Notes: generated from the sequence alone by a model not told the origin. A stretch of 64,000 bases of DNA from Spirochaetia bacterium (GCA_965140585.1 OZ223264.1:832001-896000); one strand, 5' to 3'; positions 1 through 64,000 are shown, numbered from the stretch's first letter. Made by a program: numbers and translations.

Positions 1-39
1 TAAACTATTTATTCAAATTGGTTGATTATCGGGGGATAA

Positions 40-2022
40 ATGACTATTAAAAATAAACTTTTCGCTATAGTTTTCGGTGAATTCGTGATTTTCCTTCTTG
101 CTGTCGGTTTGATTATTCTATTTATTATACCTGTTCTTGAGATTAACAGGGAAACCGAGGACCTGAGGCTTCTTGGTGAAAAGGTTCTTCTGGTGAGGGC
201 TGAGATGAACAGGCTTTTTACAGCACCGCTTGAGCAGCAGTTTGAGGAAGTTAACGACGCAAAAAGCCAGATGGATGAGGTTTTTAATATGGTCTCCAGC
301 CAGCGCAGGCTGAGCAATCTGAATGCAAAAGTAAACAGATCCATGGATGCTGTGATCCAGCTTCAGCAGCTTTTTGAGGAACGCTGGGAAAGATATATCG
401 AAATAATGCCCATTGTAATGGATGATGCGGAGCGGACCCTTTTTTCTAAGATGGTTTCGCTTAAAACCTTTTATACATCAACAATAGTTGAACGGTATGA
501 TGACTATTTTGAGATAATGGAAAGGGTTCTTGATCTTGAGAGCAGTGTTGATATATGCAATGGAGCACTTAGTTCTGCATACGAGGTCATTGATAAGCAG
601 TTTGAAGTTATCGAGACCGAGGTTGCCGGAAAAACTGTATCGGTAATCATCAGAAGTGTAATAATTTTTATTCTTATAGTTATCGGAATAATTATAGCTG
701 CTGCAATTATGGCGGGCCGGATGGCTAAAAGCGTTACCCAGCTTGAGTCGGGTGTCGCAGAACTCAGGCACGGAAACCTTCTTAGAAAATTCACTGCTGT
801 CACCAAGGATGAAATAGGGACTCTATGCAGAAACCTGAACAGTTTTTCAGGAGAACTGAGGGAGTCGATCGAAAAGATTAAGGAATCTTCCGAGAAAAAT
901 ATTGCCATGAAAGACGAGCTGATTGGTGCCGCAATAAGTTCCACAGCCTCTACCACCCAGATAGCAACAGTGATGAATGAAATTAAGGATGGAATGGGAA
1001 GCCTTGATTCTCAGGTCAAGGATTCCGGCCAGGGAATGGGAACTGTTAAGTCAAAGGTTTCTGAAGTCAGGATCATGCTTGAGGAACAGTTTGCAATGAT
1101 TGAGGAGTCAACATCAGCAGTTACACAGATGATAGCTTCGATCGACAATGTTGCCGATATTACCGGTAAAAAGAAAAATGCAACTGATGAGCTTGTAAAG
1201 ACTGCCAATATAGGCGGTGAAAAACTTAATGAAACCATAGGGATTATCCAGGAGATAACTTCCAATATCGATGAAATAAGAACAACGGTTTCCATTATTC
1301 AATCTGTAGCAGCACAGACCGGCCTTCTGGCAATGAATGCAGCAATTGAAGCGGCACATGCCGGTGAATATGGAGCAGGTTTTGCTGTTGTAGCTGAAGA
1401 AATAAGGAAGCTTTCCGATGCATCAGGACAAAGTTCCAAACGGATAAGCGCTGTTATTAAGTCGGTGATTGAGAATATAGAAAAAGCTGCTTCTGCCGGT
1501 GAGGATACAAAGGGTTCGTTTGTTGATATAAACCGTGAGGTAGTGGGAGTAGCCCGCGCACTGGATGAAATCTCCGGAAGCATGGATGAGCTTTCAATAG
1601 GCGGAAAGCAGATACTTGATGCCATGACAAGTCTTAGAAGTACCGCTTCAAATGTAGAGAACGGCGGCAGGGAAATGGAGGAAGCCTCCAGCCAGCTTGA
1701 GGTCGCCTACAGTATGGTTGAACGTGTAACCCGGGATGTTATTTCCAGGATGAGCGGAATAACACAGGGTATAAACGAAATTAAATCAAGTGTAGAGATA
1801 GTCTCTGATATCAGCTCACGCCTCAGTGATGAGGCAGATACTCTTAATTCACAGATAAGCCGTTTTAAAACTGAAGGCTGTCCTGAGGATTTTGATAACC
1901 CTGAGGAAATTACTGACGACTATTGTGATACCCCTGAGAGTGCCGGAACCTTGCCTGCTGATTCTTCAGCCGATAAGGATGCAGGTGCATCTGAACCGGA
2001 TAATTCTGAGGTTATATCATAG
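40..2022 (+). CDS. Methyl-accepting chemotaxis protein
   Basis: Two TM segments, HAMP (DEIG), signalling hairpin QTGLLAMNAAIEAAHAGEYGAGFAVVAEEIRKL. Confidence 0.95.
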   Translation: MTIKNKLFAIVFGEFVIFLLAVGLIILFIIPVLEINRETEDLRLLGEKVLLVRAEMNRLFTAPLEQQFEEVNDAKSQMDEVFNMVSSQRRLSNLNAKVNRSMDAVIQLQQLFEERWERYIEIMPIVMDDAERTLFSKMVSLKTFYTSTIVERYDDYFEIMERVLDLESSVDICNGALSSAYEVIDKQFEVIETEVAGKTVSVIIRSVIIFILIVIGIIIAAAIMAGRMAKSVTQLESGVAELRHGNLLRKFTAVTKDEIGTLCRNLNSFSGELRESIEKIKESSEKNIAMKDELIGAAISSTASTTQIATVMNEIKDGMGSLDSQVKDSGQGMGTVKSKVSEVRIMLEEQFAMIEESTSAVTQMIASIDNVADITGKKKNATDELVKTANIGGEKLNETIGIIQEITSNIDEIRTTVSIIQSVAAQTGLLAMNAAIEAAHAGEYGAGFAVVAEEIRKLSDASGQSSKRISAVIKSVIENIEKAASAGEDTKGSFVDINREVVGVARALDEISGSMDELSIGGKQILDAMTSLRSTASNVENGGREMEEASSQLEVAYSMVERVTRDVISRMSGITQGINEIKSSVEIVSDISSRLSDEADTLNSQISRFKTEGCPEDFDNPEEITDDYCDTPESAGTLPADSSADKDAGASEPDNSEVIS

Positions 2023-3158
2023 GCACCTTTATCTTTTTTTGAAAATATAAGTGCCCCGGTGATTGCTGTCAGCGGGGCAACCAAAACAAGACCGAAACTT
2101 CCCACCAGGGTATGAAGAATTTCTGCACTCACATAACTGAGGTTGAGTATGTTCATAAGCGGTGTTCCCTGAGCCATAAAGACCATGAGAAGTGCGGTGA
2201 ATCCGCCGGAATAAGCGAGCAGCAGGGTCGTCGTCATTGTTCCTATCACAGACCTTCCAACCTTGAAACCTGATTTCAGAAGTTCTCTGAAGCTTATATC
2301 GGGGCGTTTATGTTTGATCTCATGCATCGAAGCTGCAATATCCATTGCAATATCCATGACGGCACCCGAAGAAGCAATGAAGATCCCCGAAAGGAAGATG
2401 AGGTTGAGATCAAGGTAGGCGTAACCGGAATACAGCAGAGTTTCCGAAAAGGGTTTCACTGCTCCATGAACATGAAATGCGTGACCGAATATCATAGAAA
2501 AAAGCGAAGTGAACAGTATTCCGGCAATAGTTCCTGTGAAGGCTGTCAGACCCTTCTTTGAGAACCCTCCGATAAGAAAAATAATTGCGGCTGACAGAAT
2601 TAACACGGTTCCGAAGGATATAAGGACCGGATTGATACCGGAAAGAAATCCCGGTATCAGAATCTTCCATATTACAATGCCTGTGAATGTGAATGATAGA
2701 ACAGCATTGAAGCCGGTCCAACCGGCATACGCTATCAATATCAGCACAAAAAGAAGCAGAAGAATAAGTTCTACATTAATTCGGTAGTGGTCAATGATAT
2801 TTGCATAAACAAAATTATTGTTTTCATCCATGTCGATGACCATCAGAGCCTTGTCTCCGGGAGCGAACATTTTATCAAGTTCGAGTTTGCCCATAAGTAT
2901 GTTCGTCGATGATACTTCCAGGCCCCTGAATCTGCCGTTCAGAATTCTAAGTTCAACCTGCTGGTTCCCGGTTTTTACAATCCCATACTGTTCCAGCTCT
3001 GAGTTGTCAGTTGAAATAACCTCGGCCCTTGCTCTGGAAGAATTACCTGCGGTCCTTGGTTTGGGTGTTGTCGGCAGTAATATTATCACCGTAGAAAGCA
3101 GTATTATGAAGAGGCTGAAAATAATATCCCTTTTTTTGGTCTTATCCGCAAATATCAT
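1920..3158 (-). CDS. YibE/F family membrane protein
   Basis: Multi-TM; GAVMDIAMDIAASMHE and IGTMTTTLLLAYSG motifs; start moved to ATG 3158 after a CAGGAG RBS. Confidence 0.88.
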   Translation of the reverse strand: MIFADKTKKRDIIFSLFIILLSTVIILLPTTPKPRTAGNSSRARAEVISTDNSELEQYGIVKTGNQQVELRILNGRFRGLEVSSTNILMGKLELDKMFAPGDKALMVIDMDENNNFVYANIIDHYRINVELILLLLFVLILIAYAGWTGFNAVLSFTFTGIVIWKILIPGFLSGINPVLISFGTVLILSAAIIFLIGGFSKKGLTAFTGTIAGILFTSLFSMIFGHAFHVHGAVKPFSETLLYSGYAYLDLNLIFLSGIFIASSGAVMDIAMDIAASMHEIKHKRPDISFRELLKSGFKVGRSVIGTMTTTLLLAYSGGFTALLMVFMAQGTPLMNILNLSYVSAEILHTLVGSFGLVLVAPLTAITGALIFSKKDKGAYDITSELSGSDAPASLSAEESAGKVPALSGVSQ

Positions 3159-3179
3159 ATGAATCTCCTGGTAATGAAA

Positions 3180-3202
3180 CGGGAGGAGCACTGCTCCTCC
3201 CG
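3180..3202 (-). terminator. GC-rich hairpin between alkaline phosphatase and yibE/F (terminator or stabiliser)
   Basis: CGGGAGGAGCA / TGCTCCTCCCG inverted repeat; short U tract on the minus strand. Confidence 0.55.
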
Positions 3203-3243
3203 GAATAGCATGTTCTTTTTAAATTTATTTTTAGATGTTATTT

Positions 3244-4701
3244 TTACCTAGCTGACTTAAGTCCCATGATTGCAGTCAGTTTTCTGAAGATGTCTGTATT
3301 GTCATAGTAGCCGTTGAAAGCTTCTGAACCTGCGCCCTCGGCAAATGTAGCAACAGGTACTCCTGTATGCGAGTAGGATGTCCAGCCGAGACCTGCCCGC
3401 TGGTTAAGGATATGTGTAAGAGTCATTGAAAGCGGGTTATAACCGCCGTAGAGAAGGTAGGTCTGCTCATCAGATGCTTTTACTTTTACATTTCCCATAG
3501 CCTGGTCGAATGCCATTGTAAGCTGTTCTTTCTCGTAGTCTGAAAGATCTGTAAGGCCGAAGTTCTTTTCTATTTCAGGCATAAGCTCTGCAAGTGAACC
3601 TCCGTTGGCATGTGCTTCCTTATAAGGTCCGAATACATACTTGTCGAATGCTTCATAGGACATTTTCTGCTTATCAATTTCACTGAAGGCTGAAGCGTAT
3701 TTTGTGCCAGCGAAACCGAGGGCAAGTCCACCTGTCTCATGGTCGCCTGTAACGACTATCAGAGTTTCGTCGGGATGTGCATTATAAAACTTCACTGCTT
3801 CGGCGATAGCCTTATCAAACTCGATAGTGTTGTGAATTGAGGCTGCTGCATCATTTGCATGACATGCCCAGTCAATCTTTCCGCCTTCAACCATCATGAA
3901 GAAGCCTTTATCGTTGTCGAGAAGTTCAATTCCCTTTGTTACATATTCCACCAGGGAAATATCATCTGCTTCCTGATCCATTGCATAGTCAAGAGAGTTT
4001 CTTGTAAAGCTTGTTGCATAATAAGCGTAAACCTGCTTTCCGTCCTGAGTAAGGGCATTAAGCTCATCCCTTGTTGTGGTTACATTCCAGCCTCTTTCGT
4101 TCATCACGTCCAGAGCTGATTTTTCTCCTTCGGGAGTCTTATCCAGGCGGACCATACCGCCGGCAAAGTAATCAAAATTACTGTTTGCCATCTGCATGTT
4201 AATTTCGTAGTAGCTGTTTCTGCTCTGCTGTTTTGCATAGAAAGATGCCGGGGTGGCATGATCAAGGTTGACGCTTGAAAGAATACCAACCTTCATGCCG
4301 GCTTCCTTTGCATATTCCGCTATTGTCTTGAAGGTTTTTGTTTTTGTTGCATCGTAATTGATTACACCTGAAAGGGTTTTGTTGCCTGATGCAATTGCAG
4401 TTCCGGCTGATGCTGAGTCGGTTATGAAAGAACCCGCATCATAGGTTGTTGTAAGCCCCTGAGCCGGGAACTGAGTAAAGCCGAGTTTTGTTACTCCGGG
4501 GGCGGTGCCTTTCTGTGCGTTGAGGTAGGCTTCTGCTGCGTTGATTTGGGGCATTGCCATGCCGTCTCCGATAAAAAGGAAAACGTACTTTGCGTTTACA
4601 TCAGGAGCTGAAGTTTCTGCGACAGCGGTTTCCTGCTGTCCTTCAGCGAAAAGACAGAATGGAATTACTGCCAGTAAAAGAATTGATACTAATTTTTTCA
4701 T
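3244..4701 (-). CDS. Alkaline phosphatase, exported
   Basis: FIGDGM, TDSAS (catalytic Ser), HATPA, EGGKIDWACH, GDHETGG, HT motifs; signal peptide. Confidence 0.95.
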   Translation of the reverse strand: MKKLVSILLLAVIPFCLFAEGQQETAVAETSAPDVNAKYVFLFIGDGMAMPQINAAEAYLNAQKGTAPGVTKLGFTQFPAQGLTTTYDAGSFITDSASAGTAIASGNKTLSGVINYDATKTKTFKTIAEYAKEAGMKVGILSSVNLDHATPASFYAKQQSRNSYYEINMQMANSNFDYFAGGMVRLDKTPEGEKSALDVMNERGWNVTTTRDELNALTQDGKQVYAYYATSFTRNSLDYAMDQEADDISLVEYVTKGIELLDNDKGFFMMVEGGKIDWACHANDAAASIHNTIEFDKAIAEAVKFYNAHPDETLIVVTGDHETGGLALGFAGTKYASAFSEIDKQKMSYEAFDKYVFGPYKEAHANGGSLAELMPEIEKNFGLTDLSDYEKEQLTMAFDQAMGNVKVKASDEQTYLLYGGYNPLSMTLTHILNQRAGLGWTSYSHTGVPVATFAEGAGSEAFNGYYDNTDIFRKLTAIMGLKSAR

Positions 4702-4797
4702 TTCTCTCTCCAAAATATTTTTAGAATTTAGAGAGATCCTGCGCCTGTTTGATTAGGAAATTATGACGGGTTTATGAGATTTCAATTAACTCAAATC

Positions 4798-6516
4798 TTA
4801 TAAAATTACTGAGGAATGGGCCGGAACCTCTAAATCACTGTAAAAAATGGTCTTATTTGAGAGGTTTGCAAATAGAATATGTTCTTTTCCGCCCTCAGTA
4901 TAGCTGATGGTATAGGTTCCGTTATCAGATTCGACCGATTCTATTTTCTTCTTTGACTTTAGAGACTCAAACATCTTCTTTCTTATATCGCTGTATTCTG
5001 CAACATTGTCGGATGTAAAAACAAGAGCTCCGGTAACAGCGTTGATTCTGAACAGTGTTTCTTTTTCGGCTCCGCTCAGTTTGGTATTTCTGTCTCTTAA
5101 TATGAAGACGTCCGGATCGTTTCTGAAAGCCCTCCCGTCAAGATGTCTCCGGCCTATTGCATTTGCCAGTGAGTTCAATGTTGAGGGTCTCTCCCGGTGA
5201 ATCTGGCTACCTCTGAACCCGTCGTCCCAGTCAAGGCTGACATCGCAGCCGATTCTGCAGTAGTCAACTAATCCAAAGGCCGAAGCCAGAGGTACTCCGC
5301 AGCCGAGAATCAGTTTGTCACCGGTAAGTTCCCGCAATAGTTTCATGCCGTCATGCATAACCGCTCCACGGGTTCGTCCCTGAGTTTCCGGTGCAAGGCA
5401 GGCGCCGTAGAGGAAGTCAAGCTTGACCATATCAAATCCCCATTCATTCAGAACTGTATTGAAGACTTCGGCAAGGTGGTCTCTGAACGCCTGATTGTAT
5501 ATATCAAGAGCATAAAATCCGCCCCAGTTTATTCCCGCCTGAACCGGCTTTCCCTTTTCATCCCGCAGCAGCCATTGCGGGTGTTTTTTTACAAGTTCTG
5601 AATTTTTCTGGGCTGAAAACGGGGCAAGCCATAAGCCGGCTTTGTAACCGCCTTCATGAATTCGGGCTACAACCGGAGCAAGCCCTTCAGGGAATTTTGA
5701 CCTGTCAATGCTCAGCCAGTCGCCTGTTGCGGTCTGGAAGCCGTCATCTATCTGAAATATATCGATAGGAAGACCGGTATCAATAAAAGCGTCGAGATTC
5801 TGATTTATTATATCGCTGCTGATATTTTCATAGTGGTCATACCATGAAGTCCATCCTGTTATCTGCGGTGTTTTTACCGCAGGCATCTCCATTGCCGAAA
5901 ACCACTGATCGAAGGCCTTATTTTCGTCATCGGTAACACAAAGCAGTTCAAGTGCTGTTACAGGTTTGTCGGTGGCAAGGTTGTTGCATTCCATGCTCAC
6001 ACGGATTTCTTTTGCCGCAGCTGTAAAACGTATTACAGTGAAAGCGTTCTGCTCATTCAGAGAACCCAGAAGCGTTATCTCATTTGAGCCATTTTTCCTA
6101 ATATATCCGTAAGAGAAGCCGTGAAACTCGCCCGGTCCGGAAGGCTGACGGATAAAATCGTAGTCTCCGTATTTACGAAGCTGAAAGTAGGGATTAACTA
6201 TTCTTCCTAAAAGAGGAATGCCCTTCTGTCTGTCCTGAAGGCCGTGTTCTGAACTGTCGGTCCAGCTCTGGTAGCCGTTGAGGAAAACCTTTTCATCCTG
6301 ATGAAATTCGTACCCGGCAACAAGCTCAAGCCTGTGAATTTTTATTTCAGCACGGGGAATGATTGAAACTTTTACATTTTCCCGTTTTCCGTCATTTGCA
6401 TGGCTCAGATTGAAACCTACAGCCTCTGAGTTGACCGGCGCCTGGAAAGGCATTACAACCGTATGTCTAATTCCGGCAGCCGAGTATTCAGCTTCAAACA
6501 TGGCTTTTTCAAACAT
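4798..6516 (-). CDS. Alpha-galactosidase-like glycoside hydrolase (GH36)
   Basis: GWTSWY, FQIDDGFQ, GLWLAPF, KLDFLY, RIGCDV, NDPD motifs. Confidence 0.88.
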   Translation of the reverse strand: MFEKAMFEAEYSAAGIRHTVVMPFQAPVNSEAVGFNLSHANDGKRENVKVSIIPRAEIKIHRLELVAGYEFHQDEKVFLNGYQSWTDSSEHGLQDRQKGIPLLGRIVNPYFQLRKYGDYDFIRQPSGPGEFHGFSYGYIRKNGSNEITLLGSLNEQNAFTVIRFTAAAKEIRVSMECNNLATDKPVTALELLCVTDDENKAFDQWFSAMEMPAVKTPQITGWTSWYDHYENISSDIINQNLDAFIDTGLPIDIFQIDDGFQTATGDWLSIDRSKFPEGLAPVVARIHEGGYKAGLWLAPFSAQKNSELVKKHPQWLLRDEKGKPVQAGINWGGFYALDIYNQAFRDHLAEVFNTVLNEWGFDMVKLDFLYGACLAPETQGRTRGAVMHDGMKLLRELTGDKLILGCGVPLASAFGLVDYCRIGCDVSLDWDDGFRGSQIHRERPSTLNSLANAIGRRHLDGRAFRNDPDVFILRDRNTKLSGAEKETLFRINAVTGALVFTSDNVAEYSDIRKKMFESLKSKKKIESVESDNGTYTISYTEGGKEHILFANLSNKTIFYSDLEVPAHSSVIL

Positions 6517-6517
6517 T

Positions 6518-6946
6518 TTACACTTCCTTGTTCTGGTACTCTTTTATTGCGTTTCGGTATCTGTCCGGTATTACAATAGTTTCGGCCCTGTCGTAATCAT
6601 AGCCGGCGAATATTGTTGTACAATCGGATTTTATCTCGCCGGTCTGGTTTTCTTTGATTCTCTGCAGCATTGTGAGTGATTTATTGCCGATCTTGATCAC
6701 CGCAGATTCTACTATTATATCATCATGTAGGAAAACCGGTGCAAGAAAATCTGTTTTTACTGAAGCTACCACCAGGGATTTTCCTCCGGGCATATATGGT
6801 TCACCAAGCATTTCGGAAAGGTATTTTACCCTCCCGATATCATAATAATTCTGGTATACAGCGTTGTTTACATGGCCCTGGCCGTCAATATCTCCAAAGC
6901 GTATCTGAACAGGGACCTTGCATTTGAAATCGTGTTGTCTGTGCAT
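6518..6946 (-). CDS. Acyl-CoA thioesterase (4HBT/YbgC hot-dog fold)
   Basis: RFGDIDGQGHVNNAVYQNYYDIGR motif. Confidence 0.9.
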   Translation of the reverse strand: MHRQHDFKCKVPVQIRFGDIDGQGHVNNAVYQNYYDIGRVKYLSEMLGEPYMPGGKSLVVASVKTDFLAPVFLHDDIIVESAVIKIGNKSLTMLQRIKENQTGEIKSDCTTIFAGYDYDRAETIVIPDRYRNAIKEYQNKEV

Positions 6947-6973
6947 ATACTTATTATTCTAGGAATAAAAAGG

Positions 6974-7090
6974 TTGTCAAGGAGTTAAAAAAATCCATCA
7001 ATATATATAAAAGTGATAGCGATTTACTTGACAATGTAAACCCAAAGTAAATAATATAGAAAGCGAAAAGAAAGAAAATAGAAAGTGAAC
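6974..7090. promoter_or_regulatory. Divergent sigma70-type promoters with GAAA-repeat putative DeoR operator
   Basis: TTGACA at 7028 (+) with AT-rich -10 about 17 bp later; TTGACA on minus strand near 6975-6980; tandem GAAA/GAAAG repeats about 7059-7085. Confidence 0.55.
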
Positions 7091-7121
7091 ATGGTGTTTT
7101 TAGAAACCTTAAGGAGGAATT

Positions 7122-8384
7122 ATGAAAACCAAAGCTGTACGAATATACGGAAAGAACGACCTCAGACTCGAGGAGTTTGAGCTTCCGGCAATGAAAGATG
7201 ATGAAATACTCGCAACAGTAATCTCAGACAGTATCTGTATGTCTTCATACAAGGCTGCTATCCAGGGGCCTGAACATAAAAGGGTTCCCAATGATGTTGC
7301 GCAGAATCCGACAATGATCGGCCATGAATTCTGCGGAGAGATTCTTGAAGTAGGTTCAAAATGGGCTGATAAGTTCAAACCTGGCCAGAAGTTTTCAATT
7401 CAGCCGGCACTTAATTATAAGGGAAGCCTTGATGCTCCGGGTTATTCATTTCATTACATAGGCGGTGATGCGACAAATATCTTGATTCCCAACGAGGTAA
7501 TGGAGATGGACTGTCTTCTTCCTTATGAGGGAGAGGCCTACTTCATGGGATCTCTGAGCGAACCTGTTTCCTGTATTGTCGGAACCTATCACGCCATGTA
7601 CCATATTCCCCAGGGAACTTATATTCATAATATGGGTATTAAGGAAGGCGGAAACCTTGCAATTATTGCCGGTGTCGGTCCAATGGGCCTCGGTGCCATA
7701 GATTACGCCATACATAATCCGGTCAAGCCCGGACTTCTGGTTGTGACCGATATTGACGACGCAAGGCTTAAAAGAGCCTCCGAGGTTTACAGCGTTGAAG
7801 AGGCTGCCAAAAACGGCGTAAAGCTCATCTATCTGAATACAAAGGATACATCAGATCCTGTTAAGCTTCTTATGGATCAGACCGGCGGAGCAGGCTACGA
7901 CGATGTACTGGTTATGGCTCCTGTTAAGCCGCTTATTGAACAGGGAGACTCAATACTTACAAAAGACGGATGTCTGAACTTCTTTGCAGGACCTTCAAAT
8001 ACAGAGTTTAAGGCTGAACTCAATTTTTACAACGTTCACTATGAGTTCCATCACCTTGTAGGAACAAGCGGCGGAAACACAGCTGATATGCGTGAATCAC
8101 TTGAAATGATGGGCCGCGGAGAATTGAACCCCGCATCGATGATAACCCATATCGGCGGACTTGATTCCGTTGTCGAGACTACACTTAATCTGCCCAAGAT
8201 TCCCGGCGGCAAAAAACTGATTTATGTTCAGAAGAGCATGCCGCTTACAGCAATTGCCGATTTTGAAGAACTCGGCAAGTCAGACCCTGTTTTTGCCGAA
8301 CTTGATAAGCTCGTAAAGAAACATAACGGCTTGTGGAACCTTGAAGCCGAAAAATATCTTCTTGCTCACAGTACCTCAATTTAG
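7122..8384 (+). CDS. Zinc-binding dehydrogenase, L-sorbose-1-phosphate reductase (SorE)-like
   Basis: MKTKAVRIYGKNDLRLEEFELP, SDSICMSSYKA, GHE, GVGPMG; LPKIPGGKKLIY C-terminus typical of SorE. Confidence 0.85.
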   Translation: MKTKAVRIYGKNDLRLEEFELPAMKDDEILATVISDSICMSSYKAAIQGPEHKRVPNDVAQNPTMIGHEFCGEILEVGSKWADKFKPGQKFSIQPALNYKGSLDAPGYSFHYIGGDATNILIPNEVMEMDCLLPYEGEAYFMGSLSEPVSCIVGTYHAMYHIPQGTYIHNMGIKEGGNLAIIAGVGPMGLGAIDYAIHNPVKPGLLVVTDIDDARLKRASEVYSVEEAAKNGVKLIYLNTKDTSDPVKLLMDQTGGAGYDDVLVMAPVKPLIEQGDSILTKDGCLNFFAGPSNTEFKAELNFYNVHYEFHHLVGTSGGNTADMRESLEMMGRGELNPASMITHIGGLDSVVETTLNLPKIPGGKKLIYVQKSMPLTAIADFEELGKSDPVFAELDKLVKKHNGLWNLEAEKYLLAHSTSI

Positions 8385-8393
8385 CGGTAAGGC

Positions 8394-9146
8394 ATGCATA
8401 GTTTAACCGAAAGAGAAAGGCGGATAGTTGAGATCCTGTCTGAAGAGGGCAGGGTCAGCGTCTCGGAGATAAGCGAGCGGCTGAATGTTTCAACCGTGAC
8501 TGTCAGAAGCGATTTTAACAGTCTGGTTGAAAAAGGCGTGCTCGTGAAAACCCGGGGCGGGGCTGTTCCGGCAATGCACCCGGAAATCCTTGAGCGTCAG
8601 AGGGATATGACTGATGTAAAAAGAAGGATTGCAAAGGAAGCTGCTTCAATGGTTGAAGACGGCGATTCCATTATGATATGTGCAGGTACGACAACTGCGT
8701 ATATCGGGAATTATCTCTTGGGCAAAAGAGACATCAGGATAGTTACAAACTCAACCCTGCTTCTTCCGTATGCAAGGATGAACCCTTCAATAAACCTTAC
8801 CCTTGTAGGCGGAGAATTCCGTCCGATGGCTGAAGCTGTTGTGGGTCCGGAGCCAATCAGACAGCTGGATGCCTACCATGTGAAAATTGCTTTTATCGGA
8901 ACGGAAGGATTCTCATATCAAAGCGGGATGACCACCCAGCTTGTTGAGAATTCGGAAATAATTAAAAAGATGGTCAGGCAGTCGGAAAAGACGGTTCTTC
9001 TTGCTGACTCGGGAAAATACAACAAGGTGGGCTTTGTGAAAATCCTGCCGCTTGAAAGTACAGACCTGATTATTTCGGATGAGGGATTGGACCAGACGGT
9101 CAGGGCTGAAATGGAAGAAAAAGGACTGAACCTGAAGATAGTTTAA
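8394..9146 (+). CDS. DeoR/GlpR family transcriptional regulator
   Basis: HTH VSTVTVRSD..RGGA; DeoRC domain with GTTT, TNS, LADSGK. Confidence 0.93.
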   Translation: MHSLTERERRIVEILSEEGRVSVSEISERLNVSTVTVRSDFNSLVEKGVLVKTRGGAVPAMHPEILERQRDMTDVKRRIAKEAASMVEDGDSIMICAGTTTAYIGNYLLGKRDIRIVTNSTLLLPYARMNPSINLTLVGGEFRPMAEAVVGPEPIRQLDAYHVKIAFIGTEGFSYQSGMTTQLVENSEIIKKMVRQSEKTVLLADSGKYNKVGFVKILPLESTDLIISDEGLDQTVRAEMEEKGLNLKIV

Positions 9147-9262
9147 ATCGGGAACACATTCGTGTATTTTCGATTTTCAGAAGTTTGAAAGCAAGGCTTT
9201 AAAACTTCATTTTTGAACCTGCCGTCACGGCAGAATGATTGATGTATTATTAGGAGAGAAAT

Positions 9263-10660
9263 ATGGCAACAGCGTTATTGATGCCAAAGCAGGGTAACTC
9301 GGTAGAATCCTGTCTCATTCTTGAATGGATGAAGAAGGAAGGCGACCGGGTTAATGTCGGTGATGTAGTCTGCGAGGCTGAAACCGACAAGGCAACCATA
9401 GAAGTTGAATCTACTGCTGAAGGTACCATTCTAAAGATTTTTTATGGACCGGATACCGAAGTGCCTGTACAGAAAATGATGGCGGTTATCGGTGACCCCG
9501 GTGAAGATATAAGCAGCTTTGAAGCTGAGTTTGCAGCCTCAGGGGACGGTGCATCCGCACCTGCGGCAGAACCCGCTGCGGAAGCTTCCCCCGCCGAATC
9601 AGCTGCTCCGGCAGCAGCACCTGCGGCAGCCCCGGCTGCAGCTGCGGTTAATACTTCCGGCGGAGACCGCTTTGTTTCTCCAAGGGCAAGAAACCTTGCT
9701 GCAGGAAAGGGCTTTGATGCCTCGGGCCTTGCAGGAAGCGGCCCCGGCGGACGTGTAATTGAGCGCGATGTTGTAAATGCACTTGCCGGAAAGGAACCCC
9801 TTACTCCTGCAGCTGTTGCAGCAGTCATAGAGCAGGGCCTTACTGCCCCGGCAGAGGGCACAGGAATCGGCGGAAGGGTCAGACTTCAGGACCTTTCATC
9901 CGCACCCGTTGCTGCTCCGGCAGCAGGCATTACCGCTTCAGCGTCGGCAGCCCTTCCGTTCCCGGGCGCTTTCAGGGATGAAAAGGTTAAGGGTGTAAGA
10001 AAGATTACCGCCGCTAGGATGATGGAATCGCTTTCAAAGACAGCCCAGCTCACACACAATTTTACAGTAGATGCTACCGAACTTCTTGCCTACCGTGCAA
10101 AGTTCAAGAACTCTCCTGAAGAACTCGGTCTTGGAAAGGTCAGCATAAACGATATCGTAATGTTTGCCGCTTCAAGGGTTCTGAAGCTTCATCCTGAGTT
10201 CAACTGCCTCTGGCTCGGCGACACAATGAGATATTTTGACAGTGTCCATCTCGGTTTCGCATGTGATACACCGAAAGGTCTGCTTGTTCCGGTAATAAAG
10301 AATGCCGACAGCCTCAGCCTGAAGGAACTTTCAGCAGAAGCGGCAAGACTTATTGCAGCCTGCCGTGAAGGAAAGGCCCAGCCTGATGAACTTACAGGAG
10401 CCACCTTCACACTAAGCAATGTAGGCGCTTTTGGAATTGACAGCTTTACTCCGATTATTAATCCGCCGGAGATAGGAATACTTGGTGTCTGCTCAACCCA
10501 GCTTAAGCCTGTGAGAACAGCGAACGGAGTTGAGTATCGAGATCACATCGGCTTCTCACTGACCTATGATCATCAGGCTGCAGACGGTGCACCGGCATCA
10601 AAGTTCTGTGCCGATATCAGGACTGCAGTTGAGAATATCGGGATCTACCTCGCACTGTAG
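9263..10660 (+). CDS. Dihydrolipoamide acyltransferase (E2)
   Basis: Lipoyl ETDKA, Ala/Pro linker, E3-binding SPRARNLA..GSGPGGRV, catalytic DHQAADGA. Confidence 0.95.
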   Translation: MATALLMPKQGNSVESCLILEWMKKEGDRVNVGDVVCEAETDKATIEVESTAEGTILKIFYGPDTEVPVQKMMAVIGDPGEDISSFEAEFAASGDGASAPAAEPAAEASPAESAAPAAAPAAAPAAAAVNTSGGDRFVSPRARNLAAGKGFDASGLAGSGPGGRVIERDVVNALAGKEPLTPAAVAAVIEQGLTAPAEGTGIGGRVRLQDLSSAPVAAPAAGITASASAALPFPGAFRDEKVKGVRKITAARMMESLSKTAQLTHNFTVDATELLAYRAKFKNSPEELGLGKVSINDIVMFAASRVLKLHPEFNCLWLGDTMRYFDSVHLGFACDTPKGLLVPVIKNADSLSLKELSAEAARLIAACREGKAQPDELTGATFTLSNVGAFGIDSFTPIINPPEIGILGVCSTQLKPVRTANGVEYRDHIGFSLTYDHQAADGAPASKFCADIRTAVENIGIYLAL

Positions 10661-10680
10661 AAATTACTGGAGTTTGAATT

Positions 10681-12006
10681 ATGTTTGATTTGATAGTAGC
10701 TGGAGCCGGTCCCGGAGGCTATGTTGCCGCTGAACGTGCCGGCCATATGGGAAAGAAGGTTCTGCTTGTTGAAAAGGAGAACCTCGGCGGTGTCTGCACA
10801 AACCACGGCTGTATTCCCACAAAGAGTCTTCTGAATGCCGCAAAGCATTTTACATACGGAAAAGAATCCGCAAAATTCGGCGTTCATTTTGACAATCCGG
10901 TCTTCAATTTTTCCGAGGCCATGGCCTGGAAGAATGAAACTATAGACAGTCTTAGAAAAGGTATTGCCTTTCTGATGAAGCAGGGCAAGGTTGAAGTCGT
11001 CTACGGTGAAGCAGTTTTTCCCGGAGGGAAAAAGGTGCAGGTCGGCGAAACTGTATACGAGGGTGAGAACCTGATTATTGCAACGGGATCTTCAGCCTTT
11101 GTTCCGCCTATTCCCGGATTTGACGGTCCAAATGTGGTAACAAACCGTGAAATACTGGCGCTGGAGGAACTGCCCAAAAAACTGGCAGTTATCGGCGGAG
11201 GTGTTATCGGCGTTGAGTTTGCTTCTTTCTTCAGTAATGTAGGCGTTGAGGTAAGCGTTATTGAGATGATGGATGAAATATGTCCGATGATGGACGGCGA
11301 AACCGCAAAACTCCTGCGCAAGCAAATGGGTGCGGTAAACTTCCTCCTCTCATCAAAGGTCACAGCAATTACAGCTGACGGTGTTGAATATGAAAAGGAC
11401 GGAAAGAAGGAAAGCGTAAAGGCAGACCTTGTCCTGATGTCAGTCGGAAGGCGGCCGAATGTCGGAGGCTTTGAAAATCTAGGTATTGACTACAGCCCGA
11501 AGGGTGTTGTAGTTGATGAGCGGATGCGAACCAATATTCCCGGTATCTACGCCGTTGGTGATGTAACAGGTGAGAGCCTGCTTGCCCACTCGGCATCAAG
11601 GATGGGTGAAGTTGCCGTGATGAATATGTTCGGAACCGGCGGAATAATGAGATACAACGCGGTCCCCTGGGCTGTTTACTCACTGCCTGAGGTTGCCGGA
11701 TGCGGCTACACAGAAAAGGATGCAAAGGCTGCCGGATACAATGTGAAATCTGCCGCTATGCAGATGCGCGCCAACGGCCGCTTTCTCGCCGAACACGGAA
11801 AGGAAGCCGGTATGTGCAAGGTTATTGCTGATGCCGATACCGACATGATTCTCGGCGTTCACATGATCGGCGCTGTATGTTCGGAGATGATAGGTACAGC
11901 CGCTGCAGCAATTGAAGCGGAACTTCGTACAAAGGATATGAGAGAAATTATCTTCCCGCACCCGAGCGTGTCGGAAATTATCAAAGATGTATGCTGGATG
12001 CTTTAA
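10681..12006 (+). CDS. lpdA: Dihydrolipoyl dehydrogenase (E3)
   Basis: GAGPGGYVAA, GGVCTNHGCIPTK, GGGVIG, HPSVSE. Confidence 0.95.
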   Translation: MFDLIVAGAGPGGYVAAERAGHMGKKVLLVEKENLGGVCTNHGCIPTKSLLNAAKHFTYGKESAKFGVHFDNPVFNFSEAMAWKNETIDSLRKGIAFLMKQGKVEVVYGEAVFPGGKKVQVGETVYEGENLIIATGSSAFVPPIPGFDGPNVVTNREILALEELPKKLAVIGGGVIGVEFASFFSNVGVEVSVIEMMDEICPMMDGETAKLLRKQMGAVNFLLSSKVTAITADGVEYEKDGKKESVKADLVLMSVGRRPNVGGFENLGIDYSPKGVVVDERMRTNIPGIYAVGDVTGESLLAHSASRMGEVAVMNMFGTGGIMRYNAVPWAVYSLPEVAGCGYTEKDAKAAGYNVKSAAMQMRANGRFLAEHGKEAGMCKVIADADTDMILGVHMIGAVCSEMIGTAAAAIEAELRTKDMREIIFPHPSVSEIIKDVCWML

Positions 12007-12035
12007 TCCGGTGCTAAGTTATAAGGAGTTATCAA

Positions 12036-14495
12036 ATGCCTAAAATACTTGAAATAAGGCCGGAAGAAGTTAGAAAGCCCGGCACCATCAAAATAAAGGA
12101 TATACCGGTAAACCAGTATAAGCCTGATATTAAGAAAGAACTTAAGCTGTACGGAAAAGACGGCCTTATCGGCATGTACTATGACATGCTTATTATCCGC
12201 GAGTTTGAAACCATGCTCGATCTCATCAAGAAGGAAGGTTCCTACAACGGACTTGAATACAACCACAAGGGGCCTGCACACCTTTCTGCCGGTCAGGAGT
12301 CCGCATCAGTCGGTCAGTGCGCCGTCCTTGATACAGACGACTTTATCTTCGGTTCCCACCGAAGCCACGGTGAAATACTTGCAAAGTGTTTTTCCGCTAT
12401 CAAGAAGCTTGATGAAGCAAGCCTGAAATCAACAATGGAAGGCTTCATGAACGGCGAAGCTCTGGGAATCGTTGATAAGCACCACAAGGGCGATAACGTA
12501 AAAGACCTTGCAGAGAACTTCGTTCTATATGGAGCACTCGCCGAGATTTTCGCCAGAGCCCCCGGTTTCAACAGAGGCCTCGGCGGTTCAATGCACACCT
12601 TCTTTGCCCCCTTCGGCAGCATGCCCAATAACGCAATTGTAGGCGGAAGTGCCGACATCAGCGTCGGTTCTGCCCTTTACAAGAGAATCAACCGGAAGCC
12701 CGGTATCGTAATTGCCAACATAGGCGACGGATCAATGGCTTGTGGTCCTGTGTGGGAAGGTCTTATGCTTGCAGCAATGGACCAGTACAACACCCTCTGG
12801 GACAAGGATCTCGGCGGAGCTCCTCCAATTATGGTTAATATCTTCAACAACTTCTACGCAATGGGCGGACAGACAAACGGTGAAACAATGGGTTACAAGG
12901 AGCCCGCCAGAATCGGCGCCGGTGTTAATCCCGACAATATGCATGCAGAGCGTGTAGACGGATTCAATCCGCTCGCAGTTGCAGATGCAATGACCAGGAA
13001 GAAAAAACTCCTGCTGGAAGGCAAGGGTCCTGTATTGATGGATACAATCACCTACAGACTCTCCGGCCACTCACCCTCAGATGCTTCATCATACAGAAGC
13101 AAGGAGGAGATGGATGCCTTCAGGGACGCTGATGTAATTCAGAACTTTGAAAAGTACCTCATTGAGAATGATGTTCTTGATCAGAAAACTTCCGAGAGCC
13201 TCAAAGAGAAGGTTACCGGAAAGATTACCAATACAATGCGTATTGCAATTGACGACAATATTTCAAAGCATGTAGACGGCAAGTTCATCGAATCTGTGAT
13301 GTTCTCAAATACAAAGATGGAAAAACTCGATGACCGCGAGCCCGAAGTTCTTATGCCGCTTGAGGAAAACCCGAGAGTAAAGGCAAACGCCAGAAAGAGA
13401 AGATACGCCTTCGATGAAGCAGGAAACAAGCTTCCGGCTTCAAAGCAGTTTGTATACCGTGATGCGCTTTTTGAAGCGGCCGTTCATGGTTTTTATACCG
13501 ATCCGACATTGGTCGCATATGGTGAAGAAAACCGTGACTGGGGCGGAGCTTTTGCCGTTTACCGCGGTCTTACTGAAGCTCTTCCGTACCACAGACTGTT
13601 CAACTCACCGATCTCAGAAGGTTCAATTGTAGGCTCGGCTGTAGGTTACGCTATGAGCGGCGGACGTGCAATGGTTGAACTCATGTACTGCGATTTCCTC
13701 GGAAGGGCAGGTGATGAAGTATTCAACCAGATGCCCAAGTGGCAGTCAATGTCCGGAGGCGAGCTCAGAATGCCGCTTGTCCTTCGTGTTTCTGTCGGAA
13801 ACAAATACGGCGCCCAGCACTCACAGGACTGGTCGGCTCTTGTTGCCCATATTCCCGGACTCAAGGCAATGTTCCCTGCAACTCCGTATGATGCAAAGGG
13901 GATGCTTAACCTGGCGCTCAGTGGAACAGACCCTGTTATCTTTTTTGAAAGCCAGAAACTTTACGGTATCGGCGAAGAGTTTGAGAAAGCCGGTGTTCCT
14001 GAAGGATACTATGAAATCGAAGAAGGCGAACCTGCAGTTAGAAGAACCGGAAGTGATGTAACAATTATCACCATCGGGGCTACTCTCTATGAAGCAGTCA
14101 AGGCTGCCGATGAGCTTCAGGAAAAATACGGAATGAGCGCCGAGGTTATCGACCTCAGATTCATCAATCCGCTCAACTATGACAAGATCATCGAGTCTGT
14201 TAAGAAGACCGGTAAGGTGGTTCTTTCATCAGACGCAAGCGAGAGGGGTTCATACCTGCACAACATAGCATCAAATATCAGCAGACTGGCATTCGATTAC
14301 CTCGATGCGCCACCGGTAGTAGTCGGTTCAAAGAACTGGATTACTCCGCCGGCAGAAATGGAAGACTACTTCTTCCCGACATCAAAGTGGATCATTGATG
14401 CCATTGATGAAAACATAATTCCGCTTTCCGGCCACAGCCCTTCATCTGTTCAGACCAACGGAGAGCTCCTCAGATCCCAGAGGGAAGGTGTATGA
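12036..14495 (+). CDS. Fused alpha/beta E1 component of a ThDP-dependent 2-oxoacid/acetoin-type dehydrogenase
   Basis: [18 protein letters not shown] ThDP motif, TYRLSGHS; beta half NSPISE, AQHSQ. Confidence 0.92.
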
Positions 14496-15829
14496 TAAAT
14501 ACCGATCCCGGAAAAGTATTATCAGAGCAACTCAACAGCAGCAGCCGGACCGAGCGTCTGGCTGCTGCTTCTGCAATAGGGGATATGATTAAAAGCGGGA
14601 AGCTCTCAAACGGGCAGACCGATGAGGTCAACAATCATATCCATACAATTTATTCCTTCAGCCCTTATTCACCTTCAAAGGCCGCATTTATGGCCTGGGC
14701 ATCAGGACTGAAGGCTGCGGGCAGTGTTGACCATGACAGCATCGGGGCGGCCGCGGAGATGGTTGAAGCATGTAAGTCCATAGGCATAGGTTCGACAACC
14801 GGCTTTGAGCTGAGAGTCAACTTCAGCGGCACTTCACTTGAAACCAGAAAGATAAACAACCCCGACACCATAAACAGTGCATACATCTGTATTCACGGCG
14901 TTCCCCACGGTCGCTTTGCTGAGGTTGCGGAATTTATCAAGCCGATAAGAGATGAGCGGAATATCAGAAACCGGACGGAGGTTGAAAAGCTCAACAGCAT
15001 CCTTCCTCAGGGAGTTTTTGAAACCCTGGATTTTGAGAAGGATGTGCTTGCAATTTCAGAATCTGCAGACGGGGGAGGTGTTACCGAGCGTCATATCCTC
15101 TACGCCTTAAGCCATAAGATAATCGAGGCTGCCGGAAAGGGGGAGGGCACGGTTGATTTGGTAACTGATAAACTCGGCATACCTTTGACTGATAAAATCA
15201 AAGGCTTCCTGCTTGATACTGAAAATCCCCATTATGTTTACGATCTGCTCGGCATACTCAAAAGCAATCTTGTACCGTCTTTTTTCATACAGCCGAATGA
15301 GGTTGAATGTCCGGCTGCAGATAAGGTTGTGGCATTTGCCAACAGCATCAATGCTATTCCTTCGTATGCCTACCTCGGAGATGTTGCCGAAAGTCCTACC
15401 GGAGACAAGAAGGCTGAAAAATTCGAGGATGACTATCTTGATGAACTGTTTGAAATATTGAAAAAGACCGGCTTCAAGGCAGTAACATACATGCCGCCGA
15501 GAAACACTGTTAAGCAGCTTCTTCGGGTACAGGCTCTCTGCGATAAGCATGCGTTCATGCAGATCAGCGGTGTGGATATAAACTCCTCCAGACAGGTTTT
15601 CAGATGTCCGGAAATTCTTCAGCCCGAGTTTACACATCTTATCGATGCAACATGGACGCTTATTGCTCATGAGCATCTTGCCTCTGCCGACGAATCTTAT
15701 GCGCTTTTCAATCCTCAAGGAAAATTCGCGTCAAAGCCGCTTTCCGAAAGAATGAAGCTCTATGCTGAGGCCGGTAAAAAGATGGATCTTTTTAATCCTG
15801 AAAATATAATCGATTTAATAGGAGCATAA
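14492..15829 (+). CDS. PHP-domain metallophosphoesterase
   Basis: NNHIHTIYS (HxH), DHD, GFE motifs; 4-bp overlap with E1 stop (translational coupling). Confidence 0.8.
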
Positions 15830-15830
15830 A

Positions 15831-16928
15831 ATGAGCATAAAAGCAGAAGCTATAGCACCGCTTATCCGCGGGCTTACATATAACGGTGAAACAGGGGCAA
15901 CTGTAACCTTCAGTCCTGAGAGGAAATCCGGACCGGGTGTGCTTTCTGTTAAGGATGCTGAAGCTTTTTTTGAGAATCCCGGTACTGCATACAGTGAGTA
16001 TCTGTTAGTAAACAAGAATATTCCTGAAGCCGTTTCGGTGGAAGGCTTGGGGTCTTTTGCTGTCAGTACAGCACTGCGCGACGGCTGGCCTTCAGTACTA
16101 GCCGGTAAGATTGCAGTAGTAACCGGCGGGGCCCAGGGCTTTGGAGCAGGCATTGTCGAGCAGCTTGTGAAAAAGGACATCTTTGTCTTTGTTGCCGACA
16201 TGAACCTTAAGGGTGCGCAGGAGTTTGCCGCACAGACTAATAAGTCTATCGGTAGAGAATGCTGCGACGCCGTCGAGGTCAATGTTGCTGATGAAGCTTC
16301 TGTTGAACAGATGATGAATACCATTGCCCTGAAGAAGGGCGGAATTGATATCTTTATAAATAACGCCGGTGTGCTTAAGGCCGGTAGCGTTAAAGAGATG
16401 AATCTCGGAGATTTTGAGTTTGTGACAAAGGTAAACTACACCGGCTACTTCATCTGCACCAAGTTCGCCTCACGCCTTATGGCTGAGCAGAACCGGGGTG
16501 CTGAATCAATCGGCAAAAACTATTACTCCGATGTTATCCAGATAAACTCAAAGTCAGGGCTTGAGGGATCAAACAAGAACGGTGCATATGCCGGCGGCAA
16601 GTTCGGCGGAATCGGCCTTACCCAGAGTTTCGCTCTTGAACTGATAAGCGACAATATCAAGGTTAACTCAATATGTCCGGGGAACTTCTTTGAAGGCCCT
16701 CTCTGGTCGGATCCGGAAAGGGGACTTTTTGTTCAATATTTAAACGCTGGAAAGGTTCCGGGTGCGAAGACAATTGCGGATGTGAAGGAGTTCTATGAGG
16801 CAAAGGTTCCAATGGGCCGCGGCTGTAATCCTGTCGATGTATCAAAGGCTGTTTTTTACCTTGTAGAGCAGAAATATGAAACAGGACAGGCCCTCCCGGT
16901 AACCGGCGGCCAGATAATGTTAAAATAA
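15831..16928 (+). CDS. SDR, sorbitol-6-phosphate 2-dehydrogenase-like, with N-terminal extension
   Basis: TGGAQGFG, NNAG, INSKSG, YAGGK, VPMGRGC, TGQALPVTGGQ resemble SrlD/SorD. Confidence 0.82.
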   Translation: MSIKAEAIAPLIRGLTYNGETGATVTFSPERKSGPGVLSVKDAEAFFENPGTAYSEYLLVNKNIPEAVSVEGLGSFAVSTALRDGWPSVLAGKIAVVTGGAQGFGAGIVEQLVKKDIFVFVADMNLKGAQEFAAQTNKSIGRECCDAVEVNVADEASVEQMMNTIALKKGGIDIFINNAGVLKAGSVKEMNLGDFEFVTKVNYTGYFICTKFASRLMAEQNRGAESIGKNYYSDVIQINSKSGLEGSNKNGAYAGGKFGGIGLTQSFALELISDNIKVNSICPGNFFEGPLWSDPERGLFVQYLNAGKVPGAKTIADVKEFYEAKVPMGRGCNPVDVSKAVFYLVEQKYETGQALPVTGGQIMLK

Positions 16929-16943
16929 GGGAGCGGTTGATTT

Positions 16944-18359
16944 ATGAGGAAGTTTATAGCTGTAGACCTGGGAGCATCAAGCGGCAGGGTGATTGTCGGG
17001 GATCTCTACGGAATAGAGATAATGACAAGATTTCCAAGCCGGATTGTCAGGATTAAAGACACAATATACTGGGATTTTCTTGCCCTTTTCACAGATATTA
17101 AAAAGGGTCTGAAGGAAGCCTTTGATAAATACGGAAGCCAGATTAAAAGTATCGGGATAGATACCTGGGGCGTTGATTATGCTCTGCTTGATAAAAACGG
17201 AGATCTCATCTCCAACCCATACCACTACCGCGACAGCAGAACAGATGGTATGGAGGAGGAGTTTTTCAAGCTTGTTCCTAAAGAGGATATATACAAGGAA
17301 ACCGGTATTCAGTTCATGCAGCTCAATACCATCTTCCAGCTGCTTGCTCACAGCAGAAAATCTCCTGAAACGGTTGCCGCTGCAAGGCATTTTCTTACCG
17401 TACCGGACCTGCTGAACTACTGGCTGACAGGCGTAATCAGCAACGAGTTTTCCGAAGCCTCAACGACCCAGCTGCTCAATCCCGAGACTCGCAAGTGGTC
17501 TGAAAGACTGATAACCGCAGCCGGGTTTAAGCCTGAAATATTCAGTGATGTTGTCCTTCCGGGCGCCGTAATTGGAAAGCTCCTGCCGGAAGAGGCGGCC
17601 GAAATAGGGGCTCCTTCCGATGTTGTTGTAACGGCACCGGCCTGTCACGATACCGCATCAGCGGTTGCCGCAATGCCATATACCGGCAGCGGGAATGCAG
17701 CATACCTGAGTTCCGGTACCTGGTCTCTGCTCGGTATTGAACTTGAGAAACCCATTATCAATGATCTTAGCTTCAAGTATAATTTTACCAATGAAGGCGG
17801 CCGTGAAGGTCTTATTACATACCTTAAGAATATAATGGGGCTCTGGGTAATTCAGGAATGCAAGGCCGACTGGGACAAGAGCGGGAACGAACTAGGCTGG
17901 GGTGAGATTGTGAGTCTTGCAGAGAAAGCCCGGACAGCGGAATGGCCTGTGGATCTCGATGATCCGCTGTTTTTGAAATCAAGTCTTACAGACGGCAGCA
18001 TGCCCGGCCGCATCATTCAGTACTGTAAGGATGCCGGAACTGATGTGCCTGCAAACCCGGGTGAGGTTGCTGCATGTGTATTCAGAAATCTTGCTGATAA
18101 GTATGCAAAAACTGTTGGAAAGCTTGAAGAAATAACCGGTAAGCGGGTGGAGCAGCTTAATATTATCGGCGGCGGCTGTCAGAATGATCTTATAAATAAA
18201 TGGACTGCCGAAGCTCTTAAAAGACCTGTTCTGGCCGGACCGGTAGAGGCGACAGCCCTTGGAAATATTCTGATTCAGGCTGTATCTGCCGGTGAAGTTT
18301 CCTCCTATGAAGAAGGCAGAAAACTGATCGCTCAGAACTTCGAAATCAGAGAGTACTAA
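16944..18359 (+). CDS. Rhamnulokinase-family (FGGY) sugar kinase
   Basis: AVDLGASSGRV, IDTWGVDY, HYRDSRT, HDTASAV, SSGTWSL, TNEGG, GPVEATALGN. Confidence 0.92.
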   Translation: MRKFIAVDLGASSGRVIVGDLYGIEIMTRFPSRIVRIKDTIYWDFLALFTDIKKGLKEAFDKYGSQIKSIGIDTWGVDYALLDKNGDLISNPYHYRDSRTDGMEEEFFKLVPKEDIYKETGIQFMQLNTIFQLLAHSRKSPETVAAARHFLTVPDLLNYWLTGVISNEFSEASTTQLLNPETRKWSERLITAAGFKPEIFSDVVLPGAVIGKLLPEEAAEIGAPSDVVVTAPACHDTASAVAAMPYTGSGNAAYLSSGTWSLLGIELEKPIINDLSFKYNFTNEGGREGLITYLKNIMGLWVIQECKADWDKSGNELGWGEIVSLAEKARTAEWPVDLDDPLFLKSSLTDGSMPGRIIQYCKDAGTDVPANPGEVAACVFRNLADKYAKTVGKLEEITGKRVEQLNIIGGGCQNDLINKWTAEALKRPVLAGPVEATALGNILIQAVSAGEVSSYEEGRKLIAQNFEIREY

Positions 18360-18366
18360 AGCATAA

Positions 18367-18399
18367 TAGAATTAAAAAGCTTCAGTTTTTTAATTCTTA
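18367..18399. terminator. AT-rich hairpin ending the sugar/dehydrogenase operon
   Basis: AAGAATTAAAAA / TTTTTAATTCTT inverted repeat just after the stop codon. Confidence 0.5.
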
Positions 18400-18648
18400 C
18401 CATAGATTTACACACATAATATTTTTTTGAAAAAAAAAATTATGCAAAAACACCGGGAAACCCGTACCGGGGCATCCCGGTGTTTCATCCATCAAGAAGC
18501 GGGTGGAGATTTCTTTTGGCCGGCAGCCGATGCCGGTCTTTTTTTGCTGTACAGAATGATCATAAAAAATAGAATATAGTAAAACATATATAGACAAATA
18601 GAAATATAGCGTGTATCCTGTGGTTAATAATTGAATGGAGAATCTGTA

Positions 18649-19164
18649 ATGAAATCCTCAAATCGTATAACCTCATTTTTTACTTCTAAAAGGAGATGGA
18701 TACAGCTGCTTGCCGGTGCGGGGATGTTTGCCGCAGTATTTTACCTGCATATCAGCCTTTTGTATGTTCTCGGCGTCGGGGCTTTGGCAGGAATAATATT
18801 TGGAAAGGTTTTCTGCCGCTGGATCTGCCCGATGGGTTTTATCAAGGAGCTTCTAACCGGTTCAGTTCCCGATGAAGATAAGTTTATACAGACATACCAG
18901 TATCACAAAATGGGATGCCCAATTGCCTGGGTTTCCGGATTCCTCAACAGGTTTTCATTGTTCAGGATAAAACTGGACCGGGACTCATGTAAAAACTGCG
19001 GAGTCTGCGACAGGGCCTGCTACCTATCTACACTGGAGTCAGAGACTTACAGTTTATATAAAGAAGATAAAAAGATTCCCGGAGAAGCATTCGCCTGTTC
19101 CAAATGTCTTAAATGTGTTGAAGCCTGTCCTTCAGGATGTCTGAGCTACAGTCCGGGCAGATAG
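18649..19164 (+). CDS. Small membrane 4Fe-4S binding protein (NapH/MauN-like)
   Basis: TM segments, FCRWICPMG, CKNCGVCDRAC, CSKCLKCVEACP; ATG start chosen over the upstream TTG. Confidence 0.85.
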   Translation: MKSSNRITSFFTSKRRWIQLLAGAGMFAAVFYLHISLLYVLGVGALAGIIFGKVFCRWICPMGFIKELLTGSVPDEDKFIQTYQYHKMGCPIAWVSGFLNRFSLFRIKLDRDSCKNCGVCDRACYLSTLESETYSLYKEDKKIPGEAFACSKCLKCVEACPSGCLSYSPGR

Positions 19165-19243
19165 CCGGAAGCATTAGAAAAACACTACTTGAAATTGCTG
19201 TCTCCAGCAAATAGAATGATGGAACTTTTTAAACGGGGTTCAT

Positions 19244-20167
19244 ATGGGCAATATCTTATCTTCTGTTTTCAGCGTGGTACCGATTTTCATCCTGATAATT
19301 TTCGGGATAATTCTCCGGCGTTTCAATTTTCTGAATGATGATTTTATTAAAAAATCCAATAAGATAATTTTTACATTTGCACTGCCGGCGACCCTTTTTC
19401 AGAAGATGCGCTCTATTGAATCAGTACCATCCGAACTGCTTGGGGGGATTGGTGTCTTTCTTGCTGCAACCATCACCACAGTTTTTGTAACATGGCTCAT
19501 CCTTCGTAGATACGAGCACCCTATGAGGGCAAGTGCACTGCAGGGGGCATTCCGCAGCAATGTTGCTATTGTAGGCCTTGCAGTTGTGCAGAATCTGCTG
19601 TCTGATTCCGGTGTTGCTGTGGCCATCGTAATTATAGCTTTTACTATGCCTGTTTATAATATACTTTGTATCATTGTTCTTGGGGATCACTCAGAACAGA
19701 AACCGTATCAGATTGTATTGAATGTAATTATAAAATTAATAAAAAATCCGCTGTTTTTGAGTCTTGCCGCCGGTTTATTGTTTTCGCTGATTAAAATCCC
19801 TGTACATTCGGTGATTGATTCATCGTTGAATTATCTTTCCAGAATGACTCTGCCGCTTGCACTGCTTTGTGTAGGAGGTTCACTTCAGCTTTCCAGCCTT
19901 ATTCATGGCAGGGTTTTATGGGGTGTAAGTTCATTCATGAAGCTTGTTCTTCTTCCGCTGCTTGTCTTTACTGCCTGCAGGCTTCTGAACTATTCGAATG
20001 AAATGACAGCTGTTCTTGTGCTTCTCGCAGGCAACCCGACTGCAGTTTCAACCTTTGCAATGGCAGACGGGTTCGGGGCTGATACAAGGCTTGCGGGTGA
20101 AATAATATCGGTGACAACTATTTTTTCTATAATCACCATGTCGCTCTGGATTGTAGTTTTAATCTGA
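19244..20167 (+). CDS. AEC (auxin efflux carrier) family transporter
   Basis: About 10 TM; FRSN.AIVG, PLALLCVG, KLVLLP, PTAV motifs. Confidence 0.9.
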   Translation: MGNILSSVFSVVPIFILIIFGIILRRFNFLNDDFIKKSNKIIFTFALPATLFQKMRSIESVPSELLGGIGVFLAATITTVFVTWLILRRYEHPMRASALQGAFRSNVAIVGLAVVQNLLSDSGVAVAIVIIAFTMPVYNILCIIVLGDHSEQKPYQIVLNVIIKLIKNPLFLSLAAGLLFSLIKIPVHSVIDSSLNYLSRMTLPLALLCVGGSLQLSSLIHGRVLWGVSSFMKLVLLPLLVFTACRLLNYSNEMTAVLVLLAGNPTAVSTFAMADGFGADTRLAGEIISVTTIFSIITMSLWIVVLI

Positions 20168-20731
20168 GTCATCGGTCGGCCGCTGTGAGGGCTAAGAGGG
20201 AGCATTCTTTTTACTTCCGCGAGGATATTATTCCAGTCTGTCCGGCTGTCTTCAAGAAGTATTCCCAGCGGCTCAGTATATTCATGAAATAAGCTGAAAA
20301 ACTTATTAACCGTCTGATTAAAGCTTGTTTCAAGAGCCTCTCCTGTGACCGGGTTTTTATAAGTTATGAGTCCATTCACAAAAGCTTCCTTAAGTCCCTC
20401 CGCAGCCTTCTTCCCGTAAAGCAAATGTTTCACGCGTACACTCAATCTGTGAATAGAATTCCTGATATGTACGGGAATGAGTTCAGGATAAACCATCTAA
20501 GACGGATATCTATTTCAGTTTCCAGTGCTATGTCCATCCTTCGATGCTATTAACTGTTTTCTTTCCGGTACCGTGCTTATAATTGAAAACGGAATCTGGA
20601 ACCATTGCCCCGGTCATAAAGATATTAGGACTCGATTCAATGAGCTTTGAAAGCTGTTTAAGTTCCTTACGTGATTTAAGATATTCTCTCAGTCTGAAGT
20701 TAAGATAAATATGAGATGATTCCTTGGGCAA
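19990..20731 (-). pseudogene. Fragmented zinc-dependent phospholipase C-family-like gene
   Basis: N-fragment MPKESSH..GAMVPD (Zn-PLC-like start) stops at 20528; separate 3' fragment in another frame runs 178 bp into the AEC gene. Confidence 0.5.
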
Positions 20732-20755
20732 AACAGGCCTCCTGCGGCAATTGTA

Positions 20756-22606
20756 TTATCTGAGTTCTGAACGGATATATTCGGTTTCTTTTACCGAAAT
20801 ACCATAATAATCATATAATATATCTTCTGTATTACTCTGCCCAGGATTAAGAAGCTTCCTGCCCTGCTCAATAGCTTCGGGTTCAGGTAACGGCAACGCT
20901 TCAAGATTTTTACGAAGAACTTTCAGGGCATTAAAACGCTTCTGGTAGATGAAATTATATAGGTCTGTATTAAATATTTCAGTCAGTAATCTGCAGCTGA
21001 TAAATGACTCATCCGGGATGATTATATTTGCGCTGTTCAGTGTCAGGCTGCTGCATGTATCAACTGCGCATATCAGTTTTTTTGAAATGAAACGATACAC
21101 AATTTTTTCGGGTTTCCTGTAAAGTTCTTCTGCAGCGGCCTGCTGAAGCCTGTCTTTTTCGAAAATTATAAATTTGGATGCTGGTTTTATAAATCCGGGA
21201 TAAATATCAGACCCTGTTATTACCGGTTCTGCATTATCGGATTCTCTGCTGCGAAGATACCTGCGGTTATCACCGGTAACAATACCAAGTGCCCATTCTG
21301 CATTCCCTGTAAGTGTCTCCGCGGCTTTTTTCTCAATCTTTTGAATTATGGCGGAATCTTCTGATTTCAGGTAAAAATCAAAGATATAATCTGCATTTCC
21401 AAGATACCTGCTGCTTTGAGCATTTCTTTCCGGGATTGTTTTTTTTCTGAACTCGAGACTAACCACCGATGTAAAAACATTTTTAAATATGCGGCCGTGA
21501 TTTATTATTGAAGTTATTTCAGCATTCTCAAGTATCTCTTTTCTGGCAGTTTTATGCTTTTTTATATTAGTAACAGATTCTGGTAAAAGCATTGAGACCA
21601 TGCCTCCCTCAGAGACAAGACGGCAGCTGAGTTTGAGGAAACTTGAAAAACTGTCTTCACCTTTGCTCTGTTTAAGCTCGGCGCCCCAGGGCGGGTTTGT
21701 TACTATAATATCCGGTTTGCTGCCGATAAGCTCATGCATTTTTTGGGCTGTCATCTCTAGCGCATCAGTGCAAATAATCTTCGGAGAGAAATCAATTTCA
21801 GGAAATCTTGCCATCAGGTTGGCTTTCGCTATCCTGACGGCTATGGGGTCTGAATCAAATCCGATTATATTTTCAGGTGATGCACCTGCCTCTGCAAACG
21901 ACAGCAGAAACTGTCCGGAACCGCAGCATGGATCCAGAAACAGTAGCTTTTCTGCTGTATTTCCTTTGTCTGCTTTTAACCCTGCAACAGCAGATGATGT
22001 CATTTCTTCTGCTGTGATTCCGGGTGTATAGAAAGAGCCTTTAACAGCCATTTCCCCTCGCTGCAGCATTGCCTGATAGATACAGCCTGCCGGATCTTCT
22101 ATCTGTAGCTCCGGGATCATATGAAGGTAAGAAGAGAACGGGATTGTTGTCAGAGCTGTTTCGGCATACCAGGATGAGATGAACGCTTTGACAGCAGGAT
22201 GCCGGAACTCAGTTTCAATGTAGCCCCGGAGATTTCCGTCTGCTGCCATATTAATAAGTCCGGCTTTCTGAAGCTGTTTCAGTACTGCAGTAAAAATCAC
22301 TGTGTTAAGATCTGTATCATCGGGGGGGCACTTCTTTAAAAAAGCTTTCAGAGCAGCCGCGTCAGTTTTCTGCAGAATATGCCCGGAGGGATTGGTTGTC
22401 CCGGAAGCCTGTTTTTTATTTGCCCTGCTGCTGAGTCTGCTGACAGTTCCGTTTTTGATGCTCTTCAGCAGTTCATTCACTTCGGAAGCCGCAAATTTGC
22501 CGTCCATTCTAACCAGAAGACTATGTTTTTCCCAGTTTTTTATACTGGCTTTTGTAATCCCGAGTATCTCAGCTGTTTCTTCTGCGGAAATAAGTTCATC
22601 GTTCAT
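20756..22606 (-). CDS. Gamma-class N6-adenine DNA methyltransferase (TaqI-like) with N-terminal HTH
   Basis: GSFYTP, LDPCCGSGQFL (motif I), NPPW (motif IV), GIVTGDN TaqI-C-like region; N-terminal ETAEILGITKASIKNW HTH. Confidence 0.88.
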   Translation of the reverse strand: MNDELISAEETAEILGITKASIKNWEKHSLLVRMDGKFAASEVNELLKSIKNGTVSRLSSRANKKQASGTTNPSGHILQKTDAAALKAFLKKCPPDDTDLNTVIFTAVLKQLQKAGLINMAADGNLRGYIETEFRHPAVKAFISSWYAETALTTIPFSSYLHMIPELQIEDPAGCIYQAMLQRGEMAVKGSFYTPGITAEEMTSSAVAGLKADKGNTAEKLLFLDPCCGSGQFLLSFAEAGASPENIIGFDSDPIAVRIAKANLMARFPEIDFSPKIICTDALEMTAQKMHELIGSKPDIIVTNPPWGAELKQSKGEDSFSSFLKLSCRLVSEGGMVSMLLPESVTNIKKHKTARKEILENAEITSIINHGRIFKNVFTSVVSLEFRKKTIPERNAQSSRYLGNADYIFDFYLKSEDSAIIQKIEKKAAETLTGNAEWALGIVTGDNRRYLRSRESDNAEPVITGSDIYPGFIKPASKFIIFEKDRLQQAAAEELYRKPEKIVYRFISKKLICAVDTCSSLTLNSANIIIPDESFISCRLLTEIFNTDLYNFIYQKRFNALKVLRKNLEALPLPEPEAIEQGRKLLNPGQSNTEDILYDYYGISVKETEYIRSELR

Positions 22607-22783
22607 AGATTAATATTCAGGAATAATATCATTTTTACCTGAGGGTGTAAAATCAGGTTCAAAATTAAATTTCATGGATAACAATTAAGAAAGATCAGGG
22701 TCTTTAGATCCATGGAGGCATCTATTTGCTTTTAGAGCTTGATCTGTTAAATGATAAACAATATTATGAATTGATATTAATAT

Positions 22784-23455
22784 ATGGCTGAATACGAATC
22801 CGGTAAAATTACCAAGTTAAAAATCCTAAATGCATATAAGCAATTGTTTTACCTTCAGGGATATAAAAAAACCACATACAAGGATGTTTTTAATCTTACC
22901 GGATTGAATCAAGGGCTTATCACATACCATTACAAGTCAAAACGAGCAATAGCCGGTCAAATTCATACTGAATTCAGAATAAACATCAAGAACACTGTAA
23001 AACAATATTTTCAATCTAAAAGTATAAAGTACGATCTTCGTGTAGCATCGGCTTTGGAACAGATTATTTATAGTCAAATAAAATTTAGTGATGAAAATTT
23101 GAAACGTTTTGTATATGAAATTTCCATGGAAGGTATTTTTATGGAATATGAAATTTCCGAATTAAAATTTTTTTGGGACTTACATGTAAAAGAGTATAAT
23201 CTGGATTTAAGTGATTCTGAAATAAGAATGATTCAGGTAGAGAATTCTTCCGTAACATGGGGAATAACAACCAAGATGATTGAAGGGTATCTTGATATTT
23301 CAAAAGATGAGTATGCTGATCTTAGAACAAGACTTATGTACAGATCCATGGGGCTTTCTGATCAGGAAATTGATAAAATACTGGAAGAAAGCTATTTGCA
23401 TTACGGTCAGATAGATATTTCTTTGGTCGAATTTTTTAGAATTAGTATAAATTGA
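22784..23455 (+). CDS. TetR/AcrR family regulator
   Basis: TKLKILNAYKQLFYLQGYKKTT..GLITYHYKSK HTH. Confidence 0.85.
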   Translation: MAEYESGKITKLKILNAYKQLFYLQGYKKTTYKDVFNLTGLNQGLITYHYKSKRAIAGQIHTEFRINIKNTVKQYFQSKSIKYDLRVASALEQIIYSQIKFSDENLKRFVYEISMEGIFMEYEISELKFFWDLHVKEYNLDLSDSEIRMIQVENSSVTWGITTKMIEGYLDISKDEYADLRTRLMYRSMGLSDQEIDKILEESYLHYGQIDISLVEFFRISIN

Positions 23456-23485
23456 AGTAAATTTTTTTCTCCATAGATTATGTAT

Positions 23486-23546
23486 ACATAAATTTAGGTA
23501 AACATAAATTTATGTGTTGACAAAATAGAATTCCCAATGAGATAAT
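23486..23546 (+). promoter_or_regulatory. Tandem palindromic operators abutting a -35 box
   Basis: ACATAAATTTAGGT (23486) and perfect palindrome ACATAAATTTATGT (23502); TTGACA at 23517; GATAAT at 23541. Confidence 0.65.
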
Positions 23547-23597
23547 TTTCTAAATATAAAACAAAGAATCCCAATTAGGGAAAAGGATGAGAGAGGA

Positions 23598-25145
23598 ATG
23601 TATATAAAAAAAACCAATGGAATTAAGCTGAATGTCAAACCTGTATTTATTGCTTTTTATCATGAATATGTATTTGAAGGGCCTTGTCGTTTCGGAATGG
23701 AAGAAGAACTTACAAAAGAATATGATATGAAGGGCAGCGCTGCGGCATACAAGAAGTTTCAGGAAGAACTTGAACAGTATATGCCTGAAGGAGTAAATGT
23801 TCTTGCTCCCGTATATGTGGAGAGAAACGAGGAACTCCGGATACAGGAAGATCTTCTTGAGAAAATCGGCGAAGGTAGTGATGAAGCGGATGTTTATCTG
23901 TTCGGTGAAAAGGGCCGCGGATACGATATCATCGTAGAATTTGCACAGCGCTACGGAAAGCCCATCATGTTCACAGAAAACCCGTTATATAATTCAATAA
24001 CTGGTGCAGCTCTGCTTGCAAGGGGCCTTGAGGCATATCCAACAATGACCTGGGAAGATACTGTTGAAACTCTGAAGGTTTTACGGGTAAGAAAAGTTCT
24101 AAAAGAGACGAGGGTTTTGCTTGCTCCAAGAGAGAATTCAAACATTTCTTTCAGCACGACCGATTCTTTTTTATCACTTGAAGATGTTACTGCAAAGCTG
24201 GGCATCAGGTTTAGGTATATTAATGCACATGAACTGCTGGATCAGTTGCATGATAGCGACCCGGAAAACAATTATACTCTGCCCAGAAAGAAAGGCTTGA
24301 ATCCTACATCGGAAGATCTGAAGGAGATCGGCAAGATCACTGATGATTTTATTGCGGGCGCTGTGGAGTGCGATATGAAACGGGATGATGTATTTAAATC
24401 TGTTAATGCATTTCATACCGTAAAAAGACTTATGGCCGATAATCAATGCAGCGCCTTCTCTATGCCCTGTCCGGATGTTTGTGCAACCAGGCGTTTGAAT
24501 CAGGAAGAGATCACTTTCTGCCTGACTCATTCGTTGCTAAATGAAGAAGGGATTCCATCATCATGTGAATATGATATCCCGGCGCTTCTTTCTCTGATAG
24601 TGCTTATGAATTTCTCCGATTCGGCGCCGTATATGGGAAATACAGTTCCCATGATGATAAAAGATGGTAAGCGCCAATTGGGAACTTCACACCTATTCAG
24701 ATCCAGGGAATCGCTTGAAGTTGATATTCCAAATCTTGGAGATACTGCTAATGTTATTCTTACCTTTCATGCTGTTCCTAACCGTAAAATGAAGGGATTT
24801 GATAAAGTCCCCGGTCCTTATGCAATCAGGCCTTTTGCCAGGGCAGGTAAATGGGGTGCAACAATACGCTATGACTTTAATAAAGACAAAGGCCAGGTGA
24901 TAACCATGTGCCGTTTCGACCCGTCATGCAGAAAATTGTTTCTTGCAAAAGGCACCATAGTCGGCGGAATAGGCTATCATGATGAAAACTGCAGTGAAGG
25001 GGTATTTTTTACGGTAAAAGACGATAAAGATTTCTACAATAAGCAGGTTGCATTTGGTAATCATGTTCCGCTTGTTTATGGAGACTACTTTTCTCAGGTA
25101 AAAAGGTTAGGTGAAATTCTTGGGCTTGAAGTCGTGACTTCCTAA
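23598..25145 (+). CDS. L-fucose/L-arabinose isomerase-like protein
   Basis: CLTHSLLNEEGIPSSCEYD, YMGN, TMCRF, GNHVPLVYGDY C-terminal motifs. Confidence 0.78.
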   Translation: MYIKKTNGIKLNVKPVFIAFYHEYVFEGPCRFGMEEELTKEYDMKGSAAAYKKFQEELEQYMPEGVNVLAPVYVERNEELRIQEDLLEKIGEGSDEADVYLFGEKGRGYDIIVEFAQRYGKPIMFTENPLYNSITGAALLARGLEAYPTMTWEDTVETLKVLRVRKVLKETRVLLAPRENSNISFSTTDSFLSLEDVTAKLGIRFRYINAHELLDQLHDSDPENNYTLPRKKGLNPTSEDLKEIGKITDDFIAGAVECDMKRDDVFKSVNAFHTVKRLMADNQCSAFSMPCPDVCATRRLNQEEITFCLTHSLLNEEGIPSSCEYDIPALLSLIVLMNFSDSAPYMGNTVPMMIKDGKRQLGTSHLFRSRESLEVDIPNLGDTANVILTFHAVPNRKMKGFDKVPGPYAIRPFARAGKWGATIRYDFNKDKGQVITMCRFDPSCRKLFLAKGTIVGGIGYHDENCSEGVFFTVKDDKDFYNKQVAFGNHVPLVYGDYFSQVKRLGEILGLEVVTS

Positions 25146-25160
25146 ATCCTGTTATTGATA

Positions 25161-25310
25161 AGGGGCTGACTTAATAATCGCAGGATCATGGAACCTCTGT
25201 GATATTTTTCTCCCAAAGAATTTGAAATGATGTATTATGAACAGGAAGAAAGTCTGGCTGTAAGTGCCGGACTCAAATAAAACCGTCTCCGGGATTCTCG
25301 GGGCGGTTCA
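25161..25310 (+). mobile_element. IS3-family (IS51/IS629-like) 3' remnant with right IR
   Basis: Translates NNRRIMEPL*YFSPKEFEMMYYEQEESLAVSAGLK* (OrfB C-terminus); ends GTCTCCGGGATTCTCGGGGCGGTTCA. Confidence 0.8.
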
Positions 25311-25427
25311 ATTGCGTTTCTTTTGAATTTCGCGTCATACCGACGTCTCTTTTTCTCACTAATAGTTAATATCTCATTCTATTTGAATTTGGTCTTAACT
25401 ACACTCCGGAGAATCGAGGCAGGAGCA
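25311..25427 (-). mobile_element. Second IS3-family remnant: left IR plus orfA start
   Basis: Minus strand TGCTCCTGCCTC..CGGAGTGTAGTTAAG followed by SEKKRRRYDAKFKRNAI (OrfA N-terminus), cut off by the previous IS. Confidence 0.7.
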
Positions 25428-25548
25428 ACCTCAACTTATAATACCAATTTAAATGTTTAGAATTGTGAAAAATCATATACTGTATAACTTCACATGGACT
25501 TTCCTCATTATGATATTATATGTAAGTTATTCATAGTCATAAAATTTA

Positions 25549-26737
25549 GGACGCCTCTAAAAACTAAAGGAATTTCAAAAGATTCAAAATCTGATATTCT
25601 ATTACTTTGGGAGGAATAAATGTCAAAGCAGAAAGGTTTTTTCATAGAAGATTTAAGACTATCAGAATTATCACAGCACGGAGATCCCTTGCAGAGATTG
25701 AGTGCAATGATTCCATGGGAAAACTTTCGGCATAAATTAAATCGTATCTTTGTAAAAGAAGCAAAAGGCCCTGGAGGAATACCTCCATACGATTATGTGA
25801 TGATGTTTAAAATCCTCGTATTGCAGAGAATTTATAATCTATCCGATTCGCAAATGCAGTACCAGATCATGGATCGATTATCATTTATGAGATTTCTCGG
25901 TTTGAATCTTGATGACAAAGTACCCGATGAAAAAACAATCTGGCACTTTAGAGAAGAACTTGTTGAATCAAGGAAACTTGAAATACTATTTGAACAGTTC
26001 AGGAATTATCTGATAAAAGAAGGAATACTGCTTGAGTCGGGGACAATTGTCGATGCTTCTTTTGTTGAAGTACCAAAACAAAGAAATAATAAAGATGAAA
26101 ATAAAGAGATAAAAGAGGGCGAAACTCCTAAAGAGTGGTCAGACAATAAATTAAGACAAAAAGATGTGGATGCAAGATGGGTAACAAAAGGCGGGCAACG
26201 CCATTATGGCTACAAAAATCACATAAAAATTTATCGTAAATCCAAGCTTATTAAAAATTATGTAGTAACCAGTGCTGCAGTTCATGACTCGCAAGTAATA
26301 GAAGGAATTTTAGAAGAAGCTGATTCGCATCATGAATTATATGCTGATAGTGCTTATTGCGGAGCTCCAATAAAAGAAATATTGTCGGAATTGAAAATTA
26401 GAAACCGGATACATGAAAAAGGTTATCGAAATAGCCCGTTGACTGAGAAACAAAAAGAGCGGAATCGAAAAAAGTCGAAGACGCGGGCGAGAGTAGAACA
26501 TGTATATGGATTTATGGTTAATTCGATGCAAGGTGATTTTATCAGGTACATAGGTCAGAAAAGAGCTGAAGCAGTGATAGGATTAAGTAACCTTGTTTAT
26601 AATATGATGAGGTATATCTATATATGTCCTGCTTGACGGTGGGATGATTGAATGAAGGCTGTATCGGCTGGCTGGTACAATGATAAAAAGGCTGCAGATG
26701 TTTTATGCAGCATAGCTGAAGGTTTTTAGAGGCGTCC
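25549..26737 (+). mobile_element. IS5-family element, copy 1 (1189 bp)
   Basis: Perfect 16-bp IRs GGACGCCTCTAAAAAC / GTTTTTAGAGGCGTCC; TTA on both flanks (target duplication). Confidence 0.93.
25620..26636 (+). CDS. IS5-family DDE transposase
   Basis: DRLSFMRFLGL, VPDEKTIW, IVDAS, ADSAY, RARVEHVYG. Confidence 0.95.
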   Translation: MSKQKGFFIEDLRLSELSQHGDPLQRLSAMIPWENFRHKLNRIFVKEAKGPGGIPPYDYVMMFKILVLQRIYNLSDSQMQYQIMDRLSFMRFLGLNLDDKVPDEKTIWHFREELVESRKLEILFEQFRNYLIKEGILLESGTIVDASFVEVPKQRNNKDENKEIKEGETPKEWSDNKLRQKDVDARWVTKGGQRHYGYKNHIKIYRKSKLIKNYVVTSAAVHDSQVIEGILEEADSHHELYADSAYCGAPIKEILSELKIRNRIHEKGYRNSPLTEKQKERNRKKSKTRARVEHVYGFMVNSMQGDFIRYIGQKRAEAVIGLSNLVYNMMRYIYICPA

Positions 26738-26742
26738 TTAAG

Positions 26743-27382
26743 TTATAGGCAATAAGCGCTTTAGCTTTTGATAAAAAGAGCCACCTCAGCGGCTTAGATT
26801 GGAGGAAAAATGAAACATTCAGGTTCGTGTCTTTGTGGAAATATTAAATATGAAATAAGAGGAAATTTTGAAAACTTTTTTTTCTGTCACTGTAAATCTT
26901 GTCGTAAAGATACTGGGTCAGTTCATGCTTCAAATCTTTTTTCAACAACTGCAACTTTGAAATGGTTGAAAGGAGAGGAAAAAGTTAAAACGTATAACCA
27001 TAATAATTCAGGACACATAAAGAGCTTTTGTCCTAACTGTGGTTCTGCACTACCTAATATTCAAATGGATGATAAACTACTTGTTGTTCCCGCAGGAAGC
27101 CTAGATTCAGATATAGAGATGGTTCCAACCGGTCACATCTATTTAAATGAAAAAGCTAATTGGGATCACAATCTCGAGATGATTCCCCATTATGAGGATT
27201 TCCCAAAAGAATAAAATGCGTAGAAAACCTGAATTTATCAGAAGTCGAGCATTGTTAACCGGCATGGCTCATTACATTACAACATACCAGCGCTTATTGC
27301 CAATAACAGTGTTTATATGCGGCGCCTACGGCTTGGGCTTCGTCACATTTGCCTACGGCAAACGTCACATAATTCCGGGACG
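26743..27382 (+). mobile_element. Integron-type gene cassette carrying a GFA-family gene
   Basis: G|TTATAGGCAATAAGCGCT at 26742-26760 is the reverse complement (18/19) of AGCGCTTATTGCCAATAAC at 27289-27307, which leads into an attC-like site ending G|TTAGAT. Confidence 0.8.
26810..27214 (+). CDS. GFA (Mss4-like, glutathione-dependent formaldehyde-activating) family protein
   Basis: GSCLCG, CHCKSCRK, FCPNCGS zinc motifs; GGAGG RBS. Confidence 0.92.
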   Translation: MKHSGSCLCGNIKYEIRGNFENFFFCHCKSCRKDTGSVHASNLFSTTATLKWLKGEEKVKTYNHNNSGHIKSFCPNCGSALPNIQMDDKLLVVPAGSLDSDIEMVPTGHIYLNEKANWDHNLEMIPHYEDFPKE

Positions 27383-27388
27383 TTAGAT
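27301..27388 (+). repeat. attC-like recombination site (about 88 bp)
   Basis: Starts CAATAAC, ends GTTAGAT (GTTRRRY); imperfect inner arms TTATATGCGGCG / CGTCACATAA; internal hairpin TTTGCC-TAC-GGCAAA. Confidence 0.75.
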
Positions 27389-27401
27389 GTAATGTCCCGA
27401 T

Positions 27402-28486
27402 TGTCAAACCAGGACATGGGTAACGATTTAACTTCAAGACATAGGTAACACTTAGCAGGGAATAATTCGTAAAATTCTTCTAAGGAGGATTTTAGAAATG
27501 CCCTGGAAGGAGACTTATGTTATGGAACAGAGAAAAATGTTTGTACTTGAAGCAATGGATCCTCTTTGCAATTTTACTAGGCTTTGCAGCAAATACGGGA
27601 TTTCAACTAAAACCGGATATAAATGGAAAAGCCGATTTATCCAGGAAGGGTTTGTTGGTTTATACGATCAATCAAGAAGACCAGATAATTCCCTTACACA
27701 AATATCTGAAGATGTAATGCTTGAGATAATTAGATTAAAGATCAAAAGGAAACATTGGGGACCAAAGAAGATAAGAGAAGTTTTTAAAAAGAATAACCCA
27801 CAAGAAACTATTCCATGTACAACCAGTGTTGAAAGGATTTTAAGAAAAGCTGGTTTAGTTGAGAAAAGAAAACGGAGAAGAACTGGAAAAGGTGTTCGAA
27901 TACAGGATTCAGCATTAGCAAAGAAGCCCAATGATGTGTGGACGGTTGATTTCAAGGGGTGGTGGTATACCCATGATAAAGAGAAAGTAAATCCATTAAC
28001 CGTAAGAGATGATTATTCAAAATACATTTTATGCATAAGAGCTTTAAGAAAAGGCGATACTCCATCAGTAAAAGCGGAATTTGAAATATGGAGAAAATAG
28101 TACAACAATGAAAGACCGCATGAATCACTGGGGATGAAAACTCCATCAATGGTGTATACAGAATCGGATGAAAAGTATGTTGAAGTGATTGAAGAATTAG
28201 AATACCCAGGCAATTTTCGGATAAGAATGGTAAATGATAGGGGCTTTATAAGCATAAAAAAAAGAATGTTCTTCATAGGAAATCCATTTTCAGGTTATTA
28301 TATAGGAATAAGACCACAGCCAGATGGTCAACAAAATGTTTGGTTTGGGAATTATTATTTAGGATATCTTGATATAGATACAAGTCTACTGAAGCCTGAA
28401 CATGTGGTGAGATTTGAAGAAGGTAATCTTAAAAAACCGTTACCTATGTCTTGAAGGTGTTTTGTTACCCATGTCCTGAAGTTGGA
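27402..28486 (+). mobile_element. IS481-family element, internally deleted
   Basis: Starts TGT; IRs CAGGACATGGGTAAC / GTTACCCATGTCCTG plus inner repeats AAGACATAGGTAAC / GTTACCTATGTCTT; 6-bp direct repeat CCCGAT at 27396 and 28487. Confidence 0.88.
27498..28454 (+). pseudogene. IS481 transposase with in-frame stop and loss of part of the integrase core
   Basis: MPWKET..KTGYKW HTH and PNDVWTVDFKG; then AEFEIWRK*YNNERPHESLG, skipping the central DDE segment. Confidence 0.85.
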
Positions 28487-28698
28487 CCCGATTTTATAAC
28501 TAATAGAAAACCTCGCCATCCAGGGTTCGTAGGAAAGAGAGTAAATGAGTAAAAAGAAACAGTCGATTTTGAGAGGGGCCGTGGGATAGTATGAGTTTGT
28601 GATATTGAAAATTCTTCTAAATATTTGAATGATGCAAAGTATGTAGATTACTTAGAGAATTTCTTGATCAGGTTTCATTGGTTTTCTAGAAGAATTGT

Positions 28699-28760
28699 TG
28701 ATCCGGCCTTCAAAAAACGGACACGTAGTTAAGCAACTTAAAAGTCAGTTCCTTGATAGC
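28699..28760 (-). mobile_element. Isolated IS3-family right end
   Basis: Minus strand ..GCTTAACTACGTGTCCGTTTTTTGAAGGCCGGATCA; aligns with the left IR ending at 25427. Confidence 0.6.
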
Positions 28761-28777
28761 AAGCTTTTACTGATAAT

Positions 28778-29220
28778 CTAACCCCATACTTCTTCGGCAA
28801 TTTCCTTCTTCGGTTGAGGCACATGTCGAATGATAATTTCCCCGTTAAACATGGGGTGATATTCTTAGATCAGACGGTAAATCACCGATTGCCTTATTAT
28901 TTAATTCAAGATATATATCCTGAAGCTTGTCCGGGTCAACCCCGTCTCCTGTCATCAATTTCCAGAAATCACGGTCGCAGAGCATTCTTCAGGTGCAGTC
29001 ATCAAGTTTTAAATCTCTGCATCCAAGCTTGTAAAAGGCCAGAATTGTTTTACGGTAAGCTTCGCTTATATCGTTGATTAAATCGTTGCAATCGGGATAG
29101 ATTTCATCCGTTTTTCCTCGTTTGCCTCCTTGAGTAGTTCGGCGTAGAGTTGCGCGGGTGATAGAATATTCGGACGGGCTACAGCCTTATCACCGGCAGC
29201 CTCCTTTAAAAATTTGTAAT
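28778..29220 (-). pseudogene. Cobalamin-independent methionine synthase II (YxjH-like) fragment
   Basis: Hand translation across frameshifts: FLKEAAG..SPAQLYAEL..DISEAYRKTILAFYKLGCRDLKLDDCT*..NYHST..EIAEEVWG*; stops and deletions. Confidence 0.75.
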
Positions 29221-29237
29221 TAGCCAAAAAAGGATGA

Positions 29238-29774
29238 GTGTCCGAAAAATGGATTTTTCCGTTTACCCTTGCCGAAGCAGTCCAGGCTCTTTATGTTACA
29301 CAGCCGGCCCTTACCCATGCTATACGGAAACTTGAAGACCAGCTTGAGACAAGGATATGGGCTAAAGACGGCAGGAAAATAAGGCTGACGCAAAGTGGAG
29401 TGTTGCTTGAGCTGGCCGGACGAGTTCTGCCGCAGATGAAATACACTGAATTTCTTATAAAACAGATATTAGCCGGTAAAAGGGGACTCCTGCGAATCGG
29501 GATGGAATGTCATCCCTATTATAAATGGCTTCAGTATGTGCTTACCCCGTTTTTAAAGAACTGGCCCTATGTTGAGGTGGAGCTAAAACAACAGTTCCAG
29601 TTTAGCGGAGTTAAGGCTTTGATGCGTTATGAAGTCGATATATTGATCACACCGGATCCGTATAAAAGCAGCTCCCTCGAGTATGTTCCGGTTTTTGATT
29701 ACAAACAGGTACTAGCGGTATCAAAAGAGCACAAGCTCGCCGGCCTGAGGGGGGCTGTCGGATTGGCTGATTAA
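29238..29774 (+). pseudogene. metR: MetR-like LysR regulator, truncated at both ends
   Basis: ALYVTQPALTHAIRKLE HTH lacking its first helix; LRIGMECHP..WL MetR-like signature; only 178 aa. Confidence 0.7.
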
Positions 29775-29853
29775 AGAATACAGAAAGACTCTTCCGTTGA
29801 CGTCAATAAAACTGAACAAGACTGGTATCTGCAAAAGTATACATATCGGTGCA

Positions 29854-29882
29854 AGGTAATCGAGGTAGCACCCCGATTACCT
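29854..29882. terminator. Hairpin downstream of ferritin
   Basis: AGGTAATCG.GG / CC.CGATTACCT inverted repeat. Confidence 0.45.
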
Positions 29883-29943
29883 GCAAAGTTTTATAAAAAC
29901 TACCGGTGAAAGCAGCCTGTCTCTTTTGCGATAGAATGTAAAT

Positions 29944-30492
29944 TCAGCCTGCGGCAGTATCTACCGCCTGATTGAGTATTGTAGGTACAGCCTGAGCATT
30001 AAGCGCACGGGCAGCCATCTCTGAATCATATCTTAAGAGGCCGTTTGAGTCGTCTTTCAGTCTTTTTAGTTTTACCAGAATCTGATTCGCTGTGTCTTCT
30101 TCTTCCACTTGTTCGTTTACATACCACATCAGGAAATTCTCGGTTGCATAATCTTCTATCTTCCTGGAAAGTGTAACCAGTTTATTGATCCGATCGCTTA
30201 TGTATTCTTCATGTTTGACAACTGCATCGAATGCTTCTGCATATGAGTTCCATGTTGTATCCGGTGCTTCGATTGCCTTTATTTCACCTCGTCCGCCCCG
30301 TTCGTCAAGGAAATTGTAGAATTTCATTGCGTGCATTGTTTCTTCCAGGTACTGACATCTCATCCAGTTGGAAAAACCCGGAAGGTCTTCGCTGTCAAAC
30401 CATGTTGCCATGGAAAGGTAAAGGTTTGCTGAGAACATCTCCGCATTTATCTGATCATTGATAGCATCCTGCATTTCTTTTTTGATACTCAT
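29944..30492 (-). CDS. ftnA: Non-heme ferritin
   Basis: INDQINAEMFSANLYLSM, EETMHAMK, HE, EQVEEE ferroxidase residues. Confidence 0.93.
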   Translation of the reverse strand: MSIKKEMQDAINDQINAEMFSANLYLSMATWFDSEDLPGFSNWMRCQYLEETMHAMKFYNFLDERGGRGEIKAIEAPDTTWNSYAEAFDAVVKHEEYISDRINKLVTLSRKIEDYATENFLMWYVNEQVEEEDTANQILVKLKRLKDDSNGLLRYDSEMAARALNAQAVPTILNQAVDTAAG

Positions 30493-30588
30493 TGAATTCT
30501 CCTTGATTAATTAAAACTTATATTAATAGTAATAATAGAGGTGACATCTTGCAACTGAAAAAGTAAATGTATTAACTTTTTACGTTTG

Positions 30589-31200
30589 TTACTCTTTGCC
30601 CGCCTTTATTGCGGCTTCGGCATCCTCAAGGTTTTCATAACCATACATGTTAACGGTATTGAGAAGAAGCTTTGCGGCAAGGTTTTCATTTCTCTTTTCA
30701 TGATCACGGAGCCATTTAAGAATCAGATAAAGTGTTCTCTCAGAGTAGGTTGAAAGCTCACCTTTCAGATATGTCTGCTTTGATGTTACATATTCTGTGT
30801 CCTGGCTTCCTCTTCCCCTTGATGTTATGGCAGGATATTCAGCTTCAAGCTCAGTATCCCATTGCAGGTAAATTGCTGCAATTTCTTCAACTGCCTGTTT
30901 TGCCGGATCAGAAACTTCAGGAAGACTGCCCTTTATCTGTTCATATTCCGTCGGGAAGGTATATTCCATCATTCTGGCGTATTTCTCGGTCATCAGGTTT
31001 CTTTTGGCAGCCTCTGCTCTTCTGAGATCTTCAAGCCAGCTCTGCAGAATCTCATCATTATAGATCTCAAACTGGCTGATCCTCATTATTTCAAAGGTTT
31101 TTCTGTCGTCCTGGCAGGTTGCTTTTCCTCCCTGGTTATTCACAGCTGTAAACATCTCAAACTCAATATCGATTATTTTCTCTATTAATGCAGCATTCAT
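30589..31200 (-). CDS. DUF4125 family protein
   Basis: EFEMFTAVNNQGGKATCQDD..FEIMR.SQF, NLMTEKYARMM, TYLKGELSTYS. Confidence 0.85.
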   Translation of the reverse strand: MNAALIEKIIDIEFEMFTAVNNQGGKATCQDDRKTFEIMRISQFEIYNDEILQSWLEDLRRAEAAKRNLMTEKYARMMEYTFPTEYEQIKGSLPEVSDPAKQAVEEIAAIYLQWDTELEAEYPAITSRGRGSQDTEYVTSKQTYLKGELSTYSERTLYLILKWLRDHEKRNENLAAKLLLNTVNMYGYENLEDAEAAIKAGKE

Positions 31201-31210
31201 ATAAGTTCCT

Positions 31211-32116
31211 CTAAGGTTCGATTTTTAATATAGCAAGCTCTTTGCTGCTTATTCTATCATGGATATCTGCCAGATGATCAATCAGGAAGTCGCTACCGCC
31301 GTCTGAAAGACCCTGATTTTTAATCTCCTCAATAAGTCTGCTGCTTATTGTTTCGATGATGTCGATAACTTCTTTCTTTTCAAAAAGCTTTATGAACAGC
31401 GGTGAAAGCTGTTTTCCGGCTTCGCCGGTGTCAATGAGTCCCCGGTGGAGCCATTTATAGTACGGCGGATATCTGCGGCCAAGGTGGTAGAGCATTTTCA
31501 TGGCAGATTCGCCGAAGCGTGAGAGTGCAAGATTCTGCGCCGGTGTATCACCTCTCCTGAAGGCTCTCAGATAATTGTACTGGCCGGACTGTCCGGCTTT
31601 GAATGCATATTGGGCAATGTGCTTGACTCTCACATCCTCAGGCATGGCTGAAAGATATTCCCGGGCTGCAGAGAATACCCCGGGAGAATCAGAAAATACT
31701 TCACCGTTGGTGGACGCTGCAAGCATGAAATCGGGAATTCCCCACCAATCAAGCACCGTTTTAGGGAGTCTTTTCATGCCTGTGAACTGCTTAAAGAAAG
31801 TGCTGATTTCAAATACGCCGGTGCGGGCAGGTGCGCCTGAAAGGCGTGTTTTAAAGCCCTTCCATGTCTGCGGAAGATTTCCATATGCTTCTCTCAGTTC
31901 TGTATTTAGGTTATCATCCGCGGCAGACTCAATCCAGATACAGAAACCCGGCCCCCAGTCATGATCCCTTGATATCTCATCGTCATAACCGAAACAGTCC
32001 GAGCCTTCTCCGACCATACCGAAAGCTGCTTTCTCTTCAATATTTGGAAACTGATTTTTTAAGGCAGGCAGCCCCGCTTCGAGAAAGAATTGCTTGGAGA
32101 TTTTTAAACCTGACAT
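31211..32116 (-). CDS. DUF4037 family protein (nucleotidyltransferase-like N-terminus)
   Basis: GEGSDCFGYDDEISRDHDWGPGFC, TNGEVF.D, QSGQYNY.R, PYYKW. Confidence 0.85.
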   Translation of the reverse strand: MSGLKISKQFFLEAGLPALKNQFPNIEEKAAFGMVGEGSDCFGYDDEISRDHDWGPGFCIWIESAADDNLNTELREAYGNLPQTWKGFKTRLSGAPARTGVFEISTFFKQFTGMKRLPKTVLDWWGIPDFMLAASTNGEVFSDSPGVFSAAREYLSAMPEDVRVKHIAQYAFKAGQSGQYNYLRAFRRGDTPAQNLALSRFGESAMKMLYHLGRRYPPYYKWLHRGLIDTGEAGKQLSPLFIKLFEKKEVIDIIETISSRLIEEIKNQGLSDGGSDFLIDHLADIHDRISSKELAILKIEP

Positions 32117-32219
32117 CTGTAACAAAATATATTTATTTATTATACACCCGGCAACATTAAAGTGAATATTTTGTGTTGAATATGGTAGTATTTATAGTAT
32201 CAAATATGGAGTAAAAACA

Positions 32220-33131
32220 GTGGTTGAGGTAAAACAGGTATCAAAAAGTTACGGCAGTCTGAAAGCTGTTGATGAGCTTTCATTTTCAATTCAACCGGGG
32301 CAGATTTATGGTTTACTTGGTCCCAACGGAGCAGGAAAATCAACAACGATCAGGATGATAATGAATATTATCAGCCCTGATTCGGGTGAGATTCTTTTCG
32401 ATGGAACCCCCATCAATGAAGGGGACAAGGATCGTATCGGTTATCTTCCTGAAGAGCGGGGGCTGTATAAAAAGGTTGTTGTTGAGGACCTTCTTCTATA
32501 TCTGGCAGAGCTGAAAGGTGCCAGTTTATCTAAGGCCAAAAGCGATATGGTTCCGCTTCTAAAAAGATTCGATCTGCTTGATTGGAAAAATAAGAAGACG
32601 GATGAGCTGTCAAAGGGAATGGCTCAGAAAATTCAGTTTATTTCCACCATCCTTCATGACCCGCAGATTATTGTACTTGATGAACCCTTTTCAGGTCTTG
32701 ATCCCGTAAGTGCCGATCAGCTAAGTGCTCTTATTGCAGAGCTGAGGGACAGGGGCAAAACTATAATTTTCAGTACCCACGTTATGAGTCATGCCGAACA
32801 GATATGCAACCGAATCTGCATTATGAAAAAAGGAAAAGTTAAAACATCGGGTTCACTGTCTGAGGTTAAAAAACAGTTCGGGCGGAATACAGTAAGAATA
32901 GATTTTGAAGGCAGTGCAGCCTTTGTGAAAGAGCTGCCCTTTGTCAAGGATATAAACCTCTGGCCAGGCTCATGCGAGGTTGAGCTGATTGAAGATGATA
33001 ATGCCTCGGATAAACTTTTCAGTGCTGTAGCCGGAAAGCTTAAGGTTGCGAGGTTCAAACTTCAGGCCCCAAGCCTGCATAAGATATTTGTTGATCTTGC
33101 AGGAGACGGAGATGAATATGAAAAACAGTAA
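32220..33131 (+). CDS. ABC-2 exporter ATP-binding subunit (NatA-like)
   Basis: GPNGAGKS, GYLPEERGLY, LSKGMAQK, LDEPFSGLDP. Confidence 0.93.
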   Translation: MVEVKQVSKSYGSLKAVDELSFSIQPGQIYGLLGPNGAGKSTTIRMIMNIISPDSGEILFDGTPINEGDKDRIGYLPEERGLYKKVVVEDLLLYLAELKGASLSKAKSDMVPLLKRFDLLDWKNKKTDELSKGMAQKIQFISTILHDPQIIVLDEPFSGLDPVSADQLSALIAELRDRGKTIIFSTHVMSHAEQICNRICIMKKGKVKTSGSLSEVKKQFGRNTVRIDFEGSAAFVKELPFVKDINLWPGSCEVELIEDDNASDKLFSAVAGKLKVARFKLQAPSLHKIFVDLAGDGDEYEKQ

Positions 33132-34350
33132 ATTATTAACAATGATTAAATTCAATTACCGGCGTACCGCAATGAAGAAGAGCTTTATTGTCATTACAAT
33201 TATAGGGCCGGTTCTGATACTTGCAATGACGGTTCTTCCAAGCATTCTGACCGAGAAGAGCCTTGACAGTTTCAGCGGTGCAGAAGTTGAAATCTACGGG
33301 GGAAATCCGGTTGTGGTTGAAGCAATAATGGCCTCAAGTTCCGAGATTCTGACCCTGTCAAAAACAGAGGATCTTGAATCATCCAGGCAGAGAGCAGCAG
33401 AGAACGGGATTGACGGACTGCTTATTCTGCCTGAGGACCCGCTTAATTCAAATGAGCTTGTATTCTATACATCAAATGCCAGTGATATCATGCTTACCGA
33501 GACTGTGCGGAATGTTGTTGGACAGATTGTCACCTCAATGCGGATAAGCGGAGAAGGGCTTGATCCGGTAAAAGTTGCCTCACTTACAGCAAAACCGCGG
33601 CTTGATGTTATTCAGCTTAAAAAGGGCGGAGAGGAAAAAGAAGCTCAGGATTTTACATCTTTTATATACTCCGCAATTGCATTTATCATGCTTCTGTATA
33701 TGACAACCCTTCTTTACAGCCAGATGATCGGCCGTGAAGTAGTAGGAGAGAAAACCAGCAAAACAGTAGAGGTTATGCTTTCTTCAGTTAAACCTGTCAC
33801 ACTGATGCTTGGAAAGATTCTGGGACTCGGTCTTGCGGGGATTTCACAGTATGTGGTTTGGATAGCTGCGTCGCTCCTGCTTATTAAGGTTGTGGGTCCG
33901 GTTTTTAACTTATCTATGCCTTCGGTCTTTTCAGTTGATATGCTTGGCTACCTTGTTCTGTTCTTTCTGCTTGCCTTCTTTCTCTACTCATGTCTCTATG
34001 CCGCAACCGGAGCGCTGGCGGAGGATGAGCAGAGTATGGGCCAGCTGCAGATGCCTATGCTTATTCCGCTTATTCTTCCGATGGTTATGATTTCATACTT
34101 CGTAATGAATCCCGATTCCGGTATTTCACTGTTTTTCTCTCTCTTTCCGCTGACATCTCCAATGGTTATGTTTGTAAGACTGATGGTAGGGCAGCCTCCG
34201 GTCTGGCAGGTTCTGCTGTGTGTAGTGATTCTGATAGTTTCTATTGCAGGTGTTGCAATAGCTTCAGGAAAGATTTTCAGGCAGGCCATACTGATGACCG
34301 GAAAAGCAAAATCGCTGAAAGACGGTTTTAAGATGGTGATTGCAAAGTAG
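33112..34350 (+). CDS. ABC-2 exporter permease (NatB-like)
   Basis: EKTSKTVEVMLSSV..GKILG motif; N-terminal TM plus C-terminal TM bundle; start moved to ATG after AGGAG. Confidence 0.9.
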   Translation: MNMKNSKLLTMIKFNYRRTAMKKSFIVITIIGPVLILAMTVLPSILTEKSLDSFSGAEVEIYGGNPVVVEAIMASSSEILTLSKTEDLESSRQRAAENGIDGLLILPEDPLNSNELVFYTSNASDIMLTETVRNVVGQIVTSMRISGEGLDPVKVASLTAKPRLDVIQLKKGGEEKEAQDFTSFIYSAIAFIMLLYMTTLLYSQMIGREVVGEKTSKTVEVMLSSVKPVTLMLGKILGLGLAGISQYVVWIAASLLLIKVVGPVFNLSMPSVFSVDMLGYLVLFFLLAFFLYSCLYAATGALAEDEQSMGQLQMPMLIPLILPMVMISYFVMNPDSGISLFFSLFPLTSPMVMFVRLMVGQPPVWQVLLCVVILIVSIAGVAIASGKIFRQAILMTGKAKSLKDGFKMVIAK

Positions 34351-34372
34351 TTAACTTAAAATCCAAATTAAG

Positions 34373-34400
34373 GGAGGCTGAAATATTCAGCCTCCTTTTT
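34373..34400 (+). terminator. Rho-independent terminator
   Basis: GGAGGCTGAA-ata-TTCAGCCTCC followed by TTTTT. Confidence 0.85.
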
Positions 34401-34658
34401 ATTTAATTAAAGTAATTTATCAGTGTATTAAAAAATAGATTTGCAACTGCTGAGAGTTGTCATACAATATCTATATTTTTTGCTGTACGCCTGCCTGGAC
34501 ATGCTATTTTGATTTTAACCGCTAATATATGAAAAACATATTTCGAAAATGAGTCAATAATGGTGAAATAAGATGGGTTTTAGTCTAAATAATGATAAAA
34601 AAACCTTAAAAAATGAAATGGCTATTGCGAAATTAGAAAACTCGTGTTTTAATATTAA

Positions 34659-35614
34659 TAAATAGGAATGGCCATTTCGAAATACTAAGGAGTGAATATC
34701 GTGACAAAGAAAAAGCCAGAAGGCATTTTTATCCCAATGGTGACTCCATTCAATGCATCTGATGAATCAATAGATTTTTCAGGTCTGAAGGAAGTGACTG
34801 AGTTTCTTGTAAAAAACGGAGTCGACGGGGTAATCCCCTCCGGAAGTACCGGCGAGTTTGTCGCAATGACAAAAGAAGAGCAGATGAAGGTCAATGCAGC
34901 GGTATGTGAATATGCAGCCGGAAGGATGAAGGTGTTCTGTTCAACAGGCGCTTACCGGACTGCTGATACAATTGAAATGTCACAGAGTGCAGAAGCTGCC
35001 GGAGCGGATGGAGTAATGATAGTAACACCATGGTACATGGCGCCTAACGAGGAAGAGCTTTATGACCACTACAAAGCGATCAGGAAATCGATATCGATAC
35101 CGGTAATGGTCTATCATAATCCGTACTATTCAACCTGTCTGATGACAGACGAGTTTATGGCCCGACTTTATAACGACGGATTGATTGATGCAGTGAAGGA
35201 AAGACAGGCTGATGTCTACAGACAGCAGGATCTGAGAGCCTTGACCGATGACGGCTTCGGCATATTTTACGGATATGACATCTGTCCGGTAGAGAGTGTT
35301 TCGATGTGGGCCGACGGCTGGGTATGCGGAACAGGAAACCTGTTTCCGAAAGAAAACAAGACTGTCTATGATCTTGCAAAGTCAAGGCAGATAGAAGAAG
35401 CCCAGAAATATCATTTTGAGAAAATTAGGCCGTATCTTCCCCTGTTTACTGAAAGTACATCAAAGGGACTGCCTTGTCCGTGGTTATCAGTGATAAAGGA
35501 AGGCCTTAAGCTTAGGGGCGTTAATGCGGGAGTTGCAAGGAAACCTGTAATGGAGCTTCCGGATGACGTGATGGTTAAACTGAAAAAAGTTTTAAAGGAA
35601 TACGGGCATCTTTA
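34659..35614 (+). repeat. 956-bp direct repeat, copy 1
   Basis: Appears identical to 41078-42033; main and shadow ORF translations are identical. Confidence 0.95.
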
Positions 35615-35615
35615 G
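34692..35615 (+). CDS. DapA/NAL-family class I aldolase/lyase, copy 1 (true start probably GTG 34701)
   Basis: VTPF, GSTGE, YHNP, Schiff-base Lys in AVKE. Confidence 0.9.
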   Translation: MNIVTKKKPEGIFIPMVTPFNASDESIDFSGLKEVTEFLVKNGVDGVIPSGSTGEFVAMTKEEQMKVNAAVCEYAAGRMKVFCSTGAYRTADTIEMSQSAEAAGADGVMIVTPWYMAPNEEELYDHYKAIRKSISIPVMVYHNPYYSTCLMTDEFMARLYNDGLIDAVKERQADVYRQQDLRALTDDGFGIFYGYDICPVESVSMWADGWVCGTGNLFPKENKTVYDLAKSRQIEEAQKYHFEKIRPYLPLFTESTSKGLPCPWLSVIKEGLKLRGVNAGVARKPVMELPDDVMVKLKKVLKEYGHL

Positions 35616-35638
35616 AAGCAAATTAATATAAGGGGTGT

Positions 35639-36985
35639 ATGATGAAACTGAAAAAGGTAGATGTTTTGGTCGCAGGTGGAGGTACTGCTGGTGCTATCGC
35701 CGGTATAGCCGCTGCCAGAAATGGGGCGAATACCTTGATTGTAGACAGGCAAAGATGTCTGGGTGGACAGTTTACTGCAGGAATGCAGGGCGCCTGGGTA
35801 GGATTTAGTGATAAAGAAAAGCTGATTGTCAAAGGAATTGCGTGGGAAATAAGAAATATTCTCAAGGACAAAAACGCAATAGTTGAAGATGATCCTGACA
35901 CCGATGTCTGTTTTCTGTATGACACAGAGGTTGCTAAAGTAGTTCTGGATGAGATGGCTTACAGAGAACCGAATCTAAGCACTTATCTTAATGCTTCTAT
36001 TCTGGATGTTGTTATGGATGGTGATCGAGTAGCCGGCCTGATTGTTCTTTCAGAAATGGAACAGATGGAAATCCGGGCAGATGTTGTAATTGACTGCACT
36101 GGAGATGCTGCGGTTTCTGCGGAGGCTGATGTTCCATTTGAAATAAGACCTAAAAAAGATATACAGCCTATGACACTTATTGGGAAAATGGGCGGTGTGG
36201 ATATGGATCGTGTTAAGCAGTATTACCGTGAAAACCCTCCTGTTCACGATGCTTCTGAACCGCCGGCCTGGCATGATTTCAAGACTTTTCCCGGATTCAT
36301 GCATTTCGGACTGAAGGATGAACTTGAAAATGTAGAACTTCCGCCTGAACTTGAATACCTGCGTAACTGGCTTGCCATTTTTACATCTACACCAAATCCT
36401 GATGAGGTAACGATTAACTGTTCCGGAGCTATCGAGGCACATAGTACTGCCGGATTTGAAGACCGGGCAGCCCAGGAATATATTTCACAGAAATGCCTGT
36501 ATGATGTAGCTGAAGCCCTTAGGTTATATGTTCCCGGTTTTGAAAAATCATACATCTCTTCAATCGCGGGATTACTGGGAATCCGGGAAAGCCGGCGAAT
36601 TATAGGTGATTACAAGGTAACCCTAGATGATTTTCTTGCAGCAAAAGAATTCCCTGACAGTATAGGAAGAGGTGCGATGCCGGCTGGAGCGCATACTGCC
36701 GATGGTGTGACAATGAATGTATATGATTTGGCACCGGGGAGTTCGATGACTATTCCCTACAGCTGTATGATCCCAAAAGGAAAAGATGGACTTCTTGTTG
36801 CAGGACGCTGTGTTTCATATGAGGCACCAGTCGCTAACTGCATAAGGTGTATGCCTCAGTGCATGGTTATGGGAGAAGCCGCAGGGACCGCGGCTGCCAT
36901 TGCAGTTAAAAACGGCACCACACCAAGAAATGTTGATATAAAACTGCTGCAGGAAACATTGATAAAGCAGCAGGTGATTATTTGA
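35639..36985 (+). CDS. FAD-dependent oxidoreductase (FAD_oxidored family)
   Basis: GGGTAG, IDCTGDA, GIRESRRIIG.Y, IPYSCMIP, LVAGRC, GEAAG.AA. Confidence 0.9.
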   Translation: MMKLKKVDVLVAGGGTAGAIAGIAAARNGANTLIVDRQRCLGGQFTAGMQGAWVGFSDKEKLIVKGIAWEIRNILKDKNAIVEDDPDTDVCFLYDTEVAKVVLDEMAYREPNLSTYLNASILDVVMDGDRVAGLIVLSEMEQMEIRADVVIDCTGDAAVSAEADVPFEIRPKKDIQPMTLIGKMGGVDMDRVKQYYRENPPVHDASEPPAWHDFKTFPGFMHFGLKDELENVELPPELEYLRNWLAIFTSTPNPDEVTINCSGAIEAHSTAGFEDRAAQEYISQKCLYDVAEALRLYVPGFEKSYISSIAGLLGIRESRRIIGDYKVTLDDFLAAKEFPDSIGRGAMPAGAHTADGVTMNVYDLAPGSSMTIPYSCMIPKGKDGLLVAGRCVSYEAPVANCIRCMPQCMVMGEAAGTAAAIAVKNGTTPRNVDIKLLQETLIKQQVII

Positions 36986-37017
36986 TTGAGGTGTGAATTA
37001 GATTAGGAGGAACTATC

Positions 37018-38355
37018 ATGAAGAATAAAGTGGTTTTTATACTGATTATAGCATTGGTATTAACAACAGTATCGGTATTTGCTGGCGGAAAGCAGGAAAT
37101 TGAGGAAACTGAAAAACTAATAATATGGACAAACCTCACTGCTGAAGCTCAAACTGTAGTTTTAACAAAACAATTTAATGAAATCGCAGAAGAGATGGGT
37201 ATAGATATTGAAATGGTTACAGTCTCTTTCGGTGATATGTATACAAAGCTTGCAACTGCAATGCAGTCCGGTGATGTTCCTGATATCATGCATACCAATG
37301 AAGGCGGCGTTGCATATCTTTATGCCAATGATATGCTGACGCCAATGAATGATGTAATTAAAAATATAGGTAAGGATGATTTTGTTAAATCCTACCTGGA
37401 TATACTTACAGTTGATGGTACCATTTGGGGAGTTCCTGACTGGGCATTACATACCTCTGTCTGGTATAGAAAAGATCTGTTTAAAGAGTATGGTTTAAGC
37501 ATTCCACGTAATTGGGATGAATTGATGAAGACTGCAAAGTCATTGAATATTGATAGTGATTCAGATGGTAATATTGATACCTATGGTTTTGCCGTATCAA
37601 TGTCGGCGGTAAATGTTGCTGCGCAGGTTTATTATGAATTTCTGTATTCAGCAGGTGTTTATACATTTGACCCTGTAACCGGTGAATATATTTTTGGAAA
37701 TAATAAAAAGAAAGCTACAGAGGTTCTTCAGTATATGATCGACCTCTATCATGCTGCTTCACCACCTTCGAGTATTGAATGGGCATGGAGTGAATTCAGA
37801 AATGCGCTTGTAGAGGGTAATGTTGCAATGACTCAGGATATGGGTGCGGTAATTCTCATGGCGCAGAATAATAATCCTGAATTGGTAGGTAATTTAGGAT
37901 GTTTTGATTTACCAGGTATTAATGGTGATAAAAAAGCATCCTTTGGAGGTTCATATAATTTTGTTGCCGGAAACCAGGGCGGCGAGGATAAAGCTGAACT
38001 TTCTCAAAAATTTATTGAAAAACTCTATACACCTGAACGTGCTGCGGAAAGGGCCCTTTCCCGACCAATGTTTGCATTTCCTTCAATGTATTCTGCTTTC
38101 GATCTGTATAAAAAAGCTGATTCTGTTTCATTGTATCAGGATGAAGTTGATGTAATTTATGATGCATTCCAGAATTCCACATGGTACAGGTACGGCATGG
38201 AAGCCGGGTTGAATCAGATGGCATCCCAGATTGAGTCTACTACATTTTTTGGAGAAGCTATTCAAAGTGCAGCTCTTGGACAATGGACTGCTGAAAAAGC
38301 GGTTGATTATATTGATCAGATGCTTCAGGAGCAGCTTGCAGTTATTGGTTATTAA
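37018..38355 (+). CDS. Carbohydrate ABC transporter substrate-binding protein
   Basis: Signal FAGGKQE; SGDVPDI, YRKDLF, PRNWDEL. Confidence 0.9.
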   Translation: MKNKVVFILIIALVLTTVSVFAGGKQEIEETEKLIIWTNLTAEAQTVVLTKQFNEIAEEMGIDIEMVTVSFGDMYTKLATAMQSGDVPDIMHTNEGGVAYLYANDMLTPMNDVIKNIGKDDFVKSYLDILTVDGTIWGVPDWALHTSVWYRKDLFKEYGLSIPRNWDELMKTAKSLNIDSDSDGNIDTYGFAVSMSAVNVAAQVYYEFLYSAGVYTFDPVTGEYIFGNNKKKATEVLQYMIDLYHAASPPSSIEWAWSEFRNALVEGNVAMTQDMGAVILMAQNNNPELVGNLGCFDLPGINGDKKASFGGSYNFVAGNQGGEDKAELSQKFIEKLYTPERAAERALSRPMFAFPSMYSAFDLYKKADSVSLYQDEVDVIYDAFQNSTWYRYGMEAGLNQMASQIESTTFFGEAIQSAALGQWTAEKAVDYIDQMLQEQLAVIGY

Positions 38356-38409
38356 GTCCGTACCGGGCTGATTTAACCATCAGCTGAAGTGATTCTGTAT
38401 ATGCATGGC

Positions 38410-38457
38410 GGCATTATCGGGTTCATTTGCACATGTTGGATGAATCCGGATAATGCT
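38410..38457 (+). promoter_or_regulatory. Intercistronic stem-loop after the SBP gene
   Basis: GCATTATC.GG.TTCAT / ATGAA.CC.GATAATGC imperfect inverted repeat, no U tract. Confidence 0.5.
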
Positions 38458-38492
38458 GTTGTAGTCATAACAGGTTTTGAAGGGAGAGCGAT

Positions 38493-39431
38493 ATGGCAAC
38501 AGGTGAGATGTCTTATTTAATAAAGTCATCAAAACAGAAAATTTCAATTAGAATGAATTTCTATAAAAGAAGACAGTTACTTGGGATTTTATTTATTCTG
38601 CCCACAATCTTATTTTTGGCTGTATTTATTTTATATCCGGTGCTGAGTAATTTAGCCCTCAGTTTTACCGATGCATACCTGATTAAAAAAAACTATAATT
38701 TTATTGGATTAAAAAATTACATAAGTCTTATTACAAACCCCATGTTCCTGAAATATTCATGGAATACATTGTTATGGACTTTCTTCTCGGTTGTCGGTCA
38801 ACTGGTACTTGGTCTTGGACTTGCTCTTCTGATTAATCAGAAGCTAAGCGGCGGTCCATTTATAAGAGGATTTCTTTTAATTCCTTATGTAGTTCCGGCT
38901 GTAGCTCTTGCCCTGATAACAAAATGGATTTTCAATGGAGATTACGGAATTGCGAGTAAATGGCTGCAGAGTCTGGGGGTTATTGACTATAAACAGTCTC
39001 CGCTTGCTCTTCCTGGCGGAGCAATGGCTGTAATTGTGATTGTGAATATTTGGCGGTCATATCCTTTTCCAATGCTTATATACTGGGCTGCTTTAAAAGG
39101 GATAGATAAAGAGCTTTATGAAGCCGCAGATGTAGACGGCGCAAACAGATTTCAATCATTCTGGTATATTACGCTCCCTCAACTTAAGAATACGACAATA
39201 GTGCTTGCTATTCTCCGTATAGTCTGGACGGCAACGTATTTTGATTTAATATGGATGGTTACGGGCGGAGGTCCTGCAGGAACAACAACCCATCTTCCGA
39301 TTATGATTTATCAATCCTCATTCGGAACTTTCAGGATCGGCTATGCCTCTGCTATATCCATGATGCTCGGCATTGTGCTGTTTGTCTGTATCATCTACTA
39401 CGTAAGAAAATCCGGAGATTTTGCGGATTGA
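38493..39431 (+). CDS. Carbohydrate ABC permease (MalF-like)
   Basis: FIGLKNY, ELYEAADVDGA EAA loop, TGGGP. Confidence 0.93.
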   Translation: MATGEMSYLIKSSKQKISIRMNFYKRRQLLGILFILPTILFLAVFILYPVLSNLALSFTDAYLIKKNYNFIGLKNYISLITNPMFLKYSWNTLLWTFFSVVGQLVLGLGLALLINQKLSGGPFIRGFLLIPYVVPAVALALITKWIFNGDYGIASKWLQSLGVIDYKQSPLALPGGAMAVIVIVNIWRSYPFPMLIYWAALKGIDKELYEAADVDGANRFQSFWYITLPQLKNTTIVLAILRIVWTATYFDLIWMVTGGGPAGTTTHLPIMIYQSSFGTFRIGYASAISMMLGIVLFVCIIYYVRKSGDFAD

Positions 39432-39441
39432 GGAAAATAAA

Positions 39442-40293
39442 ATGAATTCTACAATTAAATTAGAGAATCAGAATCTGCTGCGCAAGTGTATCCTGGGTGC
39501 TGTATCGGCATTCTTTATATGTGTGGTAGGATTCCCCTTATTATGGATGGTTTTAAGTTCATTAAAGCCGGCCACAGAGCTGTTTAAATCTCCTCCTACA
39601 ATCTTTCCGGAAACGATCACTTTTGAATGGTACCGAAGTGCATTCAGTGATAAAACCGTAGTGAGATATTTTGTAAACAGTTTTATTGTTGCAACCGGTA
39701 CAACAGCAATAGTGATTATAATGGCAACATTCGGAGCTTATGGATTAACCAGGTTTCGATTTTTCGGCAGAAAGGCAATAACTGTAGCTGTGCTTTCCGC
39801 TTATTGTATTCCTCCTATAATGCTGATGATTCCATTATACCGGATTATTGCAAAGATGCATCTGAATGCATCACTGTTTGGTGTTATTATTGGTCACTCA
39901 ACTGTTACATTTCCATTTGCTGTCTGGCTTCTTATTTCCTTTTTCAGGAGTATTCCGCGGGACATAGAAGAAGCTGCACTTGTGAATGGTGCTTCGGATT
40001 TGACCATTTTTTTTAGAATAATTTTACCTCTATGTGTGCCTGGTATTCTTAGTACCGGGATTCTTGTGTTTATACTCTCATGGAATGAATACCTGCTTGC
40101 AAGCGTATTGATTTCCCAGGATTCCATGAAGACTCTGACTGTAGGAATTGCCAACTATATCAGTTCAACAGAAATAAACTGGGGTGTGATAATGGCTCTA
40201 GGTACTGCAACTACGGTTCCCATTGTTTTAATGTTTACAGCCATTCAGAAATATTTTGTTGAAGGCCTTACTGCAGGGGCTGTAAAAGGGTAA
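39442..40293 (+). CDS. Carbohydrate ABC permease (MalG-like)
   Basis: IPRDIEEAALVNGA, SWNEY, QKYFVEGLTAGAVKG. Confidence 0.93.
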   Translation: MNSTIKLENQNLLRKCILGAVSAFFICVVGFPLLWMVLSSLKPATELFKSPPTIFPETITFEWYRSAFSDKTVVRYFVNSFIVATGTTAIVIIMATFGAYGLTRFRFFGRKAITVAVLSAYCIPPIMLMIPLYRIIAKMHLNASLFGVIIGHSTVTFPFAVWLLISFFRSIPRDIEEAALVNGASDLTIFFRIILPLCVPGILSTGILVFILSWNEYLLASVLISQDSMKTLTVGIANYISSTEINWGVIMALGTATTVPIVLMFTAIQKYFVEGLTAGAVKG

Positions 40294-40305
40294 GCGGGTA
40301 GAGTA

Positions 40306-40956
40306 ATGAATATTTATTCGATTGAAAGTGATGAATTTGCCGTTTATGGTGAAATCCTTGAAGGCATAGACACAAGTGAGTTGTGTTTGGTGATGAAGGA
40401 AATAAAAATGCCTGATAGGGGAGTATTATATCGCCCCGAGGTGAATGAGCTTGAATCCTGCGCAGTTTTCAATGATTTTCGTGATCTTTTTTTTGGGGGG
40501 CTTGAAATCCAAATTGGTATGTGCTGGGGCTATAATTCAGTATTGAATTGTCTGGAATATCATCGCAGCAGTGAGATCATTGTAGGTTCCGATGATTTTA
40601 TTCTCCTGCTTGCAAGACGTGATGAGCTGGCAGCTAATTCACTGAATACCTCCAAAGTAAAAGGATTCCTGGTTCCTTCAGGTTCTGCTGTTGAGCTGTA
40701 CTCTTCTACCCTCCATTATGCGCCCTGTCATTCTGTTGCTATGCAAGGATTCAGGACTGCTGTTATCCTTCCAAAAGGAACGAATACTGTGCAGCCGTCT
40801 TTCAGCCCTGATAGTATCGGTCAATTCCATCCGTCTGCCATAAATAAGTGGGTGCTGGCACATCCGGAATCTCCGGAGGCTTCTGGTGGTGCAATAATTG
40901 GTCTTTTAGGAAAAAATATTGATATTGGATGCAATAGTCTTGTATATGTGGAATAG
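40306..40956 (+). CDS. DUF4867 family (cupin/ureidoglycolate-lyase-like) protein
   Basis: QIGMCWGYN..LNCLEYHRSSE, TLHYAPC, LPKGTN, NKWVLAHPE. Confidence 0.82.
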   Translation: MNIYSIESDEFAVYGEILEGIDTSELCLVMKEIKMPDRGVLYRPEVNELESCAVFNDFRDLFFGGLEIQIGMCWGYNSVLNCLEYHRSSEIIVGSDDFILLLARRDELAANSLNTSKVKGFLVPSGSAVELYSSTLHYAPCHSVAMQGFRTAVILPKGTNTVQPSFSPDSIGQFHPSAINKWVLAHPESPEASGGAIIGLLGKNIDIGCNSLVYVE

Positions 40957-41077
40957 GCATTCCGTATAATGAAGGTGAAATTGCATTTTTATGTTTCTTT
41001 TTTCAAAAATGTAATAAATATACTCTCAAAAAACGAAATGGGCATTGTAAAAAGTAAAGAGTTGTGTTTAAATTATC

Positions 41078-42033
41078 TAAATAGGAATGGCCATTTCGAA
41101 ATACTAAGGAGTGAATATCGTGACAAAGAAAAAGCCAGAAGGCATTTTTATCCCAATGGTGACTCCATTCAATGCATCTGATGAATCAATAGATTTTTCA
41201 GGTCTGAAGGAAGTGACTGAGTTTCTTGTAAAAAACGGAGTCGACGGGGTAATCCCCTCCGGAAGTACCGGCGAGTTTGTCGCAATGACAAAAGAAGAGC
41301 AGATGAAGGTCAATGCAGCGGTATGTGAATATGCAGCCGGAAGGATGAAGGTGTTCTGTTCAACAGGCGCTTACCGGACTGCTGATACAATTGAAATGTC
41401 ACAGAGTGCAGAAGCTGCCGGAGCGGATGGAGTAATGATAGTAACACCATGGTACATGGCGCCTAACGAGGAAGAGCTTTATGACCACTACAAAGCGATC
41501 AGGAAATCGATATCGATACCGGTAATGGTCTATCATAATCCGTACTATTCAACCTGTCTGATGACAGACGAGTTTATGGCCCGACTTTATAACGACGGAT
41601 TGATTGATGCAGTGAAGGAAAGACAGGCTGATGTCTACAGACAGCAGGATCTGAGAGCCTTGACCGATGACGGCTTCGGCATATTTTACGGATATGACAT
41701 CTGTCCGGTAGAGAGTGTTTCGATGTGGGCCGACGGCTGGGTATGCGGAACAGGAAACCTGTTTCCGAAAGAAAACAAGACTGTCTATGATCTTGCAAAG
41801 TCAAGGCAGATAGAAGAAGCCCAGAAATATCATTTTGAGAAAATTAGGCCGTATCTTCCCCTGTTTACTGAAAGTACATCAAAGGGACTGCCTTGTCCGT
41901 GGTTATCAGTGATAAAGGAAGGCCTTAAGCTTAGGGGCGTTAATGCGGGAGTTGCAAGGAAACCTGTAATGGAGCTTCCGGATGACGTGATGGTTAAACT
42001 GAAAAAAGTTTTAAAGGAATACGGGCATCTTTA
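41078..42033 (+). repeat. 956-bp direct repeat, copy 2
   Basis: Appears identical to 34659-35614, offset 6419 bp. Confidence 0.95.
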
Positions 42034-42034
42034 A
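41111..42034 (+). CDS. DapA/NAL-family class I aldolase/lyase, copy 2
   Basis: Protein identical to 34692-35615; stop TAA instead of TAG. Confidence 0.9.
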   Translation: MNIVTKKKPEGIFIPMVTPFNASDESIDFSGLKEVTEFLVKNGVDGVIPSGSTGEFVAMTKEEQMKVNAAVCEYAAGRMKVFCSTGAYRTADTIEMSQSAEAAGADGVMIVTPWYMAPNEEELYDHYKAIRKSISIPVMVYHNPYYSTCLMTDEFMARLYNDGLIDAVKERQADVYRQQDLRALTDDGFGIFYGYDICPVESVSMWADGWVCGTGNLFPKENKTVYDLAKSRQIEEAQKYHFEKIRPYLPLFTESTSKGLPCPWLSVIKEGLKLRGVNAGVARKPVMELPDDVMVKLKKVLKEYGHL

Positions 42035-42047
42035 TGTTTTAAATACG

Positions 42048-42088
42048 GAGTGGGAAAGGTTCGGACAGACTGAACCTCTCACTTTTTC
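42048..42088 (+). terminator. Probable terminator after DapA copy 2
   Basis: AGTGGGAAAGGTTCGG / CTGAACCTCTCACT imperfect stem followed by a T run. Confidence 0.5.
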
Positions 42089-42187
42089 TAATTCTGATTA
42101 AAACTGTTAATATACTGTTGGTTATTGACTAGCTATGTTAATATGAATTAGAAATAGAAAAGGGTATTTCATATTTATTATGTATAA

Positions 42188-42973
42188 ATGGAGGATTCAT
42201 TTTTGGAAGAGAAATCAAAAGAAAATGTCAAAGCATTGGAAAAGGCTCTTATTATTTTGGAAATGATAAAGGAATCAAAAATTCCTCTGGGAGTAAATGA
42301 AATATCCAGACAATGCAAGATAAATCTGACGACAGCTTTCAGGATCCTTCAAACATTTAAAAGTAAGGGGTGGGTCTATCAGAATTCAGAAGATAAGTAC
42401 ATTATCGGGATGAAAGTTTCATTTGTTACTGATAGAAACAATTTCTACCTTGCTCTTAAAGAAATAGCATATTACACAATGGCAAGATTAAGTGCAAAAG
42501 TATCTCAAGCCATGAATTTGATAGTGAGAGAGAATGAAAAGTGCTTTATTCTGCAGCAGTCCCGGACGGATAAAATTGTAGATTATGTTCCTCCTATAGG
42601 TACAGTTCTTCCTATCTATGCCAGTGCCGGCGGAAAAGTACTGCTGGCTGAACTTCCGGAAATGCTTCTTGAAGAGATTCTGGATATGCTTGATTTTAAA
42701 CCGCTTACGAAATACACAATTATCAGGCGATCAGTTTTTCTTGAAGAGCTTCAGAAAGTTAAAACACTTGGCTATGCAATTGATGAGCATGAATCCCAGG
42801 AGGAAGGGTTTTGTCTTGCTGTTCCGGTAAGAAACCGGGAGAATGAAATAATAGCAGCTTTATCTTTTTCCGGATTTATTGGAACCTTGAATGAAACAGA
42901 AATAAAGGATTGCTATTTAACTCTTAAAGAAGCTTCCGAAGAGATAACAGGAAATCTTTACAAGTACCAGTAA
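42188..42973 (+). CDS. IclR family transcriptional regulator
   Basis: VKALEKALIILE HTH; PIYASAGGKVLLA, GYAIDEHE, CLAVPV. Confidence 0.93.
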   Translation: MEDSFLEEKSKENVKALEKALIILEMIKESKIPLGVNEISRQCKINLTTAFRILQTFKSKGWVYQNSEDKYIIGMKVSFVTDRNNFYLALKEIAYYTMARLSAKVSQAMNLIVRENEKCFILQQSRTDKIVDYVPPIGTVLPIYASAGGKVLLAELPEMLLEEILDMLDFKPLTKYTIIRRSVFLEELQKVKTLGYAIDEHESQEEGFCLAVPVRNRENEIIAALSFSGFIGTLNETEIKDCYLTLKEASEEITGNLYKYQ

Positions 42974-43072
42974 TTTAAAACCGGTGTATTCATTTTGCTT
43001 CAGTCAGAAGCTTCTGCATACCAGTCCACTTAAAACAATCAGCCCCTTCTGTTATAGTAGGAGAGGTTTTTT

Positions 43073-43993
43073 ATGAGATACACAGTAATAGGCACCGGAG
43101 CAATAGGCTCCTACTACGGCGGACGCTTACAGCAGTCCGGATTAATGGTTAATTACCTGGCCAGAAGTGACTATGAACATCTTAAGAGTTCAGGCATGGT
43201 CATTGAGTCAATAAACGGTGATTTTAAATTAGAAGATATAGCAGCTTTTAAGAAGGCTGAAGATATTCCTGAAACCGACGTTGTCCTGGTTTCTTTGAAA
43301 ACAACAGCAAATTCAAAGCTTCCTGATCTGATAAGGCCGCTGGTACACCGCGGTACAGTTATTCTTGTGCTTCAAAATGGTCTTGATATGGAAGAGGAGC
43401 TTCGGACGGCCTTTCCAGAGGCCAGGGTTATGGGCGGAATGTGTTTTATATGTTCATTCAGGAAGGCTCCTGGGCATATTATGCATGTTGATAAGGGCTC
43501 AATACTGGCTGCACCTCTGGATCCTGCTGACCTGCCGATTCTGAAACAGATTGAGACTGATTTTATTGCAGCCGGAATTGAGTTTAAAAGCAGTGAAGAT
43601 CTGAGAACCTCCCGATGGAGTAAACTGCTTTGGAATATTCCGTTTAACGGGCTTTCCGTTATTCTGAATGCCACTACAAGCGATATTCTTTCCAGCCGTC
43701 AGGGCGAAACAATAGTTAGAAAGCTAATGTCGGAGGTTGTTCAGGGTGCCAGGGCTGACGGCTGCAGTTTGAATGAAAGCCAGATTGAGCCGATGATTGA
43801 TTTTACAAGGGTAATGACTCCGTATAAGCCGAGTATGAAACTTGATTTTGAATCAGGGAGACCGATGGAAATTGATTACATGTTCCGGAAACCGCTTAAG
43901 GCTGCAGAAAAAAAAGGTATTGAGCTGCCGTCTATTACAATGATTGCGGATCAGCTTGAAATTCTGGAAGGGCTAAATAATCAAGATTGCTGA
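43073..43993 (+). CDS. panE: 2-dehydropantoate 2-reductase family protein
   Basis: GTGAIG, LQNGL, WSKLLWNIPFN, PSMKLD..GRPME. Confidence 0.85.
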   Translation: MRYTVIGTGAIGSYYGGRLQQSGLMVNYLARSDYEHLKSSGMVIESINGDFKLEDIAAFKKAEDIPETDVVLVSLKTTANSKLPDLIRPLVHRGTVILVLQNGLDMEEELRTAFPEARVMGGMCFICSFRKAPGHIMHVDKGSILAAPLDPADLPILKQIETDFIAAGIEFKSSEDLRTSRWSKLLWNIPFNGLSVILNATTSDILSSRQGETIVRKLMSEVVQGARADGCSLNESQIEPMIDFTRVMTPYKPSMKLDFESGRPMEIDYMFRKPLKAAEKKGIELPSITMIADQLEILEGLNNQDC

Positions 43994-44134
43994 CCTTCGG
44001 TTTAAGCAGTGAAATAGCAGCGATGGTGAGTGAAAAGAGCAGTCCCGCACCCTTTGTTAAATGGGAAGGCGGAAAGCGGCAGCTGTATAAAGAGCTACCT
44101 TAATTTTTTTTACGATATAGAGTACTATTTCACG

Positions 44135-44977
44135 GTGACATATAAAAGAAACAGACTTGTTGCTCCGGTTGTGAAATGGGTCGGTGGAAAACGTCAGTTA
44201 ATTTCAGAAATTTCTAAGTATTACCCAAAATTCTCTGGAACATATTTCGAACCATTTTTAGGTGGTGCGGCTGTTTTATTCCATTTCCAGCCAAAAGTAG
44301 CTATCGTTAATGATAATAATGCAGAATTAGTGAACTTATACAATGTAATAAAGAATAATCCGGAACTCTTGATATCGGATCTGAAGAAGCACATCAATGA
44401 TAAAGAGTATTTTTATGAGATTAGATCACTTGATCGGGATAAAGAAAAGTATGGTCGGCTGACCCCAATTGAGAGAGCCTCCAGAATATTATTCCTTAAT
44501 AAAACATGTTATAACGGTCTTTTTCGGGTAAATAGTTCAGGTGAGTTTAATACGCCTTTTGGAAGATATAAAAATCCGAATATCGTAAATGAAATAACCA
44601 TTAATGCTGTTAGTAGATATTTCAATAGTGTGGAAATCTCTATTCTAAATGTAGATTTTGAAAATGCGGTTAAGAATGCAAAAAAAGGGGATTTTGTATA
44701 TTTTGATCCACCATACGACCCCATTTCTGATAGTTCAAATTTCACTGGTTACACAAAAATTGGATTTGATAGAGCAGAACAACTAAGGTTGAAATACCTG
44801 TGTGATGACTTAAAAAAAAGAGATGTGAAATTTTTGTTATCCAATTCAGCCACAGATTTTATATGGGAACTTTATAAAGACTATAGTAGAACGAAGATAA
44901 CTGCTACACGTGCTATCAATTCAAAAGCTGAAGGCAGAGGTGTTGTTGAAGAGGTTCTTGTGAAAAATTATGACTAA
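44135..44977 (+). CDS. dam: Dam/DpnM-family DNA adenine methyltransferase
   Basis: KWVGGK, EPFLGGAA, LNKTCYNGLFRVN..FNTPFG, DPPY, LSNS; start placed at GTG 44135. Confidence 0.92.
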   Translation: MTYKRNRLVAPVVKWVGGKRQLISEISKYYPKFSGTYFEPFLGGAAVLFHFQPKVAIVNDNNAELVNLYNVIKNNPELLISDLKKHINDKEYFYEIRSLDRDKEKYGRLTPIERASRILFLNKTCYNGLFRVNSSGEFNTPFGRYKNPNIVNEITINAVSRYFNSVEISILNVDFENAVKNAKKGDFVYFDPPYDPISDSSNFTGYTKIGFDRAEQLRLKYLCDDLKKRDVKFLLSNSATDFIWELYKDYSRTKITATRAINSKAEGRGVVEEVLVKNYD

Positions 44978-45199
44978 TGAATTATCTAAAAATGATTAGG
45001 TGTGGATTAAGATTTTCGATAAATACAGTATAAATAAAAGATTTAAAGAAGATGGACACTATTTTATTTCAGCTGATCAGATAAATCAGTATAGGGAAGC
45101 ACGCTTGATGACAAAATTTGATCATTATAGAAACCTTCCAAATCTTTTAAAAGAGTAAAAAGTTAATATTTTACCGATTTCAAGAGGTTTTTATATAAT
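44970..45199 (+). pseudogene. Dead Dam-associated gene (putative type II restriction endonuclease), truncated by IS5
   Basis: Overlaps dam stop; MTNELSKND*VWIKIFDKY..ISADQINQYREARLMTKFDH..LP..*..ILPISRGFYII with two in-frame stops. Confidence 0.65.
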
Positions 45200-46391
45200 A
45201 GGCGCTTCTAAAAACTAAAGGAAATTCAATGAATTCAAAAATCTGATATGCTTTTACTTTTGGATGAATAAATGTCAAAGCAGAAAGGTTTTTTCATAGA
45301 AGATTTAAAGCTATCAGAATTATCACAGCACGGAGATCCCTTGCAGAGATTGAGTGCAATGATTCCATGGGAAAACTTTCGGCATAAATTAAATCGTATC
45401 TTTGTAAAAGAAGCAAAAGGCCCTGGAGGAATACCTCCATACGATTATGTGATGATGTTTAAAATCCTCGTATTACAGAGAATTTATAATCTATCCGATT
45501 CGCAAATGCAGTACCAGATCATGGATCGATTATCATTTATGAGATTTCTTGGTTTGAATCTTGATGACAAAGTACCCGATGAAAAAACAATCTGGCACTT
45601 TAGAGAAGAACTTGTTGAATCAAGGAAACTTGAAATACTATTTGAACAGTTCAGGAATTATCTGATAAAAGAAGGAATACTGCTTGAGTCGGGGACAATT
45701 GTCGATGCTTCTTTTGTTGAAGTACCAAAACAAAGAAATAATAAAGACGAAAATAAAGAGATAAAAGAGGGCGAAACTCCTAAAGAGTGGTCAGACAATA
45801 AATTAAGACAAAAAGATGTGGATGCAAGATGGGTAACAAAAGGCGGGCAACGCCATTATGGCTACAAAAATCACATAAAAATTTATCGTAAATCCAAGCT
45901 TATTAACAATTATGTAGTAACCAGTGCTGCAGTTCATGACTCGCAAGTAATAGAAGAAATTTTAGAAGAATCTGATTCGCATCATGAATTATATGCTGAT
46001 AGTGCTTATAGCGGAGCTCCAATAAAAGAAATATTGTCGGAATTGAAAATCAGGAACCGGATACATGAAAAAGGCTATCGAAATAGCCCGTTAACTAAGA
46101 AACAAAAAGAGCGGAATCGAAAAAAGTCGAAGACGCGGGCGAGAGTAGAACATGTATATGGATTTATGGTTAATTCGATGCAAGGTGATTTTATCAGGTA
46201 CATAGGTCAGAAAAGAGCTGAAGCAGTGATAGGATTAAGTAACCTTGTTTATAATATGATGAGGTATATCCAGATATGTTCTGCATGAGCTGGGTAGATT
46301 GATGGATGAGGAATGTATCGACATGCCGGTACAATGATAAAAAAGCTGATGATGTTTAATACAGCATAGCTGAAGGTTTTTAGAGGCGCCC
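45200..46391 (+). mobile_element. IS5-family element, copy 2
   Basis: IRs AGGCGCTTCTAAAAAC / GTTTTTAGAGGCGCCC; flanks do not match (no target duplication). Confidence 0.9.
45272..46288 (+). CDS. IS5-family DDE transposase
   Basis: About 8 aa differences from 25620-26636. Confidence 0.95.
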   Translation: MSKQKGFFIEDLKLSELSQHGDPLQRLSAMIPWENFRHKLNRIFVKEAKGPGGIPPYDYVMMFKILVLQRIYNLSDSQMQYQIMDRLSFMRFLGLNLDDKVPDEKTIWHFREELVESRKLEILFEQFRNYLIKEGILLESGTIVDASFVEVPKQRNNKDENKEIKEGETPKEWSDNKLRQKDVDARWVTKGGQRHYGYKNHIKIYRKSKLINNYVVTSAAVHDSQVIEEILEESDSHHELYADSAYSGAPIKEILSELKIRNRIHEKGYRNSPLTKKQKERNRKKSKTRARVEHVYGFMVNSMQGDFIRYIGQKRAEAVIGLSNLVYNMMRYIQICSA

Positions 46392-46821
46392 TTAAGAAAA
46401 AGCCAATTCTTTATGAATTCAACAACCACTATTACAGAGCCAGCTGATCTAATATGGAAAACTTGCGTCATTCCCATAGGCGAGGTATATCCTCATCTTG
46501 ATGAAATCCAAAATATTTCATTTTTGACTTAGAAAAAGCTGATTATCAGATATCAACACCGGTCCAAAACTGTAGGAAGCACCATAAAGAGGCTTCATGA
46601 TCGAGCTAATTTAACTTTCGCATATTAAATTGTCAGTAAGGGATGCCAAAGATATTAAATGTATTAATGTGCACAAAGTACATTTCTTGCACAGGATAAT
46701 GTGCGCTTCTTATAAAGCTTAAAAAGCAGATACAGTTTTTTATTCTGAATAATTAAAAAGCGTGTTAGGCTAATTACGGTTTTAAATTTTGTTGGATAAA
46801 TATAAAACAGGAGCAAGAATA

Positions 46822-49728
46822 GTGAATATATGGGCGCGTGAATCTTTATTTTTAAAAGGCTGTGACGGCTGCAGGCTGGCAGTAGATATATATAAACCAC
46901 TGTCAGGGCATGGTCTGAAACAACTGCCTGTAATTCTTCACACCGGATACAATCCCCGACGAAGCGCATATAAAAAATTCAGTGTATTCATTGATAAGTT
47001 GATATCGGAAGGATACATTGTTGTGATTGCAGAACCGAGGGGCGTAGGTGCATCTTTCGGACGTCACGACGGGTTCTGGAGCCGGAAAGATGCCAGAGAT
47101 ATGAAGTGCATAATTGATCAGATTGGGAAGATGCCTTGGTGTAACGGCCGAGTTGGAATGTTCGGCAGTTCGAATTGCGGGATGATCCAACTGCTGACGG
47201 CGGCAGAAAAACCAGAGCATCTTAAAGCGATAATTCCATGTGATAATAATTCTGATTTTTATTACCAGAATTTCCCTAACGGGGCCTCTGCATTACCATA
47301 CCTTCCAGAGACTCATAAAGATGCTTCTTCTGAAGTTGTGCCCGTGGATGAAGATAGTGCACCGGATTTTCCTCTGGCAAAAAGCGTGCAAAACGCACAT
47401 CTTAACAACGGAAGGTTTCTGAGTCAGTATGAACCGAATATGTTTCGGGATTCTTTCAATCAGGTTCTTGGGTATGCCCCTAACCAGGAAGTGCCTGCAT
47501 GGGAGAGAGTGGAGAACATAAAATATTCCGATATCAGAGTTTATTCTAACGCATCCTGGTTTGACTCAAGCTGTACCGGTGGGGTTATCGGATATAAAGC
47601 CTACGGCGATAAATTATTAATAGGTCCATGGACTCATAGTCAAATGCACACAGGTGTATCTGCACTGGATAACGGAACCCATGACTGGATGAGTGATCAT
47701 CTAAGGTTTTTCGACGCCTGTTTAAAGGGTGAGGAGAACTCTGTCTTTAACGAACCGCCTGTGCGTTATTATATGTGTAATGGCAAGTCCGGTAATGAGT
47801 GGCGGTGGTCGGCCGATTTCCCTCTGGATAATCAGGTTCTTACTGACCTTTACCTGTCAAGTCCATCCGAATCAGATGTTTCTTCCGATGGAACTGCATA
47901 TCTGACAAGTCAGATGCCGAGGTCGGGTAAGCTTGAGTACAAAGTTGAAAAATCGGTGAATTTCTTCAACGAAACCGGAAAGATGAATAGAAGAATTGAG
48001 AGTGATCTGTCATCTCTGGACAGCCGGACTCTTGTTTTTACTTCAGAGCCGTTATCTCGCGACATTGAATTGATGGGGCTACCGTCTGTAAGTCTATGGG
48101 TAACATCTACATATGAAGACGGAAATTTTATTGCGGTTTTGGAAGAAGTTAATGAAAACGGTGAATCCCGTTACCTGACAGACGGTGCAGGCAGAGCTTC
48201 ACACTCGAAAATTACCCCGCACAGTGTATGGAATTCTTTAGGTCTGGCCTATCACTCCAGTCTGGAAAAAGATGCTGTAAAGCTTTCATCCGAGACACCG
48301 TTGAACCTCGTTTTCAATCTGGATGCTTTGTCGTCCTGTGTGAATGCTGGGTATCGATTGCGGTTAAGGATTATGTGTGCCGAGGAGGCAATGTACCAGC
48401 AGCCGAATGGGTTTCCTGCCCCCCCCCCTACAATCACCCTCTATACAGGTTCTGAGACGGCATCTTTTTTAAGGCTTCCTGTCATAAAGCCTGATTTGAA
48501 CGAATTTAGCGACGGAGAGATTTCGGTATATACCTTTAAAAGGGGTGTTTATTTTAATAAAGCCGGAAATTGGACTTACCATAAAAACGTTCAGGTTTAT
48601 TCTAAGGATGATGAAATCCGTTATGTGACGGAAGCCTTCACCGCTATTAAGAAAACAAATGGAAATACAGTGCAGCTTGGAATTGAAACGCCGGAATTCA
48701 TTTTCAAAGCCTCCGGAAACCTTCCAGAAACGGGATATCTCTCCGAGAATTCTATGGAATTGAAGTTGTTAAAACCGGATAGTTCATTCGGAAAGAATAA
48801 ATCTTCTATAGAACCGGATTTCAAGAATATCTATCTTGCTACTGTTCCGGTAAAGGCCGGGCAAAAGGGCATGCCTAATATTCAGCCCTTCTCTACTTTG
48901 GATCTTTTTATTGATGTTGCATTGCCGGATACCGGAATGGAGAAGTATCCATGTATTGTTAATATTCACGGATATAGTGGTAGTCATCATGATTTTGGTT
49001 ATCTGGCTGAACCGCTTTTAAAAAGCGGGTATGCCATTGCTTCAATTGACTACAGGGTTTATCCACCAAATATCTGGCCTGCACCGATGCATGATGTAAA
49101 GGCTGCTATTAGATTCTTAAAGGCCAATTCGAAGAAATACAAGCTCGATCCGGAACGTTTCGGGGTAATGGGCGGTTCGGCCGGCGGCCATCTGTCTGCA
49201 ATTGTGGCGGCGACAAACGGTAAGCCAGAATTTGAAGGAGACATTGCTGGCAACAATGATTTTACAAGCACCGTAAAGGCTGCGGCAATATATTTCCCAT
49301 GGACTGATATCTTCAGTTTTGGAGATGATCAGAGCATAAAATACTCAGGAAATTCTGAGAAGGTAATGATGGCAGACGGGCCTTATTCGCCGCTTGGTGC
49401 AATGGTGGGGTATTCCGGACCAGGAAAAGGGATGGGAAAATTAAAAAAACATCTTCATGATGAAAGCCCATTTTATAAAACCCTGATTGCTAAATCGATT
49501 GAAGCAAGTCCTGTCTCTCATGTTGATGAAAACAGCGCGCCATCCGTGTTTGTTCACGGGATTTTTGAAGGCGGGGTTGAAATACCTATGCAGCAGAGTA
49601 TTCGCATGTTTGAACGGCTTACGGAGAAGGGTGTGAAATCACTTCTGCTTTGTAACAATAATTGTTTCTACGGTGAAGATCCGGAAGTCCGGATGGCAGT
49701 GCTGGAATTTATAAAGCTCAGAGTCTGA
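46822..49728 (+). CDS. CocE/NonD (S15) hydrolase fused to a C-terminal BD-FAE/HSL-like esterase domain
   Basis: RGVGASFG, WCNGRVGMFGSS, WFD, GPWTH, PepX_C region; then IHG, IDYR, HDVKAAIRFL, GGSAGGHL; start at GTG after GGAG. Confidence 0.88.
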   Translation: MNIWARESLFLKGCDGCRLAVDIYKPLSGHGLKQLPVILHTGYNPRRSAYKKFSVFIDKLISEGYIVVIAEPRGVGASFGRHDGFWSRKDARDMKCIIDQIGKMPWCNGRVGMFGSSNCGMIQLLTAAEKPEHLKAIIPCDNNSDFYYQNFPNGASALPYLPETHKDASSEVVPVDEDSAPDFPLAKSVQNAHLNNGRFLSQYEPNMFRDSFNQVLGYAPNQEVPAWERVENIKYSDIRVYSNASWFDSSCTGGVIGYKAYGDKLLIGPWTHSQMHTGVSALDNGTHDWMSDHLRFFDACLKGEENSVFNEPPVRYYMCNGKSGNEWRWSADFPLDNQVLTDLYLSSPSESDVSSDGTAYLTSQMPRSGKLEYKVEKSVNFFNETGKMNRRIESDLSSLDSRTLVFTSEPLSRDIELMGLPSVSLWVTSTYEDGNFIAVLEEVNENGESRYLTDGAGRASHSKITPHSVWNSLGLAYHSSLEKDAVKLSSETPLNLVFNLDALSSCVNAGYRLRLRIMCAEEAMYQQPNGFPAPPPTITLYTGSETASFLRLPVIKPDLNEFSDGEISVYTFKRGVYFNKAGNWTYHKNVQVYSKDDEIRYVTEAFTAIKKTNGNTVQLGIETPEFIFKASGNLPETGYLSENSMELKLLKPDSSFGKNKSSIEPDFKNIYLATVPVKAGQKGMPNIQPFSTLDLFIDVALPDTGMEKYPCIVNIHGYSGSHHDFGYLAEPLLKSGYAIASIDYRVYPPNIWPAPMHDVKAAIRFLKANSKKYKLDPERFGVMGGSAGGHLSAIVAATNGKPEFEGDIAGNNDFTSTVKAAAIYFPWTDIFSFGDDQSIKYSGNSEKVMMADGPYSPLGAMVGYSGPGKGMGKLKKHLHDESPFYKTLIAKSIEASPVSHVDENSAPSVFVHGIFEGGVEIPMQQSIRMFERLTEKGVKSLLLCNNNCFYGEDPEVRMAVLEFIKLRV

Positions 49729-49828
49729 GAATGAGAAATTGTAAAGAATATCAATTCTACTCCCGCATGCGGATGAGTATAGAGTTTTTATATACAGGAA
49801 ATATTAAAAGAATTTGGAGGAATAATTA

Positions 49829-50761
49829 ATGCTGGGTTTCATTGTAAAGCGTATTCTTATGCTTATCCCAATATTGATAGCTGTATCAATATTACTATTT
49901 ATTTTAATGTCGTTTACGCCGGGTGATCCTGCGAAGCTCATTTTAGGTTTAAATGCTTCCGATGAGAAAGTTGCGGCTCTTAGAGCCGATATGGGGTTGG
50001 ATGATCCAATTCCGGTCAGGTATTTAGTATACCTAAAGGGTGTAGTAACCAGGTTTGATCTGGGAACATCCTATATTACCGGTCGCAGTGTTACTCACGA
50101 AGTAAAGGAGCGCTTGCCTTACACCCTTCTGGTGGCCTCCTTCAGCATAGTGATAGCATTGGTTTTTGGAATTCCGCTGGGTTTTATTGCTGCAACAAAT
50201 CAGAATACGTGGAAGGATAATGCGGCCATGTTTCTTTCCCTGTTTTTTATATCTATGCCGGCGTTTTGGTTTGCCCTGATTCTTGTAATGATATTTGCGA
50301 TTAATCTGCATCTACTTCCCGTTGTCGGCATTTCAAGCTGGAAAGGCTTCATTCTGCCAGTAGTTTCTCTTGCTCTGGGCGCTACGGCTGGAATTGCGCG
50401 GCAGACAAGATCCAGTATGCTCGAGGTTATCCGCCAAGATTATATTTCCACCGCCGCCGCCAAAGGCCAGACAGATTTCAAAGTAAAAACAAATCATGTC
50501 CTTCGTAATTCATTAATTCCAATTATTGTCTATGCAGGGTCAGGACTGGGCAGAGCAATGGGCGGGGCTCTAATTGCTGAGAATATATTTTCAATACCGG
50601 GTATGGGAACGTATATGGTTAGTGCTATCGCCAGACGTGATTATCCGGTAATAATGGGCGGGGTTCTGGTCATTTCCGTATGCTTTTGCCTGATAATGCT
50701 GGCTGTGGATGTAATTATGGCATACGTGGATCCCAGGATGAGAGCTCAGATTGTCAAATAA
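49829..50761 (+). CDS. Peptide/nickel ABC permease (DppB/OppB-like)
   Basis: PGDPA, RSSMLEVIRQDYI.TA.AKG, RDYPVIMG. Confidence 0.93.
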   Translation: MLGFIVKRILMLIPILIAVSILLFILMSFTPGDPAKLILGLNASDEKVAALRADMGLDDPIPVRYLVYLKGVVTRFDLGTSYITGRSVTHEVKERLPYTLLVASFSIVIALVFGIPLGFIAATNQNTWKDNAAMFLSLFFISMPAFWFALILVMIFAINLHLLPVVGISSWKGFILPVVSLALGATAGIARQTRSSMLEVIRQDYISTAAAKGQTDFKVKTNHVLRNSLIPIIVYAGSGLGRAMGGALIAENIFSIPGMGTYMVSAIARRDYPVIMGGVLVISVCFCLIMLAVDVIMAYVDPRMRAQIVK

Positions 50762-51659
50762 TATAATGGAGGATGATTATAATATGGGAAACTCTGTCGA
50801 TTTATCGCAGATTAAAAAAAGATCTGCAGTTAAAATATTTTTTAAAAGGCTGGCAAAAAACAAACTTGCCGTAGCTGGCCTGGTAATTATTGCATTATTA
50901 GTTCTTTTAGCTTTGTTCGGACCATTAATTGCACCGTACAGTTATAAAGAGCAGGATCTCAACAATACGTTCGCAAGGTCAAGCCTGGAGCATCCCCTAG
51001 GTACTGACAATCTAGGTCGTGACGAGTTGAGTCGGCTGATCTATGGAACAAGACAATCCCTGAGAATTGGATTCATGTCCGTGCTGCTTGCATCGTTTCT
51101 GGGTACATTTTTTGGTGTAATTGCTGGTTATTACGGCGGCCTTGTGGACAATCTCCTTATGAGAATTCTAGATGTCTATCAATCAATTCCAGGGCTGATA
51201 CTATGTATCGTTCTTGCAGTAACGCTTGGGCCGGGACTCGGCAACGCGATAATTGCTTTAGGCATTGGTACTATGCCTGTTTATGCGAGGATTGTCAGGG
51301 CTCCGATGCTTCAAATTCGGAGTATGGAGTATATTGAAGCAGCTAAGGCCATAAACGCCAGCGATCGGCGCATAATTCTGAGATACGGTCTTCCCAACGC
51401 TATTGCGCCCTTGATTATCCAGATAACTATGAGTGTAGGACTCTCCATTTTAGCAGCAGCCATGCTTAGTTTTATCGGTCTTGGTGCTCAGCCCCCGCTT
51501 GCTGAGTGGGGTGCCATGCTGACGGATGGGAAAGGGTACATCAGAGACCATGGTTACCTTATTACCTATCCGGGCATAGCTATTGTCATAAGTGTGCTTG
51601 CTTTCAATTTATTCGGCGATGGCTTGCGGGATGCGCTTGATCCCCGCCTTAAAAACTAA
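50751..51659 (+). CDS. Peptide/nickel ABC permease (DppC/OppC-like)
   Basis: HPLGTDNLGRD, EYIEAAKA, GDGLRDALDP. Confidence 0.93.
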   Translation: MSNNIMEDDYNMGNSVDLSQIKKRSAVKIFFKRLAKNKLAVAGLVIIALLVLLALFGPLIAPYSYKEQDLNNTFARSSLEHPLGTDNLGRDELSRLIYGTRQSLRIGFMSVLLASFLGTFFGVIAGYYGGLVDNLLMRILDVYQSIPGLILCIVLAVTLGPGLGNAIIALGIGTMPVYARIVRAPMLQIRSMEYIEAAKAINASDRRIILRYGLPNAIAPLIIQITMSVGLSILAAAMLSFIGLGAQPPLAEWGAMLTDGKGYIRDHGYLITYPGIAIVISVLAFNLFGDGLRDALDPRLKN

Positions 51660-51677
51660 AAGGAATAAGGTGTTTTA

Positions 51678-52664
51678 ATGATTATGGATTCTGATAAGGA
51701 CATATTACTAGAGGTTAAAGACCTGTTTGTTGAATATAAATCTGATGATGAGATTCTTCATGCGGTTAACGGTATCTCTTTCGATATTAAAAAGGGAGAA
51801 ACTCTCGGGTTGGTCGGCGAAACCGGAGCTGGAAAAACCACGATCGCCAAATCGATTCTGCGAATTCTGCCCAAACTGCAATCGACCATAAAAAACGGTT
51901 CTATTCATTTTTCCGGCAGACAACTTCTGAACCTTGGCGAACGTGAAATGCAGGGCATACGTGGGAATAAAATTTCAATGATATTTCAGGACCCGATGTC
52001 GGCTCTCAACCCTGTTATGTCCATAGGTGCACAGATAGAAGAGTCAATTAAGCTTCACCGCAATTTATCCCGGAAGGACAGGGAGAAACTTGTGGTGGAA
52101 ATTCTGGAAAAGGTTGGGATCCCGGGTTCAAGGAAAAGTGAGTATCCGCATCAGTTTTCCGGGGGCATGAAACAGCGTGTAGTTATTGCAATTGCTCTTG
52201 CCTGCAGTCCCAGTCTGCTTTTGGCGGATGAACCTACTACTGCGCTTGACGTTACAATTCAGGCGCAGGTTCTGGACATGATTGAAAAACTGAAATCCGA
52301 ATTCCACATGTCCATGCTGCTTATAACTCATGATCTTGGTATTGTCGCGGAAACATGCGACAGGGTCGCAATTATCTATGCGGGTGAGATAGTGGAGTTA
52401 GGAGAGGTCGAACAGGTTTTCGATCATCCGCTTCATCCATATACAATAGGCCTTTTCGGTTCACTCCCAAGTATAGAAGATTCAGCTTCAGACAGGCTGA
52501 AGCCAATCAACGGACTTATGCCGAACCCCCTGGCGCTTCCTGTCGGCTGCAAGTTTGCGTCGCGATGTCCGAGGGTTACTGACTTATGCAGGGAAAATGA
52601 TCCGGAAAGCAGATTATTTAAAGGGCATTATGTCAGCTGCCATCATGCTGAAGGGGGAGAATAA
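51678..52664 (+). CDS. Peptide ABC ATP-binding subunit (DppD/OppD-like)
   Basis: [29 protein letters not shown]-terminal Cys motif. Confidence 0.94.
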
Positions 52665-53614
52665 TGGCGCCAATTTTACAGGTAGAAAATCTAAAGAAGT
52701 ATTTTAAATCCCCGAAGGGAAATTTACATGCAGTTGATAATGTGAGTTTTACTATTGAAAAAGGTGAGACTCTTGGTGTTGTTGGTGAATCAGGTTGCGG
52801 TAAATCCACATTGGGTAGGACTCTGATGCACCTTGTTGAAAATACCGGCGGAAAGATTATTTTCGACGGCGAAGATATTACAAAGGTAAGCAAGCAAAAA
52901 CTGAGAAAAATTCGTGAAAACATGCAGATTATTTTTCAGGATCCTCTTTCCTCTCTGAACCCCAGGATGACTGTGATTCAGACCATCAGCGAACCATTTT
53001 ATATTCAAGGTATAAAAACCAGAAAAGAAATAGAGTATGAAACACAAAAACTCATGGATACAGTCGGTCTGTCACGGGAGTTCGCCTATGCCTATCCACA
53101 TGAACTGGATGGCGGACGCTGTCAGCGAATAGGGATCGCACGAGCCCTTACTCTGGAGCCGAAGTTTATTGTTTGTGATGAACCTGTTTCTGCACTTGAT
53201 GTATCGATACAGGCCCAGGTTTTGAACCTGATTCAGGATTTGCAGGAAGAAAAAGAACTGACCTATCTTTTTATTACCCATGACTTATCGGTTGTAAAAC
53301 ATATATCTGATCATATATGCGTAATGTATCTGGGCGAGATCGTGGAGAAGGCAACTTCCCGGGATTTATTCAAAAAACCGTTACATCCGTATACCAGGGC
53401 GCTGCTCTCGGCAATTCCTGTGCCCAATGTGCATTTTAAAAAGGAGCGGATTCTGATAGAGGGCGAAATTACATCTCCAATAGAACCTCCGGAGGGATGC
53501 CGTTTTGCTGCCAGATGCATATATGCATCGGAAGAATGCAGGAAAAAGCAGCTTCTTACTGAGGTGGAACCGGAGCACTTTGTGCTGTGTTCAAAAGTCA
53601 AGGAATTCATGTAG
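52664..53614 (+). CDS. Peptide ABC ATP-binding subunit (DppF/OppF-like)
   Basis: [28 protein letters not shown]. Confidence 0.94.
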
Positions 53615-53690
53615 AGAGCCCTTTAAAAACAGTTCTAAAGCTGACCTGTTATTCTGAATATCGGTACAGCATATTATAAGGAGGCATATT

Positions 53691-55235
53691 ATGCAGAAAA
53701 AAATTCGATTACTGTTGTTAATTGTAGTATTAGCATTCAGTATGTTGGCATGCGGAGGCAAAGGCAGCGATGCAGATTCCGCCAAATCAGCAGGAGAGGC
53801 AGAACTCTCAAAATTGGTGGTAGCAATACCGGATGATCCCGGTACTTTAACCTTTCTTTCAGCAATGGGTTCGCAATCCTATTACAATATTGTAGGGCAG
53901 ATGTATGACTGCCTGTTCGAATATGGTGTTAATAATGAGATGACCCCTGAACTTGCTGAATCCTGGGAAAAGGTAGACGATTTACACTACATTTTTAATC
54001 TGCGCAAAGATGTAAAATTTTCAGACGGGCGTGAATTTACAGTTGAGGATGTTGTTTTTTCCATGAATATTGCAGCTACAGACCCCGCACAAAGCCAGGC
54101 GGTTGCAGGTATTGTATTGGAGGATCTCAAGATTATCGATGACTATACGATTGAGGTTCCCTTAAAAACAGCGTCTCTCCCTAACTTTGTAAATATCGGA
54201 TCTGTAAGGATAACCAAAGAAGTAGCGTACAACGAGAGTCCTGATCAGCTGAAGACATCTACCTACGGTACCGGTGCCTATATGCTGAAATCATACAAAC
54301 CCGGTAACTCTGTTACACTGGTTAAAAACCCCTACTATTGGGGAGAAGAGCCGTCCATTGATGAAGTTGAGATGAAGATAATATCAGATCCTTCACAGCG
54401 AACAAATGCTCTTGTAGCAGGCGATGTCGATATAATTCAGAATCCATCAATCAATGATCTAACGTATTTTAAAGAAGAGGAAAATTTTGAAGTTAACAGT
54501 CTTATTACCTGGAAATCAGATGGTTTCTTTTTTAATACTACTTCAAACTCTCCATGTGAAGATGTGCATTTAAGAAGAGCAATTGCCTATGCCATCGACA
54601 AAGAAGGAATTCTCAATACCGTATTCTACGGATTCGGATCGCCTTCTGTATCTCCCTTTACTGAAACTTTCATTGACTTTGATGAGGCCTATATTGCCGA
54701 CGGTTACTATGATTATAATGTTGAAAAAGCTAAAGAGGAGCTTGCCAAAGCTAATATTCCTGCGGACATGATGCTTAAAATAATCATCAATAATTCAGCT
54801 GATAGTCAGTCCGTATCCCAGATAATACAGTCGCTACTGTCTACAGTAGGGATTGTATCTGAGATTGTCTCATACGATTCAGCAGTCTATTTCGGTACAA
54901 TGAGAGATTCTTCCAGCGGCTGGGATATTGCCTTGAACTATACAACCTGCCCCAGCGGTCTGGCTTCAGACCTTGTAAACGCCTGGGTACTTCACCTTGG
55001 TATTTCCGGGTACAGAGATCCGGATATGGTAGGTGCTATCGATACTGCGCTTCAGCTGGGTAATGTAGATGAAATGGCCCCTTCAACTGAAGTTGTGTAT
55101 AAAAAAGTAATCGATGATTTGCCGTTCTTTTCTTATATCCAGACTGCAGTTAATATTGCATACAACAGCAAGGTTGAGGATTTTGACTGGTGGGGTCGAG
55201 GGAATATGAAATTCCGTCTGTATTCAGTAGAATAA
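53691..55235 (+). CDS. Family 5 ABC substrate-binding lipoprotein
   Basis: Lipobox MLAC; PELAESW, LRKDVKFSDG, GTGAY, LRRAIAYAIDK. Confidence 0.93.
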   Translation: MQKKIRLLLLIVVLAFSMLACGGKGSDADSAKSAGEAELSKLVVAIPDDPGTLTFLSAMGSQSYYNIVGQMYDCLFEYGVNNEMTPELAESWEKVDDLHYIFNLRKDVKFSDGREFTVEDVVFSMNIAATDPAQSQAVAGIVLEDLKIIDDYTIEVPLKTASLPNFVNIGSVRITKEVAYNESPDQLKTSTYGTGAYMLKSYKPGNSVTLVKNPYYWGEEPSIDEVEMKIISDPSQRTNALVAGDVDIIQNPSINDLTYFKEEENFEVNSLITWKSDGFFFNTTSNSPCEDVHLRRAIAYAIDKEGILNTVFYGFGSPSVSPFTETFIDFDEAYIADGYYDYNVEKAKEELAKANIPADMMLKIIINNSADSQSVSQIIQSLLSTVGIVSEIVSYDSAVYFGTMRDSSSGWDIALNYTTCPSGLASDLVNAWVLHLGISGYRDPDMVGAIDTALQLGNVDEMAPSTEVVYKKVIDDLPFFSYIQTAVNIAYNSKVEDFDWWGRGNMKFRLYSVE

Positions 55236-55261
55236 TTTAATTTAGCTTCTTTTAATATATA

Positions 55262-55290
55262 TCCGCCGGCAGTTTAATCTGGTCGGCGGA
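55262..55290 (+). promoter_or_regulatory. Stem-loop after the SBP gene
   Basis: TCCGCCGGC / GTCGGCGGA inverted repeat. Confidence 0.45.
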
Positions 55291-55316
55291 ATAATTGTCA
55301 TGCAGGAGATCATTCA

Positions 55317-56111
55317 ATGGCATCAATCAGTTGTACTTTCTATTCAGAAATTTTGGAAAAAGAGGTGCAGGCGTTTGTTTTTCTCCCTGCGTTTACTTTC
55401 AAGGACAAAGGATTCCCGGAAGAAGAAAGATATTTCAAAAAACGTAAATTTAAAACTCTTGTATTATTGCATGGTTATTCGGGAACCTTTTCATCCTGGC
55501 AAAGAAATACCCGGCTTGAATATTATGCCGAACAAAATGATTTGGCGGTTATCTGTCCCGACGGTAATAACGGACATTACAGCGACTGGGAAAGTGGTCC
55601 AAGGTATCTGAGCTTTCTTAATGATGAATTTTTACCTGCTACTCGCTCAATGTTTCCGCTTTCAACTGAAAAAGAGGATAATTTTATCGGTGGTTATTCA
55701 ATGGGCGGCTACGGTGCGGTAAAATGGGCTTTTACATATCCCGATATTTTTTCCCATGTAATAAATTTTTCCGGCGGTCTGAACATTTTACCGCGGATTG
55801 AGTATTACAAAAAAATGATAGGTGTTGAACAGACAAAAGCGGTTTTCGGAAATCTAGACGAAATAGAAAACAGCCGTCATGATATTTACTGGCTTATGCA
55901 GGAATATATGAAAAATGATAATTCCCGATTGCGCATTTACTCCTGTTCAGGTACGGAGGACCTTCCTGCAACGGAAGCACATATGTTATTTGTAAGAATC
56001 GCCGAGAAACTTGGCTATGATATTACTACTTTCACTGGTCCGGGAGGACATGATTTTGATTTTTGGGATGAGGTATTAAAAAAAGTGATTTATCAGTGGC
56101 TTCCGCTCTAA
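55317..56111 (+). CDS. Alpha/beta esterase (tributyrin esterase/XynC-like)
   Basis: LLHGY, GYSMGG, GTED, GGHDFDFW. Confidence 0.9.
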   Translation: MASISCTFYSEILEKEVQAFVFLPAFTFKDKGFPEEERYFKKRKFKTLVLLHGYSGTFSSWQRNTRLEYYAEQNDLAVICPDGNNGHYSDWESGPRYLSFLNDEFLPATRSMFPLSTEKEDNFIGGYSMGGYGAVKWAFTYPDIFSHVINFSGGLNILPRIEYYKKMIGVEQTKAVFGNLDEIENSRHDIYWLMQEYMKNDNSRLRIYSCSGTEDLPATEAHMLFVRIAEKLGYDITTFTGPGGHDFDFWDEVLKKVIYQWLPL

Positions 56112-56141
56112 AACCTTAAAAGATTTCAGGACTTACAATAA

Positions 56142-56735
56142 ATGAACATTACTGACAGAATAATAAAACACGTATACAGCACAGATTTTAAGGATATTCC
56201 AGAGGCAGTGATAAATATTCAGAAGAAAGCACTAATCGATGCTGTTGCTGTATCCTTTGCCGCCTCTTCAAAAGGCGAGAGTTGCGGTGAATTCATCGGG
56301 CTTGCTAAAGATCTTGGAGGAGCGGAGTCTTGTGTAGTGATAGGCTGCGGGTTTAAAGCTTCTCCCGTTGGAGCGGCTCTTGCAAACGGTGCAATGGCTC
56401 ATGCGATGGATTATGAGGATGCGCATGATCTTTCCTGTATACATTCCAACGCAGTCTCTACAGCGGCAGCACTTACGATGGCGGATCTTAAAAGGCCGGA
56501 TGTCCGGAAAGGATTTTCTTGCTGCACTGACATTAGTAAGCGATATCTCCATAAAATAACGGATGTTTTCTATATGCCGGTAGATATTCCTGAAAATTGC
56601 TCGCCGGTTATCGTTGAACCTGAAAATCCAAAATTCAATGAGATAAATAATTATATAGAAAAGATTACAAGAGCAGAAAACATTGATACGGAATTTACTG
56701 TTTGCGGTAACGAAATAAAGATTAATCTGAAATAA
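56142..56735 (+). pseudogene. MmgE/PrpD family 5' fragment, frameshifted and joined to unrelated sequence
   Basis: AALANGAMAHAMDYEDAH..H motif; the homologous continuation SGKDFLAAL lies in another frame and ends at 56559. Confidence 0.75.
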
Positions 56736-56755
56736 TATTTTAGGGAGGATTTGAT

Positions 56756-57556
56756 ATGGGGTTCTTCAGATATACATTTTTATCGGTAATTCTGGAATGT
56801 ACAACATCAATTACCGTTACATTACCAGATTTTGAGCGGCAGCATAGGGATAAATCCCTTGATGATATTTATCTCGAAGGTGTCAAACTGCCCACCATTT
56901 ACCTGCTTCACGGCGGAAGTGGTGATTCTTCTGATTGGTTAAGAAAGACTCAGATAGAGCTGCTATCGAATGAAATGGGTTTCATGACCGTCTCGATTGA
57001 TGCTTTGGAGAGTTTTTACTCCGATATGATACATGGCAGGGATTATTTTACCTATCTGACTGAAGAAGTCCCCCGGATAGTTCAGCGACTGTTCCCCTCG
57101 TCTCCGTACAGGAAAGATAACTATATTGCCGGTTTTTCTATGGGCGGACACGGTGCCATGAAAGTAGCATTAAGGTGTCCCGAAAAATTTACAGCAGTTC
57201 TGGCCCTCTCCGGAGCCAAAGACATGGTGAAGATGGCAAAGCTTGCCGAAGAAATGGGGATCATTGCGTCTAACAGCACTGTAGACGAGGCCTTCGGCTC
57301 GATTGACAATATCTATGACTCAGAGAATGATCTCTTGTTTCTGGCAAAAGAATTAAAGAAGTCAGGAAAACAGCAGCCTGAGATCTTTCTGGGCTGCGGT
57401 ACCGAAGACTATGGTTATGAATTATGCCGTGAATACAGTTCTTTTCTGAAAAAAACAGGCTTGAAAAATGAGTTCATTTCCATTCCGGGAAAGCATGATT
57501 ATTTTTTCGTCAATCAGATGATAACCAAAGCAGTTAAAGAATTATTTAAATTATGA
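56756..57556 (+). CDS. Alpha/beta esterase (tributyrin esterase/XynC-like)
   Basis: YLLHGGSGD, GFSMGG, CGTED, GKHD. Confidence 0.9.
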   Translation: MGFFRYTFLSVILECTTSITVTLPDFERQHRDKSLDDIYLEGVKLPTIYLLHGGSGDSSDWLRKTQIELLSNEMGFMTVSIDALESFYSDMIHGRDYFTYLTEEVPRIVQRLFPSSPYRKDNYIAGFSMGGHGAMKVALRCPEKFTAVLALSGAKDMVKMAKLAEEMGIIASNSTVDEAFGSIDNIYDSENDLLFLAKELKKSGKQQPEIFLGCGTEDYGYELCREYSSFLKKTGLKNEFISIPGKHDYFFVNQMITKAVKELFKL

Positions 57557-58743
57557 CAGATTCTGACAAACTGTTTTCTAGAGACTATATTCTTATATCC
57601 ATTCTGGGCCTGCTTATTAGATTCAGCATGTTTATTAAGATGACTATTCAGCCGCTTTACCTTATTAATCTCTTTTCATCCAAAACTGTAGCGGGATTGG
57701 CTGTGACTGTATTCACAATATCCGCACTGGTGCTCCGGCCTCTGTCCGGGAGAATAATCGATAAATACGGACGAAGGAATATGTTTTTTTGGGGGACAGT
57801 AACCTTTTCGCTGACAACTCTACCTTTGGGTTTTATCGACAATCTTTTTATAATATATATCTTCCAGGCAGTTGGAGGAATCGCTTTTTCAATTCAATCA
57901 GTCGCCGACACAACGATGGTCACGGATGTTGTTCCTGAATCAAAACTGACACAGGGTCTCGGATATTATGGATTAACGGCAACTCTTGCACAGGCTCTGG
58001 GACCCTCCGTAGGGCTATTGTTAATTTCAGCTTATAATTACAGTATTAGCTTCCTTATAACCGGAGCAATTAATCTTATTTCAATATTTCTTGTATTTTT
58101 AATAGCTTATGAAAAACAACCTGCTTATATTCGTTCAGTTGCGGAACGAATACGGAACAGGAGTGATGTTAAACGGACATTTCTTGACAATCTTATAGCA
58201 AGAAGTGCGGCATATCCTTCCCTGTATATTGGCATTCTTTCTTTTATCGGTGCCTCAATAGGTACTTTTCTTGTGCCGTATGCAAAGCTGTCAGGAATAC
58301 CAAGCATCGGTCTATACTTTTCATTCAGAGCCATTGGTGTTGCATTGTCGCGGATGTTTGTCAGCCGGGTAACAGATGCTTTGGGAAAATTCAAATCATT
58401 GATTCTAAGTATGCTCCTGATTGTATTCGGGACAACAGGAATCCTTTTCATGAGTAATATTTTTATGGTGGTACTGGTAGCGCTTTTATATGGTATCGGA
58501 TTTGGAATAGCCTCGGTGGTGTTAAACGTAGGTGCAGTAATTAACACTCCTCAAGTCAATAGAGCCGCCGCAAATGCAACCTTCTTTTTGATGATAGATG
58601 CGGGTATTGGATTAGGCTCGGTAACATGGGGTATTATAGGCGATACTCTGGGAATTAGCAGTATATTTATTGGTTCAGCCATTATGTCACTTTTCGTTTT
58701 TATAGTATTTGCAGGAATGAAGAAAAGTCGTGAGATATTCTGA
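57553..58743 (+). CDS. MFS transporter
   Basis: About 12 TM; GRIIDKYGRR motif A. Confidence 0.92.
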   Translation: MTDSDKLFSRDYILISILGLLIRFSMFIKMTIQPLYLINLFSSKTVAGLAVTVFTISALVLRPLSGRIIDKYGRRNMFFWGTVTFSLTTLPLGFIDNLFIIYIFQAVGGIAFSIQSVADTTMVTDVVPESKLTQGLGYYGLTATLAQALGPSVGLLLISAYNYSISFLITGAINLISIFLVFLIAYEKQPAYIRSVAERIRNRSDVKRTFLDNLIARSAAYPSLYIGILSFIGASIGTFLVPYAKLSGIPSIGLYFSFRAIGVALSRMFVSRVTDALGKFKSLILSMLLIVFGTTGILFMSNIFMVVLVALLYGIGFGIASVVLNVGAVINTPQVNRAAANATFFLMIDAGIGLGSVTWGIIGDTLGISSIFIGSAIMSLFVFIVFAGMKKSREIF

Positions 58744-58829
58744 TTTTGAAGATTTTACTGTTCGTTTGTTTTTTACATATTCAAGCACATGAGTTATTTT
58801 TTTACATCTTTAATCACTTGATCGATAAT

Positions 58830-59523
58830 AATGGTGGTGTATGTGTCGGTTTGATTCGCTGAAGCTCGCTATATTCTGTTTCATCTGCTCAAAGGTTGAT
58901 GCCCCTGAAAGGTTCCATTACCCATACAGGTATTTTATAATGTTTAAGCAGCTCCACCTTAGCTTCAGCATCCTGGAAGGACCAGTCAACATAGTTAAGC
59001 TGCAGCTGACCGAATTCCATATGCTCGCCATAGGCTTCAAGAAAACGTTTTATCACTTCGTAACTTCCATGTGCTGAAAAACCGAGGTGTTTTATTCTTC
59101 CGTTTTTTTTCTGCTCAAGAAGGTACTTAAGAATACCCTATCTTTCATTGAGATAGGCATCGATATTAATTTCGCAGACATTATGAAAGAGGTAGAAATC
59201 AAAATATTCAACACCGCATTTTTTCAGCTGTTCTTCGAAGATTTCCTCCACCTTATCCATGTTGGACAGATCGTATACGGAGAATTTTGTTGCAAGATAA
59301 AATTTATTCCTGGGATAGTTGCCCAGGATTCGGCCTATTACTGTTTCTGACTGTCCGTCATGATAGCCGCATGCAGTATCAAAATAATTAACTCCATTAT
59401 CAAATGCATATTTAACCATATCAGCGGCTGCCTGCTCATCTATCTGACCGTCATTACCGGCAGTCTCATTGTTCCCATACCCAGAAGGGACAGATCCTTG
59501 TCTTTAAATTTCCTGTAGATCAT
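58830..59523 (-). pseudogene. Aldo/keto reductase, frameshifted, nonsense-mutated and 3' truncated
   Basis: MIYRKFKDKDLSLLGMGTMRLP, then NGVNYFDTACGYH..LATK..FYLFH, in-frame TAG at 59138, then GRIKHLGFSAH..VMEP. Confidence 0.8.
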
Positions 59524-60270
59524 TTATTTAACCTCGTTGATGCAGCGTAAGGCATTAAGACTTCTGGGATAGCCTATAAAAGGAAGACACCGCGACAGAA
59601 TCTTAATAAGAAATGCTTTATCATTTCCTACGTTAATGTTGCCGGCCACATGCCCCATAAGCTGAGGTTCGCATCCGCCCTGGGCAGCAAGGAAACAGAA
59701 GGTGATCATTTCTCTTTGCGCAAGATCAAGGCCTGTTCTTGTGTAATAATCACCGAAACAGTTATCTGCAAGCCAGCGGTTTATATGTCTGCTTTCTTCG
59801 GGGCCGGATTTCCAGAAATCTTTCATCTGTTCACCGAAGATCTCAACCTGAGCCTGGCTTCCGGCGGGGAGTCTTGTATCAGAGTCGGTTGTAGCCTGAG
59901 GAGGCAGGGGCAGTTCAATTCCATGCTGTGACAGGATTTCATTGACTGCTTTAAGAAATGGCTGTACCCGTCCTATGCCGAGGTAGGCTGTGGCCTGATA
60001 CACTGTTTCCTTGACTTCAACCGGTGTAACTCCGAAATTCAGCGCAGCGGGCAGCATTACCTTAAACTCATCAATTCCCTGGCAGCCGAGAAGGGCTGCA
60101 AGAATAGCAAGCATTCTGGTTTTATCATCAAGATTATCAGTGTTTACAACTTCATCAAAGGCAAAATTGTTAAAAATCTCAACAAACTCAGGATCTGTTT
60201 TCATTAAATCCGGAGTAATGCCAGGAAGCATTCTTTCATGGTATTCTTTTGCTTTACTTGTAATAGACAT
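59524..60270 (-). CDS. Carboxymuconolactone decarboxylase family (double domain)
   Basis: DPEFVEIFNNFAFDEV, YQATAYLG, NCFGDYYTRTGL, PFIGYPRSLNAL. Confidence 0.9.
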   Translation of the reverse strand: MSITSKAKEYHERMLPGITPDLMKTDPEFVEIFNNFAFDEVVNTDNLDDKTRMLAILAALLGCQGIDEFKVMLPAALNFGVTPVEVKETVYQATAYLGIGRVQPFLKAVNEILSQHGIELPLPPQATTDSDTRLPAGSQAQVEIFGEQMKDFWKSGPEESRHINRWLADNCFGDYYTRTGLDLAQREMITFCFLAAQGGCEPQLMGHVAGNINVGNDKAFLIKILSRCLPFIGYPRSLNALRCINEVK

Positions 60271-60279
60271 AATTATTCC

Positions 60280-60650
60280 TTATTTCAGTTTGCTGTAATG
60301 TTCATCGTCAACAGCTTCAAGCCATTCTGTTTTTCCGTTTACTCCCGGAATCTCAACTGCAATATGGACAAACCAGCTGTCTTTAGCCGCACCATGCCAG
60401 TGTTTAACTCCCTGGGGAATATTTACAACATCACCTGCCTGAAGTTCCTGTGCTTCCTTTCCTTCTTCCTGGTACCATCCGCGGCCGCCGGTAACAAGCA
60501 GAATCTGTCCGCCCTTTTTATCGGCCATGTGAATGTGCCAGTTATTTCTGCATCCGGGTTCGAAAGTTACATTGGCAGTAATAAGTCCGTCTCTGGTCCG
60601 CAGTTTTAAATAGCTTTTGCCAATAAAATAATCTCCGAAGGGATTAATTT
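60280..60650 (-). pseudogene. Cupin-domain gene lacking its start codon
   Basis: Homology continues upstream of the called Met (YFIGKSYL..NVTFEPGCRNNWHIH..GGQIL..KHWHGA), but no in-frame ATG precedes it. Confidence 0.65.
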
Positions 60651-60661
60651 CACTATAAAAA

Positions 60662-60675
60662 TTGCCTATTCCTCC
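60662..60675 (-). promoter_or_regulatory. YqhC-type AraC binding box
   Basis: GGAGGAATAGGCAA, resembling the E. coli yqhD upstream box as recalled; lies between a YqhC-like regulator and its divergent operon. Confidence 0.45.
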
Positions 60676-60754
60676 GAAATGCAGGACTATTTACCTCTAA
60701 AACAGCTTAATTTATGCTTAATATCTTATTACAGTCAGTTAATGAGGTGAAAAT

Positions 60755-61636
60755 ATGGGCACAGGAACCGAACAAATGAAAAAACTGCTTCTTGAATATC
60801 TTCCAAAAGAGAAAGCTGTTGATACTGCAATAAGGGGAGTCAGAATCTTCAGGCGTGATGAGCCCTATGATCCGAAGCCTCTTATATATAAGCCCCAGAT
60901 TATTATCCTGGCCCAGGGACGGAAGGACCTTTACATTGGTGATAGGAAATATACCTATGATGCTGATAACTACATAGTTTTGACTGTACCTCTTCCTGTT
61001 GTCTGTGAAGCAATTATAAAGAAGGGAGAACCGATGCTCGGAATGGTGATAGAAATAGAACCGCAGATTATCGGAGAGATCCTTTATGAGATGGATGTGG
61101 AGCCTGTGAAGAAGCCGGTGCTGAATAACAGCATGTATCAGGCTGCAGTGTCGGATGAGATTATTGATGCTGCTTTACGGCTTTTAAAGACCCTCAGATC
61201 AAAAAATGAAACTAGAATTCTTGGTCAGATCTATGTGAAAGAAATTCTGTTCAAAGTTCTTAACGGTGAGCATGGGGAGATTCTGAAGGAACTTGCTTTC
61301 AATAACAGGAGCCTTTACCAGATTTCAAGAGCTATAAACAGGATTCATGAAGATTTTCCCAAGCCTCTTGAGGTTCAGACTCTGGCAAAGGAAGCGGGAA
61401 TGAGTGTTTCCACCTTCCACAGCAACTTTAAAGATATTACCAGTACCTCGCCTCTTCAGTATATAAAGAATATCCGGCTACATAAGGCCAAGGAACTGAT
61501 TCAGCAGGAAGGTGAGAAGGTATACGAAGCCGCTGTAAGAGTGGGCTATGAGAGTTCTTCCCAGTTCAACAGGGAGTATAAACGGCTTTTTGGAATTACA
61601 CCGGCAAAGGATAGTGTTGCCAGTCCGGTTCATTAA
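60755..61636 (+). CDS. AraC family regulator (AraC_N/YqhC-like)
   Basis: YKPQIIILAQGRK, LAKEAGMSVSTFH, SPLQYIK, VGYESSSQFNREYKRLFG. Confidence 0.93.
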   Translation: MGTGTEQMKKLLLEYLPKEKAVDTAIRGVRIFRRDEPYDPKPLIYKPQIIILAQGRKDLYIGDRKYTYDADNYIVLTVPLPVVCEAIIKKGEPMLGMVIEIEPQIIGEILYEMDVEPVKKPVLNNSMYQAAVSDEIIDAALRLLKTLRSKNETRILGQIYVKEILFKVLNGEHGEILKELAFNNRSLYQISRAINRIHEDFPKPLEVQTLAKEAGMSVSTFHSNFKDITSTSPLQYIKNIRLHKAKELIQQEGEKVYEAAVRVGYESSSQFNREYKRLFGITPAKDSVASPVH

Positions 61637-61694
61637 AAAAACTTTTAATTTAACCCGCTGTGAAATACATGATAATATAGCTCAGGAGTGAAAC

Positions 61695-62417
61695 ATGAAA
61701 CAGCCGCATATATTATGTGATTCAGAAGATGTAGCAGAAAGAGTTCTTCTGCCCGGAGATCCTGCCCGTGTGTTCAGGGTAGCAGAGCTCCTTGATAATG
61801 TCCGTGAGATTGCATTCAATAGGGAGTTCAGGACTGTAACCGGAAGCTATAGGGGGACTCCTGTGACAGTTACTTCAACTGGTATAGGCGGGGCATCGGC
61901 AGTTATTGCAGTTGAAGAACTTGCAGCCTGCGGGGCAAAGTCCTTCATCAGAATTGGCAGCTGCGGAGCCTGTCAGCCGGGAATTGCCCTTGGTGATCTG
62001 GTTATTTCAACCGGTTCCGTACGTGAGGACGGGGCTTCCGTGATGTACGCCCCGAAAGAGTTTCCGGCTGTTCCTGACTTCTCACTTTTATCGGCTCTTG
62101 TTAAAGCCTGTTCCGATGCCGGTTATTCTTATCATACCGGGATTACACGCAGCCATGATTCCTTCTATATAGATCATGAGGCTGAGCTGATGCGCAGGTG
62201 GAACAGTCTGGGAGTTATGGCCTCGGACATGGAAACCTCTGCACTCTTTACGCTTGCATCAATCCGCCGGGTTCGGGCGGCATCAATCCTTAATAATGTT
62301 GTATTGTATGAGGGCGATGTGAAGGAAGGAGTCGGTGACTATGTTGATGAAGCTGCCGCAGCCGCTGAGGGAGAAAAGAAGGAAATCCTTGCAGCACTGA
62401 ATGCCTTGGTAATCTGA
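61695..62417 (+). CDS. Nucleoside (uridine) phosphorylase family
   Basis: LLPGDPAR, NREF, STGIGGAS, RIGSCG, DSFY, DMET. Confidence 0.92.
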   Translation: MKQPHILCDSEDVAERVLLPGDPARVFRVAELLDNVREIAFNREFRTVTGSYRGTPVTVTSTGIGGASAVIAVEELAACGAKSFIRIGSCGACQPGIALGDLVISTGSVREDGASVMYAPKEFPAVPDFSLLSALVKACSDAGYSYHTGITRSHDSFYIDHEAELMRRWNSLGVMASDMETSALFTLASIRRVRAASILNNVVLYEGDVKEGVGDYVDEAAAAAEGEKKEILAALNALVI

Positions 62418-62419
62418 AC

Positions 62420-62722
62420 TCATCCTCCGCCGAGCAGAACCTTGAAGATAATCTTCTCACCATCTGAAACTTCAGTCCTGTCCAGTGCATAGGGGCCGAT
62501 CACCTCACCCATATACTCGGTTTTAATCGGATGCCGCATCATTTTCCTGTTATGATCGAATATTTTATCCCAAAGTTCCGGAGTCTCTTTATAAAGACTG
62601 GTAATAATATCAGCGATTGAGTCTCCTGAATTAAACTTGGTTTTTACAGTATAGGGGCCGGGTTTTTCTGTCTGAAAGTGATAGGAAAGAGGCGGATAAA
62701 TCTGAACTTCGGCTTTAGGCAT
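62420..62722 (-). CDS. MoaD/ThiS-like beta-grasp protein
   Basis: 100 aa ending DGEKIIFKVLLGGG; GGAG RBS. Confidence 0.65.
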   Translation of the reverse strand: MPKAEVQIYPPLSYHFQTEKPGPYTVKTKFNSGDSIADIITSLYKETPELWDKIFDHNRKMMRHPIKTEYMGEVIGPYALDRTEVSDGEKIIFKVLLGGG

Positions 62723-62823
62723 TTCTGATATCTCCGGTGAGTTATCATACCAAACTTTATTAAATTTTTCATCATTAGCTATTGTTTATTAATACTCCTG
62801 AATATAGATTCAAATTATATATT

Positions 62824-64000
62824 ATGAACAGACCTACATATTTAAATATACTTATGGCTGCTACATTTCTATTCAGCCTGGCAACCGGAATGGTTAGTTT
62901 TGCAATTGTTTTTTACGTAAAGCAGCGTTTTGATGCTGATCATACTATGATAGGTATGATTACTTCAGGACAAACTCTTTTCTATATAATAGGAGTTCTT
63001 GCTTTTTCCCTTAATAAAAATACGCATCCAAGGTATTTTCTCGGTTTTTCCGCCCTTGGTATGGCTGTATTGTTAACTGTCTACCAGATTTTTCCATACT
63101 GGCGTCTCACCCTTATTTGCGGATGTCTGTACGGACTCTTTATGGCTCTTTTCTGGCCGCGAATTTCAGGCTGGGTATCCTGGGGTCTTGAGGGTAATAA
63201 CCTGAGTAAAACCATGTCCCAGTATAATTTTTCGTGGTCTACTGGGGGAATTATTGCTCCGGCAGTCAGTGGTTTTCTTACCGAGCGAAATATTGTTCTA
63301 CCATTTATTTCAACTATATTTATGCTGCTGTTTATAGGACTGCTTCTTTTTATATTTTCACGTATCTATCCGGAAATGAGAAAGGGGCAGGCGGAAATCA
63401 GAAAAGCAAGAGTAAAGGCTCTGGAAGTGGGTGAAGAACCTGCCGATACAGATCCGGAAATCGGAACCACTCAGATGACTCCGCTCAGGTTTCCTGCGAG
63501 GCTTGGTGTGATTTCGACCTTTGTAATTTCCGGGATGATAGTTTTTATTTTTCCGGCATATATGAGGGAAAGTCTTGGCTACCGGGAAGGGATAATCGGT
63601 TTTTTCCTTCTGTTCAGACAGATCTTTTCAACTGCGGGCTTTATTCTCTGGGGGAAATGGAAGGGCTGGCATTTTAAGCCGCGACTGATTCTTTTTAATC
63701 AGATACTCACTGTACTGACACTTGCCCTGCTTATGGTATCCAGGACTCCTGCAGCCCTGCTTGTTTTCTTCGGTGTGATGGGATTTAATCTCAGCTTTTC
63801 CTATACTCTGGGACAGTTTTACGGAGCAACCGGAAGTACCAACCGGGAACGCAGTATGGCTATGCATGAGGGAGTGATTAACCTGGGAATAATTGTAGGA
63901 ACGTTCTTCGGCGGAATAATCAGTGACGGGAAGGGCATGTCTGTGACGCTTTTTTCTTTCCTTATTGTCTGCACTGCCTTGCTAATCGCCCAGTTCATTC
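62824..64000 (+). CDS. MFS transporter (runs off the window end)
   Basis: Hydrophobic reading frame from ATG 62824 (MNRPTYLNILMAATFLFSLATG..ALFWPRISGW); absent from the ORF track, consistent with no stop inside the window. Confidence 0.8.
   Translation, partial: MNRPTYLNILMAATFLFSLATGMVSFAIVFYVKQRFDADHTMIGMITSGQTLFYIIGVLAFSLNKNTHPRYFLGFSALGMAVLLTVYQIFPYWRLTLICGCLYGLFMALFWPRISGWVSWGLEGNNLSKTMSQYNFSWSTGGIIAPAVSGFLTERNIVLPFISTIFMLLFIGLLLFIFSRIYPEMRKGQAEIRKARVKALEVGEEPADTDPEIGTTQMTPLRFPARLGVISTFVISGMIVFIFPAYMRESLGYREGIIGFFLLFRQIFSTAGFILWGKWKGWHFKPRLILFNQILTVLTLALLMVSRTPAALLVFFGVMGFNLSFSYTLGQFYGATGSTNRERSMAMHEGVINLGIIVGTFFGGIISDGKGMSVTLFSFLIVCTALLIAQFI

Follow-up and report, generated by a model that had tools for sequence, protein, structure and literature searches.

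Probable role in L-rhamnose breakdown of a thiamine-dependent dehydrogenase complex encoded in an operon conserved among anaerobic bacteria

In an operon conserved among anaerobic bacteria, the genes of a thiamine-dependent dehydrogenase complex stand with genes that very probably serve in catabolism of the deoxy-sugar L-rhamnose. It lies in the window, a 64,000-nucleotide stretch of Spirochaetia bacterium DNA, where eight co-directional, tightly packed genes occupy positions 7122–18359 of the plus strand. The complex probably converts the methyl end of the sugar to acetyl-CoA; in our best reading, to which we assign a probability of roughly 0.4, cleavage would take place at the level of the C6 sugar phosphate, giving acetyl-CoA and a C4 phosphate.

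The operon and its conserved neighbourhood

The ORF list and the Pfam and NCBIfam scans agree on the following genes, so that the same-strand eight-gene block of the preliminary description is real. The two flanking signals are consensus matches only.

7028..7055, plus strand: promoter-like site 5' of the first gene, TTGACA-16-AATAAT, 11/12 matches
7122..8384, plus strand: zinc-dependent MDR dehydrogenase (ADH), 420 aa; ADH_N PF08240 and ADH_zinc_N PF00107, NAD-type Rossmann motif
8394..9146, plus strand: DeoR-family regulator; HTH_DeoR and DeoRC, below every NCBIfam equivalog cut-off
9263..10660, plus strand: E2 dihydrolipoyl acyltransferase; Biotin_lipoyl PF00364, E3_binding PF02817 and 2-oxoacid_dh PF00198
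10681..12006, plus strand: E3 dihydrolipoyl dehydrogenase; TIGR01350, 484 bits, above the cut-off of 409
12036..14495, plus strand: fused E1 alpha-beta thiamine-diphosphate enzyme, 819 aa; E1_dh PF00676, Transket_pyr PF02779 and Transketolase_C PF02780
14492..15829, plus strand: predicted PHP-fold metal phosphoesterase-like protein, 445 aa (AlphaFold/Foldseek fold match)
15831..16928, plus strand: RhaW/SrlD-type SDR, extended by 90 aa at its N terminus; best model NF009050 sorbitol-6-P dehydrogenase, 223 bits, below the cut-off of 307
16944..18359, plus strand: rhamnulokinase-like FGGY kinase; TIGR02627 over its full length, 461 bits, below the cut-off of 528
18518..18547, plus strand: terminator-like hairpin (8-bp stem, 6 GC pairs) followed by TTTTTTT

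Going by the coordinates, the genes are separated in turn by 9, 116, 20 and 29 nt, the E1 and PHP genes overlap by 4 nt, and the last two gaps are 1 and 15 nt. The hairpin, at 18518–18538 before the T run, was the best in the consensus scan and lies about 160 nt past the kinase stop; promoter-like sites numbered 21 in the scanned region, against 15.3 expected from shuffles. No PTS gene was present inside 7122–18359 or in the 80 loci inspected, and no aldolase gene inside 7122–18359. The earlier claim that both are missing therefore holds within the operon, but for the aldolase it does not extend to the genome, which encodes an aldolase-like partner, a RhaE-type class II aldolase, elsewhere.

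For analysis of gene neighbourhoods, the 80 loci were fetched via the PHP protein. PHP was directly preceded by E1 in 42 of the 61 loci that offered 3 kb or more of upstream sequence, and directly followed by the SDR in 44 of the 64 that offered 1.5 kb or more downstream; where long flanks were available on both sides, E2, E3, E1, SDR and ADH were all present in 23/36 loci. The gene order is kept across Spirochaetota, Kiritimatiellales/Pontiella, Lentisphaeria and Atribacterota, and the arrangement is not due to chance. As grounds for abandoning its proposal, the preliminary description had named an ordinary pyruvate or acetoin dehydrogenase whose link to the sugar genes is not conserved; that refutation fails, because the order is conserved across phyla. 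The regulator gene comes first in the cluster in most relatives, and of all the members the MDR is the best conserved between lineages (62–86% identity). Its gene lies directly beside E1 in variants that lack PHP.

The fused E1 complex and the PHP protein

Together the three subunits carry the domain set of a 2-oxoacid dehydrogenase-type multienzyme complex, with the PP and Pyr domains of E1 in one chain. Scores for the operon E1 fell below the pyruvate dehydrogenase (PDH) cut-offs for both its alpha part (175 against 394 bits) and its beta part (232 against 321 and 229 against 454), and E2 reached 297 bits with the best PDH E2 model, under the cut-off of 445. Beyond the lipoyl domain, acetoin-specific models gave no match to the complex in the NCBIfam scan, and the best 120 relatives of the fused E1, at 70–83% identity, bear generic names only. 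Elsewhere the genome encodes a canonical PDH, whose E1 beta exceeds its cut-off with 491 bits, as well as another E1a/E1b–E2–E3 operon in which E1 is split, and an extra classical E1 alpha was seen in 4/5 other cluster-bearing genomes. The fused-E1 complex is thus a third, specialised complex of this organism, in line with the original suspicion that it differs from the ordinary PDH. Paralogous fused E1 genes adjoin MtlD-like mannitol-1-P 5-dehydrogenases, which are hexitol-phosphate dehydrogenases; this evidence concerns a paralogous system at 34–37% identity, in related genomes of one family.

The 445-aa protein gave no Pfam match at 1e-3, and many of its relatives carry PF02811. Its AlphaFold model (pLDDT 91.5) matched TrpH/YciV-type PHP enzymes best in Foldseek (3o0f, 2yb1 and 9etk; E 1e-8 to 1e-10, 13–18% identity), with a probability of 1.00 and TM-scores, normalised to the target, of 0.69–0.75. 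Invariant alignment columns comprise H49, H51, H81, E106, H135, H201, D362 and H393, which include an HxH motif and whose side chains we take to be metal ligands, together with seven Arg. By predicted fold and conserved residues the protein belongs to the PHP phosphoesterase superfamily PF02811. It shares the fold and the metal-ligand-like columns with the TrpH/YciV-type enzymes (Cv1693 pAp phosphatase, 2yb1; RNase AM, 9etk; BAD_1165, 3o0f), but is about 150 residues longer, contains a large helical insertion and is only 13–18% identical to them. The context and fusions of the operon protein are with sugar-phosphate enzymes rather than with nucleotide or RNA metabolism: elsewhere PHP is fused to SDR, FGGY kinase, class II aldolase or an MtlD-like dehydrogenase, some of these fusions being known from single records that could be gene-calling read-throughs. 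The MtlD-like dehydrogenase fused to PHP is 44–48% identical to the MtlD-like neighbours of the paralogous E1s. Even where the two genes are unlinked, E1 and PHP occurred together at genome level, in 5/5, in 3/5 (plus one at 40% identity) and in 6/6 genomes.

Rhamnose context

By tblastn, the operon kinase is the only rhamnulokinase-like gene of the genome, other FGGY matches being 21–26% identical. A rhamnose locus on another contig encodes RhaA (651 bits, above cut-off), RhaM, a RhaS-type ABC transporter (binding protein 439 bits, cut-off 342) and the stand-alone RhaE-type class II aldolase (372 aa); neither a kinase nor an SDR is present at that locus. RhaA adjoins the cluster in 4/80 loci, as does the aldolase (4/80), and the operon-type kinase lies beside RhaA in relatives. 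In the Spirochaetota sample RhaA was found in 5/6 PHP-positive genomes against 10/145 PHP-negative ones, and in the Pontiella-side sample in 14/16 genomes with an E1 ortholog against 46/85 without; GH78 and GH106 rhamnosidases are also among the context genes. Rhamnose and fucose each support growth of both Pontiella strains described in PMC7356697, which also reports that strain F1 forms no 1,2-propanediol from fucose and has no aldA.

The operon very probably belongs to rhamnose/deoxyhexose catabolism, and reads as the kinase and lower half of the L-rhamnose (6-deoxyhexose) regulon of fermentative anaerobes, the upper half being on the other contig. The sorbose or generic polyol first proposed as the sugar has to be given up: all of the context (RhaA, RhaM, RhaS, the rhamnosidases and the rhamnulokinase model) is that of L-rhamnose. 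In Pontiella the cluster itself includes a rhamnulokinase-like gene, the second of that genome besides the one in the Rha locus. A transketolase gene lies beside the cluster in 14/80 loci and in the genome G088, covering at least four lineages, and a transaldolase gene in 4/80; the transketolase may be the housekeeping copy, since it is the only full-length one in 3/4 genomes checked.

The SDR also matched TIGR02632 (RhaD_aldol-ADH) at positions 409–670 (131 bits) and, among PDB entries, 5o3z sorbitol-6-P dehydrogenase (152 bits). It is as much of the RhaW type of the RhaEW family described in PMC3870299 as of the SrlD type. The class II aldolase and SDR architecture of RhaEW is split in this genome and fused in two relatives, L072 (674 aa) and G088 (662 aa), whose proteins align end to end with TIGR02632 (positions 3–670 of 676); the operon SDR shares 59% identity with the L072 protein over the C-terminal half of the latter. 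The fused proteins score only 246 and 323 bits against a cut-off of 568, so their function may differ from that of RhaEW. A RhaE-type aldolase was found in every lineage examined and is a constant member of the system.

The aldolase-like protein has a relative in RhaE, whose activity as a rhamnulose-1-P aldolase is validated and whose fused SDR makes L-lactate, according to Rodionova et al. (2013, PMC3870299). Our system resembles their phosphorylative pathway (RhaA, RhaB, RhaEW) in having RhaA, RhaM, the RhaS-type ABC transporter, a rhamnulokinase-like kinase, a RhaE-type aldolase with a RhaW-type SDR (fused in some relatives) and a DeoR-type regulator. It differs in that the aldolase and SDR are here on different contigs and far below the RhaEW equivalog cut-off, and in that they are always accompanied by fused E1, E2 and MDR, usually by E3 and mostly by PHP. 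None of these accompanying proteins figures in the passages of PMC3870299 consulted, and a term search of the paper returned no mention of "pyruvate dehydrogenase", "PHP", "acetoin" or "Spirochaet".

Proposed pathway and alternatives

Several features point to chemistry on sugar phosphates: the best model of the SDR is a sorbitol-6-P dehydrogenase, ADH adjoins E1 in variants without PHP, the paralogous E1s have MtlD-like neighbours, PHP has the fusion partners named above, Pontiella has its second kinase, and transketolase and transaldolase genes occur next to the cluster. We infer every enzyme step of the route that follows. The kinase would make L-rhamnulose-1-phosphate, and the MDR and/or the SrlD/RhaW-type SDR would then oxidise the CH3-CHOH- end of the still-phosphorylated C6 compound, either directly at C5 or through a "flip" of the SorE/SrlD type to a 1-deoxy-ketohexose 6-phosphate. 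Either way the product would be a methyl-ketone sugar phosphate with an acetoin-like CH3-CO-CHOH- motif; the fused E1 would split that bond in the manner of acetoin dehydrogenase, and E2 and E3 would yield acetyl-CoA and NADH. The aldolase-like protein, together with the SDR and the predicted phosphoesterase PHP, would process the leftover C4 phosphate to DHAP or an intermediate of the pentose phosphate pathway. That E1 acts on a sugar-derived ketone, as originally proposed, keeps indirect support from the MtlD-like neighbours and the PHP fusions; the glycolyl unit proposed for transfer to CoA is not supported, as the C2 unit from a 6-deoxy sugar would be acetyl.

The route has parallels in two known systems. 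Acetoin and 2,3-butanediol are degraded, also in strict anaerobes, by butanediol dehydrogenase and the AcoABCL acetoin dehydrogenase complex. As proposed here, a dehydrogenase for a CH3-CO-CHOH- compound is likewise paired with an acetyl-CoA-yielding E1/E2/E3, ADH and E1 are adjacent, and butanediol dehydrogenase is among the PDB matches of the MDR; here, however, E1 is a single fused chain, and its gene stands in a rhamnose regulon alongside those for a kinase, PHP and an aldolase-like protein. The L-sorbose pathway employs the reductase SorE and SorD (SrlD), and the MDR and SrlD-like SDR could similarly flip a ketose-1-phosphate to a ketose-6-phosphate, but here with neither PTS nor sorbose context. 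Flipping a 6-deoxy sugar would give a 1-deoxy-ketose phosphate, a compound that glycolysis could not use, and this would account for a cleaving E1 being required.

Against cleavage at the C6 level, the roles given to the aldolase-like protein and PHP on the C4 phosphate are ad hoc. On stereochemical grounds D-threose-4-P, not D-erythrose-4-P, is expected from L-rhamnulose, so that an extra epimerisation would be needed. The MDR is also distant from SorE and GatD, neither of which was among its NCBIfam matches at E up to 0.001; the best of these was IolM-like (70 bits, far below the cut-off of 450), and the best PDB matches were sorbitol dehydrogenase and ketose reductase (about 43 bits).

The validated aldolase activity of RhaE and the L-lactate formed by its fused SDR (PMC3870299) favour cleavage to C3 units before E1, the strongest alternative and one we consider possible, though rather unlikely. 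The kinase would make rhamnulose-1-P, split RhaEW would give DHAP and L-lactate, the MDR would oxidise the CH3-CHOH- group of lactate, giving pyruvate, and the complex would convert pyruvate to acetyl-CoA and CO2, pulling the unfavourable lactate step; PHP would be accessory or have no role in carbon flux. This fits the presence of the aldolase in every lineage examined, the occurrence of fused and split aldolase–SDR forms within the cluster, the adjacency of ADH to E1, and the fact that E1 and E2 resemble PDH models most. According to PMC3870299, homologues that share this architecture have demonstrated RhaEW activity, and some taxa co-regulate RhaEW with genes for L-lactate dehydrogenase. 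It sits poorly, however, with the canonical PDH and other E1 operon already in the genome (and likewise in 4/5 others) and with the low TIGR02632 scores of the fused proteins, and it leaves PHP, its fusions, the second kinase of Pontiella and the transketolase/transaldolase neighbours unexplained. Three NADH would arise per lactaldehyde, with ATP no higher than from the propanediol route in a fermenter, and we know of no MDR that acts as a lactate dehydrogenase.

An improbable C3 variant would have lactaldehyde oxidised or isomerised to methylglyoxal or hydroxyacetone, or rhamnulose-1-P oxidised at C5 by the SDR and then split by the aldolase to DHAP and methylglyoxal; E1 would cleave CH3-CO-CH(OH)X to acetyl-CoA and formate or formaldehyde. 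Acetoin-type chemistry would suit such substrates, and the nearest solved relatives of the MDR (sorbitol, threonine and butanediol dehydrogenases) oxidise a penultimate CHOH. To our knowledge, no E1 has been described that uses methylglyoxal or hydroxyacetone as its substrate; the intermediates are toxic, and PHP and the transketolase neighbours would again go unexplained. As reported in PMC3870299, RhaEW released no DHAP in vitro without NAD+, compatible with oxidation before cleavage, but the authors detected lactate, not methylglyoxal.

That an ordinary pyruvate or acetoin dehydrogenase complex lies beside the sugar genes by chance, with no common pathway, is very improbable: the domain make-up is standard and E3 exceeds its equivalog cut-off, but the conserved order across several phyla, the genome-level pairing of E1 with PHP, the canonical complexes elsewhere and the scores of E1 and E2 below all PDH cut-offs speak against it. 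Just as hard to credit is a pathway for sorbose or a polyol, with the kinase in place of the PTS and an E1 that moves glycolyl from a ketose phosphate to CoA; the MDR, SrlD-like SDR and ketose kinase mirror SorE/SrlD logic, but the genomic context is all rhamnose, the 80 loci hold no sorbose- or polyol-specific gene, and neither Pontiella type strain uses L-sorbose, as reported in PMC7356697.

We found no published account of this operon or its proposed route. The boldest form of the route with cleavage at the C6 level, which we regard as tentative and on balance doubtful, is that the fused E1 oxidatively cleaves a phosphorylated 1-deoxy- or 5-keto-6-deoxy-hexulose derived from rhamnulose-1-phosphate, with no decarboxylation of an oxoacid, to acetyl-CoA and a C4 sugar phosphate. 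The latter would re-enter central metabolism by way of the class II aldolase-like protein and a PHP enzyme of a new, sugar-phosphate-specific kind. If true, the E1 reaction would be DXS-like, run backwards on lipoamide, and the fused E1 paralogues beside MtlD-like dehydrogenases would represent a broader family of anaerobe E1 enzymes that cleave ketose phosphates and have so far gone unrecognised. By such a pathway the cell would keep the methyl end of the sugar as acetyl-CoA, and so as ATP, rather than excrete it as 1,2-propanediol.

Gene content and surroundings of the operon

The block at 7122–18359 contains eight genes, all on the plus strand of the ORF list, and the best family assignment of each product is as follows.

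Operon gene 1, plus strand: Zn-MDR dehydrogenase (ADH), with weak matches only, the best being IolM-like (70 bits)
Operon gene 2, plus strand: DeoR regulator
Operon gene 3, plus strand: E2 of a thiamine-dependent dehydrogenase complex; nearest models are pyruvate dehydrogenase (PDH), with scores well under the cut-offs
Operon gene 4, plus strand: E3; TIGR01350, 484 against a cut-off of 409
Operon gene 5, plus strand: fused E1 alpha-beta, 819 amino acids; nearest models are PDH, well under the cut-offs
Operon gene 6, plus strand: PHP-like protein, 445 amino acids
Operon gene 7, plus strand: SDR with a 90-amino acid N-terminal extension; nearest model is sorbitol-6-P dehydrogenase, 223 against a cut-off of 307
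Operon gene 8, plus strand: FGGY kinase; nearest model is rhamnulokinase, 461 against a cut-off of 528

Family scans placed E3 alone among the operon proteins above a curated equivalog cut-off. The genes are separated, in order, by 9, 116, 20, and 29 nt, a 4-nt overlap, 1 nt, and 15 nt. Because the ORF list, family scans, and spacing all agree, the preliminary description of the block (eight plus-strand genes, their order, families, and tight spacing) can be taken as correct. A promoter-like site lies at 7028–7055 on one side of the block, and the best terminator-like hairpin, followed by a T run, at 18518–18538 on the other. The G+C content of the operon (47–49% over 8001–18000) is raised relative to both flanks (41–44%), a difference consistent with acquisition by transfer, and the high cross-phylum identity of E1 and the MDR dehydrogenase points in the same direction.

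Genes for an alkaline phosphatase, a melibiase/GH31-like glycosidase, a 4HBT thioesterase, a NapH-like 4Fe-4S protein, and an AEC-family transporter occupy the flanks (3244–6946, minus strand, and 18631–20167, plus strand). The divergent upstream 4HBT thioesterase (6518–6946) was considered as a pathway member and rejected, since of 117 loci the near-identical relative L001 alone has the same gene; a 4HBT gene downstream of E1 in locus L117 is unrelated to it. Further along, at 20756–22606 on the minus strand, is a 616-amino acid N6-adenine DNA methyltransferase, which belongs to the Eco57I/Alw26I-like type II family and whose C-terminal specificity domain is TaqI-like.

Conservation of the cluster and distinctness of the complex

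An alignment of 17 PHP relatives (A1) led to 80 loci from species-representative genomes of Spirochaetia (Oceanispirochaeta, Sphaerochaeta, Pleomorphochaeta, and Sediminispirochaeta), Pontiella/Kiritimatiellales, other Verrucomicrobiota, Lentisphaeria, and Atribacterota, in which neighbors were counted by tblastn using the eight window proteins as queries. E1 lies immediately 5′ of PHP in 42 of the 61 loci with sufficient upstream DNA and the SDR immediately 3′ in 44 of 64, so the link between the complex and the sugar genes, on which the preliminary description depended, is conserved across several phyla. E2, E3, E1, SDR, and ADH were all found in 23 of 36 long-flank loci, where the individual counts were DeoR 28, E2 29, E3 28, E1 29, SDR 31, ADH 29, and kinase 21.

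Where PHP is unlinked to E1, an E1 ortholog is still carried by all five genomes of a first set; in a second set of five, three carry an ortholog, one a 40% relative, and in one none was found. Substitution of a transketolase for E1/E2/E3 in the Oceanispirochaeta loci lacking a nearby E1 was rejected, since all five genomes carry an E1 ortholog (61–73% identity), in some just 7–17 kb from the locus. Among 101 genomes sampled from the phylum of Pontiella, all six with a strong PHP match carry an E1 ortholog, and 10 more carry E1 (50–63% identity) without such a match. Seven of 151 Spirochaetota genomes have an E1 ortholog (identity 59% or higher), five of them PHP-positive and two (G067 and G115) not; E1 was not found in the PHP-positive, 82% complete genome G088.

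Variants without PHP (loci L112 and L114) keep the gene order E2-E3-E1-ADH, and for this reason the system looks, from gene order, like two modules, one of ADH with E1/E2/E3 and the other of kinase, aldolase-like protein, SDR, and PHP. Genome G040 and loci L036 and L067 have another FGGY kinase (FGGY_C_2 type) in place of the cluster kinase, so that a kinase is an integral member whatever its origin. A transketolase gene adjoins the cluster in 14 of the 80 loci and in G088 (Pontiella, Oceanispirochaeta, L042, and G088), and a transaldolase gene in four loci. Two in-cluster genes of genome G087 (L101:13487–15041), which from their N-terminal motifs we take to resemble lipoyl synthase and octanoyl/lipoyl transferase, would fit the lipoylation need of E2. 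A GH88 gene stands at the end of the same cluster.

The operon complex had been proposed to be something other than an ordinary PDH, and the source genome bears this out: contig C6 encodes a canonical PDH (E1 beta, 491 bits, above cut-off; E2, 422 bits), and contig C1 (926302–932004) carries a split E1a/E1b-E2-E3 operon, after which comes a regulator of the SorC/DeoR type resembling B. subtilis DeoR. This fermentative spirochaete thus has three oxoacid-dehydrogenase-type gene sets in all. A separate classical E1 alpha is present in four of five other cluster-bearing genomes; Pontiella has a SucA-like one only. The fused E1 is highly conserved, its best 120 relatives being 70–83% identical and bearing generic names only; Gracilinema caldarium is among their source organisms. 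Cultured carriers of the cluster include Pontiella sulfatireligans (L025) and a Pleomorphochaeta sp. (L069). We know of no reliable residues that separate pyruvate-type from acetoin-type E1 active sites.

Genomes of one spirochaete family (f13) carry one to three paralogous fused E1 proteins each (34–37% identity, ∼760 amino acids), and adjacent E2 and E3 genes were absent from all six contexts fetched (L104–L109; genomes G090, G070, G144, and G032). An MtlD-like gene (Pfam) neighbors the paralogue in L105 and L107, the former matching PDB entry 3h2z with 202 bits, and L107 has a DeoR gene as well. The neighbors in L105, L107, and L108 are 44–48% identical to the MtlD part of a PHP fusion protein, P0242. 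With the SrlD-type SDR and these MtlD-like neighbors and fusions, fused E1 or PHP proteins thus have partners from two unrelated dehydrogenase families, whose common trait is the interconversion of hexitol phosphate and ketose phosphate.

The AlphaFold model of the PHP protein (pLDDT 91.5) grouped by Foldseek with the TrpH/YciV-type PHP phosphoesterases BAD_1165, Cv1693 pAp phosphatase, and RNase AM (E 1e-8 to 1e-10, 13–18% identity), and BAD_1165 was the sole, weak match in a PDB-sequence profile search. Alignment A1 shows that the family, to which at least 7,934 proteins match at E ≤0.001, keeps an HxH motif, further invariant His/Asp/Glu residues, and seven invariant arginines, a pattern pointing to a metal site and a polyanionic substrate. 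Relatives of the protein are also listed from Bacillota, Actinomycetota, and Chloroflexota. When longer proteins were searched, PHP was found fused to the SDR (P0241 and P0244), a rhamnulokinase-like kinase (P0243), class II aldolase domains (P0246), an MtlD-like mannitol-1-P 5-dehydrogenase (P0242), and, in seven protein clusters, a SAM-methyltransferase region (P0245 and P0247–P0252), although some fusions are single records and may be read-through gene calls. The methyltransferase fusions are 831–862 amino acids long, with the methyltransferase region (PF13847, PF13679) N-terminal and a PHP part 41–45% identical.

In two Verrucomicrobiota loci far from E1 genes (L079:2852–6562 and L059:4559–8247), a Hanks-type Ser/Thr protein kinase gene (∼785 amino acids) ends 4–10 nt before PHP. 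A role for PHP as regulatory protein phosphatase of E1, which this arrangement would recall, is a minor possibility, as the fusions to sugar enzymes favor a metabolic role.

L-Rhamnose as the sugar context

The sugar had been proposed to be a sorbose- or polyol-type ketose. This was not borne out, and the context is instead that of L-rhamnose, as indicated by the RhaA locus, the sole rhamnulokinase-like gene, and the phyletic pattern of RhaA. The 98.5% complete source genome has one RhaA, in a contig C2 locus with an AraC regulator, a 372-amino acid protein, a two-component system, a RhaS-type binding protein (439 against a cut-off of 342), an ABC ATPase, two permeases, and RhaM. Kinase and SDR genes are both missing from this locus, and the genome has no rhamnulokinase-like gene other than the window kinase. 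The 372-amino acid protein corresponds to the class II aldolase (N-terminal) half of “bifunctional aldolase/SDR” families; in a fused aldolase-SDR from locus L072, residues 9–393 align with it (33% identity) and residues 415–673 with the window SDR (59% identity).

AraC-RhaA, in some cases with the aldolase, directly adjoins the cluster in L015, L037, L041, and L071, and in G040, a complete genome of 2.5 Mb, the two gene sets are ∼20 kb apart or less. The Rha locus of P. sulfatireligans comprises RhaA, RhaM, aldolase, a second rhamnulokinase-like kinase, and GH106 and GH78 rhamnosidases. RhaA is present in five of six PHP-positive Spirochaetota genomes versus 10 of 145 PHP-negative ones, the sixth (G087) having a xylose-isomerase-like TIM-barrel gene within the cluster instead; on the Pontiella side, it is present in 14 of 16 E1-positive versus 46 of 85 E1-negative genomes. 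Because related genomes are non-independent, these patterns are taken as consistent trends and not as statistics. A D-apiose-like transketolase pathway was set aside given the rhamnose context, and a literature search on apulose and transketolase gave nothing.

The available part of PMC7356697 reports that L-rhamnose and L-fucose support both Pontiella type strains and L-sorbose does not, and that fucK was unidentified in either. On fucose, strain F1, which is without aldA, formed acetate, H2, ethanol, and lactate and no 1,2-propanediol; strain F21 formed less propanediol than acetate (same part of PMC7356697). The cluster was confirmed in one of the two strains, F21 (L025). This physiology fits a route that oxidizes the deoxy end, equally so whether cleavage acts on a C6 phosphate or follows an aldolase step.

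Proposed route and implications

The complex most likely makes acetyl-CoA and not the glycolyl-CoA suggested before, because C5–C6 is the sole acetoin- or pyruvate-like CH3–CO– source in rhamnose, common to all readings considered. In our preferred route (probability roughly 0.4), the sugar would stay a phosphorylated C6 compound until cleavage by E1. The MDR dehydrogenase and/or the SDR would form a methyl ketone, by direct C5 oxidation or by a SorE/SrlD-type flip to a 1-deoxy-ketohexose 6-phosphate; E1 would split this methyl-ketone sugar phosphate as acetoin dehydrogenase does acetoin, and the C4 phosphate would then be handled by the aldolase-like protein, SDR, and PHP. OtnC, a class II aldolase-family enzyme, decarboxylates 3-oxo-tetronate 4-phosphate to DHAP, and similar chemistry would give the aldolase-like protein and SDR consecutive steps on the C4 fragment. 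With this route, the SrlD/MtlD theme, the PHP fusions, the in-cluster Pontiella kinase, and the PDH redundancy would all be explained, as would the transketolase and transaldolase neighbors.

The main rival, which we rate a little lower, is an aldolase-first scheme, whereby aldolase and SDR would yield DHAP and L-lactate, the MDR dehydrogenase pyruvate, and the complex acetyl-CoA. PHP, the second kinase, and the transketolase find no explanation in this scheme, which also requires an MDR lactate dehydrogenase, to our knowledge without precedent. Its core is chemistry demonstrated for RhaEW, the bifunctional aldolase/SDR of L-rhamnose catabolism, and it has a parallel in other taxa, where lld genes share their regulation with RhaEW (both from the available part of PMC3870299). 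The same part reports that RhaEW without NAD+ released no DHAP, a dependence compatible with action of the SDR on the sugar phosphate itself. Absence of transaldolase as support for an aldolase/bisphosphatase route was dismissed, as the source genome has one TAL_FSA gene.

Literature searches of open papers (main texts) yielded, among the papers listed, none that describes an E1/E2/E3-PHP-MDR module for the breakdown of rhamnose, and a term search of a rhamnose comparative-genomics paper (PMC3870299) found no mention of it. Database sources give operon-type PHP and E1 proteins generic names only. Taken together, the gene content points to RhaEW-type phosphorylative rhamnose catabolism with a putative, uncharacterized acetyl-CoA-forming branch. 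That a new reaction type for oxoacid dehydrogenase complexes is hidden here is possible, if on the unlikely side; cleavage of a sugar phosphate by E1 would be one.

Rhamnose and fucose are major sugars in plant, algal, and mucin glycans, and their anaerobic fermentation is thought to release lactaldehyde, with 1,2-propanediol as the excreted product or with processing inside microcompartments. The module ranges over Spirochaetota, Kiritimatiellales/Pontiella, other Verrucomicrobiota, Lentisphaeria, and Atribacterota. If the methyl end does become acetyl-CoA, functions would be gained for the large PHP family and for the highly conserved, generically annotated fused E1 family, and the fermentation products, ATP yield, and cross-feeding assigned to deoxy sugars in sediments and guts would have to be revised, with less propanediol and propionate and more acetate, H2, and ethanol.
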